Shown here: in pieces, positions 1 to 64,000 of the stretch
Layout: the number at the start of each line of letters is the position of its first letter
How positions within the stretch are numbered: position 1 is the first letter of the stretch
Notes under the pieces: generated by a model
Seen by the model: only the letters and a program-made list of their open reading frames with translations
Databases searched by the model: none
What the model was told of the DNA's origin: nothing
From: a virus
Lineage: Duplodnaviria; Heunggongvirae; Uroviricota; Caudoviricetes
Virus record (IMG/VR): IMGVR_UViG_3300026549_001501
Coordinates: 35,348 to 99,347 of that record
Reading direction: 5' to 3' (one strand)
DNA: 64,000 nucleotides
Program-made: the position numbers and the translations under genes

Positions 1-68
1 GCATTTCAGTTCTCATTGCATTCCTGCAAGCAATTATACTTTCACGAAGGTCATATACCTTCACATTT

Positions 69-341
69 TTAATTTCTAGCATTCTTTCTATATTTTATTA
101 TTAATGCGAAAATTATAACAGACAAAATAAATTCAGAGACATACATGATAAACAATTCGGGACGTTTCAACAGTATAGAATAAACCGTACCGCAAGCCGT
201 TGAAAACAGCCATATCGACCACGAGGTAATGCTCAAATCTTTCGAATATTTTGTCTTAATTAGCGTAATAATTTGGGGAATATACCCAATGTAAGCACAT
301 ACGGTTATAATCCCCATTAACGCTGAAAGAATAAAATCCAT
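69..341 (-). CDS. small hydrophobic (membrane) protein, 90 aa
   Basis: ORF with two or three hydrophobic segments. No recognisable motif. Confidence 0.35.
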   Translation of the reverse strand: MDFILSALMGIITVCAYIGYIPQIITLIKTKYSKDLSITSWSIWLFSTACGTVYSILLKRPELFIMYVSEFILSVIIFALIIKYRKNARN

Positions 342-955
342 TATTCTCCGTATTTTTCCTTGATTGCTTCTTTAACCTCTTCTCCCGGCTCAGGAATTTT
401 CATTTCTTCCCTGATTTGCTGAAGTTTATCCTTTATATTATCAGAATCAAAAATATCCGAAATTGCATCCTCAGGTTTGTCGTAGTCTGGATTGAGGATA
501 TCAGTCACTTTCTTGTCAAGTTTCTCCATTGCTGCATTCCACCTGTCGTCGGCATCGTCAGAAAGCTCCTCTACGTCCGCATAGTCTGTTTTTTCCTCGT
601 CAGAAATCTCGTCCCAATTAACGTTCTCCTCCTCAGTAAGCCAAGGAAGGTCAAAATCCTTAAATTTCTGCTCCTGCCAATTGATGAGCTCCCAATCGTC
701 GCTGAGCATATCAGTCTGACTTGCAACCCAACCTGTTAGAATCTTATTGTCGGCAGTTTTCATGCAGATGGTGCCGAGTGCCTTTATTTCACCTCCGTTC
801 TCGTGTGCAATTTCCTTAAGGATAGGATCCTTGCACCATTCTTCCTTTATTACCGTCGCGGGCTTGAGCCATAGGAACATGCCTTTACCGTTCCAACCCC
901 TTCGTAGCACTTTCTCTCCGTGTTTAAGTGCCTCTAATGCTTCACTGAAATTCAT
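341..955 (-). CDS. DUF2829 (Tad2-like) domain protein with long acidic C-terminal tail
   Basis: The N-terminus (MNFSEALEALKHGEKVLRRGWNGKGMFL) matches my recollection of the DUF2829 signature seen in Thoeris anti-defence Tad2 proteins. The C-terminal half is strongly D/E-rich. Confidence 0.45.
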   Translation of the reverse strand: MNFSEALEALKHGEKVLRRGWNGKGMFLWLKPATVIKEEWCKDPILKEIAHENGGEIKALGTICMKTADNKILTGWVASQTDMLSDDWELINWQEQKFKDFDLPWLTEEENVNWDEISDEEKTDYADVEELSDDADDRWNAAMEKLDKKVTDILNPDYDKPEDAISDIFDSDNIKDKLQQIREEMKIPEPGEEVKEAIKEKYGE

Positions 956-977
956 TTTTTAATTTGTTTTTACCGTA

Positions 978-2138
978 TTATTTTCTGAACGAACCATCTC
1001 CCGACAGGTTGATAATCAGTTCTGTGTTTTCTCTCATTTCTTCTATTGTCCTGCAGCCAGTATACGACATGCAACTTCTCATATAAGAAGCCATATTGTC
1101 CGCCCACTTAGCGATAGGGTATTCCACAGGAATTGGACGTGCAATTCCTTCAGCCGTAACGTCGCCCTTTCCGCCCGTTTTCTTCTGTGCGAGCTTCGTA
1201 CTCATTCCATAGTAAAGGCGATATGGCTTTCTTTGCGATAGTTTACGGTATGCAACCCAATATTCGTTATCGTCAGTACCCCAATATAAGTCGCTACGCT
1301 CCTTGAGCTCCGCCAACTTCTCTGCATATTCCTCTGCGGGAATCGCATCTGCCATATTGAGGTTGTCTGGGTGAAGGAATACAATTGGCTCACATGCTTC
1401 CTGAGCCTTAGCAAAAATACTACCGCTCATAACAGCCCAAGCGCCAAGTGCAATACACTTCTGAATGTCGTCGAAATTTGAAATTCCTCCGTCGACTATG
1501 ATATTTGTTCTTGATTTTCTGTCATGAGATTGATCCCAATCTTCCTTTTCCATACGAAGCCTGTCTACGAGCGTGGCAGTTGGATAATGCACGCCAACAT
1601 TACAGGACGTAGTACAACGGCTTCCCGTTCCAACACAGGCACGCATAAAGTCTATCTCGTAGTTTTCGTAGAATGCATATGCGAACGGATTTGCGACATT
1701 TCCTGTCATGATAACGATATTGTCGCCGAATATCGCCTTGAGATTTTTACACACTGAATAAAGACACTGCATTGTTCCGTGTGCGATGTCGATACAAATG
1801 AAATGACGTTTATCTTTCTTCATATCGAGATGGTCGGCAAGATAACGAGCCTCAGCCAACGAAAATGAGGCAAACGTCTCTTCGCTAATTTTGATTCGCG
1901 TTTGATAATCTACAGTCCTTGGTACAACACAAAGGAAATTGTTGTCAAGCCATACCTTGTAGTTTTCTTCATTGGTGACAGCCCCCATCGGAGAAACTAT
2001 TACTGGGTAAGCCTTTTTACCGTAGAAGTCAATCATAGGGTCGCATTCAGCCCTGTGCTCAATGTCTGAAACGGGAGCCTGAATAATGTGAATACTTTCA
2101 AGCTCATAACCAACCTGTGTAAGTTTACTTTTCGCCAT
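978..2138 (-). CDS. IMPDH/GMP reductase family protein (GMP reductase-like; no CBS domains)
   Basis: The catalytic-loop-like segment is CVGTGSRCTT. IIVDGGI...MSGSIFA matches the IMPDH/GMPR TIM-barrel phosphate-binding segment. At 392 aa it lacks the CBS insert. The start is trimmed to MAKSKL to avoid overlapping the upstream gene. Confidence 0.55.
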   Translation of the reverse strand: MAKSKLTQVGYELESIHIIQAPVSDIEHRAECDPMIDFYGKKAYPVIVSPMGAVTNEENYKVWLDNNFLCVVPRTVDYQTRIKISEETFASFSLAEARYLADHLDMKKDKRHFICIDIAHGTMQCLYSVCKNLKAIFGDNIVIMTGNVANPFAYAFYENYEIDFMRACVGTGSRCTTSCNVGVHYPTATLVDRLRMEKEDWDQSHDRKSRTNIIVDGGISNFDDIQKCIALGAWAVMSGSIFAKAQEACEPIVFLHPDNLNMADAIPAEEYAEKLAELKERSDLYWGTDDNEYWVAYRKLSQRKPYRLYYGMSTKLAQKKTGGKGDVTAEGIARPIPVEYPIAKWADNMASYMRSCMSYTGCRTIEEMRENTELIINLSGDGSFRK

Positions 2139-2994
2139 TACTAATATAATTTTCAAATTTTGAAATTGTTGTGTTCAAGTCCTCTGTTAGTAGGCTTTGT
2201 ACCTTTTCTCTGTATCCATCAGGAATGCCGTAATATGCGGCGGCAAGGGCGCAAGCCATATCGGCAATAGTATCGCTATCTCCGCCAATCCAAATAGCCT
2301 TTTTGAATACATCGTCGAATGAATCCCCTTCAAGGAATGCGATTATTGCCTCAGGAACCGTAACCTGACAGGTTGCATCGAACTTATGAGAGCCGTGAAT
2401 TTCGTCCACAGTCTTGCTCAAATCATAGCCAAAATTACGCTCTATGTCTTGCTTGAGATATTCTTTGTCGGGGTATCCGCAAAGTGTGCTCCAAATTGCA
2501 TAGCATAATGCCTGTGCACCCTTTATACCCTCTGGGTGATTGTGTGTAACCGCCGCAGACTGTTTAGCCAACTCCATGAGCTCATCGTAACTTTCGGCAA
2601 CACAAGCGCAAGCACTGCAACGCATTGCCGCGCCATTTCCGAATGAATTCATTGGTTCCTTGTTCTTCATAGCAAGCCACTCACGGAAAATGTGCCCATA
2701 TCCTGCGTTTGGATGAGCCTTTCCGTATTTGTCGAGCCTGTCTTTTAAAATCTGTTCTTGATCTTCCGTCGTTCCGTTCTTTCCGTCAACAAGCCATTCT
2801 GCAATGGCGCAACTAAGAACGGTATCGTCAGTAAATCGACTCGGAGAATCGAAACTCAGCTTAATTTCTTGCTTGGTCTTAGCATTGTGCCATTCATAAC
2901 CGCTTCCACAAACGTCTCCGATAATAGCTCCAATTAGCGGGTCAATTGTCTTTGTAACAGTTTTTATTGTTGAAATATTGTCAAATTTTGCCAT
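2125..2994 (-). CDS. ADP-ribosylglycohydrolase family protein
   Basis: It has the N-terminal GAIIGDVCGSGYEW motif (GDAlG-type) and the C-terminal GGDSDTIADMACALAAAYYG motif typical of ARH/DraG hydrolases. Confidence 0.6.
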   Translation of the reverse strand: MAKFDNISTIKTVTKTIDPLIGAIIGDVCGSGYEWHNAKTKQEIKLSFDSPSRFTDDTVLSCAIAEWLVDGKNGTTEDQEQILKDRLDKYGKAHPNAGYGHIFREWLAMKNKEPMNSFGNGAAMRCSACACVAESYDELMELAKQSAAVTHNHPEGIKGAQALCYAIWSTLCGYPDKEYLKQDIERNFGYDLSKTVDEIHGSHKFDATCQVTVPEAIIAFLEGDSFDDVFKKAIWIGGDSDTIADMACALAAAYYGIPDGYREKVQSLLTEDLNTTISKFENYISNGEK

Positions 2995-2996
2995 AT

Positions 2997-3620
2997 TTAG
3001 CTCTTTATATATTCTGCAAATTGTTTTAGCGAATCAAATCTTGTGGCAGTTTTACAGTTAGAGATTTCAAGAATTTTGTCAAGGGCAGCGTCGCTTGTAC
3101 TAACTTCCTCTCCGTTCTCGTTGTATTGTTTTATACCGATGTTGTATGGCGCAGTAATGAGAACCGCATTTTCTGAATGTGAACCCATGAAATTGCTGAT
3201 ATTATCGTCAACAAAATAATCGCACCTGAAGAGCCCCTTGTCCTTGAGGAAGCAAACATCGTCGCACATTAGCTTATTTCGGCAAAGCCATTCAATCGTA
3301 TGCAGCTTGTTCTCGCAGCTCCTTTGGTAAGTTACAATAACCACCTTTCCAAACTGCTTAAGAATTCGCATTGCCCACTGCACGCCTTTGATAGGCTTAG
3401 AATCCCTGAATAGTTCTTCGCTATGACAGTCAAAAAACCATTCGGCGGCAGGGATTCCTGTTTCAGTGTAAATTCTCGGGAAAGACACGTCGACATTGAA
3501 GTCTTTAATATCTTCCACCCTTTTATTGTCGCCAATCTCAGCATTGTATATACGAACCATATCCTTCAAACTATCTCGAAGAACACCGTCGCAGTCTATT
3601 CCGAAAATTAAATCTTTCAT
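2997..3620 (-). CDS. HAD-superfamily 5'(3')-deoxyribonucleotidase-like phosphatase
   Basis: It has the N-terminal DxDGVL motif (IFGIDCDGVL), as in cytosolic deoxynucleotidases, followed by a later FVDDN segment. Confidence 0.5.
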   Translation of the reverse strand: MKDLIFGIDCDGVLRDSLKDMVRIYNAEIGDNKRVEDIKDFNVDVSFPRIYTETGIPAAEWFFDCHSEELFRDSKPIKGVQWAMRILKQFGKVVIVTYQRSCENKLHTIEWLCRNKLMCDDVCFLKDKGLFRCDYFVDDNISNFMGSHSENAVLITAPYNIGIKQYNENGEEVSTSDAALDKILEISNCKTATRFDSLKQFAEYIKS

Positions 3621-3904
3621 TATTCGTCTGTAATGCCGGGAATTGGATAAAGGATAATCGGCGCCATTGCCCCGGCGTATGGAATGGCACGCTCCGTATT
3701 ATAAGAAATAAAGTCAATCGCATCCTCCTCCGTCATGCCGTCGGTTTCTACGAGGTGCGTGATCATTTTATCGTATGAATAAACAACCCTGCCATCTTCT
3801 GTCATTCCCACTATCGCGGAAACATAATCGGGGTTCTCGAATACTACACTTTCGTCATGCTCAAGCTCGTGCAGTGTCTCTTTTACATCATTTACTGTTA
3901 TCAT
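3620..3904 (-). CDS. hypothetical protein, 94 aa
   Basis: ORF in an operon-like minus-strand run. No motif. Confidence 0.4.
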   Translation of the reverse strand: MITVNDVKETLHELEHDESVVFENPDYVSAIVGMTEDGRVVYSYDKMITHLVETDGMTEEDAIDFISYNTERAIPYAGAMAPIILYPIPGITDE

Positions 3905-4374
3905 TTTACTAAAATGTCTTTTACGTCTTTATATAAGTCCCAAAGGCTATCTTCATTTATTTCATCACCACTGTATTGCTCACTTTTATCGGTTATAATA
4001 TAAAGAATATCTTTGAATACCTTTCCTTCCTCAAAAATGTCGGTATATCCTATTTCTTCTATCTTAACAACGCGGTATATTTCACCCTCTGTCCATCCAT
4101 GTGCCCCATATATATCGTTCACGCTTATTTGAGCGTCAACATTGCTGCCCAAATATATGCTAGTGCACCCTGTTTTCTTGAGCAAGCCAATAAGCCTGTT
4201 CTTTATTTCAGTACCAACATTTGAGACAATTTCAAAAATTTCCTTGTCAGTACATTTTCCTAAAAATTCTTTAACATCTTTCATACGAGCCAAATATACA
4301 AAAAACCGCGAATTTCTTCGCGGCTTAAAGTATGAAATTCTCATGAATATCAAAGGACGCATATTTGTAGCCAT
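3901..4374 (-). CDS. hypothetical protein, 157 aa
   Basis: ORF whose stop/start overlaps its neighbours, consistent with an operon. Confidence 0.4.
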   Translation of the reverse strand: MATNMRPLIFMRISYFKPRRNSRFFVYLARMKDVKEFLGKCTDKEIFEIVSNVGTEIKNRLIGLLKKTGCTSIYLGSNVDAQISVNDIYGAHGWTEGEIYRVVKIEEIGYTDIFEEGKVFKDILYIITDKSEQYSGDEINEDSLWDLYKDVKDILVK

Positions 4375-5245
4375 CCTCGGGCGGGGATTGATTTTCTAAG
4401 AAACGTTTTGTCTTGAGTGCTTTCTCATATGTACCAAATACTCCGATTAACTCACTTCCTTCCGTGGTATCGTGTCCATCATCAATTACCATTTCGTAAT
4501 TTCCGATAAGGGGATAACAAACGTCAGGGCGATATCCGTAATCCTCGATAATCAATGGCTCGTGAGTTGGATTATAATCCTCGTCCATTATAGAGACATT
4601 TGCCATTTTAATTCCGTCTACCTCTTCAAGATTGTGGTTTCCGCTATGGATATGCCCACAGAAATAGTACTTTGGCTTTACACGCTTAAGGTGCTGCGCA
4701 AGTGCCACATTTCCTGCGTTTTCTCCCTTGTACCAACCCATTTGGATTAGTCCGAGATTGTTAATGTCCGCGGCGTCATGAGTGACTAAGATATCAATGC
4801 CCTCGGGTATTACCGAATAATACTTTTCAAGATTCTCCCTCATAAAAGCCCAACTTCCGAACACCTTGCAATACGGACAGCCAAATATCTTTATTGACTT
4901 CATTTCATTTACTTCAAAATATTCGAAAGTGTATTCTTCATTATCAAGATAAACGAGACGATTATCCTTTATATGAGAAAGCCACTCCTGTTTTCTTGTT
5001 TTTGAAATGCCCTCAAAATAGCCGTCATGATTACCCGCAATCATAACGACACGACTGAACACATTTCTGCATGGAAGCGAATTTATCCACGTTGAAAATG
5101 TGCCGTTAAGCCAATCTTCCTGAAAATGCCTATTGTGATTAGTAACAGGGCATACGTCCCCTCCGATAATCAATAAGTCGAAATCGGGCAACTCAGGCAA
5201 ATGCCCGTGTAAATCAGATATTACTATAATTCTCATTAATCCCAA
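4325..5245 (-). CDS. calcineurin-like metallophosphoesterase
   Basis: Motifs DLHGH, GGDV, GNHD and GHIH are present. Confidence 0.6.
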   Translation of the reverse strand: MGLMRIIVISDLHGHLPELPDFDLLIIGGDVCPVTNHNRHFQEDWLNGTFSTWINSLPCRNVFSRVVMIAGNHDGYFEGISKTRKQEWLSHIKDNRLVYLDNEEYTFEYFEVNEMKSIKIFGCPYCKVFGSWAFMRENLEKYYSVIPEGIDILVTHDAADINNLGLIQMGWYKGENAGNVALAQHLKRVKPKYYFCGHIHSGNHNLEEVDGIKMANVSIMDEDYNPTHEPLIIEDYGYRPDVCYPLIGNYEMVIDDGHDTTEGSELIGVFGTYEKALKTKRFLENQSPPEDGYKYASFDIHENFIL

Positions 5246-5481
5246 AAATTTTTACAATCTAATTCCTCTTTCCACATAGTATCTTCTGAGGTTGGGTAAA
5301 ATGGGCATGTTTCAGGGTTTCTGAAATTGTCACAATTAACACAATATCTTTCGAAGTCATACCTATCGACTACCTCAGGGCCCTTTTCTTTATCACTTAC
5401 TCTCTTGCTGAGCTTCTGCCCGAGCTTCCCATGATGGAGTCTCTTCTTACTGCCATCAACGTCCTTATTGTTTTTACCCAT
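5236..5481 (-). CDS. small Cys-containing protein, 81 aa
   Basis: ORF with a CVNCDNF...CPF segment (possible zinc ribbon). It lies just upstream of the first tRNA. Confidence 0.3.
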   Translation of the reverse strand: MGKNNKDVDGSKKRLHHGKLGQKLSKRVSDKEKGPEVVDRYDFERYCVNCDNFRNPETCPFYPTSEDTMWKEELDCKNFWD

Positions 5482-5500
5482 AATATAAAAATTAGAAGTG

Positions 5501-5675
5501 TGCCCACGACAGGATTCGAACCTGTGACCGACGGATTAGCGCGTAAACTACGCTTCGAACGTAAACAGAGCTACATGCATGTACTCAACCCCGCTTTCTC
5601 CCATAATACGCGTGTTCGTCTCGGTGAACAATACCGTATGAAATCCGTTGCTCTATCCAACTGAGCTACGTGGGC
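5501..5675 (-). tRNA. tRNA-Arg(TCT) interrupted by a ~101-nt intervening sequence (about 5540..5640) inside the anticodon, after T34
   Basis: The 5' half (GCCCACG-TAGCTCAGTTGGATAGAGC-ACGGA-TTT) and 3' half (CTAA-TCCGT...ACAGGTTCGAATCCTGT-CGTGGGC) have 7/7 acceptor complementarity. The body closely resembles E. coli tRNA-Arg(UCU). The insert carries a GGGAGAAAG box and a 3'-proximal TACGTTCGAAGCGTA hairpin. Confidence 0.55.
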
Positions 5676-5950
5676 AAATTTTTCTATCGTCCCTGTCCGC
5701 GATAGGGCTTCACATAATTCTTTGAAGTCTTATTCTTTGAAATAACTCCCGGACGCTTTTTGTGTAACTTTACTAACATAATACAAATATAATTATTTTT
5801 CTTTCTTTTCCAAAATTCTTTCGTTTATCCAATCTTTTGCCTCGAGGATACTATGGAATAAATGAGGACCGTCGCTCAGGTTTATAACCTTGAACAGCCT
5901 TCTATGCTCTATCTTATATCCCTTATAATATGTAATTTCAATCTTTGGCA

Positions 5951-6799
5951 TTAGACACAATGTATATCCTTAAAATAAACTATATTCTCGTCTTCGTAAC
6001 TTTCAACAGTAACTTCGTACTTAATGAAGTCAATGAGGCTGTCGCTTGTAAATCCAACGAGAACAACCGTACTTCTATCACAGGCGTATCCGTGCTCTAT
6101 ATCGGATTTAATTTGACCGCCATCTCTAACGATGGTATATGAACGAAGCACGTGTTCCTTTTTCTTCTTCGGAATTTGCTTATTTGTCACTACTTCCCAT
6201 TCAAAATCATCAATTTCATGGTCAAAATCCATAAAGAATAATTTTCCCAACGGCGGTGATAACGGGCACGGTTCTATTTTTGTAAGCTTGCCGATTTTAC
6301 GAACCCAATCCCTCGAAGTGTTCCGTCCATGTAAATAACTATCCTTATATTCCCCTTTCCATAGGTTTCCTGTGAATTTTTTGTTCTTGATATCGTACTC
6401 CATTTCGACGAATATATGCTTTTCGTCAGGAGTGTCGTCGTTATATTCTACGCGGTATGTAATACCTTCATGAGTGTACTTATCTAAATTATCGTAATTT
6501 CCACAACAGAACATTTGCGTCATTGCGGGCCATTCTATCCCGTCAGGAGTTTTTCTCTTCTCATCGCAGGCTGCCTTGATCTTATCAAAAAGCGGAATCA
6601 GACGAGGCTCATTAATTTCTTGAAATTTACCTTTAAATTTTACAGGTATCTTATTGAGAGCCTTATCTATTGCTTTCTGACATTCAGCACAGTAATCCAT
6701 GCTGCACCCTTCCTCAGTGCCATACTCAGGACCATTTCCGTAGGTGCAATAGGTGTATTCCCTCTGACAGTGCTTACAGCGTAAAATTAGATGTTGCAT
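5951..6799 (-). CDS. hypothetical protein with N-terminal Cys cluster, 282 aa
   Basis: Long ORF with N-terminal CxxC...CxxC pairs. No other motif. Confidence 0.5.
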   Translation of the reverse strand: MQHLILRCKHCQREYTYCTYGNGPEYGTEEGCSMDYCAECQKAIDKALNKIPVKFKGKFQEINEPRLIPLFDKIKAACDEKRKTPDGIEWPAMTQMFCCGNYDNLDKYTHEGITYRVEYNDDTPDEKHIFVEMEYDIKNKKFTGNLWKGEYKDSYLHGRNTSRDWVRKIGKLTKIEPCPLSPPLGKLFFMDFDHEIDDFEWEVVTNKQIPKKKKEHVLRSYTIVRDGGQIKSDIEHGYACDRSTVVLVGFTSDSLIDFIKYEVTVESYEDENIVYFKDIHCV

Positions 6800-6980
6800 T
6801 GTGTTGTTTTCTTTTTAAAAATTCACAAAATAGCATCGTTGCGGCGAATTTAGTTTTTTTCTTTGCGGCTTTGAACTTATTTTTATCAATTGTTCTTTCA
6901 CGATGCTCTTCCAATTTCTCAAATAACCGTATCATAGTAATAATTTATGAACATTCTATTCAAATATACTAAAAAAATGC

Positions 6981-7020
6981 AAAAAACCCGCCAGGTGGGA
7001 ACCTAACGGGCATTTTTTTG
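6981..7020. terminator. bidirectional intrinsic terminator-like hairpin
   Basis: AAAAAACCCGCC-loop-GGGCATTTTTTT: a stem flanked by an A-run and a T-run. Confidence 0.45.
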
Positions 7021-7549
7021 CCGCTTATTGCATCGCTGCGACTGGGGAACTACGGTTGTTCGGAGCATCTTGTCCCCCAAGACAAGACTCTGTACGTAGA
7101 TTACACTACCTTTGGAATCCTAAGATTCTTTACAAGGTTTTACCCTCCTGTTGGCAAGACGCTTCTCTGGTGGTTTATGAATTATATCCACATTAGCCGA
7201 CACGCGGCTCAGTACAAGACTCACGAGCAACCCAACACTAATTATTGGCGCCGTTGGTTTCATACCCTTGTCAGGGATTGCCTCGCTACTACTTGGCAAG
7301 TTCCTTCCTCAAGGAAAGGATGAAGCGGGACGTTTTTACAAGACGTCGTACTTGTTGAAAACTGTTCAGACATTGCACTATCGCACTTTCCGCAGTTGGA
7401 TGTCGTACCGCCGAAGCGATAAAGCTTATCTGTGCATAACAACCTCCCGTTTATTATGACGGGCGTGCTCCCCGAACAATTATATTTCAAATTTACAAAT
7501 CTCCTTTGGAAAAGTGTATATTTTCAGTTAAATTTCCTTTGGAAAAGCG

Positions 7550-8332
7550 TTAATTATTTTTTATGTCATTGATAGTAAGTTTTTTACGGTGAAACCTTTT
7601 ACTATCTTTATTTAATGAGCCAAAATTAGGTGTTAAACTATGGCAATTCGGGCAAAGTAATTGCAGATTTTCAAGTTTGTTGTTTGTGCAATCACCGTCT
7701 ATATGGTGTACTTCTAAAGGTATTTTTCCTGTAGTTTCATTCTTTTTTCCCCACCCGCATTTTTCACATTTGTTATTATGTATTTTTAGAAGATATTTTT
7801 TTATAAACTCAGGTAATTGCCCTCCTGCTCCTCTTGTAAAATTTTCTCCTTGCAGCCATCGTTCAATTTTCTTTTTTCTTTCATATTCTATATGGCAAGT
7901 ATTACTACAAAATTGTCCACGTTTTATTGGTTTCCCGCAATTAGCGCATTTTTTATTGATTTCTTCTTCAATAAGGTTTCCGCCAAGGGACTTAGATATT
8001 TTTATTCTTGTTTCTAAAGAACGCGGCCCTCGTATTACATTGTTATATTTCGCGGCGCAAGAAGAAGAACAAAATTTATTAAACCTTTGTTCATACGTAA
8101 GTTTTTTACCACACGTCTCGCAATATCTCGGTTTTTTTTCGTACTCTTCTCTTGTAATCCTATTTTTATAATACTTTCCGTCTATTCCGGCTTGTTTTTT
8201 AATCTTTTCTATGAAACGCCAAGATGCACCATTATTCTTTCTGCCAAAATATCTTATTACTTCAAGTTCTGAATTACATTGTTCAAATGCTTTTAATATC
8301 TCCGCAGTTGTTATGCTATTTTTTTCTTTCAT
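7550..8332 (-). CDS. HNH homing endonuclease with repeated Zn-finger modules
   Basis: C-terminal HNH motif (VHHIDGDCTNN...LCPNCH). There are three KFCSSSCAAKYNN-type Cys modules. It sits between tRNA genes. Confidence 0.7.
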   Translation of the reverse strand: MKEKNSITTAEILKAFEQCNSELEVIRYFGRKNNGASWRFIEKIKKQAGIDGKYYKNRITREEYEKKPRYCETCGKKLTYEQRFNKFCSSSCAAKYNNVIRGPRSLETRIKISKSLGGNLIEEEINKKCANCGKPIKRGQFCSNTCHIEYERKKKIERWLQGENFTRGAGGQLPEFIKKYLLKIHNNKCEKCGWGKKNETTGKIPLEVHHIDGDCTNNKLENLQLLCPNCHSLTPNFGSLNKDSKRFHRKKLTINDIKNN

Positions 8333-8400
8333 ATTTTTCCCTTTTATTAATAAATATATAAAAGGGAGAAAAAATCAAGCCGAACGTACATTTTTTCTTA

Positions 8401-8475
8401 GGGTGAGTAGTCAGGTTCGAACTGACATAAACCACATCCACAGTGTGGCCCCTAAACCATTCGGGCATACTCACC
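8401..8475 (-). tRNA. tRNA-His(GTG)
   Basis: Cloverleaf with acceptor GGTGAGT/ACTCACC, anticodon stem CCACA/TGTGG, loop CTGTGGA, T-loop TTCGAAC and discriminator C. Confidence 0.7.
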
Positions 8476-8941
8476 ATATAAACAGACTTTCAGTTATACG
8501 TATGCTGCCCGTCTGTCGTGGGCCCACGCATGGGTTCCTATTCGTTTCGCGGCTTGTCCATGAGCCGTCATAGCACATATGACTGAATTTTGCTATGCTT
8601 TTACCCCCTTTTGAAAAGCCTTTTCGGCTGGGTTTCAGTCGGTCAATTACCTGCAGTTCAGTGCCCTTATTGTTGCCTTACTCCCTGAATGATTGGAACA
8701 TTTCTGTCGAACGCCCATACGGGGCTTACATGCCTAGATAACCGCCACTTTACATGGACGCCGTGGGAGGATAACTTTCATTTGCAACCACGGCATTCGT
8801 CTGCCAATCTTTTTACTGCATATGTCTCAACGCTCAATGTGGTAATGCGCACTTCCGCAAATTTTACAGTCGGTGTTTTACTCTCATAAACTATCTCCTT
8901 ATTCGGACTCTGCAGACTTGAACACGCTTCTCCGACTTGTA

Positions 8942-9013
8942 GCGTTGTCTTGAGCGGTAGAGGAGGCTCGAACTCCCAACCTTCTGCATGGCAAGCAGAC
9001 TATCTACCATTGA
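8942..9013 (-). tRNA. tRNA-Gly(GCC)
   Basis: GCGGTAG...TCTGC-TTGCCAT-GCAGA...GGGAGTTCGAGCCTCC-CTACCGC-T. Confidence 0.8.
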
Positions 9014-9144
9014 TATACTACCGCATAATACTTCTTTTATACTAACCCCAGAGAAGTATAGAACTGTGCCAACCTACGATTTGGAGGAATAGTATGCTTC
9101 TTCGAGAGAGGCCTTTCCCATCTTCGTTCCCGCCGCGGTACGGG

Positions 9145-9387
9145 CTAATCTCCTTCTTTTAACGTCTTCTCCCGCTTAACTATTTTTAACCCATCATTGA
9201 TACGTTCAAGCCATTTTTCCTTGTCGGGAAGTTCAGTATCTTTCAATACATCCTTGAAACCATTTAACAATCTTTCATTATTTTCGCACGCTTCTATAGA
9301 AACAAGTGAATCTGCGCTGATCAAATTTACATAAAAAAAATCAAGCTGCCCTGTGTTAAATAATTGATTAATGAATAAAGGCGTCAT
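9145..9387 (-). CDS. hypothetical small protein (start moved to an internal Met because the long ORF overlaps tRNA-Gly)
   Basis: The 5' part of ORF 9145..9462 is occupied by tRNA-Gly(TCC). The internal start is at MTPLFINQ. Confidence 0.3.
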   Translation of the reverse strand: MTPLFINQLFNTGQLDFFYVNLISADSLVSIEACENNERLLNGFKDVLKDTELPDKEKWLERINDGLKIVKREKTLKEGD

Positions 9388-9404
9388 AAAATTATTTTTT
9401 TTAG

Positions 9405-9477
9405 AGCGGGAAACGGGGCTCAAACCCGCGACCTGGAGCTTGGAAGGCTCCCGCTCTATCAACTGAGCTATTCCCGC
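9405..9477 (-). tRNA. tRNA-Gly(TCC)
   Basis: GCGGGAA-TA-GCTCAGTTGATAGAGC-G-GGAGC-CTTCCAA-GCTCC...GCGGGTTTGAGCCCCGT-TTCCCGC-T. Confidence 0.8.
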
Positions 9478-9585
9478 GTTAAATCTACAGCCACTACCCT
9501 GTAGAACGGTACGTACCTACGATTACGCTGCAACGATAGGAGTATGCAGGGTTACGATTCCCGGCGCCTTATTGGGACCGTATTT

Positions 9586-9972
9586 TTAACTAACTTTCGT
9601 TATAAAAATCACCTCAGGGTGTTCCCCGAAAACTGTGTGAGTAACATTGCAAAGCCAAACGGTTAACGGAAATTTGCTATCTTCATTAAGAGTCTTATCC
9701 ATTATTTCATTGAATAAAAATCCATTTAATGAATATGTTGCTCCGTCATCGTCATGATCAAGAATTGTCAACTTTAATAAATATTGTTTCGGCTCGACAA
9801 TACTTAGGACAAACCCCGTTTCCATTTCAACTTCAACAGAATCTTTTCCATTTGATAGCAATTCACACATTTCGTCAGCACCCAAAACCATCTCATTATC
9901 TTCAAGACTATGCTCGGGAACGTCGGCATACCAACGCCCGTCTTGCTTGAAAAATTTAAGTTTTGTTTTCAT
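9586..9972 (-). CDS. hypothetical protein, 128 aa
   Basis: ORF downstream of, and apparently co-oriented with, the endonuclease gene. Confidence 0.45.
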   Translation of the reverse strand: MKTKLKFFKQDGRWYADVPEHSLEDNEMVLGADEMCELLSNGKDSVEVEMETGFVLSIVEPKQYLLKLTILDHDDDGATYSLNGFLFNEIMDKTLNEDSKFPLTVWLCNVTHTVFGEHPEVIFITKVS

Positions 9973-10820
9973 AATAAGTTATTATAAAAAGTCAAAAACT
10001 CGTTTATCTTTTCCCGCATTTTCTGTCGTCCCGCATCGTTATTTATTGTATTCCATTCAATTCGATAAATTGTGTACCCATGTTCTCTAAGGAAACAATC
10101 TCTTTCGGCGTCATGCGTTTGTCTACGTTTATGCTGTCTACCGTCAATTTCTAAATCTATCTTCTTCCCGTTTCTTTCAATTAAAAAATCAAGAAAGTAC
10201 TTTTTTGTTGAAAAATCCTCTTTTATAAAAGGTATTTTATTGTTTATTAAAACTTTTTCCCAAAATATCTCCGGGTATGAGTGAATGTTTCTTGTTTGCC
10301 ATCCGGAAAACGTCCCTTCTTTTATCCTTTCGTATGCCTTCTCTCTAATTTTATTTTTTACTTCTTCACTGTTATGTGCACATTGTTGACAACAATACTG
10401 GGCATTCTTATTTACTGAGGTAAATACTTTTCCGCAATGTTTGCAAACTATCTCATACTCTTTTTTACCAACTTGTCCATTCTTCAGTAATGAATGTTGT
10501 TGCAACGCCTCAGAAATCTTTTGCTTTGTCTCTTCTGATAAAGTTCTCTTTCGGTTGTTGTATTTAGCAGCACAAGATGAACTACAAAATTTTCTATTCC
10601 CGTGTATTACCTTACCGCATTGAAGGCAGCGCTTCTCTTTGTTTTGTTGTATTATATTTACAATATCAATATTGTACTCACGAGAGCAGTATTCAATTAT
10701 TTTCTTTTGTACGTTACCATTTGTGTATTTTACACCATAAATGATATTAGCGCATTCAGTAAATGTCTTACACTTCAAAAGTTCGTCTAGTTTTGTTTTA
10801 TTTTCCATAAAAATTGCCAT
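9969..10820 (-). CDS. homing-endonuclease-like protein: Zn-finger modules plus C-terminal Vsr-like (DUF559, PD-(D/E)xK) nuclease domain
   Basis: KFCSSSCAAKYNN modules as in 7550..8332. The C-terminus (FLDFLIERNGKKIDLEIDGRQH...DAERDCFLREHGYTIYRIEW) matches the Vsr/DUF559 pattern. Confidence 0.6.
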   Translation of the reverse strand: MAIFMENKTKLDELLKCKTFTECANIIYGVKYTNGNVQKKIIEYCSREYNIDIVNIIQQNKEKRCLQCGKVIHGNRKFCSSSCAAKYNNRKRTLSEETKQKISEALQQHSLLKNGQVGKKEYEIVCKHCGKVFTSVNKNAQYCCQQCAHNSEEVKNKIREKAYERIKEGTFSGWQTRNIHSYPEIFWEKVLINNKIPFIKEDFSTKKYFLDFLIERNGKKIDLEIDGRQHKRRQTHDAERDCFLREHGYTIYRIEWNTINNDAGRQKMREKINEFLTFYNNLL

Positions 10821-10875
10821 ATACTATAAATATAGCAATAAATCGAAAAATGTCAAGTCGAACCAAGTTTTTTTG

Positions 10876-11029
10876 TCGGGGTGACAGGACTCGGACCTGC
10901 GGCCTGATGGTCGAGCGACACGTAAGATTCGAACTTACGAAACTTCCAATATTGTGTCGCTTCACCAATTTCTCAGCCATTGGTTAACTGTAACCAAACC
11001 ACCCGCTCTACCAACTGAGCTACACCCCG
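10876..11029 (-). tRNA. tRNA (probably Pro(TGG); Glu(CTC) not excluded) interrupted by a ~81-nt insert in the anticodon loop
   Basis: 5' half CGGGGTG-TAGCTCAGTTGGTAGAGC-G-GGTGG. 3' half CCATC-AGGCC-GCAGGTCCGAGTCCTGT-CACCCCG-A. Acceptor 7/7. The insert contains hairpin TTGGTTA/TAACCAA and a T-loop-like hairpin CGTAAG-TTCGAAT-CTTACG. Confidence 0.5.
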
Positions 11030-11173
11030 ATATGTGGACTCGCTTTTTGGTTTTGTATAGCGATATCTACTATTACGTATTCCAAATGTTTTACCGCGTC
11101 GAGTCCGCACGCGAACCGATATTTTAAGTGCTCGGTATACAGTTTCGACCATCCTGCTTCCATTACACTTTTG

Positions 11174-11295
11174 CGCAACCGTTGGGCGTCGAACCCAAAG
11201 CCTTCTGTAGTACTTTTGCCATTAAGCTGTTAGCAAAAGCAGATGGTATCGCGCTCACCGCGACGGGAGCTACCCGTAAACCAATGTTCAGTTGC
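11174..11295 (-). ncRNA. tRNA-like structured RNA element, copy 1 of 2 (homolog at 56835..56953)
   Basis: A closing 7-bp helix GCAACTG/CGGTTGC plus a T-arm-like hairpin TTGGG-TTCGACG-CCCAA. It is about 75% identical to the plus-strand copy, with compensatory changes in both helices. Confidence 0.45.
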
Positions 11296-11476
11296 GTTTT
11301 CTTCTACCAAGCAATTTCTTGCCCGTTTACCTTTAATTTATCACATTTACCCCGCCTGAGCCTTGTGTGAAAAATTTTTTTCATTTTCTTCCTGAATTTT
11401 AGCCATTGCTTTCCTTTGCTTCCGGTAAATTCTTCAGGATACTCTTTTAATGAATACATAAATTTTAATGTTTTGC

Positions 11477-11745
11477 GGAGAGGGAGGGATTCGAACCCCC
11501 GGGCCCGTGAAGGCCAACGGTTTTCCTTGCTACATCGCTTTCACATTGTAGTCTGGACTTTCTCTTCGTCCGTTCTGGACGTCTCCTGTAAAGTCTCTAC
11601 ACACTGTCTTTAAACATTGGCTCGGTATTACCATCAGCATTACATGTTAAGGCTTCACCGAATTAGGGAGATTCTACTTTTATCATTCCTGATAAAGCAC
11701 TCGAATTAACAAGACCGCCGCAATCGACCACTCTGCCACCTCTCC
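11477..11745 (-). tRNA. tRNA-Ser(TGA) containing a 184-nt group I intron (11527..11710) between U34 and G35
   Basis: The exons give a class II tRNA (GGAGAGG-TG-GCAGAGTGGTCGATTGC...GCGGT-CTT|GAAA-ACCGT, long variable arm, T-arm). The intron carries ACCGAGCCAA and GTGTAGAGACT, which match 9 of 9 and 11 of 11 nt of my recollection of the Azoarcus tRNA-Ile group I intron. The 5' exon ends in U and the intron ends in G. Confidence 0.6.
11527..11710 (-). other. compact group I intron (IC3-like) in tRNA-Ser(TGA)
   Basis: See the tRNA entry above. The P7-region motif GUGUAGAGACU and the CCGAGCCAA motif are shared with the 599-nt intron in tRNA-Leu(TAA) at 54927..55525. Confidence 0.55.
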
Positions 11746-11938
11746 ATATATTTCAACAACGGTTATCGGATTTCCGTAGTCACCGATATTTGGAAACCTC
11801 TCGTAGTTACATATTGACGAGCCTTACCCGTGACCATTTCCTTATCCAATTTTCACACCCTTCTCCGTCATCCATTTTCAGACAGATATGCTATAGGCGT
11901 CCCATCTTGGCCGTTGTATTTTTCAAAGAACGTTTTTG

Positions 11939-12020
11939 TGCGCCTGGCAGGACTCGAACCTGCACCCCTTACGGGACCAGATCCTAAGTCTGGCGCGTCT
12001 ACCAATTCCGCCACAGGCGC
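11939..12020 (-). tRNA. tRNA-Leu(TAG)
   Basis: Class II tRNA. Acceptor GCGCCTG/CAGGCGC, anticodon loop CTTAGGA, long variable arm, T-loop TTCGAGT. Confidence 0.8.
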
Positions 12021-12077
12021 TTTTAAAGAGATTTTTGCAAATATACAGATTTTGATCAAAATTTACAATTTTTTTTG

Positions 12078-12160
12078 TGCGGCAGGTGAGACTCGAACTC
12101 ACACGGGATTGCTCCCACCACCCCCTCAAAGTGGCGCGTCTACCATTCCGCCACTGCCGC
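12078..12160 (-). tRNA. tRNA-Leu(GAG)
   Basis: Class II tRNA. Acceptor GCGGCAG/CTGCCGC, anticodon stem CCACT/GGTGG, loop TTGAGGG. Confidence 0.7.
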
Positions 12161-12317
12161 ATTAGACGAGCGTTATATATTGCCTACTCCAAGTGCACTT
12201 TGTTTCAGCCTCATTGAGCCCCTATCTTCACCTTGCCTTATCCTTCGGCAGGAATCATTATCAGACTCTGTTTTGCTCTATATGAAGTGTTGGTTGGATG
12301 TTCCCTTCACTCCTTTG

Positions 12318-12399
12318 TGGCGAGAGTGGGACTCGAACCCACACCCCTTACGGGACCCGCTTTTGAGACGGGCGCGGCTACCAATTACGCCATCTCGCC
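12318..12399 (-). tRNA. tRNA-Leu(CAA)
   Basis: Class II tRNA. Acceptor GGCGAGA/TCTCGCC, anticodon loop CTCAAAA. Confidence 0.75.
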
Positions 12400-12422
12400 A
12401 AAATAATATCAATTTATCTTTG

Positions 12423-12496
12423 TGGGCAAGAGAGGATTTGAACCTCTGACCCCCGCCTTATCAGGGCGGTGCTCTGACCAACTGAGCTACTTGCCC
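12423..12496 (-). tRNA. tRNA-Ile(GAT)
   Basis: GGGCAAG-TA-GCTCAGTTGGTCAGAGC-A-CCGCC-CTGATAA-GGCGG...AGAGGTTCAAATCCTCT-CTTGCCC-A. Confidence 0.8.
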
Positions 12497-12779
12497 ATAT
12501 CATATCACTCAATGTGTTATTACACCAAATCCGCTTTGCGCACAATCTTAAATTCACGGGTGGCAGTTCCGACGCAATCGATCCCTCAGCCACACGTATT
12601 AACGAATTTCCATTACAGTCCATACCATTGAAAGGCTTTCTAAGGATGTATAGGTTTTAATGTGGTGCCTTCACTGATGTTCCTTAGTTTTCTCCTTTCG
12701 GCTTCAGGCTAATATGGGTTTTTTGTAAACTCTTTAACCGATGGCTACTTCCAAGCCCACGGTTTGAGCGATATATATT

Positions 12780-12801
12780 TCAATGAACTTTTACAAATAT
12801 A
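12780..12801 (-). promoter_or_regulatory. repeated minus-strand promoter module, copy 1 (TATATTTG -7 box followed by conserved AAAAGTTCATTGA)
   Basis: The reverse complement reads TATATATTTGTAAAAGTTCATTGA, which fits the Bacteroidetes -7 consensus TAnnTTTG. The same module recurs at 15207, 16236 and 19728. Confidence 0.45.
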
Positions 12802-12811
12802 TAAATTTTGA

Positions 12812-13108
12812 TCAGCGTTCCAAATATTTCTCAATATTCTCTTCCGTCATCTCCTCTGATTTGGAAGTATAATATTCAAATGCTTCTTGAAGGAGTTCCT
12901 TGAAAAGCTCGAAATCCATCCATGCCATTTTATACATAGGCGTGGGGTTTCCGTACATATCCTTTGCCTCATCGTCGTAACGTTCAAGATGACGGCGGAA
13001 AATTGGCTCATATCGGGTATCGTTGAGATAGCCACAAACGAAATACCAAATGTTCGACGGAACGAACTTGTCTTTAATCTCTTTCATAATATTTCCTCCT
13101 TTTTGCAA
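12812..13108 (-). CDS. hypothetical protein, 98 aa
   Basis: Compact ORF between tRNA blocks. No motif. Confidence 0.45.
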   Translation of the reverse strand: MQKGGNIMKEIKDKFVPSNIWYFVCGYLNDTRYEPIFRRHLERYDDEAKDMYGNPTPMYKMAWMDFELFKELLQEAFEYYTSKSEEMTEENIEKYLER

Positions 13109-13145
13109 AGATAGGAATAAAAAATATAATTTCCAAATTTTATTT

Positions 13146-13218
13146 TGCAGGAGTGAAAGGATTTGGACCCTTACCGGACGAGTTTGGAGTTCGCCATGCT
13201 AACCGTTACACCACACTC
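13146..13218 (-). tRNA. tRNA-Trp(CCA)-like with unusual 9-nt anticodon loop
   Basis: Acceptor GGGAGTG/CACTCCT (one G-U pair), T-arm AAGGG-TCCAAAT-CCTTT, anticodon stem GGCGA/TCGTC closing the loop ACTCCAAAC. Confidence 0.5.
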
Positions 13219-13288
13219 CCGTATGTTGCTTTCTAAATTAGTATGTCGCCACCAATAGTCCATAATTTAATTCTTTATTTTAGCCAAG

Positions 13289-13374
13289 CGGAGAGCAGTG
13301 GGATCGAACCACATCCGAAAATATGGACGCACAACTTAGCAGGTTGCCGCTGTCACCGTTCAGCATTACTCTCC
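13289..13374 (-). tRNA. tRNA-Ser(GCT)
   Basis: Class II tRNA. Acceptor GGAGAGT/GCTCTCC, anticodon stem GCAAC/GTTGT, loop CTGCTAA, long variable arm. Confidence 0.65.
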
Positions 13375-14148
13375 TTTATAATAAAAATTTTTCCAATCTT
13401 TATATTCTTTTTCTATACTTAAGCTTCGTAAGAAATCATAAGAATAAAGTTCTTTTTTTGTGTGTAAAATTCTATGATGATTTGGACACACAACTATTAA
13501 ATTTCCATTTTCATCACTGCCTCCATCTTTTTTGGGTACAATGTGATGCACATCGCAAGTTGATTCATTCCAACCACAAATAGCACATTTACAATTTGCT
13601 TTTTTTAAAATTTTTATCATGGTTGTTTTTGGCAGTTCCAAAATTGATTCAACCTTATCAATATATTTTCTACCTATGCTTTTTTTACATTTCTTACAAA
13701 GGCAATTTCTTCCTTCTTTTACTTTCCTTCTAGAAAAAAATTCTTCTCCACAGTTCTCACAAATGTAGCGATATAGAACCTTTTCTCTTGGATTACTCTT
13801 GTTAAATTCTTTAAGGGATTTAGACGTCTTTTCTCTATGCGCAACTGTAATTACACGTTCTTTATTATTGAACTTTGCAGCGCAGCTTTTTGAACAAAAT
13901 TTATCTTGCCCTTTTTTTAACTTTTTTCCGCAGCAAGTGCAAAACTTAGAAGGATGTTGCCTCTCTTTGTATACTGAAAAATCAAACCCTACAAGTTCTC
14001 CAACTTTCTTTAGAATCTTATTATGCTCAGTATTATCAGATACACCAAAATACTCAAAGATTTGTTTCTTACTCTTGAAAGAGTCAAAAAGCTCAAAGTA
14101 TTTTTTTATATCTTCTTTACTGTTTATTTCAATATTAAATTTTTTCAT
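13366..14148 (-). CDS. HNH homing endonuclease with Zn-finger modules
   Basis: KFCSKSCAAKFNN-type module. C-terminal HNH motif CDVHHIVPKKDGGSDENGNLIVVCPNHH. Confidence 0.7.
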   Translation of the reverse strand: MKKFNIEINSKEDIKKYFELFDSFKSKKQIFEYFGVSDNTEHNKILKKVGELVGFDFSVYKERQHPSKFCTCCGKKLKKGQDKFCSKSCAAKFNNKERVITVAHREKTSKSLKEFNKSNPREKVLYRYICENCGEEFFSRRKVKEGRNCLCKKCKKSIGRKYIDKVESILELPKTTMIKILKKANCKCAICGWNESTCDVHHIVPKKDGGSDENGNLIVVCPNHHRILHTKKELYSYDFLRSLSIEKEYKDWKNFYYKGE

Positions 14149-14213
14149 TGTTTTACCCTTTTCTAATAAATATAAGAAAAGGTGGAAAAGTAAAGGTTTA
14201 AACTTGAAAAAAG

Positions 14214-14302
14214 TGGGAGAGAGTGGATTCGAACCACCAATGTTTACCCTGTGGGAACGGATTTACAGTCCGTTACGACACCACCATCGTCGCTGCTCTC
14301 CC
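14214..14302 (-). tRNA. tRNA-Tyr(GTA)
   Basis: Class II tRNA. Acceptor GGGAGAG/CTCTCCC, anticodon loop CTGTAAA, long variable arm, T-loop TTCGAAT. Confidence 0.7.
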
Positions 14303-14718
14303 ATAATCTCAGTCTATCCTGAGTGTCACCGTACGATTTTTTTAACTTAACGAGCGCAGGAGTCCCGGTGAAACCTGCTCAGATTTAAGGCACTTAACTG
14401 TAGGATGGACTCTCACCATCGTCTCCCGGTAAAATCCAGGGCTTCTCTCTCTTAAAGCTTCTACAATGCCTTTTTGTACCGTATGTTGGAATCGAACCAA
14501 CTTCCTCTCCCTGCCCCGGGAGCGAGTTTTGTGTCTCCGCAGACTTGCAATCTGCAAAATAAGCCGTGTTGCAAATTAACTTATTCCCGAATGCAGTATC
14601 CACTTCTGTGCGTCTCCAACACTCTCATACGGCGACAAGTCAGCGTGTATGCATCACCTTCTGACGTTGTGGGGCAAGTTTATATTAACCTATCGCGTAG
14701 GCAACTTCGCCTGCCTTG

Positions 14719-14790
14719 TGGACCGTAGGGGACTCGAACCCCTCCTATAGGCTTGCAAAGCCCACGTGCTACCACTATCACTAACGGCCC
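14719..14790 (-). tRNA. tRNA-Ala(TGC)
   Basis: Acceptor GGGCCGT/ACGGTCC including G3-U70, anticodon stem TGGGC/GCCTA, loop TTTGCAA. Confidence 0.75.
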
Positions 14791-14797
14791 AATTAAG

Positions 14798-15202
14798 TGG
14801 AGATGACGCGACTCGAACGCGTGTCTTTCAATGTGAAAAAATGCTTTCTACATGCTTATTCACTGTTAGTCAATTTTAAACGGTACGGTAGCGAAGAACC
14901 TTATCCATTCTACATCCATTTTGGAATCTTATTCTTTGGACAAATGGAAATCCTCAGAAAGTACCTCAGTGTCGATGATATCCGTATTGACGAACCCACC
15001 TCGGTTCAGAAATCCGTCACGGATAATGGCCCTCCCGCTGCCTTGGCGGAAATGGGTTAAGCAAATCTACTCTGTAGATTAAGCAGCCATTCTGAAAGTG
15101 TTGTTGCCAACTATTGTTTGGAAACTGAGATCAAAGGGCAAATTTCCGACGCCCTGCATGCTTGCACTCTCCCTTCAATGAAGTCAAAGCCAAAACATCC
15201 CC
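14798..15202 (-). ncRNA. ssrA: tmRNA (ssrA), phage-encoded. Predicted tag peptide (A)GNNTFRMAA
   Basis: The 5' end (GGGGATGTTTTGGCTTTGAC) parallels E. coli GGGGCTGATTCTGGATTCGAC. The 3' tRNA-like end is GACACGCGTTCGAGTCGCGTCATCTCC-A. The acceptor helix has a G3-U70 pair (alanine identity). Internal AAUAGUU|GGC AAC AAC ACU UUC AGA AUG GCU GCU UAA mirrors the E. coli AAUAGUC|GCA resume context and ends in -AA plus a stop. It sits immediately downstream of a TATATTTG promoter. Confidence 0.7.
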
Positions 15203-15206
15203 ATTT

Positions 15207-15229
15207 TCAATGAACTTTTGCAAATATAT
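15207..15229 (-). promoter_or_regulatory. repeated minus-strand promoter module, copy 2 (drives tmRNA and the downstream tRNAs)
   Basis: -7 box TATATTTG, with a -33 TTTG (AAATTTGGAT) about 20 nt upstream on the minus strand. Confidence 0.5.
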
Positions 15230-15262
15230 GGATTATATTTTAATAATCCAAATTTTTCTTTG

Positions 15263-15335
15263 TGGAGCCGATGGGAATTGAACCCACCACAGTCTGCTTG
15301 CAAGGCAATCTCGCCACCTTGGATCATGCGACCCC
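15263..15335 (-). tRNA. tRNA-like, Ala(TGC)-type anticodon loop but weak D-arm (possible pseudo or atypical tRNA)
   Basis: Acceptor GGGGTCG/CGGCTCC. The T-arm is good (GTGGG-TTCAATT-CCCAT). Anticodon loop CTTGCAA with a 4-bp stem. The D-stem pairs poorly. Confidence 0.4.
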
Positions 15336-15348
15336 ATATATTTCAATC

Positions 15349-15419
15349 TTTTGTGCTCCCGTCGGGAATCGGACCCGAAGCCGCGGATTAAGAGTCCGCT
15401 AGTCTACCATTAGCCTACA
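15349..15419 (-). tRNA. tRNA-Lys(CTT)
   Basis: Acceptor GCTCTTG/CGGGAGC, anticodon stem GCGGA/TCCGC, loop CTCTTAA. Confidence 0.7.
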
Positions 15420-15427
15420 AGAGCTTT

Positions 15428-15498
15428 TCCTGTGCTCCCGACGGGGCTCGAACCCGGATCCGACGGTTAAAGGCCGCCTAGTCTACCATTGACCTACA
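15428..15498 (-). tRNA. tRNA-Lys(TTT)-like (C33 in the anticodon loop CCTTTAA)
   Basis: Paralog of the preceding tRNA (same acceptor and D-arm). Anticodon stem GGCGG/CCGTC. Confidence 0.5.
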
Positions 15499-15506
15499 AG
15501 AGCAAT

Positions 15507-15578
15507 CCAAGTGCTCCCTGAAGGATTCGAACCCTCACTAAAACATCCGTAGTGTTTCGTGCTTTCCATTACACCAAG
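15507..15578 (-). tRNA. tRNA-Arg(ACG)
   Basis: Acceptor GCTCCCT/AGGGAGC, anticodon stem AAACA/TGTTT, loop CTACGGA. Confidence 0.75.
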
Positions 15579-15585
15579 GGAGCAT

Positions 15586-15658
15586 TTCGGTGGCCCCGGC
15601 GGAACTCGAATCCGCGACCCCCTCATTAAAAGTGAGGTGCTCTGCCAACTGAGCTACA
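15586..15658 (-). tRNA. tRNA-Lys(TTT)
   Basis: GGCCTTG-TAGCTCAGTTGGCAGAGC-A-CCTCA-CTTTTAA-TGAGG. The loop is identical to E. coli tRNA-Lys(UUU). Confidence 0.8.
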
Positions 15659-15763
15659 AGGCCATGTTGTATTCCTACCCATCTGCCCCGAGTCAGTCGG
15701 TTAGCAGACGTTTATATCCGTTTTCGTATTTGCTTTCGTTTTATCATAACTTTAAATCTTTTG

Positions 15764-15836
15764 CGGGGCGGGGTGGATTCGAACCACCGACGCCGGGCTC
15801 TTCAGGCCCGCGCTCTACCTACTGAGCTACCGCCCC
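15764..15836 (-). tRNA. tRNA-Phe(GAA)
   Basis: GGGGCGG-TAGCTCAGTAGGTAGAGC-G-CGGGC-CTGAAGA-GCCCG...GGTGGTTCGAATCCACC-CCGCCCC-G. Confidence 0.8.
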
Positions 15837-15856
15837 AATTAATATTTCAAATTTCG

Positions 15857-15930
15857 AGTCGAGAATCGGATTCGAACCGATGAATGCTAGTTTTGCAGAC
15901 TAGCGTGTTAGACCACTTCACCACCTCGAC
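15857..15930 (-). tRNA. tRNA-Cys(GCA)
   Basis: Acceptor GTCGAGG/TCTCGAC, anticodon stem CTAGT/ACTAG, loop CTGCAAA, T-loop TTCGAAT. Confidence 0.75.
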
Positions 15931-15965
15931 ATTTATCACTATTTAATTTTTGGGAAAGCCTTTGT

Positions 15966-16005
15966 CCAAAAAAAACCTCCGAATGTCTTTTGGACTTGGA
16001 GGTTG
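15966..16005 (-). terminator. intrinsic terminator-like hairpin (minus strand) upstream of the tRNA block
   Basis: Minus-strand sequence AACCTCC-(17 nt)-GGAGGTT followed by TTTTTTTT. Confidence 0.4.
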
Positions 16006-16235
16006 GAGAGTTTGATATATGTTGTACCGCTTAGCGGTTGTGGGTTCGGCTTTACCCTATTATATCTTATTATTCCTACCTCCATACGACGGCCATCCAA
16101 AGCGGGCTTTGAGAAGCGCCTTGGGTGCAATACTTGAAAAATAATATGAACACAATGCCGTCATGTCTCTGACTTTTTAATTGATCAAAAAATTCTATTC
16201 GTAAATAAATATACGAAACTTTCAAAAAGTTTCAA

Positions 16236-16258
16236 TATCACTTTGCAAATATACGGAA
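16236..16258 (-). promoter_or_regulatory. repeated minus-strand promoter module, copy 3 (variant)
   Basis: TTCAATATCACTTTGCAAATATA is the same module with three substitutions. The -7 box is TATATTTG. Confidence 0.35.
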
Positions 16259-16321
16259 AATTTTTTAAAAAAACAAATTTCATTAAACAAATAAAGCCGT
16301 AGGATTTTCCCTTCGGCTTTT

Positions 16322-16576
16322 TTACTGCTCCTTTACATATAGTTTACAGCAACATTTATTTTTTAATCTGTAATTTGAACAAGCGCATTTCTTGTCTTCC
16401 GAATCATTATCGCAAGGGCAGTTTCCGTCATTGCGGTTTATTGCCTTAATAATTCCGTTCACAATTTTCTCATTTGGATTTAGTATCCACCCCTTTTTAC
16501 AATTCTTTTTCGCTTCTTCTATTGTCATAATATATTTGTTAACGTCTATATACGAAAAAAACGCGCCTTTCGGCAC
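16322..16576 (-). CDS. small Cys-rich protein, 84 aa
   Basis: The C-terminus (GNCPCDNDSEDKKCACSNYRLKNKCCCK) is likely metal-binding. Confidence 0.4.
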   Translation of the reverse strand: MPKGAFFSYIDVNKYIMTIEEAKKNCKKGWILNPNEKIVNGIIKAINRNDGNCPCDNDSEDKKCACSNYRLKNKCCCKLYVKEQ

Positions 16577-18231
16577 GTTTCCTCTTTGTGGTTAGAAGAA
16601 ATTTCGCAACGTCTTCTACCTGTGAGTCGGGCTGAGTCGTGACCCTCTCGCCACACCGTTTTCGTCCCTTTCAGGCCTAGAACACATCCTTGTTTCCAAA
16701 GATAGGTGGGATGCAGACGGATTCTAAGTTCCGCAACTACTACGTGATGTTATATAAAGTACTTCGTTCTGCCCTTGCTCCTTGCGAGATACGGAAGCGC
16801 TACCCTCCTACAAGTTGCATACTTGTTTCGTTTCTACGATTTCCTTGCGGTACTCTCGCAGCCACCATATTACAGGTGGATAACTGCATTGTTGCATCAC
16901 GTGCGCAACACTTTTGCTGAATTTTTTGATTTACACATAACCATAAAAACGTGCTTTTCATCGTTTTGCGCAAATACACCGAGTTTGGAAGACGTGGTTG
17001 CGCTTTATACCATTCCACCTTTTGAGTGGAGTAGGCATATACGCCTTCCTGCTTTCACCTGCCAAGGCTACTAACTATACAACCTATCCTTCCTACCATT
17101 TCTGAGCCGCGTTGCCACACGCAGCCGTTGCATTGGCTACGACATAGGAAGAAGATCTTCTTCATAGACTCCATAAGACTGGCAATCTTTTTTAGTCTAT
17201 GCATACCCTATATGTCGGAGTTACCTCCCAAGACGACGCCAGTGCTGCGCCGCCGCGCCCAACTATCGGCTCTGCCCGAGCCTACAAACCGTTGAAGCGT
17301 TTAGAGTATGGCTTTCACGTGAAGTGAAATACCCTCCGTAGAGGAGTAAATCACCGCCGATGGATGCATTTGCATACAGAGCCTTCGACTTTCCCAGCTT
17401 ATGGATTCACTGGTTATTCTGTTGACGGGAAGCCCGCCATCTCTTCTTTTCAAAGAACTTCGCAGCGCTTGCGTCCGCTGCTGGACTGCTTGCCGCTTTT
17501 TGCGGCGTGACGGCTGACAACCGTCGTGGAAATTCGCCGCCCAAAGGAGTCGCGCCGTTTTCACGCGTCGGGGGCGGCACGCCCGGCTTGTCACACCGGG
17601 GAGTGAGTTGGCTTTGGGGGAGCCGGGGAGCCAAGGGCAGCGGTTTTCGCTGTCGGGGCTGCCGGCATATTCATATTCGGACTGCCAACCAAAGTCCGCT
17701 GCGGCCGTGCCAAGGGGCGCTAACTAATTCCGAGTTTTCGGGTAGATGGCCCGGGCATTTTTTGCCGCAAATCCTGCCAAGGTGTGAAGTCGTTCGAATT
17801 TTCGAAAATATCTGTTCACGAAACCGAGGCGATTTATAAATACACCGTTGTTTCCAAAAGTGCACTTATTTTTCTAAAATTTCTCAAAGAACTTTCACTT
17901 TTTTGCTCGACGCAGACTTGCTGTCTCAATCGAACAATGCAAATATACACCTTTTTTTCTTAAAAACCAAATTTTTTTGATTTTTTTTTTCGAAAAAATG
18001 ATCAAATTTTAACCACTCGCGTCCCACCGTCCTGTTGCTTTCTTTCTCATTGGTATAACGCCCAAAACATTTCCCCGCCGGGATTTGTTTCTTAAATAGG
18101 CTCCCACATCGGAAGTACCCGTGTACTGTTCGCTTACGCCGTTCCAGCGCCACCGACAGGGACAGATACACTGTTGCTCATACGCCCAAGCCTTGTCCGT
18201 TGATTTGATCAAATATTTCAAAGATGTATGG

Positions 18232-18302
18232 CGGTCATTAGGGGAGTTGAACCCCTGACTCCGGCGTGACAAGCCGGAAGTTTACCGCTAGCCTAAATGA
18301 CC
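18232..18302 (-). tRNA. tRNA-Asp(GTC)
   Basis: Acceptor GGTCATT/AATGACC, anticodon stem CCGGC/GCCGG, loop TTGTCAC, discriminator G. Confidence 0.75.
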
Positions 18303-18657
18303 ATTTTAACCGTTCACGCGCACGGTAGACACGCTTGACTTACGATTCAACCCGCAACGATAGTAGTATACGGTGTTACGTTCTGCCCGTCAGCAGCCAA
18401 TCATACGGCGGTGACTCATTATGCGGAGCCGAAACTCTCTCTGTACAGTAATGATGCGCACCGTTTATAAGTTATCTCCTGTTAGCTTCGGGTGGGCATG
18501 CCGGACCAAATCGTCCATCACCCTTGGCACCTTACCGTTATACTATGGCACTCACAGTCCGTCTTGTATAAAGGGTTTCCTATCCACATGAGCAAAAATA
18601 TAAGTCGGATTTTTCACCTATTATACGCTCCCTCGGAGATTATTTTCAAAGAACTTG

Positions 18658-18729
18658 CGGGGACACATGGATTCGAACCATGATAGACGGATTAACAGTC
18701 CGCAGTAATAGCCTTTATACGATATCCCC
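18658..18729 (-). tRNA. tRNA-Asn(GTT)
   Basis: Acceptor GGGGATA/TGTCCCC (one G-U pair), anticodon stem GCGGA/TCCGT, loop CTGTTAA, T-arm CATGG-TTCGAAT-CCATG. Confidence 0.7.
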
Positions 18730-18962
18730 AAATTTTACAGGCACGTAAACGAAATGCCCTCAGACTTCCCAATAGTTTACATTTACCGTCTTCAAACTAT
18801 TATGTGGCTCCTTCACACCTACGAAAAACCGACTTTATCAACTATCCATGGTATAGTATATAGGCAATTTGTCAACGCACCACTGCCAAAACCGATGGTT
18901 CTCTTATTACGCTACACCAAAAAGAGCGGGTCTGTTTACTTTATTAATTCCATTTTTTTTCG

Positions 18963-19138
18963 TGGGAACGCACAGATTCGAACTGTGGACCCCCTGCTTG
19001 TGCTGGTAAATTACGCTTCGGACGTAAATTGATGCAACAATTGATTTGCAATTCACTTTCTCCCGTTTTACCAAATATCCGTCACAGTGGATAATTCTGT
19101 AGAAGGCAGGTGCTCTAAACCAGCTGAGCTACGTTCCC
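18963..19138 (-). tRNA. tRNA-Val (probably CAC anticodon) interrupted by a ~101-nt insert in the anticodon loop
   Basis: 5' half GGGAACG-TAGCTCAGCTGGTTTAGAGC-A-CCTGC-CT. 3' half CACAA-GCAGG-GGGTC-CACAGTTCGAATCTGTG-CGTTCCC-A. Acceptor 7/7. The insert carries ACGGGAGAAAG and TACGTCCGAAGCGTA followed by 9 nt, homologous to the 5540..5640 insert. Confidence 0.55.
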
Positions 19139-19727
19139 TTTTTAATCACCTAAGACTAACGCGCTTGTGTGTCATTCGCAATGCACTAGGTGTATAACTT
19201 TTTTTATACGTGCAGTTTCTAACCCCTTTTGCAACCCCTTTTCGCTACTTTACGTGTCCTATATTTGAGTTAATGACGCCATCCTACGAATACTCATTGC
19301 AACATTTAACCGTGGCTTCTTCACATTGTCTCAATCTGTGAAGTTCCCTCCTACGGTGAGGCCGTTAGTCGGATTTGACTTTTCTCTATATATTTTCAAT
19401 GAACTTTTTCAACTTGTGTGGAATGGGGCATCTTCGCGCCACACACGCCGTTATTACGCTCCCCATCAGCGCTCGTACCGTCCCTGCACGCGGCACGCTT
19501 ATTCCGTAACATAGTCGGCTTGATTTCTCAAGAACCAAATGTAACCACCATTGAATTTCCGACACAGGTGAAATCAATATCTCAAGACTGCCCTTAGATT
19601 TAAGCTTACCTACGCACAGTGAGGTACTAAGGCGGTTCGTTCAGGTTGCCCGATATTATCTAGAATTAAGCGGGTCCTCGTGCGTGTCAAACGGGCATGG
19701 ACAGACAGCCTTCCACAGTCTTAATTT

Positions 19728-19751
19728 TCAATGAACTTTTTGCAAATATAA
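19728..19751 (-). promoter_or_regulatory. repeated minus-strand promoter module, copy 4
   Basis: The reverse complement reads TATTATATTTGCAAAAAGTTCATTGAA. The -33-like AAATTTGGATG lies 20 nt upstream. Confidence 0.45.
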
Positions 19752-19781
19752 TAAAAATAGATCAAACATCCAAATTTTTTT

Positions 19782-19934
19782 GTACTCCCGCTGTGAATCG
19801 AACACAGATTTAGGGTTTAGTCGGTATTTTACGCTTCGGACGTATACAGTTCTGCATTCTCCCATATTACCGAAGCCCGTTTCGGTGGGCTACTCCGTAT
19901 GGAAACCCTCGTTCTATCCGTTGAACTACGGAAG
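19782..19934 (-). tRNA. tRNA-Arg (probably CCT anticodon) interrupted by a ~80-nt insert
   Basis: 5' half GCTTCCG-TA-GTTCAACGGATAGAAC-G-AGGGT-TTC. 3' half CTAA-ACCCT-AAAT-CTGTGTTCGATTCACAG-CGGGAGT-A. The insert begins CATACGG, as in the 5540..5640 insert, and contains TATGGGAGAATG and TACGTCCGAAGCGTA followed by 9 nt. Confidence 0.5.
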
Positions 19935-19936
19935 CA

Positions 19937-19984
19937 TTTTTAAAACTAAACCCACTAACTTGAATATTTTCAGAGGTTAGTGGG
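19937..19984 (-). terminator. intrinsic terminator-like hairpin downstream of the 20030..20374 gene
   Basis: A perfect 9-bp stem CCCACTAAC/GTTAGTGGG followed, on the minus strand, by TTTAGTTTTAAAAATG. Confidence 0.4.
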
Positions 19985-20029
19985 ACTCAGATTTAAAATT
20001 TTCGGAAATTTCGCTAATAATAAATACTG

Positions 20030-20374
20030 CTAACTTTCAGAAAGTTTACCCACTTTACTTGGAAACCAAGTTTTTACGAATTTCTTGACAGCTTCAATAT
20101 CATAGAAACCATTACTTGACAGTCCTGTAACTACGCAAAGCGCAACTACGCCAACCCAAGTGGGGGTTCCGAATGAAATCAGCCCAACGAGCCAAGACAG
20201 AACGGACAGAACTGCAGCTACGCCCCACGCAATAGCCTGCTTAACGCTATTCTTCTGCACATTGAAAAGCTGATTGATAAAGCCGGCGACGGCTGTGGTT
20301 ACGGCAACAATAACCGGAGCGATATACCAAAAAGCGTCCGAAAAGATACCTGCAACATTAATAACTGTATCCAT
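20030..20374 (-). CDS. small membrane protein (holin-like?), 114 aa
   Basis: Three hydrophobic segments and a basic C-terminus. Confidence 0.4.
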   Translation of the reverse strand: MDTVINVAGIFSDAFWYIAPVIVAVTTAVAGFINQLFNVQKNSVKQAIAWGVAAVLSVLSWLVGLISFGTPTWVGVVALCVVTGLSSNGFYDIEAVKKFVKTWFPSKVGKLSES

Positions 20375-20387
20375 ACCTTATTATATA

Positions 20388-20894
20388 TTAATACTTCTTA
20401 TTTTTCTTCTTTGCTTCACGCTCCGCTTTCTTCTCTTCCTTCTCCTTCTTCTTCAAGTCAGCCATTTGCTGAATTGTAAGGATAGCGAGTTCTTCCTTCT
20501 GAATGGAAACGTTCTTATACTTATGGTACATACCGATTGAAACGTTCAATTCAGGCTTGGTAAGGACAACCTTATCCTTTTCGCTGTCGTATGAAATTTG
20601 ATTAAGAAGAGCTTCAATCCAATAGTTCTGTGTTTCGTCGTCAACTCGGTTCTCTCCCGTCTTAGGGTCAATGAACAAATCCTCATAGAGCGCAACGCAC
20701 ACAAGGTAAGGGTCATTGGTGAAGAGCGTCACAAGGTCGTTGCCCTTTACAACCTCTCCATATGTCTTTGACTTCTTAAGCCTTACAGCCTCAATGGTAA
20801 TGCCCATTTCGCGGAATCCGATTGCGGATGCTAATTCTTTTACTTTCTTTTCCAATCTCTCGTCGAGATCACGTGAATATTTTCCCATAAACAA
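20388..20894 (-). CDS. hypothetical protein with Lys/Glu-rich C-terminal tail, 168 aa
   Basis: ORF only. The C-terminus is KKKEKEEKKAEREAKKKNKK. Confidence 0.5.
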   Translation of the reverse strand: MFMGKYSRDLDERLEKKVKELASAIGFREMGITIEAVRLKKSKTYGEVVKGNDLVTLFTNDPYLVCVALYEDLFIDPKTGENRVDDETQNYWIEALLNQISYDSEKDKVVLTKPELNVSIGMYHKYKNVSIQKEELAILTIQQMADLKKKEKEEKKAEREAKKKNKKY

Positions 20895-21156
20895 TTGAAA
20901 TTTTTAATTCTGACACAAACATACAATTTTAGAATCAATTTTTCAAGGCATTTTCGCGCTGATCTTGAAATTTGCTATATTATATAATTTACCTTATATT
21001 AACGCGCACGCGATGGGGCGCCCGCCAGCGCCCGAGGACCAGAGTACCTAGGCACCATGATTTTGAAGATTTGAAAAAAAAGAAAAATAAATTTTGAAGT
21101 TAAAATATTGAAAAGTTACAAGGACCTGGGTCCTAAGGCGCTACATTGCGGATTTA

Positions 21157-22314
21157 TTGAATTTTTTTTGTATGTTTGTGAAAACAATTTTTTTAAATAT
21201 GGATAAAGTTAAACTTGAATTTGACGGCGGTTACACTGAGCAGTGCAACGCCTGTGTGGATGAAAATCCAATTGAGCCTTGCGATGACGTTGAATACGAA
21301 GGCGTAAAAGATGAAGATGAGTCCGCCCCGAAACCGCAGGATTTAAAGGTATCCCAATGGTCGGTTGTTGGTGAGAACGCTATTATCGCCGTATCCAATA
21401 CGTTCAGCACGCTTAAGCCGGGCTACTATTCACTTGGAAGCTCTCCGAATATCGGAATGTATTTTGTTCATGAGAAGGTTGAACTCAACAAGCTTTACAG
21501 GCTACCGAACAGCGCGACGGACATTATTCTCAATGATATCAGCAAGTTCTGGACGCTCGAGGAAACCTACAAGAAATATAATCGCGTATTCAGGCGTAAC
21601 TACCTTCTTTATTCTGCACCCGGCACAGGAAAGACGAGTTTGATCAACCTTATGTGCCAAGAACTTATCGAGAAGTATAACGGAATCGTGTTCAGCCTTA
21701 CCTGTGAAAGCGATATCCGTATGTATCCTGACGCTGTAAGACGTATCAGAGCAATTGAGCCTGACAGGAAGATTATCACCATTATCGAGGATATTGATAA
21801 CTTCATTGCAGCAAATGAATATGACAGGTCGTCTGTTGATAGCCACCTTCTTAATATTCTTGACGGTAATCTCAAGGCGGGCGGTATCGTAACTATTGCA
21901 ACCACCAACTATATTGACAAGATTGCGGGACGCTACAAGAATCGTCCGAGCCGTTTTGACAGGGTTGTCGAGTTCCCTCTTCCTAATAGGGAGAGTCGTA
22001 AGATATTCATTGAGAAGACGGTTCGTCCTGAGGATTTGGAAAAAATTGATATCAACTACTGGGTTGACAGGACAGAAGGCTTCACGATTGACCATATCAA
22101 TGAACTTATCCTCCTGTACTTTGTCTTTGACCATACTGAGGAAGAGTCGTTCGCCACGATTGAAGCAATGGTTGACGGAAACGATAGGCTGAGAAATATT
22201 ACGAGTGTCAACAAGAAATCTGAAATCGGCTTTGGTACACAGAAGCCTGCAAAGAAAAAGGCTCATTATGAAGACGATGACGCAGATTGCAGTCCTTGTA
22301 AGGGTAGGGGTTAA
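21157..22314 (+). CDS. AAA+ family ATPase
   Basis: Walker A LLYSAPGTGKTSL, Walker B IITIIEDID, sensor-1-like ATTNY. The N-terminal ~150 aa have no motif. Confidence 0.65.
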   Translation: MNFFCMFVKTIFLNMDKVKLEFDGGYTEQCNACVDENPIEPCDDVEYEGVKDEDESAPKPQDLKVSQWSVVGENAIIAVSNTFSTLKPGYYSLGSSPNIGMYFVHEKVELNKLYRLPNSATDIILNDISKFWTLEETYKKYNRVFRRNYLLYSAPGTGKTSLINLMCQELIEKYNGIVFSLTCESDIRMYPDAVRRIRAIEPDRKIITIIEDIDNFIAANEYDRSSVDSHLLNILDGNLKAGGIVTIATTNYIDKIAGRYKNRPSRFDRVVEFPLPNRESRKIFIEKTVRPEDLEKIDINYWVDRTEGFTIDHINELILLYFVFDHTEEESFATIEAMVDGNDRLRNITSVNKKSEIGFGTQKPAKKKAHYEDDDADCSPCKGRG

Positions 22315-22391
22315 AATAATTACTTATAGCCGTGGAAGAATTTCCGCGGCTTTTGTATATTTGTAGAAGTTGAATTATAAGATTTTTACAA

Positions 22392-23360
22392 ATGGCATTT
22401 AAACTTAGAATAATACCTGAGGTTCTATGTGACTTGTCTGTATTCCCTGAATTCTTGGAAACAGAGGAAGATGCTGTCAATATGAACGAAAATTTAGCGG
22501 ACGTGTTTAGTGAGGATGATTATGAGTTAGAAGAAAATTCTGACGGAATACGTTGCTCATTCGGATTCGATTTCAAAGCTACGGAAGAGCCGGAGAACGA
22601 CAAGGGGCTTCTCAATAATGATAATATCATTAAGAACATCTCATTCGATCAAAGTGAGATACTATACAATATCATGAAGCTCTACAATAACGGAAAGGCA
22701 TTCGATTGTGATATTACAGCGAGTGAGTTAAAATTCTATGAAGGTCGTGGACGTGGTGGTAAATATGATATTCCGCTTCCAAGGCTCCTATTTGACGTTT
22801 TTCCACAAGACGAGAGGGTTAAGAAACTCGAGAAGTGGGGTGCTGTTCCGTTGGAAGACAACAGCATTGACAGCGTTGTCGTTGATTTGCCGTTTGTAAT
22901 TTCTCCCGCAAATTCTCCGTCAGCAAAGAATCCGAACGAGGGTTCTCAACTTATAGCCAGACGCTTTGCAGCATATTATCCTGTAGATAACCTGTATTAC
23001 AGTTACTACCATTGGATTAAAGAATGCTATCGCGTTCTTAGGGAAGGTGGTATCCTTGTGTTCAAGGAGCAGAGTGTTATTAGTGGTGGTATTCGTCACA
23101 ATACCGACGAATTCAGTTTCATGGCGGGCGAAAAAGTCGGGTTTAAAATGATTGACAAATTTATTTTGGAAGCGAAGGCTCGTTTAATTTCCAATGCGAA
23201 ATATAAGAACGGACAGCTTCATTCAAGGAGTTATACTTCACAATTCCTTGTTTTCAAAAAAGAAGAAAAGTTCAAGTCAAAGGAGTTCAAATACTATGAG
23301 TTGCTTGACAAGTGCGAGGAAATGGAACAGGACGGTTACACGAAAATTGTAGAGAAATAG
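22392..23360 (+). CDS. DNA methyltransferase-like protein (PF01555-like core with degenerate DLPF in place of DPPY and no FxGxG motif)
   Basis: NSIDSVVVDLPF...HWIKECYRVLREGGILVF resembles the DPPY region plus the Rv-LK-pgG segment of N4/N6 MTases. No SAM-binding motif I was found. Confidence 0.35.
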   Translation: MAFKLRIIPEVLCDLSVFPEFLETEEDAVNMNENLADVFSEDDYELEENSDGIRCSFGFDFKATEEPENDKGLLNNDNIIKNISFDQSEILYNIMKLYNNGKAFDCDITASELKFYEGRGRGGKYDIPLPRLLFDVFPQDERVKKLEKWGAVPLEDNSIDSVVVDLPFVISPANSPSAKNPNEGSQLIARRFAAYYPVDNLYYSYYHWIKECYRVLREGGILVFKEQSVISGGIRHNTDEFSFMAGEKVGFKMIDKFILEAKARLISNAKYKNGQLHSRSYTSQFLVFKKEEKFKSKEFKYYELLDKCEEMEQDGYTKIVEK

Positions 23361-23396
23361 AAAATTTACTATCTTTACCTAAATTTAAGAAACAAT

Positions 23397-23975
23397 ATGT
23401 CAGAAAGTACTATCGTTAAGAATTTTAAGACGTACAAGGGCGGATTGATAAAGCTCTTCGGTGAGGAGATTGCAGAAAGGATTATAGAAGCCCTTGGTGG
23501 AGAAGAGAAGGTATCAAATGCAACCTACGCCAATTCAAAGGACAGTGGCGCTGCATACAACGGCGCCTTCATTAAGAACGTGGTTCGCTTGACAAAGACG
23601 GCGAACGAATTGAACAATGTATTACCTGAAGAAATCAGGGCAAATGTTACCTCTATTAATAAGGTGTGCATGCTTTCTCAGATTGCGAAGGTTCAAATGT
23701 TCAAGGAGAATGACAACAACTACGAGATAATTAATCGTGGTATCCTTTATAAGTTTGAAACACTTAGCGGTGCACTTCGTACGGGTGAACGCTCAACACT
23801 TATCGCTTCAAATGCGGGTGTTGTGTTTTCCGAGGTTGAATATGAGGCTATGCGTGCAATTGACAATCTTTCGGTAGATGACAACTATACGAAGTTCTTC
23901 TCGAGCCCGTTATCCCTTGTGATTCGTCAAGCATATGAAATTATAAACTTAGCTAACAAGGTTACTGCAGAATAA
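23397..23975 (+). CDS. hypothetical protein, 192 aa
   Basis: ORF only. Confidence 0.5.
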   Translation: MSESTIVKNFKTYKGGLIKLFGEEIAERIIEALGGEEKVSNATYANSKDSGAAYNGAFIKNVVRLTKTANELNNVLPEEIRANVTSINKVCMLSQIAKVQMFKENDNNYEIINRGILYKFETLSGALRTGERSTLIASNAGVVFSEVEYEAMRAIDNLSVDDNYTKFFSSPLSLVIRQAYEIINLANKVTAE

Positions 23976-24113
23976 GTATGGAATTTAATCCGGCTACAAA
24001 AGCACAAATTGCCCAGATTCAGGGCATAGAGATTATCAAGAAGGTAATTAATATCGTACAATATTATTATACTTCAGATAAGCATATGAATAAGTTACAA
24101 CGAATGTTCGATA

Positions 24114-24935
24114 TTGCAAATGAAAAAGATACTGAATAAAAACGTTGATATTTTCATATATGGAGTGAAGGCATTCACTCCTCTTGTGTCTAATCCTGTC
24201 TATAAGATATTGGTTAATTCCCACGATAAGGAGGAAGATTTTCATACAACGCTTCCTATCTACAGGGACTACGAAGGACTGAACATATCAGACAACAACC
24301 TTGTATACAATGAATACACGGGGTTGTTTTGGATCTGGAACAATTGGGAATTGAAGGACTATATCGGCGTTAACCACTATCGTAGATATTACGACTTCCT
24401 TGACAACGTTCCCAATATCAACGAACTGTTCAAGGGGCATAAGATTATACTTAATAATAAGTTCCCGCTTCAGATTGAAGGAAAACCAGCCAACAACAGG
24501 GATTTCTATGCTGAGTGGCATAATGTGAAGGATTTTGACTTAATGGGTAAAATCGTTAAGGAACTATATCCTGAATATGCGGATGGTTGGGACAAGATGG
24601 CTGAATCCACACACATTTATCCAAGTTCTATCTTTATCATGCCGAAGCGTCTTTTCAACGACTATATGCAGTATATCTTCGACGTAACTGAAGAATTTAA
24701 TTATAGAATGGGTTGTCAAACGAACGACGACTATATCAAGTACGTTGAAGCGCATAAGGACGAATATGTGAGGGAGAATCATAAGTATTATGACGTGAAG
24801 ATGCAGGCGCGTATGGTAGGATATCTTATCGAGCGTTGTTTATGCGCGTTCCTTATGAGTGGTGGAAATAAGTCACTTGAGGCGAACTCTGTTCAGTTAC
24901 CTTGGCACGTTTATGACGTTAAGTATAACGTTTAA
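24114..24935 (+). CDS. DUF4422-like (capsule/LPS glycosyltransferase-associated) protein
   Basis: The YNEYTGLFWIWNNWE motif resembles the DUF4422 signature (NEYTGLYWxWKN) found in polysaccharide gene clusters. Confidence 0.45.
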   Translation: MQMKKILNKNVDIFIYGVKAFTPLVSNPVYKILVNSHDKEEDFHTTLPIYRDYEGLNISDNNLVYNEYTGLFWIWNNWELKDYIGVNHYRRYYDFLDNVPNINELFKGHKIILNNKFPLQIEGKPANNRDFYAEWHNVKDFDLMGKIVKELYPEYADGWDKMAESTHIYPSSIFIMPKRLFNDYMQYIFDVTEEFNYRMGCQTNDDYIKYVEAHKDEYVRENHKYYDVKMQARMVGYLIERCLCAFLMSGGNKSLEANSVQLPWHVYDVKYNV

Positions 24936-25766
24936 TGCCTTGTAGAACGCTCCCAAATTTTCTTATTCTTCCACCCGGTTTTCTGTCGTATCATTTCGAT
25001 TAGCTCACCACCGCGTTCTCCGTGCCCACCTGTGGCGCCCCTGAGAATGACACGCTTCCTGAATTTTTTAGTCTTTTCCTCTATTAGATTGTACATTCTT
25101 ATAGAATCACGGATACATTTACATATAACGAAGTCAAATTCCTCATCGTCGTATTTGAATATTACCTTATTATTATAAACGTAAACAAATACTATCGTTT
25201 GATGATTTTCTATTTTATTGATAATAAACTCGTTAAATATCCACGAGAACGTTTTCCTTTCCTTCTTATTATCATATCCGTAAACCCAGAATGTTTCTTC
25301 TTTGAGGCATGGAAATTTATCGACAATAATCCACTTTCCGCCAACCACCTCATGATCAACGAGTTTTCCATATTCGTTTCTGAGTTTGGATGGTTCTTCT
25401 CTCTTGTAGTTCTTTTTTAATATAAGGTATTCAGGTTTCCTTTCGAAAATTTCAGCGTCTTTCCTTCCGTTATTGGCATTCTCAATAGGGAATATTACCG
25501 ATGAGTTCTTAGCTAGTAATTCGTCTTTCTTAGCAAATGCATCTGCAGAAGTATGGTACCTTCCTATATATTTTGCTTGTTTGTTTTCGTTGGAAATTAT
25601 TATGATGTAGTCCCAAGGAGGGTATACCCTTTCTTTCGGTGGCTTCGGTTTCTTCTTCGGTCCTGATTTTTTACGGCGCCCATGATGTCTTTTAGGATAG
25701 TAGTACCACACTTTCCCGTTAACACTTACGCGCTTTCCTGATTTGACGAATTTTCTCTTACTCATA
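24932..25766 (-). CDS. hypothetical protein with highly basic N-terminus, 278 aa (start at MSKRKF)
   Basis: The ORF was trimmed to an internal Met so that it does not run through the divergent promoter. K/R/P-rich N-terminal region. Confidence 0.4.
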
Positions 25767-25844
25767 TATAAAAATATATACAAACTTTTGGAAAAATAAA
25801 TCTTTCTCCTTATCTTTGCGTTGGTAAACAAAATTTCAACAAAT

Positions 25845-26240
25845 ATGAAAAAGATTTTTAGTATCATTTTGATCATCGCGGCTATGATTGCCGCAGACAG
25901 TTGTTCTACAGCGTCCAAGGTTTCTAACAATCCTTACGAGGCTGAGGGATACGGTGTATCTACGGATAGGGATATTGCCTATGATAAGGCATATCACAGT
26001 GCCGTTGTGAAAATCGCCGAGAAGGCTAACGTAGTCGTAGTTGCTGATTCCTATCGAGAGTACAATAGCAACGAGGCAGCACGCCGTAATGGCAATGAAT
26101 CACTTGTGTTCAGCGAGACAAGCACTGCAAAGTCAAAGGTTAACGCCTCCGACTTGGTTATTGATGCAAAGTATCGGAAGTCTCGATCTGGATGGGTATG
26201 CACTGTTGTCGTTAAGGTTTCACCAGACAATCTCTACTAA
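25845..26240 (+). CDS. lipoprotein, 131 aa
   Basis: MKKIFSIILIIAAMIAADSCS: signal peptide with a lipobox Cys. A TATCTTTG -7 box lies about 30 nt upstream. Confidence 0.5.
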   Translation: MKKIFSIILIIAAMIAADSCSTASKVSNNPYEAEGYGVSTDRDIAYDKAYHSAVVKIAEKANVVVVADSYREYNSNEAARRNGNESLVFSETSTAKSKVNASDLVIDAKYRKSRSGWVCTVVVKVSPDNLY

Positions 26241-27145
26241 TGAAAAAAATCCTTTTACTCGTCATAATGCTTGGGGCGACTGTAATCTGTCACTCCCAAG
26301 TTTTTCTGAATAACTCCGAATACATATACGGGGTTGGGGAAACCGATGACGAGGCGCTTATCTCCCTATCGAAATCCGTTCAGGTTAGTATAAGCAGTGA
26401 GCAGACATATAGTGTATCGGAGAGGCGTGGTAAGATTAAGGAAGAATATGACAAGATTTCTTCCGTTTCTTCCTCTATTAACTTGGTTTCTGTCTCCAAT
26501 TGCGAGGTTATTAACGGACATTACTACCGATATATAAATAAGGTAAAATATGTCCTCGATAGAAATGAAGAATATTTCGTGAACATTCAAGAGATTGAAA
26601 GGTTGTTATCGAATACAACACGCATAAGAGAGAAACACGAGATAAACCTGATTTTGGGGTATTATTATTCAGCGTATTGTGCAATGAATGATCCATTGGC
26701 AATCGCTTTCTTAGGACATACTGCTCTTGATAAGGCAAATTACGCAAAGACTATGGCAGAGACGCTTTATCGTTCTAGGAAATACGGATTTCTTTCTACA
26801 TATTGGAAGGAGCCGTCAGGGTATTCGATTGACGTATGTAGCGGATATGATATTCCTGATACGGCGCAGCCCGCAGACTTGTTTGGATTTGAATACCTGA
26901 ACAATGGGAAGTGGGAGAATGCGTTTATATATTACGATAGTATATTACTGAGTGAGGGAAATAAATCGTATGATGATAGTGACGAAACACGTAATAAAAT
27001 CTGCATTGTACGTTCATCAACTCCTGTAATGAGATACCGTATTCTTTATGAATGTAAGGAAGAAGGGCGTCTTATGAAAATTTCAGTTCCCGAAGATTGG
27101 TATTTTGCTGACTTCAAGACAGCAAATATGCGTTGTCTTCGATAA
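26240..27145 (+). CDS. secreted hypothetical protein, 301 aa
   Basis: N-terminal signal peptide MKKILLLVIMLGATVICHSQ. Confidence 0.5.
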   Translation: MKKILLLVIMLGATVICHSQVFLNNSEYIYGVGETDDEALISLSKSVQVSISSEQTYSVSERRGKIKEEYDKISSVSSSINLVSVSNCEVINGHYYRYINKVKYVLDRNEEYFVNIQEIERLLSNTTRIREKHEINLILGYYYSAYCAMNDPLAIAFLGHTALDKANYAKTMAETLYRSRKYGFLSTYWKEPSGYSIDVCSGYDIPDTAQPADLFGFEYLNNGKWENAFIYYDSILLSEGNKSYDDSDETRNKICIVRSSTPVMRYRILYECKEEGRLMKISVPEDWYFADFKTANMRCLR

Positions 27146-27353
27146 AAATTGTACATTTGAGATATGTTATTCTGTTTATTCATAGCGATTTTATCGACAA
27201 TTATTTGGCTCAATATCACAATTGCTGAAATATTGGAAGCAAAGTTGAACCCATACAAGGAAACGGACGCATCTGACAATAAGCGTACCGTCCTTAAGAA
27301 TTACCTCTCTTTAATAATGGCTCTGTTTTGGGCTATAGTCATCAGGTTCTGAT

Positions 27354-28106
27354 ATGGAAGGAAACAACTTTTTCAGTGTCGTCATAGCAGGGGATAAGCC
27401 AAAAAAGATTATCTCCAAGTATAACTCCACCAACAAGGGGGATAAACATATTATATATGAGTTTGATAAGGCGGAAGAATATCAGAAAAAACAAATTTCC
27501 GTCTACGAGGAACTATTGAAGAGCGATAAACTTGGCGATGCTGAAAAAGAATATTTTCAAGGTGAGGTAGACTATTGGAAGAAATTGTCTCCGAATGACT
27601 TTTACCTTGAAATGACAGCTGGATATGAGATAGACGAAAACGGTAATGCCATTACAGATAAGAATCTTGATGGAAAATTCAGTTCTTATAAGACATCACC
27701 GGTACATTGTACGCCGTTAATTTTGAAGAACGGCGCGAAAGCGTATTCGGCAAGGAAGAAAGACGTAGATTGGAATAAGACACACCTTGGTAACACTTGG
27801 AAGTATGAGGTTGCTTGGGATACGGTGGTGGACAATAAGGCTCCGAAAAACAAGACAGAAGAGGAGATAAAACGGAATATGACACCTTGGAAGTTCTATC
27901 TTCAAAGTTGCTTCGGAAGTAAGGAAAACTATATTAAGGGAAGTGATTCTTTCTGGGGCTACGCCTTTGTATCAGAAGAAAAGGGTTGGATTGAACTTGA
28001 AGACAATATCCCACAGTTTCAGTGGGTAGCAGATTTTTACGATAGGTTCATCGCACCGCTATCCGACGACACGTTGCTCACTATCTACGAGTGTACTAGG
28101 AATTAA
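27354..28106 (+). CDS. hypothetical protein, 250 aa
   Basis: ORF only. Confidence 0.5.
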   Translation: MEGNNFFSVVIAGDKPKKIISKYNSTNKGDKHIIYEFDKAEEYQKKQISVYEELLKSDKLGDAEKEYFQGEVDYWKKLSPNDFYLEMTAGYEIDENGNAITDKNLDGKFSSYKTSPVHCTPLILKNGAKAYSARKKDVDWNKTHLGNTWKYEVAWDTVVDNKAPKNKTEEEIKRNMTPWKFYLQSCFGSKENYIKGSDSFWGYAFVSEEKGWIELEDNIPQFQWVADFYDRFIAPLSDDTLLTIYECTRN

Positions 28107-28284
28107 TTTTCTCTTTGATTGCATCAATCGCACGCTCGATATGAAGAATCTGAAAATCCTTCTCGTCAAGAGCCTCGTGGATGTCGTTTATTTCTTCGAG
28201 AATTTTATCTAGCTTTTCGTTTAATTCTGCTATATCCATTTTCGATTTTGTTTTTAATATAAATACTATAAAACTATAAAACAT

Positions 28285-28731
28285 ATGTATTCTGAAGTAG
28301 TTGATCATAATATTGCAAAGTTCTTAAAGGGGAATGATGCAGTTAATCTTGCAGTTTGGAGGAGTATCAAGGCTGAGTTCCTCAATTATAAGACTGCAAA
28401 GGCAGGGAATGTGCTCAACGACGCCGTTGAGCTTAACATTCTTGGTAAGATGCTTGCACAGAGAAAGGACTCCGCTTCTCAGTTCAGAGAGGGTGGACGT
28501 GTTGACCTTGCAGAGAAAGAAGAGAAGGAAGCTGAGGTTCTTTCGGCATTGATTCCCAAGGAGCCAACAGAGGATGAACTCGAGGCGGCAATCAAGGAAG
28601 CCATTGCCACGTTCCCTGAGGGTTACGCTGTATCTATGAGGGACATGAAAACCATTCAAGGTGCGGTGAAGGAAAAATATCCTACCGCAAATGGTGGCGT
28701 AGTTGCTAACATTTTTAGGAAATTCATTTAA
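28285..28731 (+). CDS. GatB/YqeY-domain protein
   Basis: The sequence pattern (DAVNLAVWRSIKAEFLNY...ILGKMLAQRKDSASQF...TEDELEAAIKEAIA) is typical of YqeY. Confidence 0.55.
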   Translation: MYSEVVDHNIAKFLKGNDAVNLAVWRSIKAEFLNYKTAKAGNVLNDAVELNILGKMLAQRKDSASQFREGGRVDLAEKEEKEAEVLSALIPKEPTEDELEAAIKEAIATFPEGYAVSMRDMKTIQGAVKEKYPTANGGVVANIFRKFI

Positions 28732-28774
28732 AAAACAGTATATTTGTACAAGAAAATTTAACACAAAATTTGAT

Positions 28775-29296
28775 ATGCAAAAGATTACACTTATTGGACG
28801 CCTCGGGCGTGACGCTGCTATCCGCGAAACTCAGGATGGTGGCAAGGTAGTATCCTTTACCGTAGCTTGCAACGGCCGCTATCGTGGCGTTGAGAAGACT
28901 TCTTGGTATGAGGTTTCCACTTTCAATTATGAGCGCTATAAGAACATGGTACAGTATCTCACCAAGGGTTCCAGCGTGGTTGTCGTCGGTGAGCTTGATG
29001 CCGACATCGATGAGGGTCGTGATGGCGTGAAGCGCTGCCGTCGCTCCGTTACCGCTGATTCTATCGAATTCAATTCCAACGGTTCTTCCGGCAATACCCA
29101 GAGCAACTCTTCTTCTGAGTCCGCTCCCGCCGACCAGTCAAAGGCTACCGCAAAGCCCGCCGATGAGGAGGTTCCTGCCGATGCAGAGGTGACGGTTCCG
29201 AAGAGAAGCCGCAGTAGCAAGGCAACCGCTCCCGCACCTGCTCCCGAGCCCGTCAATGAGGAAGACGGCGATAATCCTGACGATTTGCCGTTCTAA
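28775..29296 (+). CDS. ssb: single-stranded DNA-binding protein
   Basis: OB-fold-like N-terminus (ITLIGRLGRDAAIRETQDGGKVVSF...WYEV), a Gly/Ser/Pro-rich linker and the acidic tip DDLPF. Confidence 0.7.
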   Translation: MQKITLIGRLGRDAAIRETQDGGKVVSFTVACNGRYRGVEKTSWYEVSTFNYERYKNMVQYLTKGSSVVVVGELDADIDEGRDGVKRCRRSVTADSIEFNSNGSSGNTQSNSSSESAPADQSKATAKPADEEVPADAEVTVPKRSRSSKATAPAPAPEPVNEEDGDNPDDLPF

Positions 29297-29353
29297 TCGT
29301 TCAAATAGTCAATACCCCGGGAAACACTTCCCGGGAATTTTTAACTTATTTCT

Positions 29354-30415
29354 ATGGCACAGAAAGATTATTATTCAATACTCGGTGTAGACAGAAACGC
29401 GTCCGCAGACGATATTAAAAAGGCATATAAGAAATTATGCCTCAAGTATCATCCGGATAGGTGGGCGAACGCAACAGACGCTGAAAAGAAAGAAGCCGAG
29501 GATAAATTCAAGGAGATTAATGAGGCGAACAGTGTTCTCTCCGACCCGAAGAAAAAGCAAAGCTACGACTTGTTCGGAAACGCTGATATGGGTACTAGTG
29601 CCGATGATGAATTTGATCCATTTGAAAGGTTAAGAAGAAGCAGTGGGTGGAATCCATTTGGAGCACCACAGAAAAGAAAGGGCGCTGACGTTCAGGCTGA
29701 GGTTACAATATCAATGAAGGAAGCTTTCAGCGGTGTCGGAAAGAACGTAACGGTGAATAAACCGAGGCCTTGCCACTACTGTAATGGAACAGGCGCCGCC
29801 GACGGTAAGGAGCACAAGTGCCCTCATTGTAATGGAACGGGCGTACATAGGCAGGTTCAGAGGTTCGGAAACGCTACATTTGAATCAACTCGTACGTGTC
29901 CGTACTGTGGTGGTACAGGTAAGGATATTAAGGAACCTTGCCAACACTGCCACGGAACAGGTGTTGAATATGCGCCAGAGACAAACTACGTAGATATCCC
30001 TGCAGGCATTTTTGACGGGGCAACACTCGTAGTGAAGGGTGCAGGCTGTGAATCAGAAGAATATGGCGGCCCTAATGGAGATTTGTTCGTCAAGGTTAAC
30101 GTTATCTCAGAGGATGGATATTCACGCGAAGACGCGAACATTGTATACACGCTCAAGGTTAATTTGATCGATGCGTGGGTTGGATGTAAGAAAACTGTTC
30201 TTGCCCTTGACGGCACGAGTGTCGGCGTTCAGATTCCACCGCTTACAAAGTCAGGCAAAAATTTCGTAGTTCGCGGAAGAGGATTCATTGTAAACACTCC
30301 ATTTGGGCAGGATAGAGGTGATTTCGTTATCCGTATTGAATATGATATTCCAAGCAAACCGTTAACAGAAAAACAGAAAAAAGCTCTTGAGGAGTTTTAT
30401 AATTTGGAGAAGTAA
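29354..30415 (+). CDS. dnaJ: DnaJ-family co-chaperone
   Basis: J-domain with the HPD motif (YHPDR), four CxxCxGxG zinc-finger repeats and a C-terminal domain. Confidence 0.8.
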
Positions 30416-30459
30416 AAATTTTCCTCTACATTTGCACAATAAAACAAACACAGATTGTA

Positions 30460-31146
30460 ATGAATAACAAATTTGAAAGAGATTTTACCTTGTTCGCAAG
30501 AGATCACAAGGTTCCTACCACAACACTTGAAGGATATACCAGAATGATGGACTCCTACATTGAGCCTACCATTATCGAGGAACGTCGGCTTAATGCTACG
30601 CAGATTAGCGTTTTCAGCCGTCTGTTTATGGAGCGTATTCTTTTTGTCGGCACCGCCATTGACAGCGACGTAGCTAATATCGTCAACTCTCAGCTTCTGT
30701 ACCTTCAGACTGAGAACCCGAGCAAGCCCGTCACTATGTATATCAACTCCCCCGGCGGTTCTGTTTATGACGGAATGAGTATCTATGACGTCGCCAAGTA
30801 TATTTCCTGTCCTATTGGGACTACTTGCTGTGGCACCGCCGCTTCTATGGCAGCAGTTCTGCTTGCCTCAGGTGACAAGGGACTTCGTAACGCCCTTCCT
30901 CACAGTCAGATTATGCTTCACGCTCCTTCTACCGCCACCGGGCGTACCACTGCCCCTGACTTCAGGATTGCAGCAAAGGAGATGGAGAAGTGCGAGGAAA
31001 TGCTTTACCGCGTGCTTGCAGACGACATGGGTAAGGATATCGACTATATTCGTACCATTTGCGACCGCGACCACTGGCTCACCCCCGAGGAAGCCGTCCG
31101 CGAAGGTGTGATTGACTCCGTTATCCGTAAAAATCAGGAAGACTAA
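30460..31146 (+). CDS. clpP: ATP-dependent Clp protease proteolytic subunit ClpP
   Basis: INSPGGSVYDGMSIYD, GTAASMAAVLL (catalytic Ser), MLHAPS (His). Confidence 0.8.
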   Translation: MNNKFERDFTLFARDHKVPTTTLEGYTRMMDSYIEPTIIEERRLNATQISVFSRLFMERILFVGTAIDSDVANIVNSQLLYLQTENPSKPVTMYINSPGGSVYDGMSIYDVAKYISCPIGTTCCGTAASMAAVLLASGDKGLRNALPHSQIMLHAPSTATGRTTAPDFRIAAKEMEKCEEMLYRVLADDMGKDIDYIRTICDRDHWLTPEEAVREGVIDSVIRKNQED

Positions 31147-31426
31147 TTTTTTAGGATATATGATTTACAAACTTATCATTGGGCTATTGGTTTTAGCCAC
31201 ATTCATTTATTACATTTTCTGCTTCTTGGAAATTTTCGAAGTGATTAAATTTACAGAGAAAAACACAAAGGTAGAAATGCCACAGATGTTCATTCCATTT
31301 TACTATCTTTTTAAGAAGGACAAGGAAGTAGAACAGCCTACGAAAAAGGTTCAAAAAGAACCTAAGGGTAAAAAGTATCATCTTTAAAAACAATAAAAAA
31401 TTTTTAATTTAAAACTTTTAAAAAAA

Positions 31427-32608
31427 ATGATTAATCTTACTAAGAAAAAAGTTACTGCCATTATTTTTGGCGTGTTTACACTTGTCGTTCTTTGCCTTAT
31501 GGGTAGCGTCGCCGAGGACGTTAAAAACGAGCAGATTGTCGTCAACCAGTATCCCATTACGGGTAACATGGCTTATTGGACTGATGCGGGTTTAAAGTGG
31601 CAGTGGTTCGGACGTACCACCAAGTACTACAAGACTCAGCAGTTCTGGTTCGGAGGTAAAGACGTTGAGGGAGAATCTCACGGAACGCCTATCAAGGTTA
31701 TTTTCAACGACGCTTCCGTTGGCTACATTTACGGCTCTCTCCGCGTTGTTCTTCCTACCGATGTTGAGCACCTAAAGCTTATTCAGACAGCATATACAGG
31801 TATGGATAGACTTATGAATGACTTGGTTGCGCAGAATGTTGTTAAGGTTATCTACGCATCGGGCCCTCTTATGTCAGCATTCGAATCTTATGCTGAGAAG
31901 AAAAACGATATGGTGTTTTACATTACCGATCAGCTTACTAACGGAGTTTATAAGACAGCTATTCGTGAAGAAGAGTCTGTTGATACATTTACCGGTGAGG
32001 TTAAGAAGGTGAAGGTTGCTTCTCTTGTTGCAAATGAGAATGCGCCTAATGGGTATGTCCGTTCCGAGAAGTCTCCATTTACAAGCTACGGCGTAACAAT
32101 CGACCAGGTTTCTATTACCGAAATTACCTATGATGAGAAAGTGAACCAACAAATTCAAACCCAGCAACAGGCTAATATGTCCATTCAGACTAAGAAAGCC
32201 GAGGCTCTCGCTGCACAGCAGGACGCTATCAAGGCTGAGGCTGAGGGTAAGGCTGCCGCCGCAAAGGCTAAGTGGGAACAGGAACGCGTTAAGGCTACCG
32301 AAGTTACCAAGGCTGAGCAGGAGCGTGAAGTTGCTCGTCTCGCCGCTGAGAAGGCTGAATTTGATAAGAAGCGTATTATTGCCGAGGGTGAGGCTGAGGC
32401 TGCCGCTAATCGCGCACTTGTTGCTGCAGGACTTACTCCACTTGAACGAGCCAAAATTGATAAGGAAACAAAAATTGGTGTGGCTGAAGCATTAGCTAAG
32501 ACTAAATGGCCTACTGTTGTTATGGGCGGAAATTCAGGAAATAATACGGCTATGGACGTAATTGCCCTCAAACAAATGACTGACTTGGTTGATAAACTGA
32601 GTAAGTAG
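31427..32608 (+). CDS. SPFH/band-7 domain membrane protein
   Basis: N-terminal transmembrane segment, a central band-7-like region and a long Ala/Glu/Lys coiled coil, as in HflK/C and prohibitin-type proteins. Confidence 0.55.
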   Translation: MINLTKKKVTAIIFGVFTLVVLCLMGSVAEDVKNEQIVVNQYPITGNMAYWTDAGLKWQWFGRTTKYYKTQQFWFGGKDVEGESHGTPIKVIFNDASVGYIYGSLRVVLPTDVEHLKLIQTAYTGMDRLMNDLVAQNVVKVIYASGPLMSAFESYAEKKNDMVFYITDQLTNGVYKTAIREEESVDTFTGEVKKVKVASLVANENAPNGYVRSEKSPFTSYGVTIDQVSITEITYDEKVNQQIQTQQQANMSIQTKKAEALAAQQDAIKAEAEGKAAAAKAKWEQERVKATEVTKAEQEREVARLAAEKAEFDKKRIIAEGEAEAAANRALVAAGLTPLERAKIDKETKIGVAEALAKTKWPTVVMGGNSGNNTAMDVIALKQMTDLVDKLSK

Positions 32609-32786
32609 TTTCGATAGCAAATTTCTAAAAAATAAACCTATAATGTTATTATAGGTTTATTTTTTTGTTATTTTTTGTATATTTCCTACAAATTATGGTT
32701 ATAAAAGAAAAAGTTATAATTGTTAGTTTTATTAGGCGATTATTTAGAGTTTAGAAAGTATTTATAAATAAAGAAAATATTATATT

Positions 32787-33722
32787 ATGCCAAAAAAACG
32801 AACAAGAGAAGACTTTATTAACATAGCTAATAAAATACATGGCAATAAGTATGACTATAATAAATCAGAATATGTAGACTCTGACACTAAATTATGTATA
32901 ACTTGTCCAGAGCATGGAGATTTTTGGATGACGCCTAGAAATCATATAAACTTGAAGCAAGGCTGTAAATTTTGTAGCCACCAAAGTTATTCGTCCAATG
33001 ATGAAGAGTTTATTAAGAAAGCTAATAAAGTTCACGGGAATAAGTATAATTATTCAAAAGTTAACTATAAAAACAATAAAGAAAAAATTTGTATAATTTG
33101 CGAAAAACATGGTGAGTTCTATGTCAGACCAGATAACCACCTTCATGGTTCTGGCTGTCCAAAATGCGCTTGTGAGAGAACACATATTCAACAAAAATGG
33201 ACGACAGAAAAATTTATAAATGAAGCTGTAAAAATTAATGGGAACCAATATGACTATAGTAAAGTTATTTATAATGGAACAACCAAGAAAGTATGCATAA
33301 CTTGCCCGAAGCATGGAGATTTTTGGGTCACTCCAACAAATCATCTACAAGGGCATGGCTGCCCAGTTTGTAAACAAAGTAAAATGGAAACAGATATCAA
33401 GCAACTTTTAATTGACAACAATATTAATTTCGAGCAGCAAAAAACTTGGGAATGGTTAGTCTATAAATCAAATTTAAAAGTCGATTTTCATTTACCAGAT
33501 TACAACGTTGTAATAGAATGCCAAGGGCAGCAACATTTTGAACCTGTAGAATTTTTTGGCGGTAAATGTGCATTTGAAGATATAATAAAGAGAGATTCAA
33601 TAAAAAAAGAAATTTGTGAACAACATGGAATGAAGGTTATTTTATATTCTTCATGCAAAAAAATCTTTCAAAAAAATATTGTAAGAAGTAAAAAGAAATT
33701 ATTAAATTTAATTTATGAATGA
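32787..33722 (+). CDS. homing-endonuclease-like protein: three HGNKYDY...CPxC zinc-ribbon repeats plus C-terminal Vsr-like (DUF559) nuclease domain
   Basis: Three repeats, each about 60 aa. The C-terminus (FHLPDYNVVIECQGQQHF...EICEQHGMKVILY) fits the Vsr/DUF559 pattern. Confidence 0.55.
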   Translation: MPKKRTREDFINIANKIHGNKYDYNKSEYVDSDTKLCITCPEHGDFWMTPRNHINLKQGCKFCSHQSYSSNDEEFIKKANKVHGNKYNYSKVNYKNNKEKICIICEKHGEFYVRPDNHLHGSGCPKCACERTHIQQKWTTEKFINEAVKINGNQYDYSKVIYNGTTKKVCITCPKHGDFWVTPTNHLQGHGCPVCKQSKMETDIKQLLIDNNINFEQQKTWEWLVYKSNLKVDFHLPDYNVVIECQGQQHFEPVEFFGGKCAFEDIIKRDSIKKEICEQHGMKVILYSSCKKIFQKNIVRSKKKLLNLIYE

Positions 33723-34482
33723 GGCAGAAATTGTATTAATTCCCGATATACATGGTAGAACTTTTTGGAAAGATGCTGTGAAAGGAAGGGAAAATAATCC
33801 TATAATTTTTTGTGGTGACTACATGGACCCGTATGACGATGAATGCATTGGATACAACAAGGCAAAAGAAAACTTCAAGGAGATAATCGAATTCGCAAAC
33901 TCTCGTTATAACGTCACTTTATTATTAGGAAATCATGACTGTCATTATCTTTGCGGAATAGAACACTGTTCAAGATATGATTTCTTCCACGTTCCTGAAA
34001 TAAGAAAAGTGTTCAAATCATATAAGGGAACATTTAAAATCGCTACAGAGAGGACCATTGACGGTAAACGTTTCATATTCTCACACGCAGGGCTTTCAAG
34101 GACGCAGTTCAATAATCACGAATTACTTTTCAGAGGGATAGATTGGGATAAGATAAACGTTGTCGATTGGGTAAATAATGCTTGGGAAGTAAAGGACGGG
34201 CATTTTATATCTATATTGGACGATATATCGTTCAGACGTGGTGGATTTGATAACTTAGGCTCCGTTATTTGGGCAGATATATTGGACCATTATGTAGATG
34301 GAAAGGGAAAGAATCTGTTCGGAGATTATCAAATTTTCGGGCATACTCAGTTGGTAAAGGATCCGATAATCTTTGATAAATTTGCTTGTGTGGACTGTAG
34401 AAGGGCTTTTATTCTCAATGATAAGGGAAAGATATGTGAACTTGACGGAAAAGAAATTGAATTAACAAAAGAAGGAAAATGA
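33715..34482 (+). CDS. calcineurin-like metallophosphoesterase (Ser/Thr phosphatase-like)
   Basis: Motifs DIHG, GDYMD, GNHD and SHAG are present. Confidence 0.6.
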   Translation: MNEAEIVLIPDIHGRTFWKDAVKGRENNPIIFCGDYMDPYDDECIGYNKAKENFKEIIEFANSRYNVTLLLGNHDCHYLCGIEHCSRYDFFHVPEIRKVFKSYKGTFKIATERTIDGKRFIFSHAGLSRTQFNNHELLFRGIDWDKINVVDWVNNAWEVKDGHFISILDDISFRRGGFDNLGSVIWADILDHYVDGKGKNLFGDYQIFGHTQLVKDPIIFDKFACVDCRRAFILNDKGKICELDGKEIELTKEGK

Positions 34483-35402
34483 ATATATTAGTAACAGGCG
34501 CTAATGGGCAACTTGCGCAATGCCTTAAACGACTAGTGTACGCACACGGAAACGGACACCCTGATTCATACGTTGGAGAAAAGGACTATTGGATATTTGC
34601 CGATAGAGAAACACTCGATATCACAAAATTGGATGATGTCGTAGATTTCATAAAGAAAAATTACATCAATGTTATCGTCAATTGCGCCGCCTATACCAAT
34701 GTTGCTAAGGCAGAAGTAGATTACGATTCTGCTTATGCCGTAAATGTTTGTGGCTCAGAAAATCTTGCGTTTGCCTCTAAAGCAAACGGCGCGGGTCTTA
34801 TTCATATATCAACGGATTATGTTTTCGACGGAAAGAAAGGTTTACCTTATCTTGTTGATGACGCCACTAATCCGCTAAATGCATATGGAAAAAGTAAGTG
34901 TGATGGCGAAAAGGTAATTGTTCTGCAAGGAGGAAGATACTTAATTTTTAGAACTTCTTGGCTATATTCCCAGTACGGGAAGAACTTTGTGAAGACGATT
35001 GCCGGTAAATGTATAGGTGGTGAGCCCTGTACTGTTGTGAATGACCAATTCGGCTGCCCTACAAATGCTAATGATTTGGCAAGATTCATTTATAGGATTA
35101 TAACTGAGAATAACGCCGACAACAGGTACCTGAGCAAGAGTGGAATCTATCACTATTGCAATAGCGGAGAGGCTACATGGTACGACTTTGCACGTGCGAT
35201 TTATGATAAGATTGGAGACAAGGTTGATAAGGTTCAGCCAATGAAAACAACAAATTCAGGTGTTGAACGTCCAATGTATAGTGTAATGGATACGTCCCTT
35301 ACCTCAGAAATTTTCAATGAAGAATTTAAATCTTGGGAAGATTCACTATCCGAGGTTATTAACGAAATATTAACAGAAGTAATTAGTCTAATAAAGGCAT
35401 AA
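34479..35402 (+). CDS. rmlD: dTDP-4-dehydrorhamnose reductase
   Basis: MNILVTGANGQL Rossmann fold and the overall RmlD pattern (YTNVAKAE, STDYVFDG). Confidence 0.7.
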   Translation: MNILVTGANGQLAQCLKRLVYAHGNGHPDSYVGEKDYWIFADRETLDITKLDDVVDFIKKNYINVIVNCAAYTNVAKAEVDYDSAYAVNVCGSENLAFASKANGAGLIHISTDYVFDGKKGLPYLVDDATNPLNAYGKSKCDGEKVIVLQGGRYLIFRTSWLYSQYGKNFVKTIAGKCIGGEPCTVVNDQFGCPTNANDLARFIYRIITENNADNRYLSKSGIYHYCNSGEATWYDFARAIYDKIGDKVDKVQPMKTTNSGVERPMYSVMDTSLTSEIFNEEFKSWEDSLSEVINEILTEVISLIKA

Positions 35403-35514
35403 AAGGAATGTTTCTTTTTGGTGGTTTTTCTAAAAGATAAAACTAATTATTCTGATAAAAAATACTCAAACGACATAATAATAAATAAAGAAGAAATATT
35501 AACAGAAATTAGAA

Positions 35515-36417
35515 ATGCGTGCGATAATTTTGAGCGGCGGTAGCGGAAGCAGACTTTTTCCTATAACAAAAGGAGTCAGTAAACAAATATTACCGGTTTA
35601 TGATAAGCCAATGGTATATTATCCCCTGTCAACACTTATGCTTGCAGGAATTAGGGATATCCTAATCATTACTACTCCTGAGGATAATGATTCGTTCAAG
35701 AGGCTTCTTTTTGACGGGAGGCAATTTGGCGTAAGCCTTTGCTATGCAATGCAGCCACGTCCTGAGGGATTGGCGCAGGCATTCCTTATTGCAGAAGAAG
35801 AAGGCTTCTTAAAGGACGGTGAGCCTTGCGCACTTATCCTTGGAGACAATATATTTTATAGTGCAGGGCTTTCAGAAGGACTTGAAGACGCAGCAGCATA
35901 TGCCAAGTCAACAAAGGTTCCGCTCGCTACGATATTCGGCGTTACTGTAAAGGATCCTGAAAGGTATGGAATTGTAGAGGTTGCTGATGACGGATATGGT
36001 GAATATATCGTTAGTATTGAAGAGAAGCCGAAGGAGCCAAAATCAAACATTTGCGTTACAGGACTCTATTTCTATCCTGGCGACATTTTGGAGAAGGCTC
36101 ACAACGTTAAACCGTCAGCACGCGGTGAACTTGAAATTACATCAATAAATCAAATGTATTTGAAGGAAGGTAAGCTAAGGCTCAATAAGTTACAGCGTGG
36201 AGCAGTTTGGCTTGACACGGGAACATTCGATAGTCTATATGAGGCTTCTGCATTCGTAGAGACAATTGAAAAGCGTTCAGGCACAATGGTTTGCTGTCCC
36301 GAAGAAATCGCATTCACTAATGGATGGCTCACTAAGGAAGAACTTTCCGAGACGGGTAAGTCTATGATTAAAAACGAATACGGACAATATCTCATTCGTC
36401 TTTCGGAGGGAAAATAA
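35515..36417 (+). CDS. rmlA: glucose-1-phosphate thymidylyltransferase
   Basis: [55 protein letters not shown] is a near-canonical RmlA N-terminus. Confidence 0.8.
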
Positions 36418-36540
36418 TGACAAGTAAGGAAATTTTAGATAAGGCGGCTAAGAACTGTCCATATGAAAACGCAGAATGCGTAATATATCGTAGCGGGTAT
36501 CTTGAGGGGTATATAGAATGTCTAAAAGACTTAGGACAAT

Positions 36541-37083
36541 ATGATGCGGTTTATAGAGAAAATAATATGGAAGATTAAAAACTTCCCGAAAGCAATATAC
36601 ACAACTTATCTGTGTATCAGATTCCCATTCTTGAAATCTCGAGGATGGGATAATAAGCCTTCATATAAATTTCTTCAATGGGGCTCGTGGTACGGATGTA
36701 TTCCGAAGGGTTGGAGGAAAGCATTCGGAATTCAACTATGTAAAGAGTTGAAAGACGCGCTCAAGCGCTGTAACTATCTGAAAAAGTATAGGATAATTGA
36801 CGTAAAGGAGAAGTTCGGCGCATTGAATATATATGACTGTGGCGCACCAATAAGAGACGTGCATGACATCGTAAACAAATACGAATATATATCAGCAAGA
36901 ACGTGTATCGAGTGTGGGCGCCCAGCAAGATACTTTACAACAGGATGGTTCTCACCGTACTGCGAGGATTGTATAGACGAATATCGCAAAATGAGTGCGC
37001 GTGAATACTATTATGATATACCTTGGTACGGTTGGACAAAGAGTAAGTCAGAAGATAAACAACAGCAACAAGTACAACAATAA
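36541..37083 (+). CDS. Cys-rich hypothetical protein, 180 aa
   Basis: Several CxxC pairs. Gln-rich tail. Confidence 0.45.
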   Translation: MMRFIEKIIWKIKNFPKAIYTTYLCIRFPFLKSRGWDNKPSYKFLQWGSWYGCIPKGWRKAFGIQLCKELKDALKRCNYLKKYRIIDVKEKFGALNIYDCGAPIRDVHDIVNKYEYISARTCIECGRPARYFTTGWFSPYCEDCIDEYRKMSAREYYYDIPWYGWTKSKSEDKQQQQVQQ

Positions 37084-37331
37084 TATGGTAGAACAGACAA
37101 CAACTAACGGAAACGGCTACATTCCTGAAACACAGCCACTTTGTTCATTTGAAGATTACTATAATCTCTTTATGAAGATGGAGAAAGAGGATTTGGCTCG
37201 ACTTCTTGCGGCAAAAGAACTTGCAAGACAGACAAATATTCCTCAATTTCCTCAATTGCCGACATATCCACCATTTTATCCAAACACCCCATCCCCATAT
37301 CCTTGGATAACTTGGTATATTTCTATTTGTT

Positions 37332-37357
37332 AAAACCGCAAATTTTGCGGTTTTTTC
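37332..37357 (+). terminator. intrinsic terminator
   Basis: AAACCGCAAATTTTGCGGTTTTTT. Confidence 0.6.
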
Positions 37358-37560
37358 TTTTTTCTCGCCATTTTTCTCGCCACGTGGCGAGATAATTTTT
37401 GTATTTAAAAGAAAAAATTGTTATATTTGTACTATGAAAAAAACTGTAAAGAAATGTTGCGGATTATGCAAGTTCATATCGAACCTGTCTGACAATTCGA
37501 AGCGCACTGAGCCGAATGTATTAGGTGGTTGTTTGATTGACGGGCATTTTGTGACGACGG

Positions 37561-38076
37561 ATGAGAAAGCATGCAGGAAGTTCAAAAATTATGAAGAGAA
37601 TAATATTTCTTGATATAGACGGTGTTGTTAATCACGATAACTGGTACTATGAACAGCGAGTGGTTAACAAGAATTGGGAGTGCGGAGATGCAGATCCAAA
37701 ATGCATAGCGCTTCTCAATTCACTGTATGATATCGGTGCAGAGGTTGTAATAAGTTCTTCGTGGGGAGAAGACGCAGATAAGTTGCTTAATGAAACGGGG
37801 CTAATGCTTCATATTATTGGGCATACCGACCACTATCATAGTGATTTTATTTGCCGTGGAAATGAGATTGAGAAGTGGATTGTTGAACATACGGACAGTA
37901 GACTCGGAACAAAATTCGGAAAAGAGTATAAGAATAAGGACTATACATATGTAATTTTTGATGATGATTGTGATATGCTTCTTGGGCAGAAAGATAATTT
38001 CATTAGGATAGATTCAAAGACAGGGCTTACTCAGGAAGACATTGACAATGCAAGGAAAATTTTATTGGATGAATAA
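37561..38076 (+). CDS. HAD-like phosphatase, 171 aa
   Basis: IIFLDIDGVVNHD (DxDGV motif I). Confidence 0.45.
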   Translation: MRKHAGSSKIMKRIIFLDIDGVVNHDNWYYEQRVVNKNWECGDADPKCIALLNSLYDIGAEVVISSSWGEDADKLLNETGLMLHIIGHTDHYHSDFICRGNEIEKWIVEHTDSRLGTKFGKEYKNKDYTYVIFDDDCDMLLGQKDNFIRIDSKTGLTQEDIDNARKILLDE

Positions 38077-38410
38077 GAAGATAGTATTTTGGATTGACGA
38101 TGAGAGGTGCCCCGATTGGTTTTTCCCGAAGGAATTCTATGAGGAGTTTACCGTCATATGGATAAAAGATTACCATATGTTCGAGTTTTATCTCGTGCAT
38201 TTGGGCGTACCGTATGAAATACACTTTGATCACGATTTAGGCAATTCCGACATGCATACAGGGCTTGATTGTGCAAAGCTGTTGGTTCAATATTGTATGG
38301 ACAACTGCGAGAGCCTGCCAGAAAGGTACGCCTGCCATAGTTCAAATCCATCAGGAAGGGACAATATCCTGAGCGTACTTGATTCGTATAAAAAGTCACT
38401 TGAATTATAA
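38042..38410 (+). CDS. hypothetical protein, 122 aa
   Basis: ORF only. Confidence 0.4.
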   Translation: MTMQGKFYWMNKKIVFWIDDERCPDWFFPKEFYEEFTVIWIKDYHMFEFYLVHLGVPYEIHFDHDLGNSDMHTGLDCAKLLVQYCMDNCESLPERYACHSSNPSGRDNILSVLDSYKKSLEL

Positions 38411-38415
38411 AAGAT

Positions 38416-38805
38416 ATGATAATAGCAATAGATTTTGACGGAACGTGCGTAACACACGAATACCCGGAAGTTGGAGAATCCATAGGCGCCGAGGACGTTC
38501 TAAGGAAATTAGTAGAGAACGGGCATAAGCTTATTCTCTATACAATGAGAAGCCATAAGGAAAACGACGGAAGAGACACCCTTTCAGAGGCTGAGAAATG
38601 GTTTAAAGATAACGGTATTGAGTTATACGGTGTCAACGAGAACCCGACGCAGGTGCTATGGACAGAATCGCCGAAAGTATACGCAAATTTGTATATTGAC
38701 GATTCCGCGCTCGGTTGTCCTAAGAAGAAATTGGACAACGGACGTATTGTTGTGGACTGGGAGGTAATCGGCGCACTATTCAAGAACGCAAATTTAATTG
38801 ATTAA
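38416..38805 (+). CDS. HAD-like hydrolase, 129 aa
   Basis: IAIDFDGTCV (DxDGT motif) and a later YIDDS. Confidence 0.5.
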   Translation: MIIAIDFDGTCVTHEYPEVGESIGAEDVLRKLVENGHKLILYTMRSHKENDGRDTLSEAEKWFKDNGIELYGVNENPTQVLWTESPKVYANLYIDDSALGCPKKKLDNGRIVVDWEVIGALFKNANLID

Positions 38806-39571
38806 CAATATGGGAACTTACGCAAATTTTTTAATTGAAGTAAAGGATACATCTGACAGTAAGTGGAGCTTGCTTGACGGCTATTACCCATTCTTGCAGA
38901 AGGAGGAAAGTTATTATGAGAATGAGCAATGGGTAAAAAAGGTGAGTGAGCCAGACTTGGTTTGCACTAGCGGAGAGAAACTTACGAAGGCAAACAGGCT
39001 ATGGAGGCAGGGCTCTATCAGGGATATATTTTCCAATAGTTACTTTAACGACACCCATCTCAACAGCCGTGGGCTTCCTGTTGATATCAGTGAAGGAGCG
39101 AAGGCTATTTTTGACGAGAAGATGGCAAAGGTTGAGAAGGAGCAACAGGAGTACCGCGAGAAATACGGTATGGAGAAGCCGTTTGGCGGTAAATGGTGGT
39201 GGGGTGAATCCTATGCAACAATGGCTGAATTGGAAAAGCTCTTTGAAAGTGAACTCGAAAAATGGAAAGCCAATTTGAAAAAACAAATTGAAAAGAAATT
39301 CAAGGACGAGATTCTGTATAAGAAGAGCGACGAGATATTCAACCTGCTGAATGACGTTCTCGTGAAAGTCGGGGGCGACAAGAAGAAAGAGAAAAATGTT
39401 AAAATAGATAAGGAAGAAATCGGCGCCGCCGATGAAACTATCGACTATCTTCTTGAAGAAGATATATGGGATATTTTCAATATCCACTCTTTTGTTCAAA
39501 CTGTTAACGAGATTTGCGACTTACTCACGAATGATTATTATGAGGCACGTGTGATTGTTTGGCTAGATTAA
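38798..39571 (+). CDS. hypothetical protein, 257 aa
   Basis: ORF only. Lys/Glu-rich central region. Confidence 0.5.
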   Translation: MINNMGTYANFLIEVKDTSDSKWSLLDGYYPFLQKEESYYENEQWVKKVSEPDLVCTSGEKLTKANRLWRQGSIRDIFSNSYFNDTHLNSRGLPVDISEGAKAIFDEKMAKVEKEQQEYREKYGMEKPFGGKWWWGESYATMAELEKLFESELEKWKANLKKQIEKKFKDEILYKKSDEIFNLLNDVLVKVGGDKKKEKNVKIDKEEIGAADETIDYLLEEDIWDIFNIHSFVQTVNEICDLLTNDYYEARVIVWLD

Positions 39572-39583
39572 AAACTTTATAAT

Positions 39584-40198
39584 ATGGAAATTAATAATTT
39601 TGAGTACATTAAGCCATTGCTTAAATTCGGTACTGACGCATTCTATCTAATTCAGATTATGCAGCGCGGAAAGGACGCAGGTAATGAGGGTAAGCCAAGC
39701 ACAAGGGTTATCCGTTCCTACTATGTTAACACCGAGGAGTACTTCGATTCCCACGAGGAGGAAATTAAGAAGCTGTGCCGCGTTTTCAACGCAAGGGCAT
39801 ACATTCGTCTTAACCCTTCTTCTTGGAAGACTTGTTGCCTGAAGTCCCTTGGCGAAATCGCAAAGCTCATTGAGAACGAGCAGTACCCTTGCCTCAAGAG
39901 TGTTATTGACGGGCTCGCTGGGCAGTACGGTGCAGGCAAGGAGTATCAGAAGACTTGGATTGTTGATATTGACACCAAGGATGATAAGTATATCCGTGAG
40001 GTTCTTGACGTGATTGATACAAAGTGCGAGCCTGCAGGCGGGAAACTCGTCTGTGCGCTTAATACAAAAAATGGTTGCCATTTGATCACAACCCCGTTCA
40101 ATCTTGCGGAATTCAGAAAATATTATACTGAGGCTGAGCTTCAGGTTCACAAAAATAATCCTACTTTATTGTATTATTGTGATGAAGGAATCGAATAA
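39584..40198 (+). CDS. hypothetical protein, 204 aa
   Basis: ORF only. Confidence 0.5.
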   Translation: MEINNFEYIKPLLKFGTDAFYLIQIMQRGKDAGNEGKPSTRVIRSYYVNTEEYFDSHEEEIKKLCRVFNARAYIRLNPSSWKTCCLKSLGEIAKLIENEQYPCLKSVIDGLAGQYGAGKEYQKTWIVDIDTKDDKYIREVLDVIDTKCEPAGGKLVCALNTKNGCHLITTPFNLAEFRKYYTEAELQVHKNNPTLLYYCDEGIE

Positions 40199-40217
40199 TT
40201 TGGAAGTTAAGAAGAAA

Positions 40218-40619
40218 ATGACTATCTTTGAATTGTTAGGAAATTTATTAAACTTTAATACCCGAAGAAAAATGAAAAATTTGAATTATCAGAAGGAACA
40301 GTACCGCGGTACTATCAAGCAGATTATGAAGGTTCGTGGCCTTCGTACCATCTCCCTCGCCAATTACAACGCATGGAAGGGCAACACTCCCGGAGCCAAT
40401 GGCATCCACTCTCTCAAGCTCGACATTCAGGACGGCTATCTGAATATCTACGGCTACCGTCTTAACGGCAAAGGCAACCTCGCCTGCGGAGAAGCCATTC
40501 AGGACGCTCCCGAGAGCCTCTATGAGAAGGCATACCGTCAGGTTATGAACCTTATCGGCGACGAGGCGAAGATTCCATACAGCGTGCGCAAGAATATCCT
40601 TGTGAAGCTCGCACGATAA
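40218..40619 (+). CDS. hypothetical protein
   Basis: ORF. The start is trimmed to the MTIFELL Met to avoid overlapping the upstream gene. Confidence 0.4.
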   Translation: MTIFELLGNLLNFNTRRKMKNLNYQKEQYRGTIKQIMKVRGLRTISLANYNAWKGNTPGANGIHSLKLDIQDGYLNIYGYRLNGKGNLACGEAIQDAPESLYEKAYRQVMNLIGDEAKIPYSVRKNILVKLAR

Positions 40620-41126
40620 AAAGGCGGAAGGCGGGTTCATCACGCCCGCCTCCCTAATCACAGTCCTTTAAAATAAGTGTAGCGAAATTCCCTTTTCTCC
40701 GAACCTGTGAGATATCACGAAAATAAGGGACACAATAGCCCCTTATCATTTTTTATCATATATTAGAAATATTTCCTACCATTCAAAATCATTTCTATAT
40801 ATAAATACCGGATTAAACAGCAAAAAAAGCCATGACACTTGAAGAGTTTAAAGCAAATGCTTCGGCTATCAAGAAAGCCGTTTGCACAAGAGACGACGTT
40901 ATCAACATCGAGGGCGGTTTAATGGAAATCCATGAGGAGAATTTGGACAGGTACCTCGAGAAGTACGCTTGCAAGAATCTACAGGACTTGCAGGACACCC
41001 TTTATTACCGCTGTGGCATATTTGTTAAGATAATTGAGGAATGAGCAACAGTGATTTTACTGATCATACATAATTTGAAGCTGGTAGCATTGAATGCGGT
41101 GTTTAAACACCGCATTTTTTGTATAT

Positions 41127-43270
41127 TTGTTCATATGGTTGAAGTTAACGGAACAATAGATAGAGTTATTTTCCACAATGCGGAAAATGGATATTCGGTT
41201 CTCGACGTTTCATTTGAAAACGTCGGAAAGAACTATACTGTCGTATGTAAGGGAATGCTTGAACCGCGTATTGGCACTACCTATCACTTCTCAGGCGAAT
41301 GGAAACTTGATAAGTATGGGCACAAGCTTGACGTTCAATCATATGAGGAGATTCTTCCTTCCGATGTTGATGCCATCGAGAAGTATCTTGCAAGTGGACT
41401 TGTGAGAGGTATTGGCCCGGCGTTCGCAAAGCAGATTGTTCACACACTAGGAAAGGATACCTTCGAAGTTATTGAGAGCAAGTCAGACAGAATTTTCGAG
41501 GTAAAGGGCGTTGGTAAGAAGCGTGCCGAATCAATATGGGCTGCGTGGGAGGAACACAGGTACATTAGATCCTTGGTATCTTTCCTTCGCGAGTTCGATA
41601 TCAGTATGAACTTCATCGTAAAAATCTATCATAGGTACGGTGACGAATCAATCGAAATCATTAAGAGTAATCCATATCGTCTTGTTCACGACATTGAAGG
41701 ATTAGGATTTAACCGTGTTGACAGGCTCGCTCTTAAAATGGGATATGAGCGTACTGGCAAGGAGCGCTGTATGGCGGGTATCAAGTACGAACTACTTGAA
41801 TTGTCCGCAGACGGGCACGTTTACTATGAGGAAACGCCTCTTATTCAATTGACTGCTATTCTTCTTGAGATAGACAATGAATACGTTGAGGAAGCGCTCA
41901 GGGATATGATTTGTGAGGGATATGTTATAAAGGAAGATAAGGGAATCTACTTACCTAATTTATATCAAGACGAAGTATCCGTTGCGAATAAACTGTCCTC
42001 AATGACGTTCTATAATGCACCGAAGGTTGAGTGCAATATCGAACATATAGAATCACTTACGGGTGTTGAATATGACGAGGTGCAGAGGAACGGTATCAGG
42101 ACAATGCTCGGAGCTGGCGTTTCAGTAATTACGGGCGGACCAGGTACGGGAAAGACCACGATACTTCTCGGCGCAATCAAGGCACTTCAGGAACAGCGTC
42201 TTACAATTGCCGCCGCCGCTCCTACCGGTAAGGCTGCAAAGAGAATGGCTGAGGTTACGGGGCTTGACGCTAAGACTATCCATAGACTTCTCAGTTACAA
42301 TCCAGATACGGGATATGAGTTTAATGAACAAAACAATCTTGCGTATGATGTCGTGATTATTGACGAGGTTTCTATGGTGAACATACAGCTTATGGCTGTT
42401 CTTCTGAATGCCCTGTCATATTCCACAAAGTTAATTCTTGTTGGCGACGTTGACCAGCTACCCGCTATCGGACCCGGCAACGTCCTGTTGGATATAATAA
42501 ATTCGGGAGTTATTCCTGTCGTAAGACTTACTAAAATTTACCGTCAGGCTGAGAATAGTGACATTGTTGTAAATGCCCATAGGGTAAACAACGGATTAAT
42601 GCCTAATGTCAAGAATTCGAAGCCGAACACCGATTTCTTCTTTATTAAGGAAACGAACTACGACAGTATTCAGCGAATGATACCTGAACTTGTACGAGAC
42701 AGGCTCCCAAGTGCATTCAAGGTAAAACCGTACGATATACAGGTTCTATCGCCTATGAGAAAGAATGAGATTGGCTCCATTAATCTTAACGTTATACTTC
42801 AGGAAGCGCTTAACCCTAACGGCCCGTCAGTTACCTACGGCTCTACGATATTCAGACTTGGTGACAAGGTAATGCAGATTAAAAACAACTACGAAAAGGG
42901 TATATTCAATGGGGAAACCGGTAAAGTTATTGACGTAAACCTTGATATGAAATCAATTACGGTTGATTTTGATGGAAATATAATAGATTATGAAAAGGGA
43001 GATTTTGACGAGATTGTCCTTGCCTATGCCTCCACTATCCATAAGTCTCAAGGTTCAGAATATCCTATCGTCGTAATACCGATTGTTCGCGGGCACTACA
43101 ATATGATGCAGCGCAATCTTATCTATACCGCCATTACGAGAGCACGTAATATCTGTGTTATCATTGGTGATACCGAAATGGTGCAACGCGCCGTCGGAAA
43201 TGTGAACGCAAAGCATAGGAACACCAAACTATGCGACAGATTAAAATTAACGCCTAAAAATTTGATATGA
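41127..43270 (+). CDS. RecD-like (RecD2 / superfamily 1) DNA helicase
   Basis: N-terminal domain, HhH-like GIGPAFAKQIV, Walker A GGPGTGKTT, DEVSMV, and a C-terminal SF1 motif (IHKSQGSEYP...TAITRAR). Confidence 0.75.
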
Positions 43271-43552
43271 TGGTTGAAGGAGTTTACTACGAAAGTTATC
43301 TCTATAAACTTTCTTGCGAGAAGATAGTGTGCAGAGACTGCAGGGACGTTCCGCAAAGGGAACCCATATCAGTAATGTTCAATACAGAAATGGAATTGAA
43401 CGGATACAAGGAACGGTTCAAGAACACCCATTCCAACGATATGAAATATTATAACGAATGGTGCCGTGAATGGACTGAGGGAAAGAACAAATACACGGAA
43501 TTCATAATGGGATTTGTGTCAGACAATCAAGGAGACGATTTCTATGAGAGAG

Positions 43553-44368
43553 TTATTCTGCCTCGCAAATCCTCTTGATTGCGTTTACGTGTATCTTTGT
43601 GATAGCTTCCCTACCCTCCTCGCTCATAAGGAACTTAACGTCCGTCTTATTATCCATGAATAGATTCTCGGTTAATACAGACGGGCATTTTGACATGTAG
43701 ATAATTGTGAAATTTTCCTCATAGTCAGGATCCCCGTCGCTCCATTCAGAACGGAGTGTCATATTGTATTCTGGTAGGACTTTCTCTGCCTCTTCAAAAA
43801 ATATAGTAGCATACTCGTCGCTCTTGGTTACACCCTTAGTCGTATAGATTGACCATCCGCGCCCGCTCTGCCATTCACCGTTGCTTCCTGCGTTTGCGTG
43901 TACGGAGATAAGAAGGCAATTATTTGCACCGTATTCATTGCAGAAGTTGTTTGCCCTTGCAGCACGAACAGAAGGACGTATATCTTCCTCGACTTCAGGA
44001 ACGAGTATCTTATACATAATACCCTCCTTTTCAAGCTCATTCGCGATTCTGTTCACAATATCGCGGTTAAATTCATATTCAAAAAATTGGGAGCCATCAG
44101 GTAGGACGGGGCTTCTCTTACCGGCTGTTGATTTTGCGTGCCCGTTGTCCAATAAAATAACCATATCCTTATAATGTGTTTGCGCAGTTATTGTTTCGGT
44201 TGAAGATGTTACTGCAATATCTATCGTATCCGTCGTTTCCGTTTCTCCTGATTCAATCGTTTCTGTCTCGCCACTATCAGGGATTTCGGTAACAACGGGT
44301 TCTTCTTTCTTCGAGAAAAGGTTCTTCAAGAATTCTATGATTGCAGAAATTACATTTCTCATACCCAT
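43553..44368 (-). CDS. N-acetylmuramoyl-L-alanine amidase (Amidase_3-type endolysin candidate)
   Basis: VILLDNGHAKST...LISVHANAG...SIYTTKG pattern, with an N-terminal acidic repeat region. Confidence 0.65.
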   Translation of the reverse strand: MGMRNVISAIIEFLKNLFSKKEEPVVTEIPDSGETETIESGETETTDTIDIAVTSSTETITAQTHYKDMVILLDNGHAKSTAGKRSPVLPDGSQFFEYEFNRDIVNRIANELEKEGIMYKILVPEVEEDIRPSVRAARANNFCNEYGANNCLLISVHANAGSNGEWQSGRGWSIYTTKGVTKSDEYATIFFEEAEKVLPEYNMTLRSEWSDGDPDYEENFTIIYMSKCPSVLTENLFMDNKTDVKFLMSEEGREAITKIHVNAIKRICEAE

Positions 44369-44410
44369 AAATACGATTTTTGTATATTTAAAGATATAAC
44401 TGAAATAAAT

Positions 44411-44782
44411 ATGGGTAAAGTTTTTGAAAGTTGGGAGGAATTAATCCAAGCCAGCGAGAGGAATAGGGTGCTCATTACCGAGGACGGTAAACGAGACAGG
44501 GGAAAATTCGTTAAAATGCACGGAAGCGGACAGTACGCACTTCTTCTCGGAGTCGTCGAAGGGTATGACGATTTCTATTGGGTTACAATAAGACACGACT
44601 TAAAGGTAATGCTTGAAACCTGTGTCGGAGGCTACGATGTTATAGAAGGAGAGCTTCCACCCGCCTTAAGTGTCTTAAAATGGATGCAGGACAATGACGA
44701 GGAAGGGCTTCTTGACAGAGTTAAAAATAATCTCATTCTTGATGATACTGATAAAATAATTGTTGACATTAAAGTAAAATAG
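44411..44782 (+). CDS. hypothetical protein, 123 aa
   Basis: ORF, followed by an intrinsic terminator at 44782..44804 (GGGGCAAGTTTAGCCCCTTTTTT). Confidence 0.45.
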   Translation: MGKVFESWEELIQASERNRVLITEDGKRDRGKFVKMHGSGQYALLLGVVEGYDDFYWVTIRHDLKVMLETCVGGYDVIEGELPPALSVLKWMQDNDEEGLLDRVKNNLILDDTDKIIVDIKVK

Positions 44783-44831
44783 GGGCAAGTTTAGCCCCTT
44801 TTTTCGTATTTATTCTAAAAGGGCTAAATGT

Positions 44832-45188
44832 ATGAAGATTAAAAATTTACTACTGTTTGTCGTAACAATGCTTTTAGTTGCGAACTGTTGCCTGTTCAGA
44901 AAGGTTCCGAAAGAGAACAATAACGATGAAGGCGACGCCATAATGTATGGGATTACGATGATGCTTAACGAGCGTCAGCTTGATTCTATGATTACCGTAG
45001 ATAACCTTCCACTGTTGGAGGATTGGATAAATGCCGGATTCTACGATTACGAAACAAATGCGAGAGTGTATAAATACACATATATTAAGGAGTTGAACGA
45101 GAATAACGAATTGATATACGTTACTACCGTAAAGGATACGCTCTACAAGGTTGTGAAAAGAATGACTGAGATTAACAAAGCTGAATAA
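44832..45188 (+). CDS. secreted hypothetical protein, 118 aa
   Basis: N-terminal signal-peptide-like segment. Confidence 0.45.
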   Translation: MKIKNLLLFVVTMLLVANCCLFRKVPKENNNDEGDAIMYGITMMLNERQLDSMITVDNLPLLEDWINAGFYDYETNARVYKYTYIKELNENNELIYVTTVKDTLYKVVKRMTEINKAE

Positions 45189-45814
45189 TGAAAACACTAG
45201 GACTTAAACTATCGAAGATAGACGGAACCGAACATGTGTTCGGAGCGGGCGCACCCATAACGGAGCGAATACCTGCGCACTATTCATATAAGAGATATCT
45301 ACCGGGCGTTCTAGACCAGGGCTCACAGCCTTACTGCGTTCCTTATTCTGTTTCCACATTCCTTAATTGGAGGGAGAATATGGCAAAGAGGAGCAAGAAG
45401 GACAACAAGGTTAACTACGCTGAAATCTATGCAAGCAAGACTTCTCAGGGCGAGGGAATGACATTCAAGGAAGCATTCAAGTACCTTCGTCACAACGGAG
45501 TTTCCTCAAAGGCGGGCATTTTAAAAATTGACGAATATTCAAAGGTGGGCAGTGCGATTCTACTTAGGGTTGCACTTATTATGAACGGACCTTGCTTCGG
45601 CGCTCTTCCAGTATACAACTACAGCAAGTCTTTCTGGAAAAAGAACAACGGGGATTCTCTCTTGGGCTATCACGCCATTGCAATTGTCGGATACGACGAG
45701 AAAGGATTTATAATCAGGAACTCTTGGGGAAAGACATATGCCGACGGAGGATATACATACATTCCCGAGGGAGAGATAAACAATTTCTTGGAACTTTGGA
45801 CAATATCCGAATAA
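45188..45814 (+). CDS. papain-like (C1 family) cysteine peptidase
   Basis: QGSQPYCVPYS (Cys), GYHAIAIVGYD (His), IRNSWGKTYADGGY (the NSWG signature). Confidence 0.6.
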   Translation: MKTLGLKLSKIDGTEHVFGAGAPITERIPAHYSYKRYLPGVLDQGSQPYCVPYSVSTFLNWRENMAKRSKKDNKVNYAEIYASKTSQGEGMTFKEAFKYLRHNGVSSKAGILKIDEYSKVGSAILLRVALIMNGPCFGALPVYNYSKSFWKKNNGDSLLGYHAIAIVGYDEKGFIIRNSWGKTYADGGYTYIPEGEINNFLELWTISE

Positions 45815-45817
45815 ATG

Positions 45818-45846
45818 AAAAAGCCGCAGATTTCTGCGGCTTTCTT
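45818..45846. terminator. bidirectional intrinsic terminator
   Basis: AAAAAGCCGCAGATTTCTGCGGCTTTCTT. Confidence 0.55.
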
Positions 45847-45847
45847 A

Positions 45848-46129
45848 TTATTCTTCGTTGTCAACTCCTTTTTGCATAAATTCTTTTAGTTCTTGTCTCA
45901 TTCCCTTAATCGAGCCTACGGTGTACATACCAACGCCGAACACAGAAGCGGCGTAAACAAGTCCCTGTCCAAGAATCCATAGAACAGAATCAGTTACTTC
46001 TCCGATTGGAGGAACACAGAATCCCGCTATCGTCATACCCCATCCTAATATGAATGCGGCAATCGCCGTAATGTAAGCAATCTTTGTTCTTATATCAAGC
46101 TCCGGCCATTTCTTTTTTAATACGCCCAT
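45848..46129 (-). CDS. small membrane protein (holin-like?), 93 aa
   Basis: Two transmembrane segments. Convergent with the peptidase gene. Confidence 0.4.
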   Translation of the reverse strand: MGVLKKKWPELDIRTKIAYITAIAAFILGWGMTIAGFCVPPIGEVTDSVLWILGQGLVYAASVFGVGMYTVGSIKGMRQELKEFMQKGVDNEE

Positions 46130-46218
46130 AGCATGTACCCTTTTCTAATAATAAATACTAGTTTATTTGGAAATCTCATTTTTTCTCCCTATCTTTGCAA
46201 AGTAAGAAAAATTAGATT

Positions 46219-46647
46219 ATGAAATTGATCAGAACATTAAAGGTTGGACGTGAGAAAATTAATATATATCACGATAATTTCCAATATTTTCAACCGAACA
46301 TCCACAAGTGCGGTGACTGCCATATCAGGGCTGTATGCGCCGCAACGGGGCAGGATTGGCTCGAGGTGTTTGACGGGCTCTACAAGGTTGCAAGGGAGAT
46401 GCGTTATCCCCTTGGAAGTACTGAGAGTATTGAGGAATACCTCAAGAATTACGGGTTCACTTGGGTTCCGATTAAGCCCAAACGCGGAAGCAGTCGCCCT
46501 ACCGTCTCAGAGTTCGCTAAGAGCCACGCAAAGGACAGATACGTACTTCGTGTCAGCAACCATGTTGTCGGCGCCTACGGCGGGCATTATCACGATATTT
46601 GGGACTGTGGTGACAAGAGTCTCTACGGTTATTGGGAGAAAAAGTAA
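46219..46647 (+). CDS. hypothetical protein with Cys/His pairs, 142 aa
   Basis: CGDCHIRAVC and GGHYHDIWDCGD segments. Preceded by a TATCTTTG promoter-like box. Confidence 0.45.
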   Translation: MKLIRTLKVGREKINIYHDNFQYFQPNIHKCGDCHIRAVCAATGQDWLEVFDGLYKVAREMRYPLGSTESIEEYLKNYGFTWVPIKPKRGSSRPTVSEFAKSHAKDRYVLRVSNHVVGAYGGHYHDIWDCGDKSLYGYWEKK

Positions 46648-47055
46648 AAACATAATAATATGGCATATAAATACGCATATCGGCACGTTGCGTTCCTCTA
46701 TACCAAAGAGGCTGTTGACGAGGAACTGAACTCAATCTACAAGAATAACAACGACGGAAAGGACATTATGTCCCTTCAGGTTATTCCGCGCTACCGAGAG
46801 AACGACCAGCTTCCGTTTCGTTACGAAATTTCGTATGTTTATAGGTGGGAAGAAGATGAGTAAACATTCAGAGCAAATTTCTGAAGCCATTGACAAGTTC
46901 AATAATATGCTTCATTCGGGAAAACATTCAAGAGAAGAGTGTTATTCTTATCTCTATAATGAGAAAGCCAAAATTGAGAACAATTTTTACAAAGAACACG
47001 GGTTCTTTATGGACATGGGATTTAGTTTCCTTTACCCAGAAAGATTTGTATAATT

Positions 47056-47448
47056 ATGACTGATAAAGAGTTTCTTGTACTACAGGTAGACATGTCCGCC
47101 CGAGTGCCTTACGGACTGAAGGCATTATACGGCGGACTGGCGATAATTGATGTGGAAGGCGTCAATTATTATGGTGAGGTTACGCCTCGTGGATGTAACT
47201 ATACCGTTCCACTCGAAGAGGTTAAGCCTTATCTTCGTCAGTTGTCAAGTATGACTGATGAAGAAAAGAAAGAATGGTTTAAATATAGCCATGTTGATTA
47301 TGACTGCGAGTTCAAACCGGATGCGACACTATCAGTATATGACTGCCATTTATCTATTGATTGGCTCAATGAGCACCACTTTGATTATCGTGGACTTATA
47401 GAAAAGGGGCTTGCTCTTGAAGCAACAGAAGATATGTATAAAGATTAA
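47056..47448 (+). CDS. hypothetical protein, 130 aa
   Basis: ORF only. Confidence 0.45.
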   Translation: MTDKEFLVLQVDMSARVPYGLKALYGGLAIIDVEGVNYYGEVTPRGCNYTVPLEEVKPYLRQLSSMTDEEKKEWFKYSHVDYDCEFKPDATLSVYDCHLSIDWLNEHHFDYRGLIEKGLALEATEDMYKD

Positions 47449-47458
47449 TAATTAATAT

Positions 47459-48250
47459 ATGAAACAGCAATTATTATATTGGATGCGTAAGGATGAAATT
47501 GATGACAAAATGCTTTGGAAAAAAGCAGCGAGTCATCAGGAGATATTTGTCCGCGATCAAATCGGTTCCCTTATCCAAATGCCGGTGTTCGTGATATCAC
47601 TACACCGTTCAAAGTCAATTACTCTACCCGTTTACGGCTTCACAATGCGTAACGGAATCAAGGTTATTGCGCGAGAAAACTTCTATGGGTGGAAACTTAG
47701 TGTGACACTTCCGAGGGAAAGACCATACGCTGAAATCATTCCTGAGGATATTATTAGCGAGGGATACAAGGGAAAGAGGATCCCGAGTTGCTATTTCGAG
47801 GGATTCAAGGAAGAATGGTGTCATTGCAGTTACCGTCCTGACGTGAAGCAACGCAAGTTCTCCATTGGTATCTACAGCGATTACAAGTTCTACACTGCGA
47901 TGTATATCCTTTCTCACCTGTACGAAGACATTGACTTCACTAAGGAAGCGGAGAATCTCACTAAGGATAACGTGGCTAAGGCAATCAGGAAAGTCTATGC
48001 CGAACAGGGAAATAGTGAAATGGAGAAGGATAGTTGGGGTGGCTACAGTCCTGTAATGAGCGGATTTGAAATCCTGTGGCAAACATACAAGCTTTTCGAT
48101 GACTATCGTTTCCGCGAAAAGAATCACATCGAAGGTTTTGCAATGGACGATTCAGATAACCCTGACAAATATGCGGAGCATATCGTGAAATATCCCGAAC
48201 TCCGCAAGGTGTTCTGTCAAGAAATGTTTGGATATAATCAGAAATACTAA
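47459..48250 (+). CDS. hypothetical protein, 263 aa
   Basis: ORF only. Confidence 0.5.
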   Translation: MKQQLLYWMRKDEIDDKMLWKKAASHQEIFVRDQIGSLIQMPVFVISLHRSKSITLPVYGFTMRNGIKVIARENFYGWKLSVTLPRERPYAEIIPEDIISEGYKGKRIPSCYFEGFKEEWCHCSYRPDVKQRKFSIGIYSDYKFYTAMYILSHLYEDIDFTKEAENLTKDNVAKAIRKVYAEQGNSEMEKDSWGGYSPVMSGFEILWQTYKLFDDYRFREKNHIEGFAMDDSDNPDKYAEHIVKYPELRKVFCQEMFGYNQKY

Positions 48251-48872
48251 TATGCAGAAAATAGTTATAGTATCTGCTCTTGACGAAGAAATTAAACTTG
48301 CCGAAGAGCTTAAGAATACCCTATTGAAAGCAAATTTCGAGGTATATCTTACTAAGTGTGGAATCGGTAAGGTTAATGCCGCGATAGCTACGTACAAGGC
48401 TATCAAGGAGTATGAACCTGATTATGTGATTTCGTTCGGATTGGCTGGCTGCCTGCGACAAAATTTCCTTAATATAGGTAACACTATAGTATTAGCGAAA
48501 CAGGCGTTTTATTGGGACGCTTGGTGCGGAGAACCGAATATTTGCGGACAGATACAGGGATTCCCGTTATTCTATCCTTGCGTTGACAATCAGGAAATTT
48601 CAGATGCTATTATCAACCACTTCTCTAAGGAGTATAACGTAGTGAAAGGCTTTTCCGTCGCAACTTCTGACAAGTTTGCAGATAAACCGTGGTATGAGGA
48701 AGATATTCTTGAAATAGATTACCTCGCAGGCGCTGTTGATATGGAGGCTGCTGCAGTCGCTCAGGTTTGCCACATGGAAAACACTGCGTTTATCGCATGC
48801 AAGATAATTTCAGATTATGTCGGGCAGGAAAATCAAATGGACGAATATCTGAAAATTAAACACAGCTTATGA
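48228..48872 (+). CDS. 5'-methylthioadenosine/S-adenosylhomocysteine nucleosidase (MTAN/Pfs-like)
   Basis: KIVIVSALDEE...GIGKVNAAIATYKAIKEYEPDYVISFGLAGCL and a C-terminal MEAAAVAQVC, consistent with the PNP/UDP phosphorylase fold of MTAN. Confidence 0.65.
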   Translation: MDIIRNTNMQKIVIVSALDEEIKLAEELKNTLLKANFEVYLTKCGIGKVNAAIATYKAIKEYEPDYVISFGLAGCLRQNFLNIGNTIVLAKQAFYWDAWCGEPNICGQIQGFPLFYPCVDNQEISDAIINHFSKEYNVVKGFSVATSDKFADKPWYEEDILEIDYLAGAVDMEAAAVAQVCHMENTAFIACKIISDYVGQENQMDEYLKIKHSL

Positions 48873-49180
48873 CAGTAATTCCTATTTTTATCTATCGGGA
48901 AAAGAAATCCGATAAGGAAATCAGAGAGGAAATGGAACGCGAACGCCGTTGGCAGGAGTTAATGAAGAAAGAGGAGGAAATGAAACGTCAACGGGAACGC
49001 GAGGAAAAGGAGCGCAAGCGCCAAGAGGAAGAGAACAGGAAGAAACGTATCAATGACGAATACGAAACTCTCAGAAGGAAGGACGAGTGGCAGACGCAGT
49101 TCCTACCGGAAGGATGGAGCATATTCGGACAGACAAATTTTGGTATATTAGAAGAATATTTTGAAGATGGTAACAATTAG
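48869..49180 (+). CDS. charged coiled-coil protein, 103 aa
   Basis: ERERRWQELMKKEEEMKRQREREEKERKRQEEENRKKR. Confidence 0.4.
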   Translation: MTVIPIFIYREKKSDKEIREEMERERRWQELMKKEEEMKRQREREEKERKRQEEENRKKRINDEYETLRRKDEWQTQFLPEGWSIFGQTNFGILEEYFEDGNN

Positions 49181-49884
49181 AATTGGCGCAGGGCGCACAA
49201 AATACGGAAAGATTCTTGACAGAGATACGGAATGGTACACTCTTGAACAAAAAGAACACGCTATCAATGCCGCAATCCGCACAGGAAAGAAGATATACAT
49301 ATCCGATAAGAGACAACCATACCAAGAAATAACGCTTGAAGAACTGAGAAACTTATGAAGCCGTACGGACGAAAGAAAAAGATTAACGGAAGCAGTCACG
49401 TTTTCGGTTCCCATTGGAAAAAAGACTATCACCTCCACGACAAGAACGGGAGGAAAGTCGAAAGCTGGTGGGAGGGAATCGCTTGCTACCTATCACGTTC
49501 GAAAATGAAGCAGGATATTATGCAACGCATAAGGGAAGAATATCCTCCCGAACAGTTCGAAAAGGACTATATGTCGAACGATTTCAATAAAGAAAAAGAG
49601 ACAGAAGAATAACCATTCCGGTATTTATATGAAAACGTCATCAGTATGGATGAAACTGTTTTCAAAAATGCCTTAACCGCAATTTCTGCGGGTTATTATA
49701 CGCAAAGCGACTTGGAAATTGTCAAGAAACGCCTTTCCATATTGTCTAAGAAAGAACTATCACTAAAGCGGGAAATGGAGAAAAAGACAAACGACTTTGT
49801 GAAGTCCAAACGTAAATCAAACTCCGAACTCAAGGAAGTCAGGAAAGATATTAAGGATATTAACAACATATTGAAGAAAATATA

Positions 49885-49912
49885 AAAGCCGCGATTTCTC
49901 GCGGCTTTTTTC
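49885..49912 (+). terminator. intrinsic terminator
   Basis: AAAAGCCGCGATTTCTCGCGGCTTTTTT. Confidence 0.6.
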
Positions 49913-50029
49913 GTTGCTTATATCTAACAAGGGTTTCCGGTAAATTCAAGTTCCTTACATTCTCCGCAAGTAGGGCAACAAGTATATTCAGAGTTACAGA
50001 AAACAGTTCCGCACACATTACAAATCAAT

Positions 50030-52072
50030 TTAGTCTGATGCGACAGCTATATCGGCGGCGCCGCAGACATTAACCAATGAGCCACAAAGCTCATTCCAAG
50101 TATGTGTGTATGTAGAGCCTGCGTTATCTGTGTTAAATGTTTCATATATCTCGCTGTAGCCACCTATTCCCCAACATTTGTTATATAACGTTTGGCAGAC
50201 TCCTTCTAATGACAAATCGTAATAATTAGAATTATTAGTGCTAATACCTATATATGATATATATGCAGATCCATAGTTAGAAGAGCCGTCTCCGTACATA
50301 AAATCAGCATCTGTAAGGTTGTATAAATTCCATGTATCTGATATTGCACCCGGTCCTGTTGAACAAGCCGTATAATCAGAATAGTAGACATTGCCTATAA
50401 CTCCAGTCTCCCATACGTCACCTTTTGCATCGTAAACCATCTTTGAGAAATCATAAACTAATGTTCTTGTACGTGATTTTCCTGAGTTATAGCTACTATT
50501 CTGATAAACTAGTTGTATCTTAAAATATAAATGCTGAAGTCTGTTTTGACTATCTAAAGGCATCGCATTTCCTAGTTCTGGATCAGCGGTGAATGACATC
50601 GTAACGCTGTCCCAGTCAAAATATATATAAGCGTCAAATCCGCAACCTACCGCCGCACAACCGTTTGACGTAATGAGAAAATCATATAATCCTGCCTGAA
50701 CAAATGCGGAATACGATATTGTTGAAGGAATTGGATATTCACTATCCCAGTCCTCATATGCTATACTATCACATGAAGAAGCGGCTGTTGGATACACAGT
50801 ATCATAAAATGTTGTAGGGAGATACCATACAGTGTCATATCCTGGAAGTGTTTCCCAATATGAAAATGGAACATAATCATGGTTTTCATCCTCTGTGTCA
50901 GGTATATCAAAAACAAGCCCAAATGGGTCATCAGCATAGTTTTCAATATTACTACGAGTAAGGTAAGTTCCATTTTCAGTTACTATCCTAAACGGAAAAT
51001 AATGCATTTGTACAGACGGATTTACTGTTATCTGAACCGTATTTCCGGTTCCCGGATAACTACTGAAACCATAATTGCTACCATAATACCAATCCGTTAC
51101 AGAAGGTGTTATAGTAACAGTTCCCTGCGTAGTAGTACTAGGCGCCGTATAAGTAAACGTAACTGTTGCATACGATGGCGAGCTCTGATTAGTTGTTCTA
51201 CTAATCGTTATTCCCGTCGCCTCAACATAACTTGTTGATGAAGAACCGCCCCAAGCAATTGTGCCTGCATTTCCAGAGAAGCCGCTTCCGGATAATGTAA
51301 GCCTTACCTTAACTTTTTGAAGGCTGTACGTACCACCAGAGGCGCTTGTCTTTCCGTCGTTCCTGTTATACACTTTACAAGTAAGAGTAACCGTCGCTCC
51401 ACTGTTCACGTTTCCGCTACCGGTTCTCGTCATCTCGACATACGGGCGCATTAGTATAGGACGTCCAAGGGGACCGCTTGTATCATAATACGGTACCGGC
51501 ATTGCTTCAAGATTCTTTCCTAAATCAGTATTTCCAGAAGAAATTAATGTGCCATTTGTACCACCCTGACCACTAAAAACAACTGTAGGAACATTGGCTA
51601 AGTCCGTACCCCAAATAATTTCAGGCGATGGAACAGTGATGTTAATAGTGGTATTTGTTGTACTTGAATTTGCCGCAATATTTGATGTCGCCGGAATTGT
51701 AAAATCAAAGGTAGGTGGAATACTTGTGAATACAAAAGCTGCGCCAATCACCGCAGAATTAAGTTTATAATTGAACGGATTGTATATCTTTCTAACAATA
51801 CTCGCGCTTTGTCCTGCAACCCAGAACGTAGCAGAACCGGTTGGTGTTAGTTGAACCTTGTATGAACACGAGCCTAAATCAGTAAATAAAAGGTACCTAT
51901 TATCTTCCTTAGAAGGATCATTAAACCATAATGCGCCATTATTGTTGTTGACGTCTTCAACAGGCGCAATAGTTGTATATGCATCCTCTTGCGTTATACA
52001 TTGATTCATAGCCTTCCCGTACACGTTTTCTCCGCCTATTGGCTGTTGGTAAAATAATTTAGTTGTCGCCAT
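50030..52072 (-). CDS. tail fibre / receptor-binding-like structural protein, 680 aa
   Basis: Long Thr/Ser/Gly/Asn-rich beta-rich sequence with short repeats, typical of phage fibre or spike proteins. No enzymatic motif. Confidence 0.5.
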   Translation of the reverse strand: MATTKLFYQQPIGGENVYGKAMNQCITQEDAYTTIAPVEDVNNNNGALWFNDPSKEDNRYLLFTDLGSCSYKVQLTPTGSATFWVAGQSASIVRKIYNPFNYKLNSAVIGAAFVFTSIPPTFDFTIPATSNIAANSSTTNTTINITVPSPEIIWGTDLANVPTVVFSGQGGTNGTLISSGNTDLGKNLEAMPVPYYDTSGPLGRPILMRPYVEMTRTGSGNVNSGATVTLTCKVYNRNDGKTSASGGTYSLQKVKVRLTLSGSGFSGNAGTIAWGGSSSTSYVEATGITISRTTNQSSPSYATVTFTYTAPSTTTQGTVTITPSVTDWYYGSNYGFSSYPGTGNTVQITVNPSVQMHYFPFRIVTENGTYLTRSNIENYADDPFGLVFDIPDTEDENHDYVPFSYWETLPGYDTVWYLPTTFYDTVYPTAASSCDSIAYEDWDSEYPIPSTISYSAFVQAGLYDFLITSNGCAAVGCGFDAYIYFDWDSVTMSFTADPELGNAMPLDSQNRLQHLYFKIQLVYQNSSYNSGKSRTRTLVYDFSKMVYDAKGDVWETGVIGNVYYSDYTACSTGPGAISDTWNLYNLTDADFMYGDGSSNYGSAYISYIGISTNNSNYYDLSLEGVCQTLYNKCWGIGGYSEIYETFNTDNAGSTYTHTWNELCGSLVNVCGAADIAVASD

Positions 52073-52080
52073 GTTCTAAA

Positions 52081-52353
52081 TTATTCTATTACAGCAATTA
52101 TCTTTTGAGAAAAATCAGAAAGAGCAGATATGTCATTGAGGTCGTTCATTATAAGGTTAAGTTGGCTCCTTAACTGCTTGAACGTTATTCCAATCTGTCC
52201 GACGAATCTCTTGCTTTCATCTTCCCGTGTCTCATAGGCAGCCCCGGCGACGTTTTTTACTTCGCCGTCCTCTTTTGTCAATTTTCCTACGAAACTATAA
52301 TTTCCGTTTTCGTACACGAAATTCTCTATAGTTGTATTGTTAATGTCGCCCAT
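52081..52353 (-). CDS. small protein, paralog of 52384..52689
   Basis: ENFVYENGNYSFVGKLTKEDG in this protein aligns with EKFVYQSDIYYFKGYLTRYPNG in the neighbour. Confidence 0.45.
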   Translation of the reverse strand: MGDINNTTIENFVYENGNYSFVGKLTKEDGEVKNVAGAAYETREDESKRFVGQIGITFKQLRSQLNLIMNDLNDISALSDFSQKIIAVIE

Positions 52354-52383
52354 AATAATAAAGATAATAAGTTTGTTTATATT

Positions 52384-52689
52384 TTACTTCACAACAGAGG
52401 TAATCTTCTGTGCGAGTTCAAACATATATTTGAAGTCATCAGACTTCTCAAGAACGATATTGGATGAAGGATGCCCGTTCATTACATAATAGATAAGGAT
52501 TGAACCCATACGTACCTTCTCCTCTCCTTCGCCAAATTTAAATCCGTTTCCGCGAAGGCTTATAATCTTTCCGTTCGGGTACCTCGTCAAATAACCCTTG
52601 AAATAATATATATCGCTTTGATATACAAATTTCTCAGTAGTAATTCCAGACTCTTCTTGTACCACAGTGCTACCAGTGATTTCTTCCAT
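52384..52689 (-). CDS. small protein, paralog of 52081..52353
   Basis: See the paralog above. Confidence 0.45.
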   Translation of the reverse strand: MEEITGSTVVQEESGITTEKFVYQSDIYYFKGYLTRYPNGKIISLRGNGFKFGEGEEKVRMGSILIYYVMNGHPSSNIVLEKSDDFKYMFELAQKITSVVK

Positions 52690-52929
52690 AATTCTAACAA
52701 TTTACAGCAATAATATGTCACTATAAATACAATCTTAATGAGTAAATGTTGATACTTTTTTCCAAAATGGTATATTTATAATCGTATATGAAATTTTTCT
52801 ACAACATAGAGCAACAAGAAGAACAGTTAGTGAGGAGAAGCAGTTCGCCCCATTGCATTCTCGTATGATCAAAATTTTGGCATAATTAAAAATTGGGGCG
52901 ATTTCTTTGGAAATCGTCTTTTTTTTAAG

Positions 52930-52940
52930 TATATTTGCAA
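52930..52940 (+). promoter_or_regulatory. TATATTTG -7 promoter box immediately upstream of the plus-strand tRNA cluster
   Basis: TATATTTGCAAG lies 13 nt upstream of the tRNA-Glu 5' end. An intrinsic terminator (52897..52927) precedes it. Confidence 0.45.
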
Positions 52941-52951
52941 GAGAATTATTC

Positions 52952-53023
52952 CGCGCTGTCTACTAATGGCTAGGTAGCGGCTCTCTCACAGCCGAAATCG
53001 GAGTTCGAATCTCCGCAGCGCGA
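52952..53023 (+). tRNA. tRNA-Glu(CTC)
   Basis: Acceptor CGCGCTG/CAGCGCG, anticodon stem CGGCT/AGCCG, loop CTCTCAC, T-arm CGGAG-TTCGAAT-CTCCG. Confidence 0.7.
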
Positions 53024-53031
53024 CAAATCTT

Positions 53032-53100
53032 GGGGTGTAGTACAGAGGTAGTATGTCAGATTCTGGCTCTGAAGACTCGGGTCCGATTCCTGACACCCCA
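53032..53100 (+). tRNA. tRNA-Gln(CTG), short (69 nt) with 3-bp D stem
   Basis: Acceptor GGGGTGT/ACACCCC, anticodon stem TCAGA/TCTGA, loop TTCTGGC, T-loop TCCGATT. Confidence 0.55.
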
Positions 53101-53116
53101 ACTTAAAATAGAGTAA

Positions 53117-53192
53117 CGTGCCGTCGTCTAATTGGCTAGGACATCGCCCTTTCACGGCGAAGATTTTACGGGTTCGAGTCCCGTCGGCACGA
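53117..53192 (+). tRNA. tRNA-Glu(TTC)
   Basis: Acceptor CGTGCCG/CGGCACG, anticodon stem TCGCC/GGCGA, loop CTTTCAC, T-arm ACGGG-TTCGAGT-CCCGT. Confidence 0.7.
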
Positions 53193-53273
53193 CAACATTT
53201 TCTTTGAAATAATTTATGAAAGTTCGACTTATTTAGCCGCTACTAAATATTTATAGTATATAACAGATTTGAA

Positions 53274-54113
53274 ATGGGTTATAAATGTAAATATTGCGGA
53301 AAGGTTTTTGAAAATAGAAGGGCGTTAGCTGGTCATGTAAGCCACTGTGCTTGTAACGATAATAAAAAGCGAAATATTGCCACTTATAAGAGTGTTTCCC
53401 AACAAAGTAGACGCACTTATATTGAAAAACACCCTGAAAAATATGTGAAAAACGCACATATATTTCATTGTAAAAAATGTAATAAAGAATATACTTTAAA
53501 CTTGACGGATGAAGAGTTTAAAAAAGGAAAATATACCAAATATTGTTCTTTGTCGTGTAGAAATGGGCACAAGGTAAGTGCTGAAACAAAAAAGAAGATA
53601 TCTGAATCGTTGGTGAGAAATGGAAACCATTACATCGCGCCAAACAAAATATATAAATGTAAATATTGTGGAAAGGAATTTACAATAAAAGATGACGGAG
53701 TAAAGGGAAGAAATTTTTGCTCAGATACGTGTCGCGAGAAATGTATGGAAGAAGAGGTATATGCTAAAAACCAACACGGCAAAGGCAAAAGCGGGTGGTA
53801 TAAAGGAATTCATTGTGATAGCTCTTGGGAATTAGCTTTTGTTCTATACCATATGGACAATGATATTCCAATACAGCGTTGTAAAGAAAGAAGAACATAT
53901 ATTTTTGAAGGCAAAACATATAAATATTATCCCGATTTTTGTATAGGCAAAGAGATTATTGAAATAAAAGTGTATAAGAATAAGAAATGGTTTGCTAAAG
54001 AACAGCAAAATAAGGACATAAAAGTTTTAAATCTGAAAGAGATTACACCATATTTAAAATATGCGATAAACAAATACGGAAAAGATTTTACGAAATTATA
54101 CGAGAAAAAATAA
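53274..54113 (+). CDS. homing-endonuclease-like protein: C2H2/CxxC zinc fingers plus C-terminal PD-(D/E)xK (Vsr/DUF559-like) domain
   Basis: CKYCGKVF...HVSHC, CSLSCRNGH and CSDTCREKC modules. The C-terminus is YYPDFCIGKEIIEIKVYKNKKW. It sits inside the second tRNA cluster. Confidence 0.5.
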   Translation: MGYKCKYCGKVFENRRALAGHVSHCACNDNKKRNIATYKSVSQQSRRTYIEKHPEKYVKNAHIFHCKKCNKEYTLNLTDEEFKKGKYTKYCSLSCRNGHKVSAETKKKISESLVRNGNHYIAPNKIYKCKYCGKEFTIKDDGVKGRNFCSDTCREKCMEEEVYAKNQHGKGKSGWYKGIHCDSSWELAFVLYHMDNDIPIQRCKERRTYIFEGKTYKYYPDFCIGKEIIEIKVYKNKKWFAKEQQNKDIKVLNLKEITPYLKYAINKYGKDFTKLYEKK

Positions 54114-54146
54114 TAAACTTCAATAAAATTTTTAAAATTAAACATT

Positions 54147-54647
54147 ATGAAGAAATTTATGATTCTTTTGATGGCTATCGCTATGTTGGCAATGACATCA
54201 TGCAAAGACAAACTCGGCGTTGTTTATAACGTCGCGATTGATGGAAATGCTTCCGGCGATGTAGTTGTTACATTCCCTAACGGAGATTTGGAACTTAACG
54301 GCGATACTGCCCTTCTCTTCCACTACTCCAATGAAACTGATACAACCCCTGTTGTTGAGGTTGTTGATCCAAATGTGGTAACAGACACCACTTCCGTTCT
54401 TGCCGACAGCACTGCTGTTGCTGAGCTTGCTGATGGTGAGCTCCTTCTTGGCGCAGCACTTACATCTGAGGACAAGGACGTGAGGACATTCGCAACGGCT
54501 GTCAACGATGGCTTCTCTGTAAGCCTCAAGGATGCAAAGGCAGGCGGTTCCTATCATGTGCATATTTACGGTTATGCTAAGGAGCCTAATACTGGCATTA
54601 CTATTGTGATCGACAAGTCATTCGATTATCCAGAAGTGACGGAGTAA
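54147..54647 (+). CDS. lipoprotein, 166 aa
   Basis: MKKFMILLMAIAMLAMTSCKD lipobox. Thr/Val/Asp-rich. Confidence 0.5.
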   Translation: MKKFMILLMAIAMLAMTSCKDKLGVVYNVAIDGNASGDVVVTFPNGDLELNGDTALLFHYSNETDTTPVVEVVDPNVVTDTTSVLADSTAVAELADGELLLGAALTSEDKDVRTFATAVNDGFSVSLKDAKAGGSYHVHIYGYAKEPNTGITIVIDKSFDYPEVTE

Positions 54648-54792
54648 TTTTTTTCGCAAAAATCAGCCGTTTTTTGGAAATTTCAAATAAAATGGCTATA
54701 TTTGCAAACGAAAGGCTGATTGGTAGGATAGCCATAGCGCGAACAGCGTGAGCACGACGGTGCGGTGTTCGAGTCACAATATCAGCCCAAAA

Positions 54793-54867
54793 GGGCCCGT
54801 AGCTCAATTGGTTAGCAGCAACTGACTCATAATCAGTAGGTTATAGGTTCAAGTCCTATCGGGCCCA
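54793..54867 (+). tRNA. tRNA with CAT anticodon (elongator Met or lysidine-type Ile2)
   Basis: Acceptor GGGCCCG/CGGGCCC, anticodon stem ACTGA/TCAGT, loop CTCATAA. Confidence 0.7.
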
Positions 54868-54892
54868 CAAAAATAAGTTCATTGAAAATATT

Positions 54893-55576
54893 GCCATGGT
54901 GGCGGAAAGGTAGACGCGAGGGACTTTAACGGTAGACGAACTTACACTGATAACTTACACTTGGGGATTACAGACTGAGACACCCTGTATACGGGTAAGC
55001 GTTCGCCTATAATTTGAGTGCACCAAGGGAAACCTTGGATGTAGAACCTCCCTAATTCGGTGAAAGCTATAGTTTGGATTTACAGGAATATATCGGATAA
55101 TCGTCTAAATTAGTTGGTGCATTGCCAACAGTAGTACATAGTTAACTGAATTTCAGTAATGATAGCAGTCGTTTAGAATCTATGTGTAAGAAGACAGTCC
55201 AAATATGCTAATACCGAGCCAATGTCACTAATAGAACAGTTCCTAAGAAGTGAACTTAATTGAAACGTTTATCGTTAATGTAATCTATTAGACAGTGTGT
55301 AGAGACGAGATACAGGAGGAACCTAAGTTGAAATGAATTGTTGATGTGGAAGGATATTAACAAGCATTCGCAAAATGCTTCGTTACATCTATAATGTTCA
55401 ACAATTTTACTTGCGCAAGATTTCAATATGGTTAAGATACAGTCCAGACCACAAACAAATAAATAAAAGTGAAAGTGAACGCTAATAGGCGTATGTTATT
55501 TGGTAACGAAAGTTATAGTGGTATGAAAATCCCTTGGGCCGAAGGGCCCGTGTGGGTTCGAGTCCCACCCGTGGCA
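54893..55576 (+). tRNA. tRNA-Leu(TAA) interrupted by a 599-nt ORF-less group I intron (54927..55525) between U34 and A35
   Basis: Exon 1 is GCCATGG-TG-GCGGAAAGGTAGACGC-G-AGGGA-CTT. Exon 2 is AAAA-TCCCT, a long variable arm, GTGGGTTCGAGTCCCAC and CCGTGGC-A. The intron contains AATACCGAGCCAATGT and GACAGTGTGTAGAGAC, the same motifs as the Ser(TGA) intron. It ends in G, and the 5' exon ends in U. Confidence 0.7.
54927..55525 (+). other. group I intron (no ORF of 60 aa or more) in tRNA-Leu(TAA) at the canonical U34/A35 position
   Basis: See the tRNA entry above. The insertion site is the same as the ancient cyanobacterial and plastid tRNA-Leu(UAA) intron. Confidence 0.6.
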
Positions 55577-55585
55577 CATGGTAAT

Positions 55586-55659
55586 TGAAGCGTAGCGCAA
55601 TTTGGCAGAGCATCAGATTTTGGTTCTGAGGGTTGCCCGTTCGAGCCGGGCCGCTTCAA
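55586..55659 (+). tRNA. tRNA-Gln(TTG)
   Basis: The acceptor TGAAGCG/CGCTTCA begins with U1-A72. Anticodon stem TCAGA/TCTGA (the same stem as Gln(CTG)), loop TTTTGGT. T-arm GCCCG-TTCGAGC-CGGGC. Confidence 0.6.
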
Positions 55660-56432
55660 CAAAAAAATCCAAAAGCGTCTGCACAATGTTAGTAGGTGGC
55701 GTTGGACAATATCGAAATGGAAAGCCGTGCAGGGTAAGTAAAGAGTAGAGACGATACTTCGAAAAATCGTATTGGTGTAGCGGTAGCACGGCCCCCGTGA
55801 AGGGGGTAGGCAGTGGGTTCGAATCCCCTATCACGAACTAATGAATTCTTTGAAACAGGATTAAACCTCACCTTTTATTGTAGGGACGGGAATTAAGGTA
55901 CTAAACTCAATCATAAGATAAGGAGTGTTAATCCAAAGTACCGTACTTTAGATTCGTGGGCAGGTTGGCTAGTATAGTAAACCACGATGCAATAAGTTTC
56001 AGGTTTCAATCAATTTCATCGTTTTGGAAGGGTATCGTAAACCTTTTCCGCATCAAGGCAAGCGATGCGTTACTGACCGTATTGGAATGCCCCATAAGGT
56101 AGGAGGGGTTTTTCGGGATTGAAACCCGACATTCTGAAATCGGAGGAGTCGATTGCACAGGTTTGCAGAATTAGCGTATGGTGATGCGAACCCACTCGGG
56201 GCCCTATGAGTGAGACCGTAATGCAGTTTATCGGTAGGAGTAGGGAGACATGCGTGAGAGAACAGCCGAAGGCGCTTGGGGATGGCGTTAGTCCTAAGGG
56301 TTGCCAAGAGTAAGCTTAGTATCAAGAGGGAACTTGCAAGAGTTACTGTGACTTGGGGGCGTTTGTCCGCCTTTGTGCAAGGGAAGTTATTTACGCCAAT
56401 GATGGAAGATAGTGATTATATGACTATGAGCC

Positions 56433-56789
56433 GTGGGGCGCCATCACGCCCACGACAGAACGGCTCAACTGACAAAAATTTTAAAACAACATATGTTCAA
56501 TTTATTCAAGAAGAAGCCGGAGAAAATGCCCGTTATTAAAAATGACGAGTATCCTCCTGACGATAAATTGACTATAACCAAGCCAATGACTATAGTGCTT
56601 GACGAGATTGAGGCTTGGAGATTTGACGACTTCAAGGAGAGGCACCTGAAATGCGTAAGAGGTAAATTTGGCGCGATTGGCGGTGGAATTTCCATAAATG
56701 TCAGGGGCACGGGGCTTGGAAATATCTTTCAATGCAAATGTCACGGATGCGGGGCGGAAGAGGATATTACGAACGTTGACAATTGGTAG
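56433..56789 (+). CDS. hypothetical protein (start uncertain)
   Basis: ORF. The 5' part overlaps the structured non-coding region, so the true start may be the MFNLFKKK Met. Confidence 0.3.
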   Translation: MGRHHAHDRTAQLTKILKQHMFNLFKKKPEKMPVIKNDEYPPDDKLTITKPMTIVLDEIEAWRFDDFKERHLKCVRGKFGAIGGGISINVRGTGLGNIFQCKCHGCGAEEDITNVDNW

Positions 56790-56834
56790 TTGTTCACTAA
56801 ATTACCATTGTTCACAAATAACGAACAGACACAT

Positions 56835-56953
56835 ACAACTGAACATTGGCTTACGGGTAGCTCCCGTCGCTGCGCCGTTAGATTCGGATCCATAAGGAAA
56901 CAGCTTAAAGTACTTATGCTTGTAGGGCTTCAGGTTCGACGCCTGGCGGTTGT
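56835..56953 (+). ncRNA. tRNA-like structured RNA element, copy 2 of 2 (homolog of 11174..11295)
   Basis: Closing helix ACAACTG/CGGTTGT and hairpin TCAGG-TTCGACG-CCTGG. Both helices differ from copy 1 by compensatory changes. Confidence 0.45.
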
Positions 56954-56996
56954 ACAAAAACATAACACATCCTTTTATAACTTTATTGCAATTTTT

Positions 56997-57038
56997 GGGA
57001 ACAGTCTTAGTGGAATAGTGAGCTGTTCCCATTTTTTG
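56997..57038 (+). terminator. intrinsic terminator
   Basis: GGGAACAG-(18 nt)-CTGTTCCC followed by ATTTTTTG. Confidence 0.5.
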
Positions 57039-57070
57039 TATAATAGGGAAATTTTCATTATATTTGCAGT

Positions 57071-57403
57071 ATGAAAGCAACATTTATCACCTTATTATCA
57101 GTTATTTTGGCTCTCTGCGTTTTCGTATCGTGCGCAGAAAGATTAGACAGCGGGTACGCGATCCGTAAGGTATATACTCCAGCCCGCGTTATTTATCAAC
57201 CGGTATACAATGGAAAGACTATTATGCTTATTCCGTTATCTCATCCTGAAACGCGCAAAATCGTATTTGGAAAAGATGGTAGGAAAAGATGCGTAGGTGT
57301 AAAGAAGGAGATGTTCGACAAGGCTGAAATAGGTGATTCTGTTTATGTTCACAATAACGAGATTAAAATATTCAGACGCATATGCAACGAAGAAACTTTC
57401 TAA
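57071..57403 (+). CDS. secreted hypothetical protein, 110 aa
   Basis: Signal peptide. Preceded by a TATATTTGCAG box. Confidence 0.45.
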   Translation: MKATFITLLSVILALCVFVSCAERLDSGYAIRKVYTPARVIYQPVYNGKTIMLIPLSHPETRKIVFGKDGRKRCVGVKKEMFDKAEIGDSVYVHNNEIKIFRRICNEETF

Positions 57404-57837
57404 AGAACCTGTTTGGGTTCAGTGCGCTCGCGGCAGCCACTATGGTTGGAGCAAAGCCGTTGAAGGACGATGATACGTTTACGATTGACGACATTGCCAT
57501 TCAATGTACGGGAAATAAGGGCCTGTTCTATATTAAACAGGATTGCTGGCTTAATAAGGAACTTAATGAGATAATGGGAGAGCGGGTTGTTGATAAAAAG
57601 TATTTTAGCTATTACGACCCTCATCGCGATATCCTTATCCCCGTGAAAGATAAGTACACAAAGGAAGATTTTAAAGGTGTTCTTCTGTGGGCTAAATCGT
57701 TGTATCCGTTCAACTACTACTGCAATGGAACAGGTAATGGCGGTATTGAGACGGGGCTTTGCAGGTTTATCAGAGATAATCGTCACGGAATGTATGAAGT
57801 AGAATTTTTCTCTGCAAGAAATCCAAATACATATTAG
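57382..57837 (+). CDS. hypothetical protein with Tat-like signal (RRNFLK), 151 aa
   Basis: MQRRNFLKNLFGFSALAAATMVGA. Confidence 0.45.
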   Translation: MQRRNFLKNLFGFSALAAATMVGAKPLKDDDTFTIDDIAIQCTGNKGLFYIKQDCWLNKELNEIMGERVVDKKYFSYYDPHRDILIPVKDKYTKEDFKGVLLWAKSLYPFNYYCNGTGNGGIETGLCRFIRDNRHGMYEVEFFSARNPNTY

Positions 57838-59018
57838 CATGAATGCATTAAAAGTAAAATTTCTAAAGCGTAAAATTGAGAGACGCGAATATTATCGTGA
57901 TCAAGCTATATCTTTTTTCGAACAATCTGCCGCATTATACGCTGATTACGAAATAGCAATACGCCTTGGCGACGTTTGTTTCAAGAATCTGTATAAAGAG
58001 AGCATAGTACTTCGTAAGAAGGCTGAATGGTACGTAAAAAAGGCGTTCCTGCGCGAGTTAGAGATACGCAGACTTACAGGAGAAGTTTCGGACAACCTTA
58101 GTATCTACGACAATGAAAAATAAAACGGTATATCTTTACGTCATTGAGCATTGGGAAAACGGAAACCCAAGTGGCGAAATTGCAAGCGCATTCGAAAATT
58201 ATGAAGACGCCAAGAAAGAGCTTATTAATGACCACTCAATACAGAAGAGTATAGAGCGTGAGGCTTGTACAACAGTGTATGACTATGACAGGGATATCAA
58301 TACATTGGAAGCCGCTCCGAACGCAGGCTTGTGGAGATTCAGTTGCCCCCTCATTATGATTGAAACCGTTACGAAGGCGAAGTATTTTCCTGAGGGTAGA
58401 ACCATTCGTGCAATTTTTGAAATTAAATTAGGATAAACATGAAAACGATTGGCAAAATTGACAATTTTCCGCTTTATTTAATCAGCGTATTCCTGTTGTT
58501 GATAGTCATTCTTCCCTGCGTAGCCTATTCAACGTCAGATAGGAGGGTATGGAACGGCGTTATCAAACATTCTGACGAATTTGTACTCGACCATGCAGGC
58601 GATAGCTACGCAAAATTTAAATTGTACGACAAAGATAGTACTTGCGTGTGTTCCGTTCTTTTAAGTATGGCCGATGAAAGGGCTTCCGTATGGAACGAGG
58701 GAACACTTATCGGCAGCAGTTTCAACAGGAGAAAAAGCAAGAAGGCGTTTAACCTCCTATATGAGAAGATTCCAGTAGAAAAACGCCCTGCATATCATTC
58801 AAAGGAAGAAGTAATAGAATATTTTAAGCATAAGGACAAATGAAAGTAAAGGAACTTATTGAAAAACTGCAGGAGTTCAATCAGGACGCCGAAGTACTTG
58901 GTATCTACGACTATGTAGGCTACCCGCTGTATTGGGTATCATTTGGCGGTGGTGACGGATGCACAAAGGAGAACTGCGATGACGTGCACCTTCTTCTATC
59001 AGAAGATAACAATACAGA

Positions 59019-59927
59019 ATGTACAGGGACAATCTAATGGGCAGCAGAAAGACAAATAAGAAATGCTCCGATTTTAAATTTTCAGAGGGCTTCATACAGG
59101 AAGCCCTAAATACGTTTTTCGCATATAATTCCGTCAAATATAACATTGACGGGCTTTACGTTTTTGGGTGGGAAAGCGATAAACTTCTTGAAACAAAATC
59201 AGGATATATCTATGAATTCGAGATAAAAATTTCGAAGGCAGACTTCAAGAATGACTTCAAACACAAGAAGGATAAACATATAATCCTTGAGGGAGAAGAA
59301 AAATACGGGGATAAATATCTCCCGAAATACTATGAGTTACTCGAAGATAATAAGAAACTTGGCGCGTGGGCTGAGCAGTCATTCCACAAATGGGCTGATA
59401 ATAGTGAAAGATATCTTGTAGGTGTACATAAGCGCCCCAATTACTTCTACTATGCCGTTCCTACCGACTTAATATCGGTAGAGGATGTTCCTGAATACGC
59501 CGGACTTATCTACGTTAACGAATATGGGGGGCTGACTATTAAGAAAAGCGCACCATGTCTGCATAAGGAGAAATATTCCGACGAATCTCTCAACTTCGGA
59601 GAGAAGTTCTACTACAACATGGACAGTTGGCGTAGGAAGTGCAAGAAAGCGTGGGAAGACAAGAAATTTTGGAGAGAGAAGCTTGAAGCCGAACTTGAAG
59701 CGAAAGGACAGGGGAGGGTTTACAAGGACTTGGAGAATGAACTTGAAGGTTACAGGAAGGCATATCACGAGTTGGAGGAACAGAGGAGGAAGTCAGACGA
59801 ACAACTGCACAGGGACTTGTATCACCAGAACAGGATGGTGCGGGCACTTGCGCACGAGATACAGAAATACAATCAAGAGTTCAATTTCTTTAAATTTGAA
59901 GACGAATTATTTGGACCTTCGAAATAA
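59019..59927 (+). CDS. hypothetical protein with C-terminal coiled coil, 302 aa
   Basis: ORF only. Confidence 0.5.
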   Translation: MYRDNLMGSRKTNKKCSDFKFSEGFIQEALNTFFAYNSVKYNIDGLYVFGWESDKLLETKSGYIYEFEIKISKADFKNDFKHKKDKHIILEGEEKYGDKYLPKYYELLEDNKKLGAWAEQSFHKWADNSERYLVGVHKRPNYFYYAVPTDLISVEDVPEYAGLIYVNEYGGLTIKKSAPCLHKEKYSDESLNFGEKFYYNMDSWRRKCKKAWEDKKFWREKLEAELEAKGQGRVYKDLENELEGYRKAYHELEEQRRKSDEQLHRDLYHQNRMVRALAHEIQKYNQEFNFFKFEDELFGPSK

Positions 59928-59945
59928 ATTTCCTATCTTTGCAGT

Positions 59946-60377
59946 ATGAAAAAGGCTTTATTTATCGTGGCTGCAATGTTCCTCATGACTTCTTGCTATA
60001 CTGAGGACAATCTTATTTCGCTCACAAACGAATGCCACAAGCTCGAGAACAGCAAGTATGAGTTGACACAGCAGATTAGCAACCTTCGTGCTGAGGTTAC
60101 AAGCCTAAGGCAAGAGCGCAATGTCCTTAAGAGCGGACGCGAGCCAAGGTATATCGTGAAGTTCACGATCAAACAGGGTACATTCACCTTGGATATCTTT
60201 GAGCATATCAAGAACGACATGAATGCTATTGAGGTTGAATTTCCTGTTACCAAGGATTTCTACAACAGAGTTAAAGTCGGACAGGATATGACAGACGCCT
60301 TCAAGTGGGGTTCCCTTGTGTTCAACGGGGACTTCTCTACGCTCCATATGCGAGTGACAGGCAAACGAGTCGAATAA
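59946..60377 (+). CDS. lipoprotein, 143 aa
   Basis: MKKALFIVAAMFLMTSCYTE. Preceded by a TATCTTTGCAG box. Confidence 0.5.
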   Translation: MKKALFIVAAMFLMTSCYTEDNLISLTNECHKLENSKYELTQQISNLRAEVTSLRQERNVLKSGREPRYIVKFTIKQGTFTLDIFEHIKNDMNAIEVEFPVTKDFYNRVKVGQDMTDAFKWGSLVFNGDFSTLHMRVTGKRVE

Positions 60378-60988
60378 AAATAGTATATTTAAAATTAGGT
60401 ATTATGAGTGAAGCAAAGAAAATATTAGTCGTCGTTGACGTACAGAACGATTTCATTACAGGCGCCCTCAGGAACGAGGAAGCCATTAAAAAGGTTCAGA
60501 ATATCGTCAAGAAGATTCGCAACTTTAAGGGTGATTGCATTTGTGTAACGCTTGATACCCATAGTACTGACTACCTTGATACTAAGGAAGGAAATAAACT
60601 TCCGGTTCCTCACTGTCAGTATGCAACTGAAGGTTGGGAACTTGAGCCGAATGTCAAGGCGGCGCTTGAAGACGCAAAACTCAGAAATATTCTTGTTTTC
60701 TCTTTTCAGAAGCCAACATTCGGAAGTCTGGAATTAATAGAACAGATGGTGTTCAGTTACGGAAAAGAGTACGGGCACTTAGAAGAATGTGATATTGAAA
60801 TCGTTGGCTTCTGCACGGACATTTGCGTCGTCAGTAATGCAATGCTTATCAAGACGGCGTTCTACGAACAGGCTGAGATTACGGTTGACGCCTCCTGCTG
60901 CGCCGGTGTTACCAAAGAAACACATAAGGCTGCGTTGGAGATTATGAAAATGTGCCAAATTAATGTAATAAACGAAGATGAAGAATAA
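60305..60988 (+). CDS. isochorismatase-family hydrolase, nicotinamidase (PncA)-like. The likely true start is near 60404 (MSEAKKILVVV)
   Basis: LVVVDVQNDF, the metal and catalytic region DTHSTDYLD, and GFCTDICV with the catalytic Cys. Confidence 0.65.
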   Translation: MGFPCVQRGLLYAPYASDRQTSRIKIVYLKLGIMSEAKKILVVVDVQNDFITGALRNEEAIKKVQNIVKKIRNFKGDCICVTLDTHSTDYLDTKEGNKLPVPHCQYATEGWELEPNVKAALEDAKLRNILVFSFQKPTFGSLELIEQMVFSYGKEYGHLEECDIEIVGFCTDICVVSNAMLIKTAFYEQAEITVDASCCAGVTKETHKAALEIMKMCQINVINEDEE

Positions 60989-61394
60989 TGAATTATATCG
61001 CTACTTAGTTGCCGTTCGTGCGATTATGAAAGAATACGGCAAAATGGAGGACGCGGATTTCATTGAGCACGTCGCCACCTGCTGCAAGGAGGCTGAAGGC
61101 TTAACAACAACCCTTGAAGAGGAGATTTACGAGCTTACCGAACTGAAAAGACAGATAGAATCTCTGATTTCAAAGAAGAAAAAAGAACTTTTTGAAAGGG
61201 ATAATCGCTTCGATATCGGCGAGCATATTCTTTTTGATCAATGTGGAAATGGAAAATTTAAAGAAGGAATCTATCTTGGAAACAGGATGGAATACGGAAA
61301 CGTTGTTCCGATTGTTGCAAAACTAAAGAAGGATGGAACGCAAAGTAAAAATCACTTCTATAACACATTCAAGACAGTAATTAAAAAGAAATAA
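60978..61394 (+). CDS. hypothetical protein, 138 aa
   Basis: ORF only. Confidence 0.45.
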   Translation: MKNNELYRYLVAVRAIMKEYGKMEDADFIEHVATCCKEAEGLTTTLEEEIYELTELKRQIESLISKKKKELFERDNRFDIGEHILFDQCGNGKFKEGIYLGNRMEYGNVVPIVAKLKKDGTQSKNHFYNTFKTVIKKK

Positions 61395-61397
61395 TAT

Positions 61398-61721
61398 ATG
61401 GAGACAATTGTAAATTATAATAACAGCGAAATTTCAAAGAGGCTTTATGTCCTTGTTAACAAGAGACTTAATCCTATCTACGGGTGCGTTCAGGCGGGGC
61501 ACGCCGTAGCGAAGTTCGTCATGGAGAATGGCGATCAAAAGTGGAATAATGAGTATCTAATTTATTTGTGGGCAGATACTTATTATTGGATGGCGAAATT
61601 CGATGAACTCGGAATTCCTTATACCGCTTTCAATGAGCCGGATCTTAATGGAACCGTAACCGCAATCGCCGTTCAGGAAGATACAGGGCTTCTGTTTCAG
61701 GGTCTTAAACTTGTTGAATAG
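61398..61721 (+). CDS. peptidyl-tRNA hydrolase PTH2-like protein
   Basis: At 107 aa, LYVLVNKRLNPIYGCVQAGHAVAKF aligns with the PTH2 GKxAAQCSHAA segment, and the downstream pattern is similar. Confidence 0.4.
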   Translation: METIVNYNNSEISKRLYVLVNKRLNPIYGCVQAGHAVAKFVMENGDQKWNNEYLIYLWADTYYWMAKFDELGIPYTAFNEPDLNGTVTAIAVQEDTGLLFQGLKLVE

Positions 61722-61723
61722 AT

Positions 61724-62026
61724 ATGATAGTACTATTACTTATTTTAATCATTTCCGTTATAATTGCTTCTTTGAAATTATTCGAGAGGCAAGAAGAAAT
61801 TAAAATCCATCTTATCAACACAGAAACCAGAAAGGTTTATTGCGTAAAGAACGATAAGGATGGAAAATATACGCGTGGAAAAGTCGGATACACAATTTCG
61901 AAAGTTGAATTCGGAAAGGTTCTCGTTAGCTTTGGGAAAGACGAGGCTTATTGGATACCCGTCGATGAAATAAGTATTATCGAAGAAAAAAATACGACAA
62001 ATAGCGCCGGAATGGGACAGTGGTGA
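61724..62026 (+). CDS. hypothetical protein, 100 aa
   Basis: ORF. Its 3' end overlaps the tRNA start by about 20 nt. Confidence 0.35.
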   Translation: MIVLLLILIISVIIASLKLFERQEEIKIHLINTETRKVYCVKNDKDGKYTRGKVGYTISKVEFGKVLVSFGKDEAYWIPVDEISIIEEKNTTNSAGMGQW

Positions 62027-62090
62027 CTCCATCGGTTTCGTAATCCGACTCACTTATGTGGCACGCAGGTTCGAATCCTGCTTCCGGCTC
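62007..62090 (+). tRNA. tRNA, class II-like architecture (long variable arm), anticodon uncertain (loop TTCGTAA gives CGT with a U-U closing pair)
   Basis: Acceptor GCCGGAA/TTCCGGC is 7/7 and the T-arm GCAGG-TTCGAAT-CCTGC is canonical. The anticodon stem has only 4 clean bp. Confidence 0.5.
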
Positions 62091-63014
62091 ATAAAATTTG
62101 CGTTTCAAAAAATTTATTATTATATTTGTGTAGTAATTTAAAATTTTAAAAATATGATTGTTATTAACATTCTTGGAATTGTTTTTTGCATTGCCATGCT
62201 CATCATTGCCTTCATCTTTGACCAGGTAGGAACCGGAATCCTTGGCGCGTTATTACTTTGTCTTAATACGGTTCTTCTCATTCATAATATTGAAAAGAGG
62301 AATGGACAAGAGAATGTTGATGTGACTATCGTCGAGACAAAAACGCCTCCGACTATTGATACTATTATCAGGCACGGTTCAGTTACCGATACAACTTATG
62401 TAATAACCGCAGTAGACGCAAAGGTACGATGAAAGAAATTATTATACGTCGTAACATTTACGACGAAACCAAGGAGCACAAGCTCGTTGAAACAGATACA
62501 AATGGCGAATGGCTTTTCGTCCCTGCAGAGGATTGGATGCCGGTATACCTAAATTATGATTCCCATAATCGTGGCGAGACTATTGTGTCGTTGGATAGCG
62601 ATGGGTTTGGTAGCCCATTGTATCTTGGAGATACCGTGAGGGATTTGTCTTGCGAGGATAAGCAGCCCGATAAGGTTGTGAAGAAAATTTACTTTAAATA
62701 TAATGTTGGATATATAGTTGTTCTTGAAGATGCTAATAAAAGATAAAATTTTCCTCGTGCTTTACGTTGACGTAAGCAGAATTCCAATTGAAGACACGTA
62801 TGAATATCTCTCAACTGTGACTGATGCATTCGAGAGGATAAAAGACGAATCGGTTCAAATGGTTATTCTCCCTGTACGGGAACAGGAGACAAGGCTTGAA
62901 TGTATCAACCCCGTACTATTGAATGAAGAACAGTACGCTCAGGTTCAGGAGAAGTTAAATGACTTACAGAAAGTATTTGACGAATTAATGGAACAGGTGA
63001 AGGAAAAGAATAAT

Positions 63015-63043
63015 GGGTAGCAAATTGCTACCCATTGTTTTTA
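63015..63043 (+). terminator. intrinsic terminator-like hairpin
   Basis: GGGTAGCAAATTGCTACCC followed by ATTGTTTTT. Confidence 0.45.
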
Positions 63044-63185
63044 TGATAAACTCGGGAGAAAACCAACGGCTTTAGCCGTCGGGATGAATCCCGTTTTTTG
63101 CAAATATAAACATTTTTTTTTGAAAAATACAACTTTTTTGCAAAGCAAAAAGTATTTATTGTTATAAGATAACAATAAAAGACAA

Positions 63186-64000
63186 TGATAACCTACAAGT
63201 ACAAACTCTACAAGAGCAAGCGTACCAAAGAGTTGGACGCCCTACTGCGCGAAGCGTGCTTCGTGTGGAATCATTGCCTTGCCCTTCAGAAACGTTATTA
63301 CTCCCTGTTTCATAAGTACGTCAGCGGGAACCGCATGAAGACGCGCTTTGCAAAGCGCTATAAGATGAACGGTATGCATTCGCAAAGCGTTCAGGAAGTG
63401 ATAGAACGCCTTGACTTGGCGTACAGGCGTTTCTTCGAACATACGGCGAAACGCCCGCCGAAGTTCAAAAGATTCGAGGACTTTTCTAGCATCGTCTACA
63501 AGCAGGGTGGCTTCGTGCTGAAGGGAAACACTTTTAAGATAAACAAAATAGGCAAGACGTTCAGGTTTTCGCTCAGCCGCCCCATCAGGGGCGAGGTGAA
63601 GCGCCTGTCCGTAAAGAAAAGCCATATTGGTGACTACTATATAACGGTAGTCACGGACGCAGAACCGAAACGCTACGGAAAGACACACAATGGTGCATCC
63701 GTCGGCATAGATTTCGGGCTCAAGACGTATATGACACTTTCGGACGGCAGTCACGTGGAAAACCCGGAGTTCCTCAAGCACAACCTCGCAACGCTTCGCA
63801 GGGCTTCGAGGAAACTGTCTCGGGCGCAGCATGGCTCGAACAACCGCAAGCGCCGCAAGGCGGAGCTCAACCGTTGTTACGAAAAGGTGTGCAACTCGCG
63901 CACGGATTGGCAGTGGAAGCTCGCGCACGAAGTGTGCTGTCTCTACGACAACATATTCATCGAGGACTTGAGTCTAGATGGAATGTGCCGTAGGTTGGGA
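63186..64000 (+). mobile_element. tnpB: IS200/IS605-family TnpB (OrfB) gene, 5' two-thirds. It runs off the window end
   Basis: The plus-strand translation from ATG 63186 (MITYKYKLYKSKRTKELDALLREACFVWNHCLALQ...YITVVTDAEPKRY...GIDFGLKTYMTLSDG...) matches the TnpB N-terminal and RuvC-I regions. The track's minus-strand ORF 63242..63928 is its antisense shadow. Confidence 0.65.

Follow-up and report, generated by a model that had tools for sequence, protein, structure and literature searches.

A one-piece tmRNA gene, likely functional, in the stable-RNA island of a large uncultivated phage

On the minus strand of a 64,000-nt stretch of an IMG/VR virus record, which we refer to as the window, positions 14798..15202 resemble a bacterial ssrA gene. 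The locus raises the question of whether the carrier supplies its own RNA for trans-translation and, if it does, whether the peptide tag encoded by this RNA alters the fate of rescued proteins. A first-pass annotation had proposed a phage tmRNA with a non-canonical tag that could redirect or evade tagging for the host ClpXP protease. From the sequence evidence set out below, the locus is likely to be a functional one-piece tmRNA gene in the stable-RNA island of a large uncultivated Bacteroidales phage.

Sequence, ends and predicted fold of the tmRNA

Both ARAGORN and the Rfam covariance model RF00023 recognized a one-piece tmRNA (ssrA) gene of 405 nt up to the discriminator A (14798..15202, minus strand). 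The RF00023 match extended over the entire model (positions 1-374 of 374) and scored 119.7 bits (E 3.5e-46), as compared with a gathering score of 47 bits. ARAGORN placed the gene at 14797..15202(-), i.e., with one base more, and reported the tag GNNTFRMAA* with its coding part at nt 95-124, where nt 1 corresponds to window position 15202. The identification of the stretch as a tmRNA in the first-pass annotation is thus borne out by the two programs. The permuted (two-piece) tmRNA model, RF04321, was rejected, as its match at 15079-15307 scored 31.9 bits, short of the threshold of 47; this sub-threshold match stems from the tRNA-like element lying upstream, together with the 5' part of the tmRNA.

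The 5' end of the tmRNA reads GGGGAUGUUUUGGCUUUGAC. Its first seven nucleotides, GGGGAUG (15196..15202, minus strand; nt 1-7), constitute the 5' strand of the acceptor stem and, by sequence and Rfam alignment, pair with CAUCUCC at 14799-14805. The resulting stem of 7 bp (nt 1-7 / 398-404) contains a G3·U402 pair, the equivalent of the G3·U70 alanine identity pair, and is followed by the discriminator A405. The T-arm (nt 381-397), with a 5-bp stem and a 7-nt loop of sequence UUCGAGU, occupies 14798..14822(-) together with the acceptor 3' strand CAUCUCC and the discriminator A. The gene does not encode the 3' CCA (...CUCCA|CUU), and neither does any of the 26 tRNA genes that were called in the window. 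In the place of an anticodon arm, the long helix H2, which links the tRNA-like domain to the remainder of the RNA, was aligned to the model with three non-standard pairs, and its inner 6 bp are GCAUGC/GCAUGU (nt 42-47 / 348-353).

Immediately upstream of the resume codon lies pseudoknot PK1 (15120..15155, minus strand; nt 48-83), which is supported by both pairing and covariation. Its stem 1 joins AGGGC to GCCCU (nt 48-52 / 64-68) and its stem 2 joins GGAAAUU to AGUUUCC (nt 56-62 / 77-83), with 12 of 12 pairs formed in the window tmRNA. In an alignment of 20 tmRNAs, 83% of the cells in PK1 were paired, as compared with 60% in shuffles and 36-42% with slid partners, and the covariation score of 0.625 (versus 0.205) was reached by none of 500 shuffles and by none of the slid controls. 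The tag reading frame (15079..15108, minus strand; nt 95-124), called by ARAGORN and in register with Bacteroidales tags, is preceded by the resume context AAACAAUAGUU (15109-15119; nt 84-94), which sits directly 5' of the resume codon GGC. The frame reads AAUAGUU|GGC AAC AAC ACU UUC AGA AUG GCU GCU UAA, with nine codons at nt 95-121 and the stop at nt 122-124. It has neither a start codon nor a Shine-Dalgarno sequence, and is flanked by the conserved A-rich ...UAGUN context ahead and by the in-frame stop behind. Overlapping the stop codon is a 7-bp hairpin, H5 (AAUCUAC-AGA-GUAGAUU; 15064..15080, minus strand; nt 123-139), which the Rfam alignment places within an insertion and which was found by folding the segment with RNAfold. 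A structured region of ~208 nt (14856..15063, minus strand) matches PK2-PK4 in the Rfam alignment, with local hairpins predicted; the PK2 stem aligns well, and the PK3 and PK4 stems contain three and four non-standard pairs, respectively.

The individual elements listed in the first-pass annotation, i.e., the 5' end, the 3' T-arm with CAUCUCC-A, the G3·U pair and a frame after AAUAGUU that encodes GNNTFRMAA and then UAA, were all present in the sequence, the last in agreement with ARAGORN. Its suggestion that the pseudoknots be folded was upheld as regards PK1, with complete pairing and a covariation score above that of every shuffle.

Transcription unit and neighbouring genes

The tmRNA is preceded by a Bacteroidota-type promoter, TTTG-N20-TATATTTG (15221..15252, minus strand), with 18 nt separating it from the mature 5' end. 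Sites of the form TTTG-N18-22-TAnnTTTG occur 18 times in the window, as compared with 2.19 expected, and their strand tracks the direction of the genes. The tmRNA promoter is one of these 18 sites and belongs to repeat families D2/D4, which have copies at 12022, 12778, 13099, 16230, 17924 and 19727; the repeated promoter named in the earlier proposal is therefore present upstream of the gene. Bacterial ssrA genes of Bacteroidales possess the same -7 box, TAnnTTTG, 13-15 nt upstream. Between the promoter and the tmRNA, the 18-nt leader contains the motif AGTTCATTGAAA (15205..15216, minus strand), of which there are nine sites in the window versus 0.92 expected. Bacterial contig L157 has this motif too, in the leader that precedes 16S rRNA in a Bacteroidales rRNA operon; the motif also resembles the consensus of boxA antitermination elements, a resemblance that we regard as a lead. 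The presence of an rRNA-leader-like motif behind the stable-RNA promoters of the phage is an observation in its own right.

The gene for tRNA-Ala(TGC), called by ARAGORN at 14718..14790(-), begins 6 nt downstream of the tmRNA, directly after it as had been claimed. No minus-strand terminators were found in 14000-16400, and hence none between the tmRNA and the tRNAs that follow it; because no terminator separates them, the tmRNA and tRNA-Ala are probably co-transcribed. Just upstream of the promoter there is a degenerate tRNA-like element (15260..15335, minus strand), whose acceptor stem has a G3·U pair and whose anticodon loop contains UGC. With the Rfam tmRNA model, this element is matched in the tRNA-like domain only (26.4 bits, E 2e-7), ARAGORN reports it at the 80% threshold only, and it can be aligned to tRNA-Ala.

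A ClpP gene at 30460..31146(+), to which the first-pass annotation had also drawn attention, was recovered with Pfam CLP_protease (1e-59). The NCBIfam ClpP model NF011091 matched at 3.8e-70, a match that lies below that model's cutoff, and comparison with PDB ClpP chains (1e-48) aligned the motifs GTAASMAA, MLHAP and DRD, which hold the catalytic Ser, His and Asp. A functional link between the phage ClpP and the tag is possible. ClpX was not found in the window or its flanks, and no other unfoldase partner of ClpP was found in the window. Pfam searches of nearly all window ORFs ≥100 aa on the coding strand, and of the 10-kb flanks, gave no match to SmpB; they covered ~84 kb of a contig of at least 131 kb, belonging to a genome that may exceed 200 kb. 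A complete trans-translation system, i.e., smpB alongside the tmRNA, was not found within the ~84 kb examined, and for this reason we presume that SmpB would be supplied by the host.

The carrier genome and its relation to other tmRNAs

The window forms part of ENA ERZ27252065 contig k141_631138 (131,114 bp), in which the tmRNA lies mid-contig. The same tmRNA with its upstream and downstream flanks was recovered at 100% identity in a Logan assembly (L125), and with its downstream flank at 99.99% over 8,230 nt in a JGI assembly (L123). It is located inside a tRNA gene array (26+ tRNAs in the gene content) on a phage-like contig, and not at a prophage/host junction. Other genes of the carrier encode an amidase endolysin, HNH endonucleases, RecD2, SSB, Tad2-like, YopX and TnpB proteins, DnaJ, DnaK and, as described above, ClpP, along with many ORFans. 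No GenBank phage matched the window by megablast, and blastn matches to GenBank phages were to tRNAs only and not to the tmRNA. An AAA ATPase gene and its four neighbours are syntenic with a 356-kb IMG/VR contig, with amino-acid identities of 45-63% for four of the five genes and 30% for the fifth; more distant relatives comprise viral IMG/VR contigs of 221-380 kb and GenBank 'uncultured phage' records of 462-595 kb. The related contigs of 356-380 kb are IMGVR_UViG_3300028887_000066 and ERZ28612963 scaffold_6. The ~84 kb examined yielded no capsid, terminase or other structural genes, so that the assignment to viruses rests on these relatives and on gene content, which together make it very probable that the carrier is a virus. 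By the same sequence comparisons, we describe it as an uncultivated phage related to huge phages of 221-595 kb. We infer a Bacteroidales bacterium as host, judging by the type of promoter, the leader motif held in common with an rRNA operon and the family to which the tag belongs.

Contig L123, in which DNA of bacterial appearance abuts the tmRNA, was also considered as a possible junction with a host ssrA gene. This was rejected, in that its left half derives from a Bacteroidales rRNA operon, of which it contains the promoter and leader, and is joined to the tmRNA locus through only ~5 nt of microhomology. L123 is either chimeric or the product of a rare recombination, and offers no evidence for a host ssrA like that of the phage.

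To place the gene among other tmRNAs, IMG/VR was scanned with 15-mers and the matches were analyzed with ARAGORN, which yielded 35 tmRNAs. Most of the 26 with Bacteroidota-type tags had no tRNAs nearby, and these 26 are probably for the most part host ssrA genes at prophage edges. Five of the 35 (L013, L015, L099, L075 and L062) were situated in tRNA arrays on viral contigs of 117-236 kb and, in two of these five, the tmRNA was directly followed by a tRNA (Trp, Leu). Adjacency of tmRNA and tRNA therefore recurs, whereas adjacency to tRNA-Ala specifically does not. Huge phages are also known to carry tmRNAs, some of them together with SmpB (Al-Shayeb et al., 2020, PMC7162821). As in both of these groups, the window gene belongs to a large viral contig and is located within or next to a tRNA array. 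It further resembles the array-embedded tmRNAs in that their tags are host-phylum-like (GETTYALAA, GNYEYALAA) and their RF00023 scores similar (98-134 bits). However, array-embedded tmRNAs are at most 57% identical to it, and the SmpB of some huge phages has no counterpart in what we examined here. Across all of the tmRNAs recovered, identity to the window tmRNA was 45-57%; retention of the fold at this level suggests that the gene is maintained by selection.

Bacterial ssrA genes of Bacteroidales (MAG DAOSXZ010000057, with the tag GNNNYALAA, and a Porphyromonas sp. MAG, with GENNYALAA) are likewise one-piece. They share with the window gene the first 20 nt, the acceptor 3' strand, a TAnnTTTG box a few nucleotides upstream, and a tag of nine codons that starts with GGC (Gly) and ends in Ala-Ala. 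In contrast, overall identity is ~50%, the bacterial genes are chromosomal where that of the window is in a phage tRNA array, their RF00023 scores are higher (130-151 bits), and their tags have Asn/Ser-Tyr-Ala-Leu in the place of Thr-Phe-Arg-Met. The 5' 20-mer of the tmRNA occurred in six of 185,579 species genomes, belonging to unrelated phyla, and four of these six matches were tmRNAs. As all six diverge right after nt 20, no bacterial donor was identified. The exact 20-mer had no match in IMG/VR, a second 20-mer over PK1 and the resume region gave two chance matches without a tmRNA in JGI metagenomes, and no diverged close homologue of the tmRNA was found.

Among relatives of the carrier, those reached through the AAA ATPase (L117-L121) had flanks without tRNAs. 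A 91-aa array protein led to further relatives, which either lacked tRNAs (L142-L153, L156) or possessed arrays without a tmRNA (L154, L155). The latter two are the nearest relatives with tRNA arrays, and in both the interval from tRNA-Lys(ctt) to tRNA-Ser(gct) is devoid of a tmRNA, indicating that the gene is dispensable for the group and an accessory of this lineage.

Phage tmRNAs as such are already established. They have been described in eight cluster C mycobacteriophages and in Bacillus phage G (Hudson et al., 2014, PMC4131195; PMC12484599), and 402 of 18,146 phage genomes were reported to contain a tmRNA, 133 of them unique (PMC9004378). The share of phage genomes with a tmRNA is put at 2.3%. 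Cluster C mycobacteriophages such as Bxz1 and Catera, as well as phage G, combine a complete tmRNA with a large genome and many tRNAs, as seen here; they nonetheless infect other host phyla and use other tag families (phage G: AKLNITNNELQVA), and their tmRNAs have no blastn similarity to that of the window. Marine phages such as Melnitz likewise have an RNA for trans-translation behind an early or host-type promoter, but theirs is a two-piece (permuted) tmRNA (PMC9004378); the window gene is one-piece and without a riboswitch. The gene described here is a divergent new phage tmRNA, whose tag is unique but typical of its family. It adds a well-anatomised example from what appears to be a Bacteroidales-infecting phage related to huge phages, although a tmRNA gene in itself is what a specialist would expect in such a genome.

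The tag peptide, the predicted role of the tmRNA and alternatives

Nine-codon tags of the form G-x-x-x-[Y/F]-A-[L/M]-A-A were encoded by 26 of the 35 IMG/VR tmRNAs and by the two Bacteroidales bacterial tmRNAs. GNNTFRMAA departs from this pattern solely by having Arg for Ala at position 6, and Arg was found at that position in none of the 26. Endings in -MAA occur in other tags, i.e., GEYNYAMAA (L057) and ANDFTPARMAA (L075), Phe replaces Tyr elsewhere in GENNFALAA, and the first three codons, GGC AAC AAC, are those of the Bacteroidales MAG tmRNA with the tag GNNNYALAA. A back-translated pattern for GNNTFRMAA matched no IMG/VR contig, and a literature search for natural -YAMAA tags gave no useful match. 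The description of the tag as non-canonical was accordingly not sustained: but for Arg6 it fits the Bacteroidota pattern, its -MAA ending is a natural one, and its first three codons are those of a Bacteroidales bacterial tag.

In a screen of random C-terminal tags in E. coli, the terminal Ala-Ala was critical for degradation, the best-degraded motif was [L/F/Y/W]-[L/A/R]-L-A-A, and Arg at the position in question favoured proteolysis (PMC10862746). Replacement of Leu by Met, a conservative change, is all that separates FRMAA from this motif. Since the terminal Ala-Ala is kept and FRMAA lies so close to the best motif, the tag would be expected to act as a competent degron and not as a means of evasion, contrary to what had been proposed. 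The evidence therefore points to GNNTFRMAA as a mild, degron-competent variant of the Bacteroidota-type degradation tag, with the limit that degradation was measured in E. coli rather than with a Bacteroidota ClpX.

Based on these features, we propose that host RNA polymerase would use a strong, stable-RNA-type promoter to transcribe the tmRNA, probably together with tRNA-Ala. RNase P and 3' processing enzymes would trim the transcript, the CCA-adding enzyme would supply its CCA, and host AlaRS would charge it with alanine by means of the G3·U pair. Host SmpB would then bind the charged RNA and deliver it to ribosomes that stall during infection, whereupon translation would resume at GGC and append (A)GNNTFRMAA to the nascent chain. 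Tagged products would most likely pass to ClpXP-type proteases, and the phage ClpP may contribute. The likely benefit to the phage is that ribosomes would be kept free and truncated proteins recycled during destruction of host mRNA or under translation stress, in keeping with suggestions that ribosome availability is the gain from other phage tmRNAs (PMC7162821; PMC9004378). The combination of tmRNA, tRNAs, ClpP, DnaJ and DnaK suggests that the phage takes over ribosome rescue, protein turnover and decoding.

Three alternatives, each less well supported than this functional reading, were weighed against it. According to the first, the tmRNA would compete with that of the host and append a tag not recognized by host ClpXP, so that its products would escape degradation or be rerouted, perhaps to a phage protease. 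The absence of Arg6 from the 26 Bacteroidota-type tags, the substitution of Met for the usual Leu, the possession by the phage of its own ClpP, DnaJ and DnaK, and the recurrence of -RMAA in the viral tmRNA L075 all fit such a role. We nevertheless consider it unlikely, given that the critical Ala-Ala is retained, that an aromatic-Arg-hydrophobic-Ala-Ala ending is close to the best E. coli degron (PMC10862746), that other natural tags end in -MAA, and that the window encodes neither ClpX nor another detectable partner unfoldase for the phage ClpP. A related idea, that tuning has made the tag an exceptionally strong degron or one suited to the phage-encoded protease, we hold to be about equally doubtful. 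Were it true, FRMAA, with Arg where bacterial tags are not known to have it, would form, with the phage ClpP, DnaJ and DnaK, a quality-control and amino-acid-recycling circuit of the phage's own that acts on rescued products, and the recurrence of -RMAA in L075, a viral tmRNA unrelated to this one, would amount to convergence on a tuned-degron solution. The Arg6 variant in any case offers a simple way to ask whether tuning differs between the tags of phages and those of their hosts.

The second alternative is that the gene is a passenger, i.e., a copy of a host ssrA that was acquired, for example by recombination in the stable-RNA locus, and is now unused and decaying. The patchy occurrence of tmRNA among relatives, the degenerate tRNA-like relic adjoining the gene and the several non-standard pairs in PK3 and PK4 are consistent with this, and the hybrid L123 indicates that the locus can be joined to leader DNA of a bacterial stable RNA. 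Against it stand the full-length model match with every functionally critical part intact, a promoter of its own from the phage's repeated family, identity of at most 57% to the tmRNAs recovered, and the divergence beyond the first 20 nt of the six species genomes that share them. High divergence with a preserved fold argues for long residence and is not what neutral decay would give, and we rate this reading as rather less probable than a tag-altering function.

Lambda-immP22 hybrid phages are reported to require the charging of tmRNA and not its tag, a precedent for the third alternative, in which the RNA would serve as a sponge for host SmpB or simply free ribosomes, the tag being irrelevant to the phage. 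Although phage DS6A has tmRNA fragments that comprise only the tRNA-like domain (TLD) and that may act as inhibitors of tmRNA (PMC4131195), this is the least probable of the three, because a complete mRNA-like domain (resume context, open frame, stop codon and H5) and a tag with the phylum-typical pattern would be unexpected if the tRNA-like domain alone mattered.

Besides the tmRNA, the stable-RNA island contains a GOLLD-like RNA and, near the tmRNA, a family of structured introns of 81-105 nt inserted in tRNA anticodon loops. Some of these neighbours, including the GOLLD-like RNA, the tRNA introns, the tRNA-like element, the leader motif and the L123 hybrid, are arguably more unusual than the tmRNA itself.

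Degenerate and interrupted tRNA genes

Directly upstream of the tmRNA promoter, we identified a degenerate tRNA-like element (window positions 15260-15335, minus strand) whose acceptor stem contains the G3·U pair. Its T-arm is good and UGC lies within its anticodon loop, but its D-arm is poor. ARAGORN detected this element at the 80% threshold only, and the Rfam tmRNA model matched it in the tRNA-like domain only (26.4 bits). Given the G3·U stem of the element, alanine-type acceptor stems are present on both sides of the tmRNA. Two more T-arm and acceptor 3' ends, both belonging to the repeat family D1, were found on the minus strand at 14474-14499 and 11473-11498. No tRNA was called upstream of either end, and ARAGORN found nothing at these sites when run with its intron option. 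The D1 ends lie in spacers of 415 nt and ~900 nt and may represent further interrupted or degenerate tRNAs.

Insertions of 81-101 nt were found in the anticodon loops of four tRNA genes of the window, i.e., Met-cat, Arg-tct, Arg-cct and a fourth whose anticodon is ambiguous. These interrupted genes are located at 5501-5675, 10876-11029, 18963-19138 and 19783-19935, all on the minus strand. Three of the introns share the sequence blocks CCACYGNGACG, GGGAGAA and ACGTYCGAAGCGTA, as well as a common consensus fold in which 9 of 26 pairs were compensatory. The same intron family interrupts a tRNA-Arg(tct) gene on an unrelated IMG/VR contig (L093, 1352-1532). At this length, the insertions are too short to be group I introns, and a comparison with Rfam gave no match at E <= 1. 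In Lak megaphages, introns described as 'enigmatic' have been reported in tRNA genes (10.1101/356790).

A 3' CCA is encoded in none of the 26 tRNAs called by ARAGORN in the window, nor in the tmRNA. On related phage contigs (L148-L153), we found a gene of the PolyA_pol/CCA-adding family together with RlaP, several RNA ligases and a kinase-like HD/AAA_33 gene. Thg1 and HD/AAA_33 genes are also present on the contig to which the window belongs. Together, these genes constitute a tRNA maturation and repair toolkit.

GOLLD-like RNA and a leader motif of stable-RNA genes

A distant GOLLD-like large non-coding RNA was located at 16629-17049 on the minus strand, with tRNA-Cys on one side and tRNA-Asp on the other. 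The Rfam model RF02032 was matched over its entire length (1-416), including its conserved loops, with 68.3 bits and an E value of 4e-17, a score below the gathering cutoff of 150. The surrounding GC-rich stretch (~16600-17920) is devoid of convincing ORFs, and a copy of the repeated promoter is present upstream of the RNA at 17924-17974.

The motif AGTTCATTGAAA occurs nine times in the window vs. 0.92 occurrences expected. Copies were found at 12778-12789, 15205-15216, 19394-19405 and 19726-19737 on the minus strand and at 54876-54887 on the plus strand, and further window copies carry one mismatch. In three copies, the motif directly follows the -7 promoter box of stable-RNA genes. It is also present in a Bacteroidales bacterium (L157, ~12450-12465), in the leader that separates the promoter from 16S rRNA. 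The motif appears boxA-like, which would suggest that the tRNA, tmRNA and GOLLD-like transcripts of the phage bear a copy of the antitermination signal of the host's rRNA.

A hybrid contig and other phage genes

The 17-kb contig L123 (JGI 3300039431 Ga0395993_000510) consists of 8.2 kb of Bacteroidales chromosome (58% GC) fused at position 8237 to phage sequence. Its phage part begins 6 nt before the tmRNA and runs from window position 15208 down to 6979, and comparison with L157 showed that the bacterial part terminates in an rRNA-operon promoter and leader. Microhomology at the joint is limited to ~5 nt. L123 may be a chimera that arose during assembly or library preparation, or else a rare recombinant. 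The contig L124 likewise has its right-hand break at 6979, where a terminator hairpin is located.

The phage has a set of chaperone and protease genes. On the plus strand at 29354-31146, a full-length DnaJ gene (TIGR02349, 7.5e-94) is immediately 5' of ClpP; an SPFH/Band 7 protein is encoded next after ClpP (31427-32608). An HSP70/DnaK gene lies ~2.4 kb past the low-coordinate end of the window (12430-14271 of the flank L134). Matches to RmlD (8e-88) and an RmlA-like nucleotidyl transferase (6e-68) at 34479-36417 (plus strand) show that the phage has dTDP-sugar synthesis genes, and a DUF4422 match was found at 24114-24935. At the window start, a Tad2-like protein, of an anti-Thoeris family by Pfam name, is encoded on the minus strand (341-955). 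Finally, a TnpB/OrfB_IS605 gene ~0.8 kb past the high-coordinate end (10757-11872 of the flank L138) is missing in some variants of the same region.

Follow-up and report, generated by a model that had tools for sequence, protein, structure and literature searches.

The Azoarcus IC3 intron has a compact core in which two tetraloop-receptor contacts, L2-P8 and L9-P5, act as braces; the structural work is cited in the review PMC3984707. Classical phage group I introns are mostly of the IA type and often contain endonuclease ORFs. Those of T4 td, nrdB and sunY, of Twort and of the SPO1 and Bastille polymerase genes are carried by phages in protein-coding genes (PMC3984707). Group I introns in bacterial tRNA genes occupy anticodon-loop sites 33/34, 34/35 and 36/37 and are mostly ORF-less (PMC13011429, 2026). 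Our literature search, whose coverage was incomplete, returned no description of a group I intron in a phage tRNA gene.

We analysed a 64,000-nt stretch of viral DNA (Caudoviricetes; the window), in which a tRNA-Leu(UAA) gene is interrupted by 599 nt between U34 and A35 (Table 1). The insert runs TAACGG...GGTATG. The 5' exon ends in ...AGGGACTT, the first bases of the 3' exon are AAAATCCCT, and the spliced junction reads ...GGGACUU/AAAAUCCC... (here and below a slash in such strings marks a splice site). When the exons were joined in silico, ARAGORN called the 85-nt product as tRNA-Leu(taa), a cloverleaf with an AGGGA/TCCCT anticodon stem, the loop CTTAAAA with anticodon UAA, a Leu-type D-arm (GGTGGCGGAAAGGTAGACGC), a long variable arm and discriminator A (A73). 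Coordinates and anatomy agree with the sequence-only reading, which had placed a 599-nt insert at U34/A35 of tRNA-Leu(TAA); the CTT/AAAA junction and the AGGGA/TCCCT stem that it described are both seen in the joined tRNA. It had also named this as the insertion point of the cyanobacterial and plastid intron, and 34/35 is reported as a commonly found position in bacterial tRNA-Leu (PMC13011429). The window holds about 30 tRNA genes (ARAGORN, introns allowed), tRNA-Leu(UAA) being present in a single copy; no second Leu(UAA) gene was found in the window by ARAGORN in default mode or with introns allowed. Four other tRNA genes hold inserts of 81-101 nt, for which self-splicing and a nuclease-plus-ligase pathway are both candidates.

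Table 1. Features of the split tRNA-Leu(UAA) gene and of the split tRNA-Ser(UGA) gene, in window coordinates.
Feature	Position	Strand	Sequence, pairing and basis
5' exon, tRNA-Leu(UAA) positions 1-34	54893..54926	+	Last bases C32-U33-U34; spliced product canonical
P1 5' strand, exon CUU	54924..54926	+	U34 in U.G wobble at 5' splice site, plus two Watson-Crick pairs
Probable group I (IC3-type) intron	54927..55525	+	599 nt, ORF-less; helices, guide pairings, family model
P1 extension, long hairpin in P1 loop	54927..55012	+	Fold pairs 54931-54933 with 55005-55007 etc.; z -1.0
Internal guide sequence UUU-GAG	55013..55018	+	GAG (55016-55018) forms P1; UUU (55013-55015) can form P10
P2 hairpin CCAAGG-GAAA-CCUUGG	55023..55038	+	6/6 pairs change on both sides; 88.8% paired
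P3 5' strand CCUCC	55047..55051	+	Partner 55315-55319; 100% paired, 4/5 pairs compensatory
P4 5' strand UUCGGU ('P' element)	55056..55061	+	Partner 55213-55218; 100% paired, nearly invariant
P5 and extension	55065..55209	+	AGC/GCU, receptor-like GCUAUAG...UAUGC; P5a UUUGGA/UCCAAA; then extension of about 120 nt
P4 3' strand ACCGAG ('Q' element)	55213..55218	+	Helix alignment
P6 CAAUGU/ACAGUG and P6a extension	55220..55297	+	Extension CUAAUAGA/UCUAUUAG; helix alignment, fold
P7 5' strand GAGAC ('R' element)	55302..55306	+	Bulged A55303; 98.8% paired, 2 pairs compensatory
P3 3' strand GGAGG	55315..55319	+	Helix covariation
P8 AACC/GGUU, P8a UUGAAAU/AUUUCAA and distal extension	55320..55433	+	100% and 96.6% paired; extension about 85 nt; z -2.5
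P7 3' strand GUCC ('S' element)	55442..55445	+	Preceded by J8/7 AAGAUACA
P9 CCAC/GUGG, internal extension, P9b GUAAC-GAAA-GUUAU	55449..55521	+	97.6% and 100% paired; z -2.2
Terminal G (omega-G), 3' splice site	55525	+	G in 20/21 aligned introns
3' exon, tRNA-Leu(UAA)	55526..55576	+	A35-A36, UCCCU, long variable arm, T arm, acceptor 3' strand, discriminator A
Paralogous split tRNA-Ser(UGA)	11475..11745	-	Interrupted after U34 as well, by a compact group I intron of 185 nt (about 11526-11710)

The insert is very probably an IC3-type group I intron of the bacterial-tRNA kind, and its sequence predicts that it is spliced. It combines the motifs that mark the IC3 class, namely a site in the anticodon loop, a core of compact build, and tetraloop-receptor elements for the pairs L2-P8 and L9-P5. 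As the sequence-only reading had proposed, it is an ORF-less element with the core helices and guide pairings of a group I intron: no + strand ORF contained in it exceeds 36 aa, a 56-aa TTG-start frame on the opposite strand is the other sizeable one, and no endonuclease ORF is present. The locus adds a member to the group I tRNA introns and leaves what is known of group I mechanism unchanged.

The helices were tested on a MAFFT alignment of 21 split genes that had not been fitted to any structure. The 69 proposed pairs (14 helices) were 89.6% paired, compared with 30-41% when the partners were slid, and 41 of them change on both sides; the observed values were reached in none of 500 shuffles. 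P3, P7, P8, P9 and P9b were each 97-100% paired in this alignment, with four of the five P9b pairs compensatory. P4 is invariant in the sample, in part an effect of using the P4 motif to retrieve the loci. Distal columns of P5a and P6a were 51-76% paired with poor covariation, and their content differs among homologues. P7, the candidate guanosine-binding helix, pairs 55302-55306 with 55442-55445 and is pseudoknotted with P3; its flanks comprise an R-like block, GUGUAGAGAC, and an S-like block, AAGAUACAGUCC. GAAA tetraloops cap P2 (L2, 55029-55032) and P9b (L9, 55508-55511), and P8 carries the 11-nt GAAA-receptor motif CCUAAG...UAUGG.

The pairings of the guide with the exons also covary. In P1, C32-U33-U34 pair with G55018-A55017-G55016, the wobble being U34.G55016, and a U as the final exon base stands opposite a guide G in 19 of the 21 aligned introns. 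Across the family the guide tracks the exon context (GAG/CUU, GGU/ACU, GUG/CAU, GCA/UGU); in three members (L020, L037 and L095) the intron lies after CAU in CAU-anticodon tRNAs and the guide is GUG, an exon context that we take to be that of the Azoarcus intron. In P10, the 3'-exon AAA (55526-55528) pairs with UUU (55013-55015). Its first pair, between 3'-exon base 1 and the base 5' of the guide G, forms in 18 of the 21 introns and occurs as A-U, G-C, C-G, U-A and U.G.

The intron owes its 599 nt to extra RNA in five of its peripheral elements (P1, P5, P6, P8 and P9). Thermodynamic support was weak for the extensions of P1, P5 and P6 (z -0.7 to -1.0), and fold z-scores were therefore not relied on for the extensions. 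Near-identical copies of some of the five recur in introns from other contigs: the L013 intron has a module much like the P5 extension, L054 nearly matches the P6/P6a extension, and a homologous P1-extension module in L023 shows compensatory changes. The Ser intron has only 6 nt at the place of the P1 extension. A homing-endonuclease remnant was rejected as the source of the surplus length, which is spread over five separate loops in an insert that holds no ORFs. A group II intron, an archaeal bulge-helix-bulge intron, an IS and a MITE are all incompatible with the insert in size, core motifs and ends.

Relatives of the intron were collected by scanning viral contigs with a P-element 14-mer, which yielded 118 loci. 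For 20 of these, ARAGORN showed the motif to lie within an interrupted tRNA gene (Leu, Ser, Arg-UCU, Lys, CAU or Thr) whose intron measured 192-722 nt, and no family intron has a stop-free stretch longer than 91 aa. We built a family covariance model, R1, from 19 cores from outside the window. R1 matched the window at two places only, the Ser intron (162 bits, E=1.3e-43) and the Leu intron (72.2 bits, E=1.9e-18), both of which belong to the family. The 3' half of the Leu intron aligned well and its 5' half was misaligned because of the large insertions. When the 14-mer was searched against 185,579 species genomes, the family context was absent from the 120 matches listed, and these are chance matches.

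The model check that had been suggested for a group I intron, RF00028, gave 10.2 bits (E=9.3; gathering threshold 50) at the tRNA-Leu locus, formally a refutation. We did not read it as such because RF00028 also misses clear homologues. The Ser intron scored 34.5 bits over the full length of the model (E=2e-7), and L076, a family member in tRNA-Leu(UAA) with a 220-nt intron, scored 62.7 bits over the full length, above the gathering threshold.

Beyond at least 20 split tRNA genes on viral contigs, the family extends to named phages. With the Leu locus as query, blastn against GenBank phages (E<=1e-5) gave a match limited to the 3' exon. When the compact Ser gene was used as query under laxer settings, LR756501 (a 735-kb huge phage), Atu_ph07 (MF403008, an Agrobacterium jumbo phage) and others were found. 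The introns of Atu_ph07 and LR756501 belong to the same family (R1, 177 and 169 bits), are compact (about 200-270 nt) and have cores 71-73% identical to that of the Leu intron, and neither reaches the RF00028 gathering score. Both have tRNA-Leu(UAA)-type flanks (...UU/...G/AAAAUCC) at the same junction; the flank in LR756501 is a clean CUU/AAAA and the split tRNA of Atu_ph07 is putative. The annotation shows neither a tRNA nor an intron at these two loci.

For comparison with the trnL(UAA) intron, 13 introns of the cyanobacterial/plastid type were fetched from metagenomes with an R-element pattern (the plastid trnL primer region); the cyanobacterial Q element, scanned against viral contigs, picked up other tRNA group I introns and no trnL reference. 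The Leu intron shares with the cyanobacterial/plastid introns the host gene, the U34/A35 site, the context ACUU/...G/AAAAUCC and the guide GAG. Block order (AAUxCxGAGCCAA, GUG(C/U)AGAGAC, AGUCCA), an L9 GAAA hairpin just 5' of the 3' splice site and a P5 receptor-type motif are also common to them and the Leu intron. With the family as a whole they line up block by block (splice context CUU/...G/AAAAUCC, then GAGCCAA, GUG(C/U)AGAGAC, AGUCCA and an L9 GAAA loop). The Leu intron aligned with the 13 references block for block, with 54-61% identity over 204 core columns. This alignment shows homology to the trnL lineage. In a neighbour-joining tree (midpoint rooted, no bootstrap) the family formed a separate cluster, and the tree hints that the tRNA-Leu 34/35 site is the ancestral one in the phage branch. 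The differences lie in size and setting: the fetched shorter split genes (266-340 nt overall) hold introns of about 180-250 nt, whereas the Leu intron has five extended peripheral elements in its 599 nt, sits in a phage tRNA array and scores about 10 bits on RF00028 where the metagenomic references score 83-105.

The Azoarcus tRNA-Ile(CAU) intron, compared by description only, shares with the Leu intron a compact architecture with paired L2-P8 and L9-P5 elements, which in the Leu intron are GAAA loops facing CCUAAG/UAUGG in P8 and GCUA(U)AG/UAUGC in P5, but it is about 205 nt long, lacks peripheral extensions and resides in another tRNA at another insertion position. Compared with the bacterial tRNA introns of PMC13011429, the Leu intron and its relatives of 420-722 nt combine great length with the lack of an ORF. 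Unlike the classical phage introns, the Leu intron is of probable IC3 type and lies in a tRNA gene.

Catalysis, the tertiary contacts and any function of the extensions we infer, and the pathway would be the standard one for group I. Pairing of C32-U33-U34 with the guide GAG (55016-55018) would mark the 5' splice site by U34.G55016, and free guanosine bound in P7 (GAGAC/GUCC, bulged A) would attack after U34. The terminal G55525 would then take over the guanosine site in P7 while P10 aligned the leading AAA of the 3' exon on UUU (55013-55015). Attack by the 3'-OH of U34 after G55525 would join the exons and give the anticodon loop CUUAAAA. Judged from the motifs, two dockings are likely to brace the core in the manner of the Azoarcus and cyanobacterial IC3 introns: L2 on the P8 receptor and L9 on the receptor-like motif in P5. 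The predicted splicing may need a protein cofactor.

It is very unlikely that the insert is instead a decayed, non-splicing relic, with tRNA-Leu(UAA) a pseudogene and the phage dependent on the tRNA-Leu(UAA) of its host. The core blocks are all intact, as are P1 and P10, P7 with its bulged A, and the terminal G; the core is 91% identical to that of the L054 intron, and the exons form a perfect cloverleaf in the sole Leu(UAA) gene among the roughly 30 tRNA genes of the window. Decay would fit the RF00028 score far under threshold and the large AU-rich insertions in five loops with their weak fold z-scores, but compensatory changes are kept in equally long ORF-less relatives. It would also fit a one-base insertion in the P5 receptor (GCUAUAG, compared with GCUAAG in relatives), which might weaken L9 docking; splicing is here a prediction from sequence.

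An active IC3-type intron remains the preferred reading, and the sequence-only reading had further proposed that it and the Ser(UGA) intron share a common origin and had spread between tRNA genes within this phage. The motifs it cited are present: the Ser(TGA) intron contains exact copies of ACCGAGCCAATGT (11614-11626, - strand) and GTGTGTAGAGAC (11593-11604, - strand), and ACAGGAG is found in both introns. Single 12-13-mers with 2 mismatches are within chance for the window; the ordered set of core blocks exceeds chance, R1, a model from other contigs, matching the window exactly at the Leu and Ser introns. Common origin stands, since the alignment and R1 place both introns in one family. Spread within the phage does not follow, because the shared motifs are the catalytic core of the family (P4, P6/J6-7, P7 and P3), near-identical in introns of many unrelated viral contigs. 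Across 179 core columns, identity to the Leu intron is 91% for the intron of L054, a tRNA-Leu gene on another contig, and only 65% for the co-resident Ser intron, 15th in a ranking of 20 relatives. The nearest relative of the Ser intron (79%) is L117, a tRNA-Ser intron on another contig.

A recent transfer between the Leu and Ser(UGA) genes within this phage, driven by co-resident homing endonucleases, is likewise very unlikely. The two introns do share a family, the exon triplet CUU and the guide GAG, and the - strand tRNA array contains free-standing genes for HNH endonucleases (7550-8332 and 13366-14148), but these genes are more than 40 kb from the tRNA-Leu intron, and closer same-tRNA relatives of both introns exist elsewhere. 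An ORF 0.8 kb upstream (53274-54113) has a zinc-ribbon region in common with one HNH ORF (E=1e-5) and a weak match to PHROG 15427 'endonuclease' (E=3.9e-5); Pfam finds no nuclease domain in it. Both introns are without an ORF, the cited motifs are core elements found across the family, and retargeting by guide change across the family suits reverse splicing at least equally well.

Neither default ARAGORN on the window nor Rfam at the gathering threshold detected the split tRNA-Leu gene. With introns allowed, ARAGORN reported it at 54893-55577 in a register one base off, as Ser(tga) with a 597-nt intron, but a tRNA-Ser(UGA) with its insert shifted one base 3' (54928-55524) is hardly credible: it puts a c.a mismatch at the close of the anticodon stem, ends the intron in U, not G, and abolishes the U.G pair with the guide, and by the identity rules that separate bacterial tRNA-Leu from tRNA-Ser the D-arm sequence, 3-bp D stem and discriminator A are Leu-like, the Ser genes of the window carrying G73. 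Recognition of the IC3-type intron in tRNA-Leu(UAA) restores a gene that default ARAGORN and Rfam miss, and likewise tRNA-Ser(UGA). Default tRNA finders and Rfam miss such split genes, and tRNA inventories of huge phages that were made with default finders are therefore probably undercounts.

The lineage appears to recur in tRNA genes on viral contigs and in large phages, the cultured jumbo phage Atu_ph07 and the 735-kb LR756501 among them. Its members provide a clean natural case of guide retargeting across tRNA species and anticodon-loop positions, and of long ORF-less introns assembled from exchangeable peripheral RNA modules. We consider it unlikely that the intron is more than a passenger and that this guide-retargeting, module-swapping phage branch of the trnL lineage could serve the phage. 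If so, the intron could, for example, time the release of functional tRNAs, or it could maintain a store of precursors in which the anticodon loop is masked against host anticodon nucleases as long as splicing has not occurred. A regulatory or protein-binding role might then fall to the conserved peripheral modules.

When the two halves of the split tRNA-Leu gene were joined in silico, ARAGORN identified the 85-nt product as tRNA-Leu(taa); its stem is AGGGA/UCCCU, the variable arm is long and the discriminator base is A. The exon and insert anatomy put forward in the sequence-only reading was confirmed, as was the lack of an ORF: + strand ORFs fully within the insert reach 36 aa at most. The split gene was reported neither by default ARAGORN nor by Rfam at gathering threshold. 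With introns allowed, ARAGORN detected it in a register off by one base, labelled 'Ser(tga)'; we rejected this register, which puts a c.a mismatch in the stem and makes U the last base of the intron. One further tRNA call, absent from the ARAGORN output, was marginal, with 29.6 bits on RF00005 where the threshold is 29; it may represent a tRNA that is degenerate or unusual. The ~600 nt on the 3' side of the tRNA cluster contain no sizeable ORF and gave no Rfam match, a fold z-score of +0.42 and no blastn match among GenBank phages, with no sign of structured RNA.

Positions of the features discussed (window coordinates unless a genome or locus is named)
Feature	Position	Strand	Remarks
tRNA-Leu 5' half	54893-54926	+	34 nt, last bases AGGGA-CUU
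Insert between tRNA-Leu halves	54927-55525	+	599 nt, begins UAACGG, finishes GGUAUG
tRNA-Leu 3' half	55526-55576	+	51 nt, first bases AAAA-UCCCU
Split tRNA-Ser(UGA) gene	11475-11745	-	185-nt intron
tRNA gene with 81-101-nt anticodon-loop insert	5500-5675	-	
tRNA gene with 81-101-nt anticodon-loop insert	18962-19138	-	
tRNA gene with 81-101-nt anticodon-loop insert	19782-19935	-	
tRNA gene with 81-101-nt anticodon-loop insert	10875-11029	-	variant
Free-standing HNH endonuclease gene	7550-8332	-	among tRNA array genes
Free-standing HNH endonuclease gene	13366-14148	-	among tRNA array genes
DUF559/Vsr-like endonuclease ORF	9969-10820	-	interspersed in tRNA array
ORF	53274-54113	+	279 aa, 0.8 kb upstream of split trnL
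tmRNA gene	14795-15202	-	inside tRNA array
Marginal tRNA call	55767-55837	+	
Region 3' of tRNA cluster	55840-56430	+	
R1 match in Atu_ph07 (MF403008)	about 112930-113216		L312 892-1178
R1 match in LR756501	about 190285-190506		L311 625-846
GOLLD RNA	L105 10518-10951		
abiF RNA motif	L021 1861-1897		

The Leu intron and the intron of the tRNA-Ser(UGA) gene share the ordered blocks CUCCCUAAUUCGGUGAA, AAUACCGAGCCAAUGU, GUGUGUAGAGAC...ACAGGAG and AGUCCAGAC, the counterparts of elements P, Q, R and S of classical group I introns, and the motifs previously listed as common to both occur exactly in the split tRNA-Ser gene. The Ser intron, which splits its tRNA after U34, is small for group I; the Leu intron has a core of the same type with large insertions in the P1 loop, P5, P6, P8 and P9. 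A structure comprising P2-P9 (P7 as a pseudoknot) and the anticodon stem was drawn on the window sequence, and its pairs were counted on a MAFFT alignment of 21 split genes that was not fitted to the structure. We found that 89.6% of cells were paired, versus 30-41% with partners slid by 1-3 columns, and that 41 of the 69 proposed pairs showed changes on both sides; none of 500 shuffles reached the observed value for any measure. P3, P7, P8, P9 and the L9 hairpin were 97-100% paired. Weak support was limited to the distal columns of P5a and P6a, in which the modules differ between homologues, and P4 was without variation in this sample, partly an effect of how the loci were fetched.

In P1 the final U of the exon faces the guide G in 19 of 21 introns, and the guide triplet tracks the exon context (GAG/CUU, GGU/ACU, GUG/CAU, GCA/UGU). 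The base directly 5' of the guide G pairs with the first 3'-exon base (P10) in 18 of 21, this pair covarying as A-U, G-C, C-G, U-A and U.G, and G is the last intron base in 20 of 21. IC3 tRNA introns such as that of Azoarcus are braced by a tetraloop-receptor scheme (references in PMC3984707), which the Leu intron matches with GAAA loops at L2 and L9, an 11-nt receptor motif (CCUAAG...UAUGG) in P8 and a related receptor motif with a one-base insertion in P5. Judged by its sequence and these pairings, the Leu insert is a group I intron, predicted to splice.

A covariance model of the family (R1), built from 19 trimmed cores with none from the window, matched the 64-kb window at exactly two places, the Ser intron (162 bits, E=1.3e-43) and the Leu intron (72.2 bits, E=1.9e-18), in which the 3' half aligns well and insertions disturb the 5' half. 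Two published phage genomes also gave strong R1 matches: Atu_ph07, an Agrobacterium jumbo phage (177 bits), and LR756501, of 735 kb (169 bits). Both matches are flanked by tRNA-Leu(UAA)-type exons, and the records annotate neither tRNA nor intron there; the Atu_ph07 match overlaps at its 3' end with a CDS annotated as 'hypothetical protein' (AUZ94936.1). The Rfam group I model (RF00028, gathering threshold 50 bits) gave a full-length match to the compact Ser intron (34.5 bits, E=2e-7) and 62.7 bits for L076, the one family member to pass the threshold, but only 10.2 bits for the Leu intron. Since L076 is accepted while the Atu_ph07 and LR756501 introns are rejected, falling below the threshold, we attribute the Rfam negative at the Leu locus to insensitivity of RF00028 to the phage branch and to long insertions.

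Viral contigs were scanned with the 14-mer CCTAATTCGGTGAA, which gave 118 loci, 20 of them with the 14-mer inside a split tRNA gene. Host genes of the family are Leu-UAA (34/35 and 33/34), Ser-UGA, Arg-UCU, Lys-UUU, CAU-anticodon tRNAs (36/37) and Thr-UGU. The introns span 192-722 nt, and none contains a stop-free stretch >91 aa in any frame. Their peripheral extensions act as modules: the P5 extension of the Leu intron is very similar to that of L013, its P6 extension is near-identical to that of L054, and its P1 extension recurs in L023 with compensatory changes. An abiF RNA motif and a GOLLD RNA (176 bits, adjoining a large tRNA array) were also seen on viral contigs with family introns.

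The 34/35 site of tRNA-Leu(UAA) is a classical one for group I introns. As trnL references, we scanned metagenomes with GGTGCAGAGACTCRAYGG and obtained 94 split tRNA genes, 80 of which ARAGORN called Leu(taa); the three of these that were tested on RF00028 scored 83-105 bits. These trnL introns, of cyanobacterial/plastid type, have in common with the phage family the core blocks, GAG as guide and the splice context CUU|...G|AAAAUCC. Over 204 shared columns the Leu intron is 54-61% identical to the metagenome trnL introns versus 78-91% to the main group of the phage family, and an NJ tree (midpoint-rooted, no bootstrap) likewise placed the phage family in a cluster apart from the cyanobacterial/plastid introns. 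Its deeper phage branches hold mostly compact introns at tRNA-Leu 34/35, a hint that the phage branch started out at this site and spread to the other tRNAs afterwards. When prokaryotes were scanned with the family 14-mer (one genome per species; at least 120 matches), the first 120 matches listed were chance matches only, with no family intron of a cellular genome among them.

The motifs shared by the Leu and Ser introns had been taken to imply a common origin and spread between tRNA genes within this phage. Common origin stood, the Ser intron belonging to the same family by its R1 score, but recent intragenomic copying was not supported: over 179 core columns the two are 65% identical (rank 15 of 20), whereas the nearest relative of the Leu intron is L054 (91%) and that of the Ser intron is L117 (79%), likewise in a tRNA-Ser gene. 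The NJ tree agrees. Because closer relatives lie on other contigs, the shared motifs reflect the conserved catalytic core. The ORF upstream of the split trnL has zinc-ribbon repeats that recur in the HNH ORF at 7550-8332 (E=1e-5), and it weakly matches a PHROG 'endonuclease'. Pfam recognised no nuclease domain in this ORF, a possible free-standing homing endonuclease. Endonuclease-assisted homing of the introns is possible but unsupported, and reverse splicing fits the guide retargeting across the family equally well.

Four further tRNA genes carry 81-101-nt inserts, apparently after position 34. Group I introns were rejected here, as the inserts are far too small and gave no R1 match in the window; the two of the four that were searched against Rfam had no match at E<=5. 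Three of the four share a pseudoknot-like 5' element (its ACAG or CGG complements the loop of the hairpin that follows), a closing helix that covaries and abuts the 3' junction, a conserved AUGGGAGAA, and a T-loop-like hairpin, UACGUYCGAAGCGUA. Across the inserts, G is not always the 3'-terminal base. Proposed pairs were 87.5% paired versus <=42% when slid, modest evidence from six sequences. Homologues lie inside tRNA genes of large viral contigs (L276, L279, L289, L013), and relatives occur on a few such contigs only. From their sequences, these inserts may be small tRNA introns of a new class, and they may be the window's greatest novelty. Inside the tRNA array lies a tmRNA gene with the tag peptide GNNTFRMAA (119.7 bits on RF00023), and with introns allowed ARAGORN lists 31 tRNA genes in the 64 kb, consistent with a genome of the huge-phage type. 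Other genes in the window code for DnaJ, an IMPDH-like protein and a RecD2-like helicase.

For bacterial tRNA genes, a survey published in 2026 lists 33/34, 34/35 and 36/37 as common intron sites and reports that introns >500 bp carry endonuclease genes (PMC13011429); unlike these, the Leu intron is phage-borne, long yet ORF-less, and below the Rfam threshold. Within the literature searched, no paper described group I introns in the tRNA genes of phages. The huge-phage paper, in which tRNAs were called with the tRNAscan bacterial model, never mentions introns, and a comparative review of jumbo phages mentions them for protein genes only. The point at the level of the family is a modest one: group I introns recur, unannotated, in the tRNA arrays of large phages.
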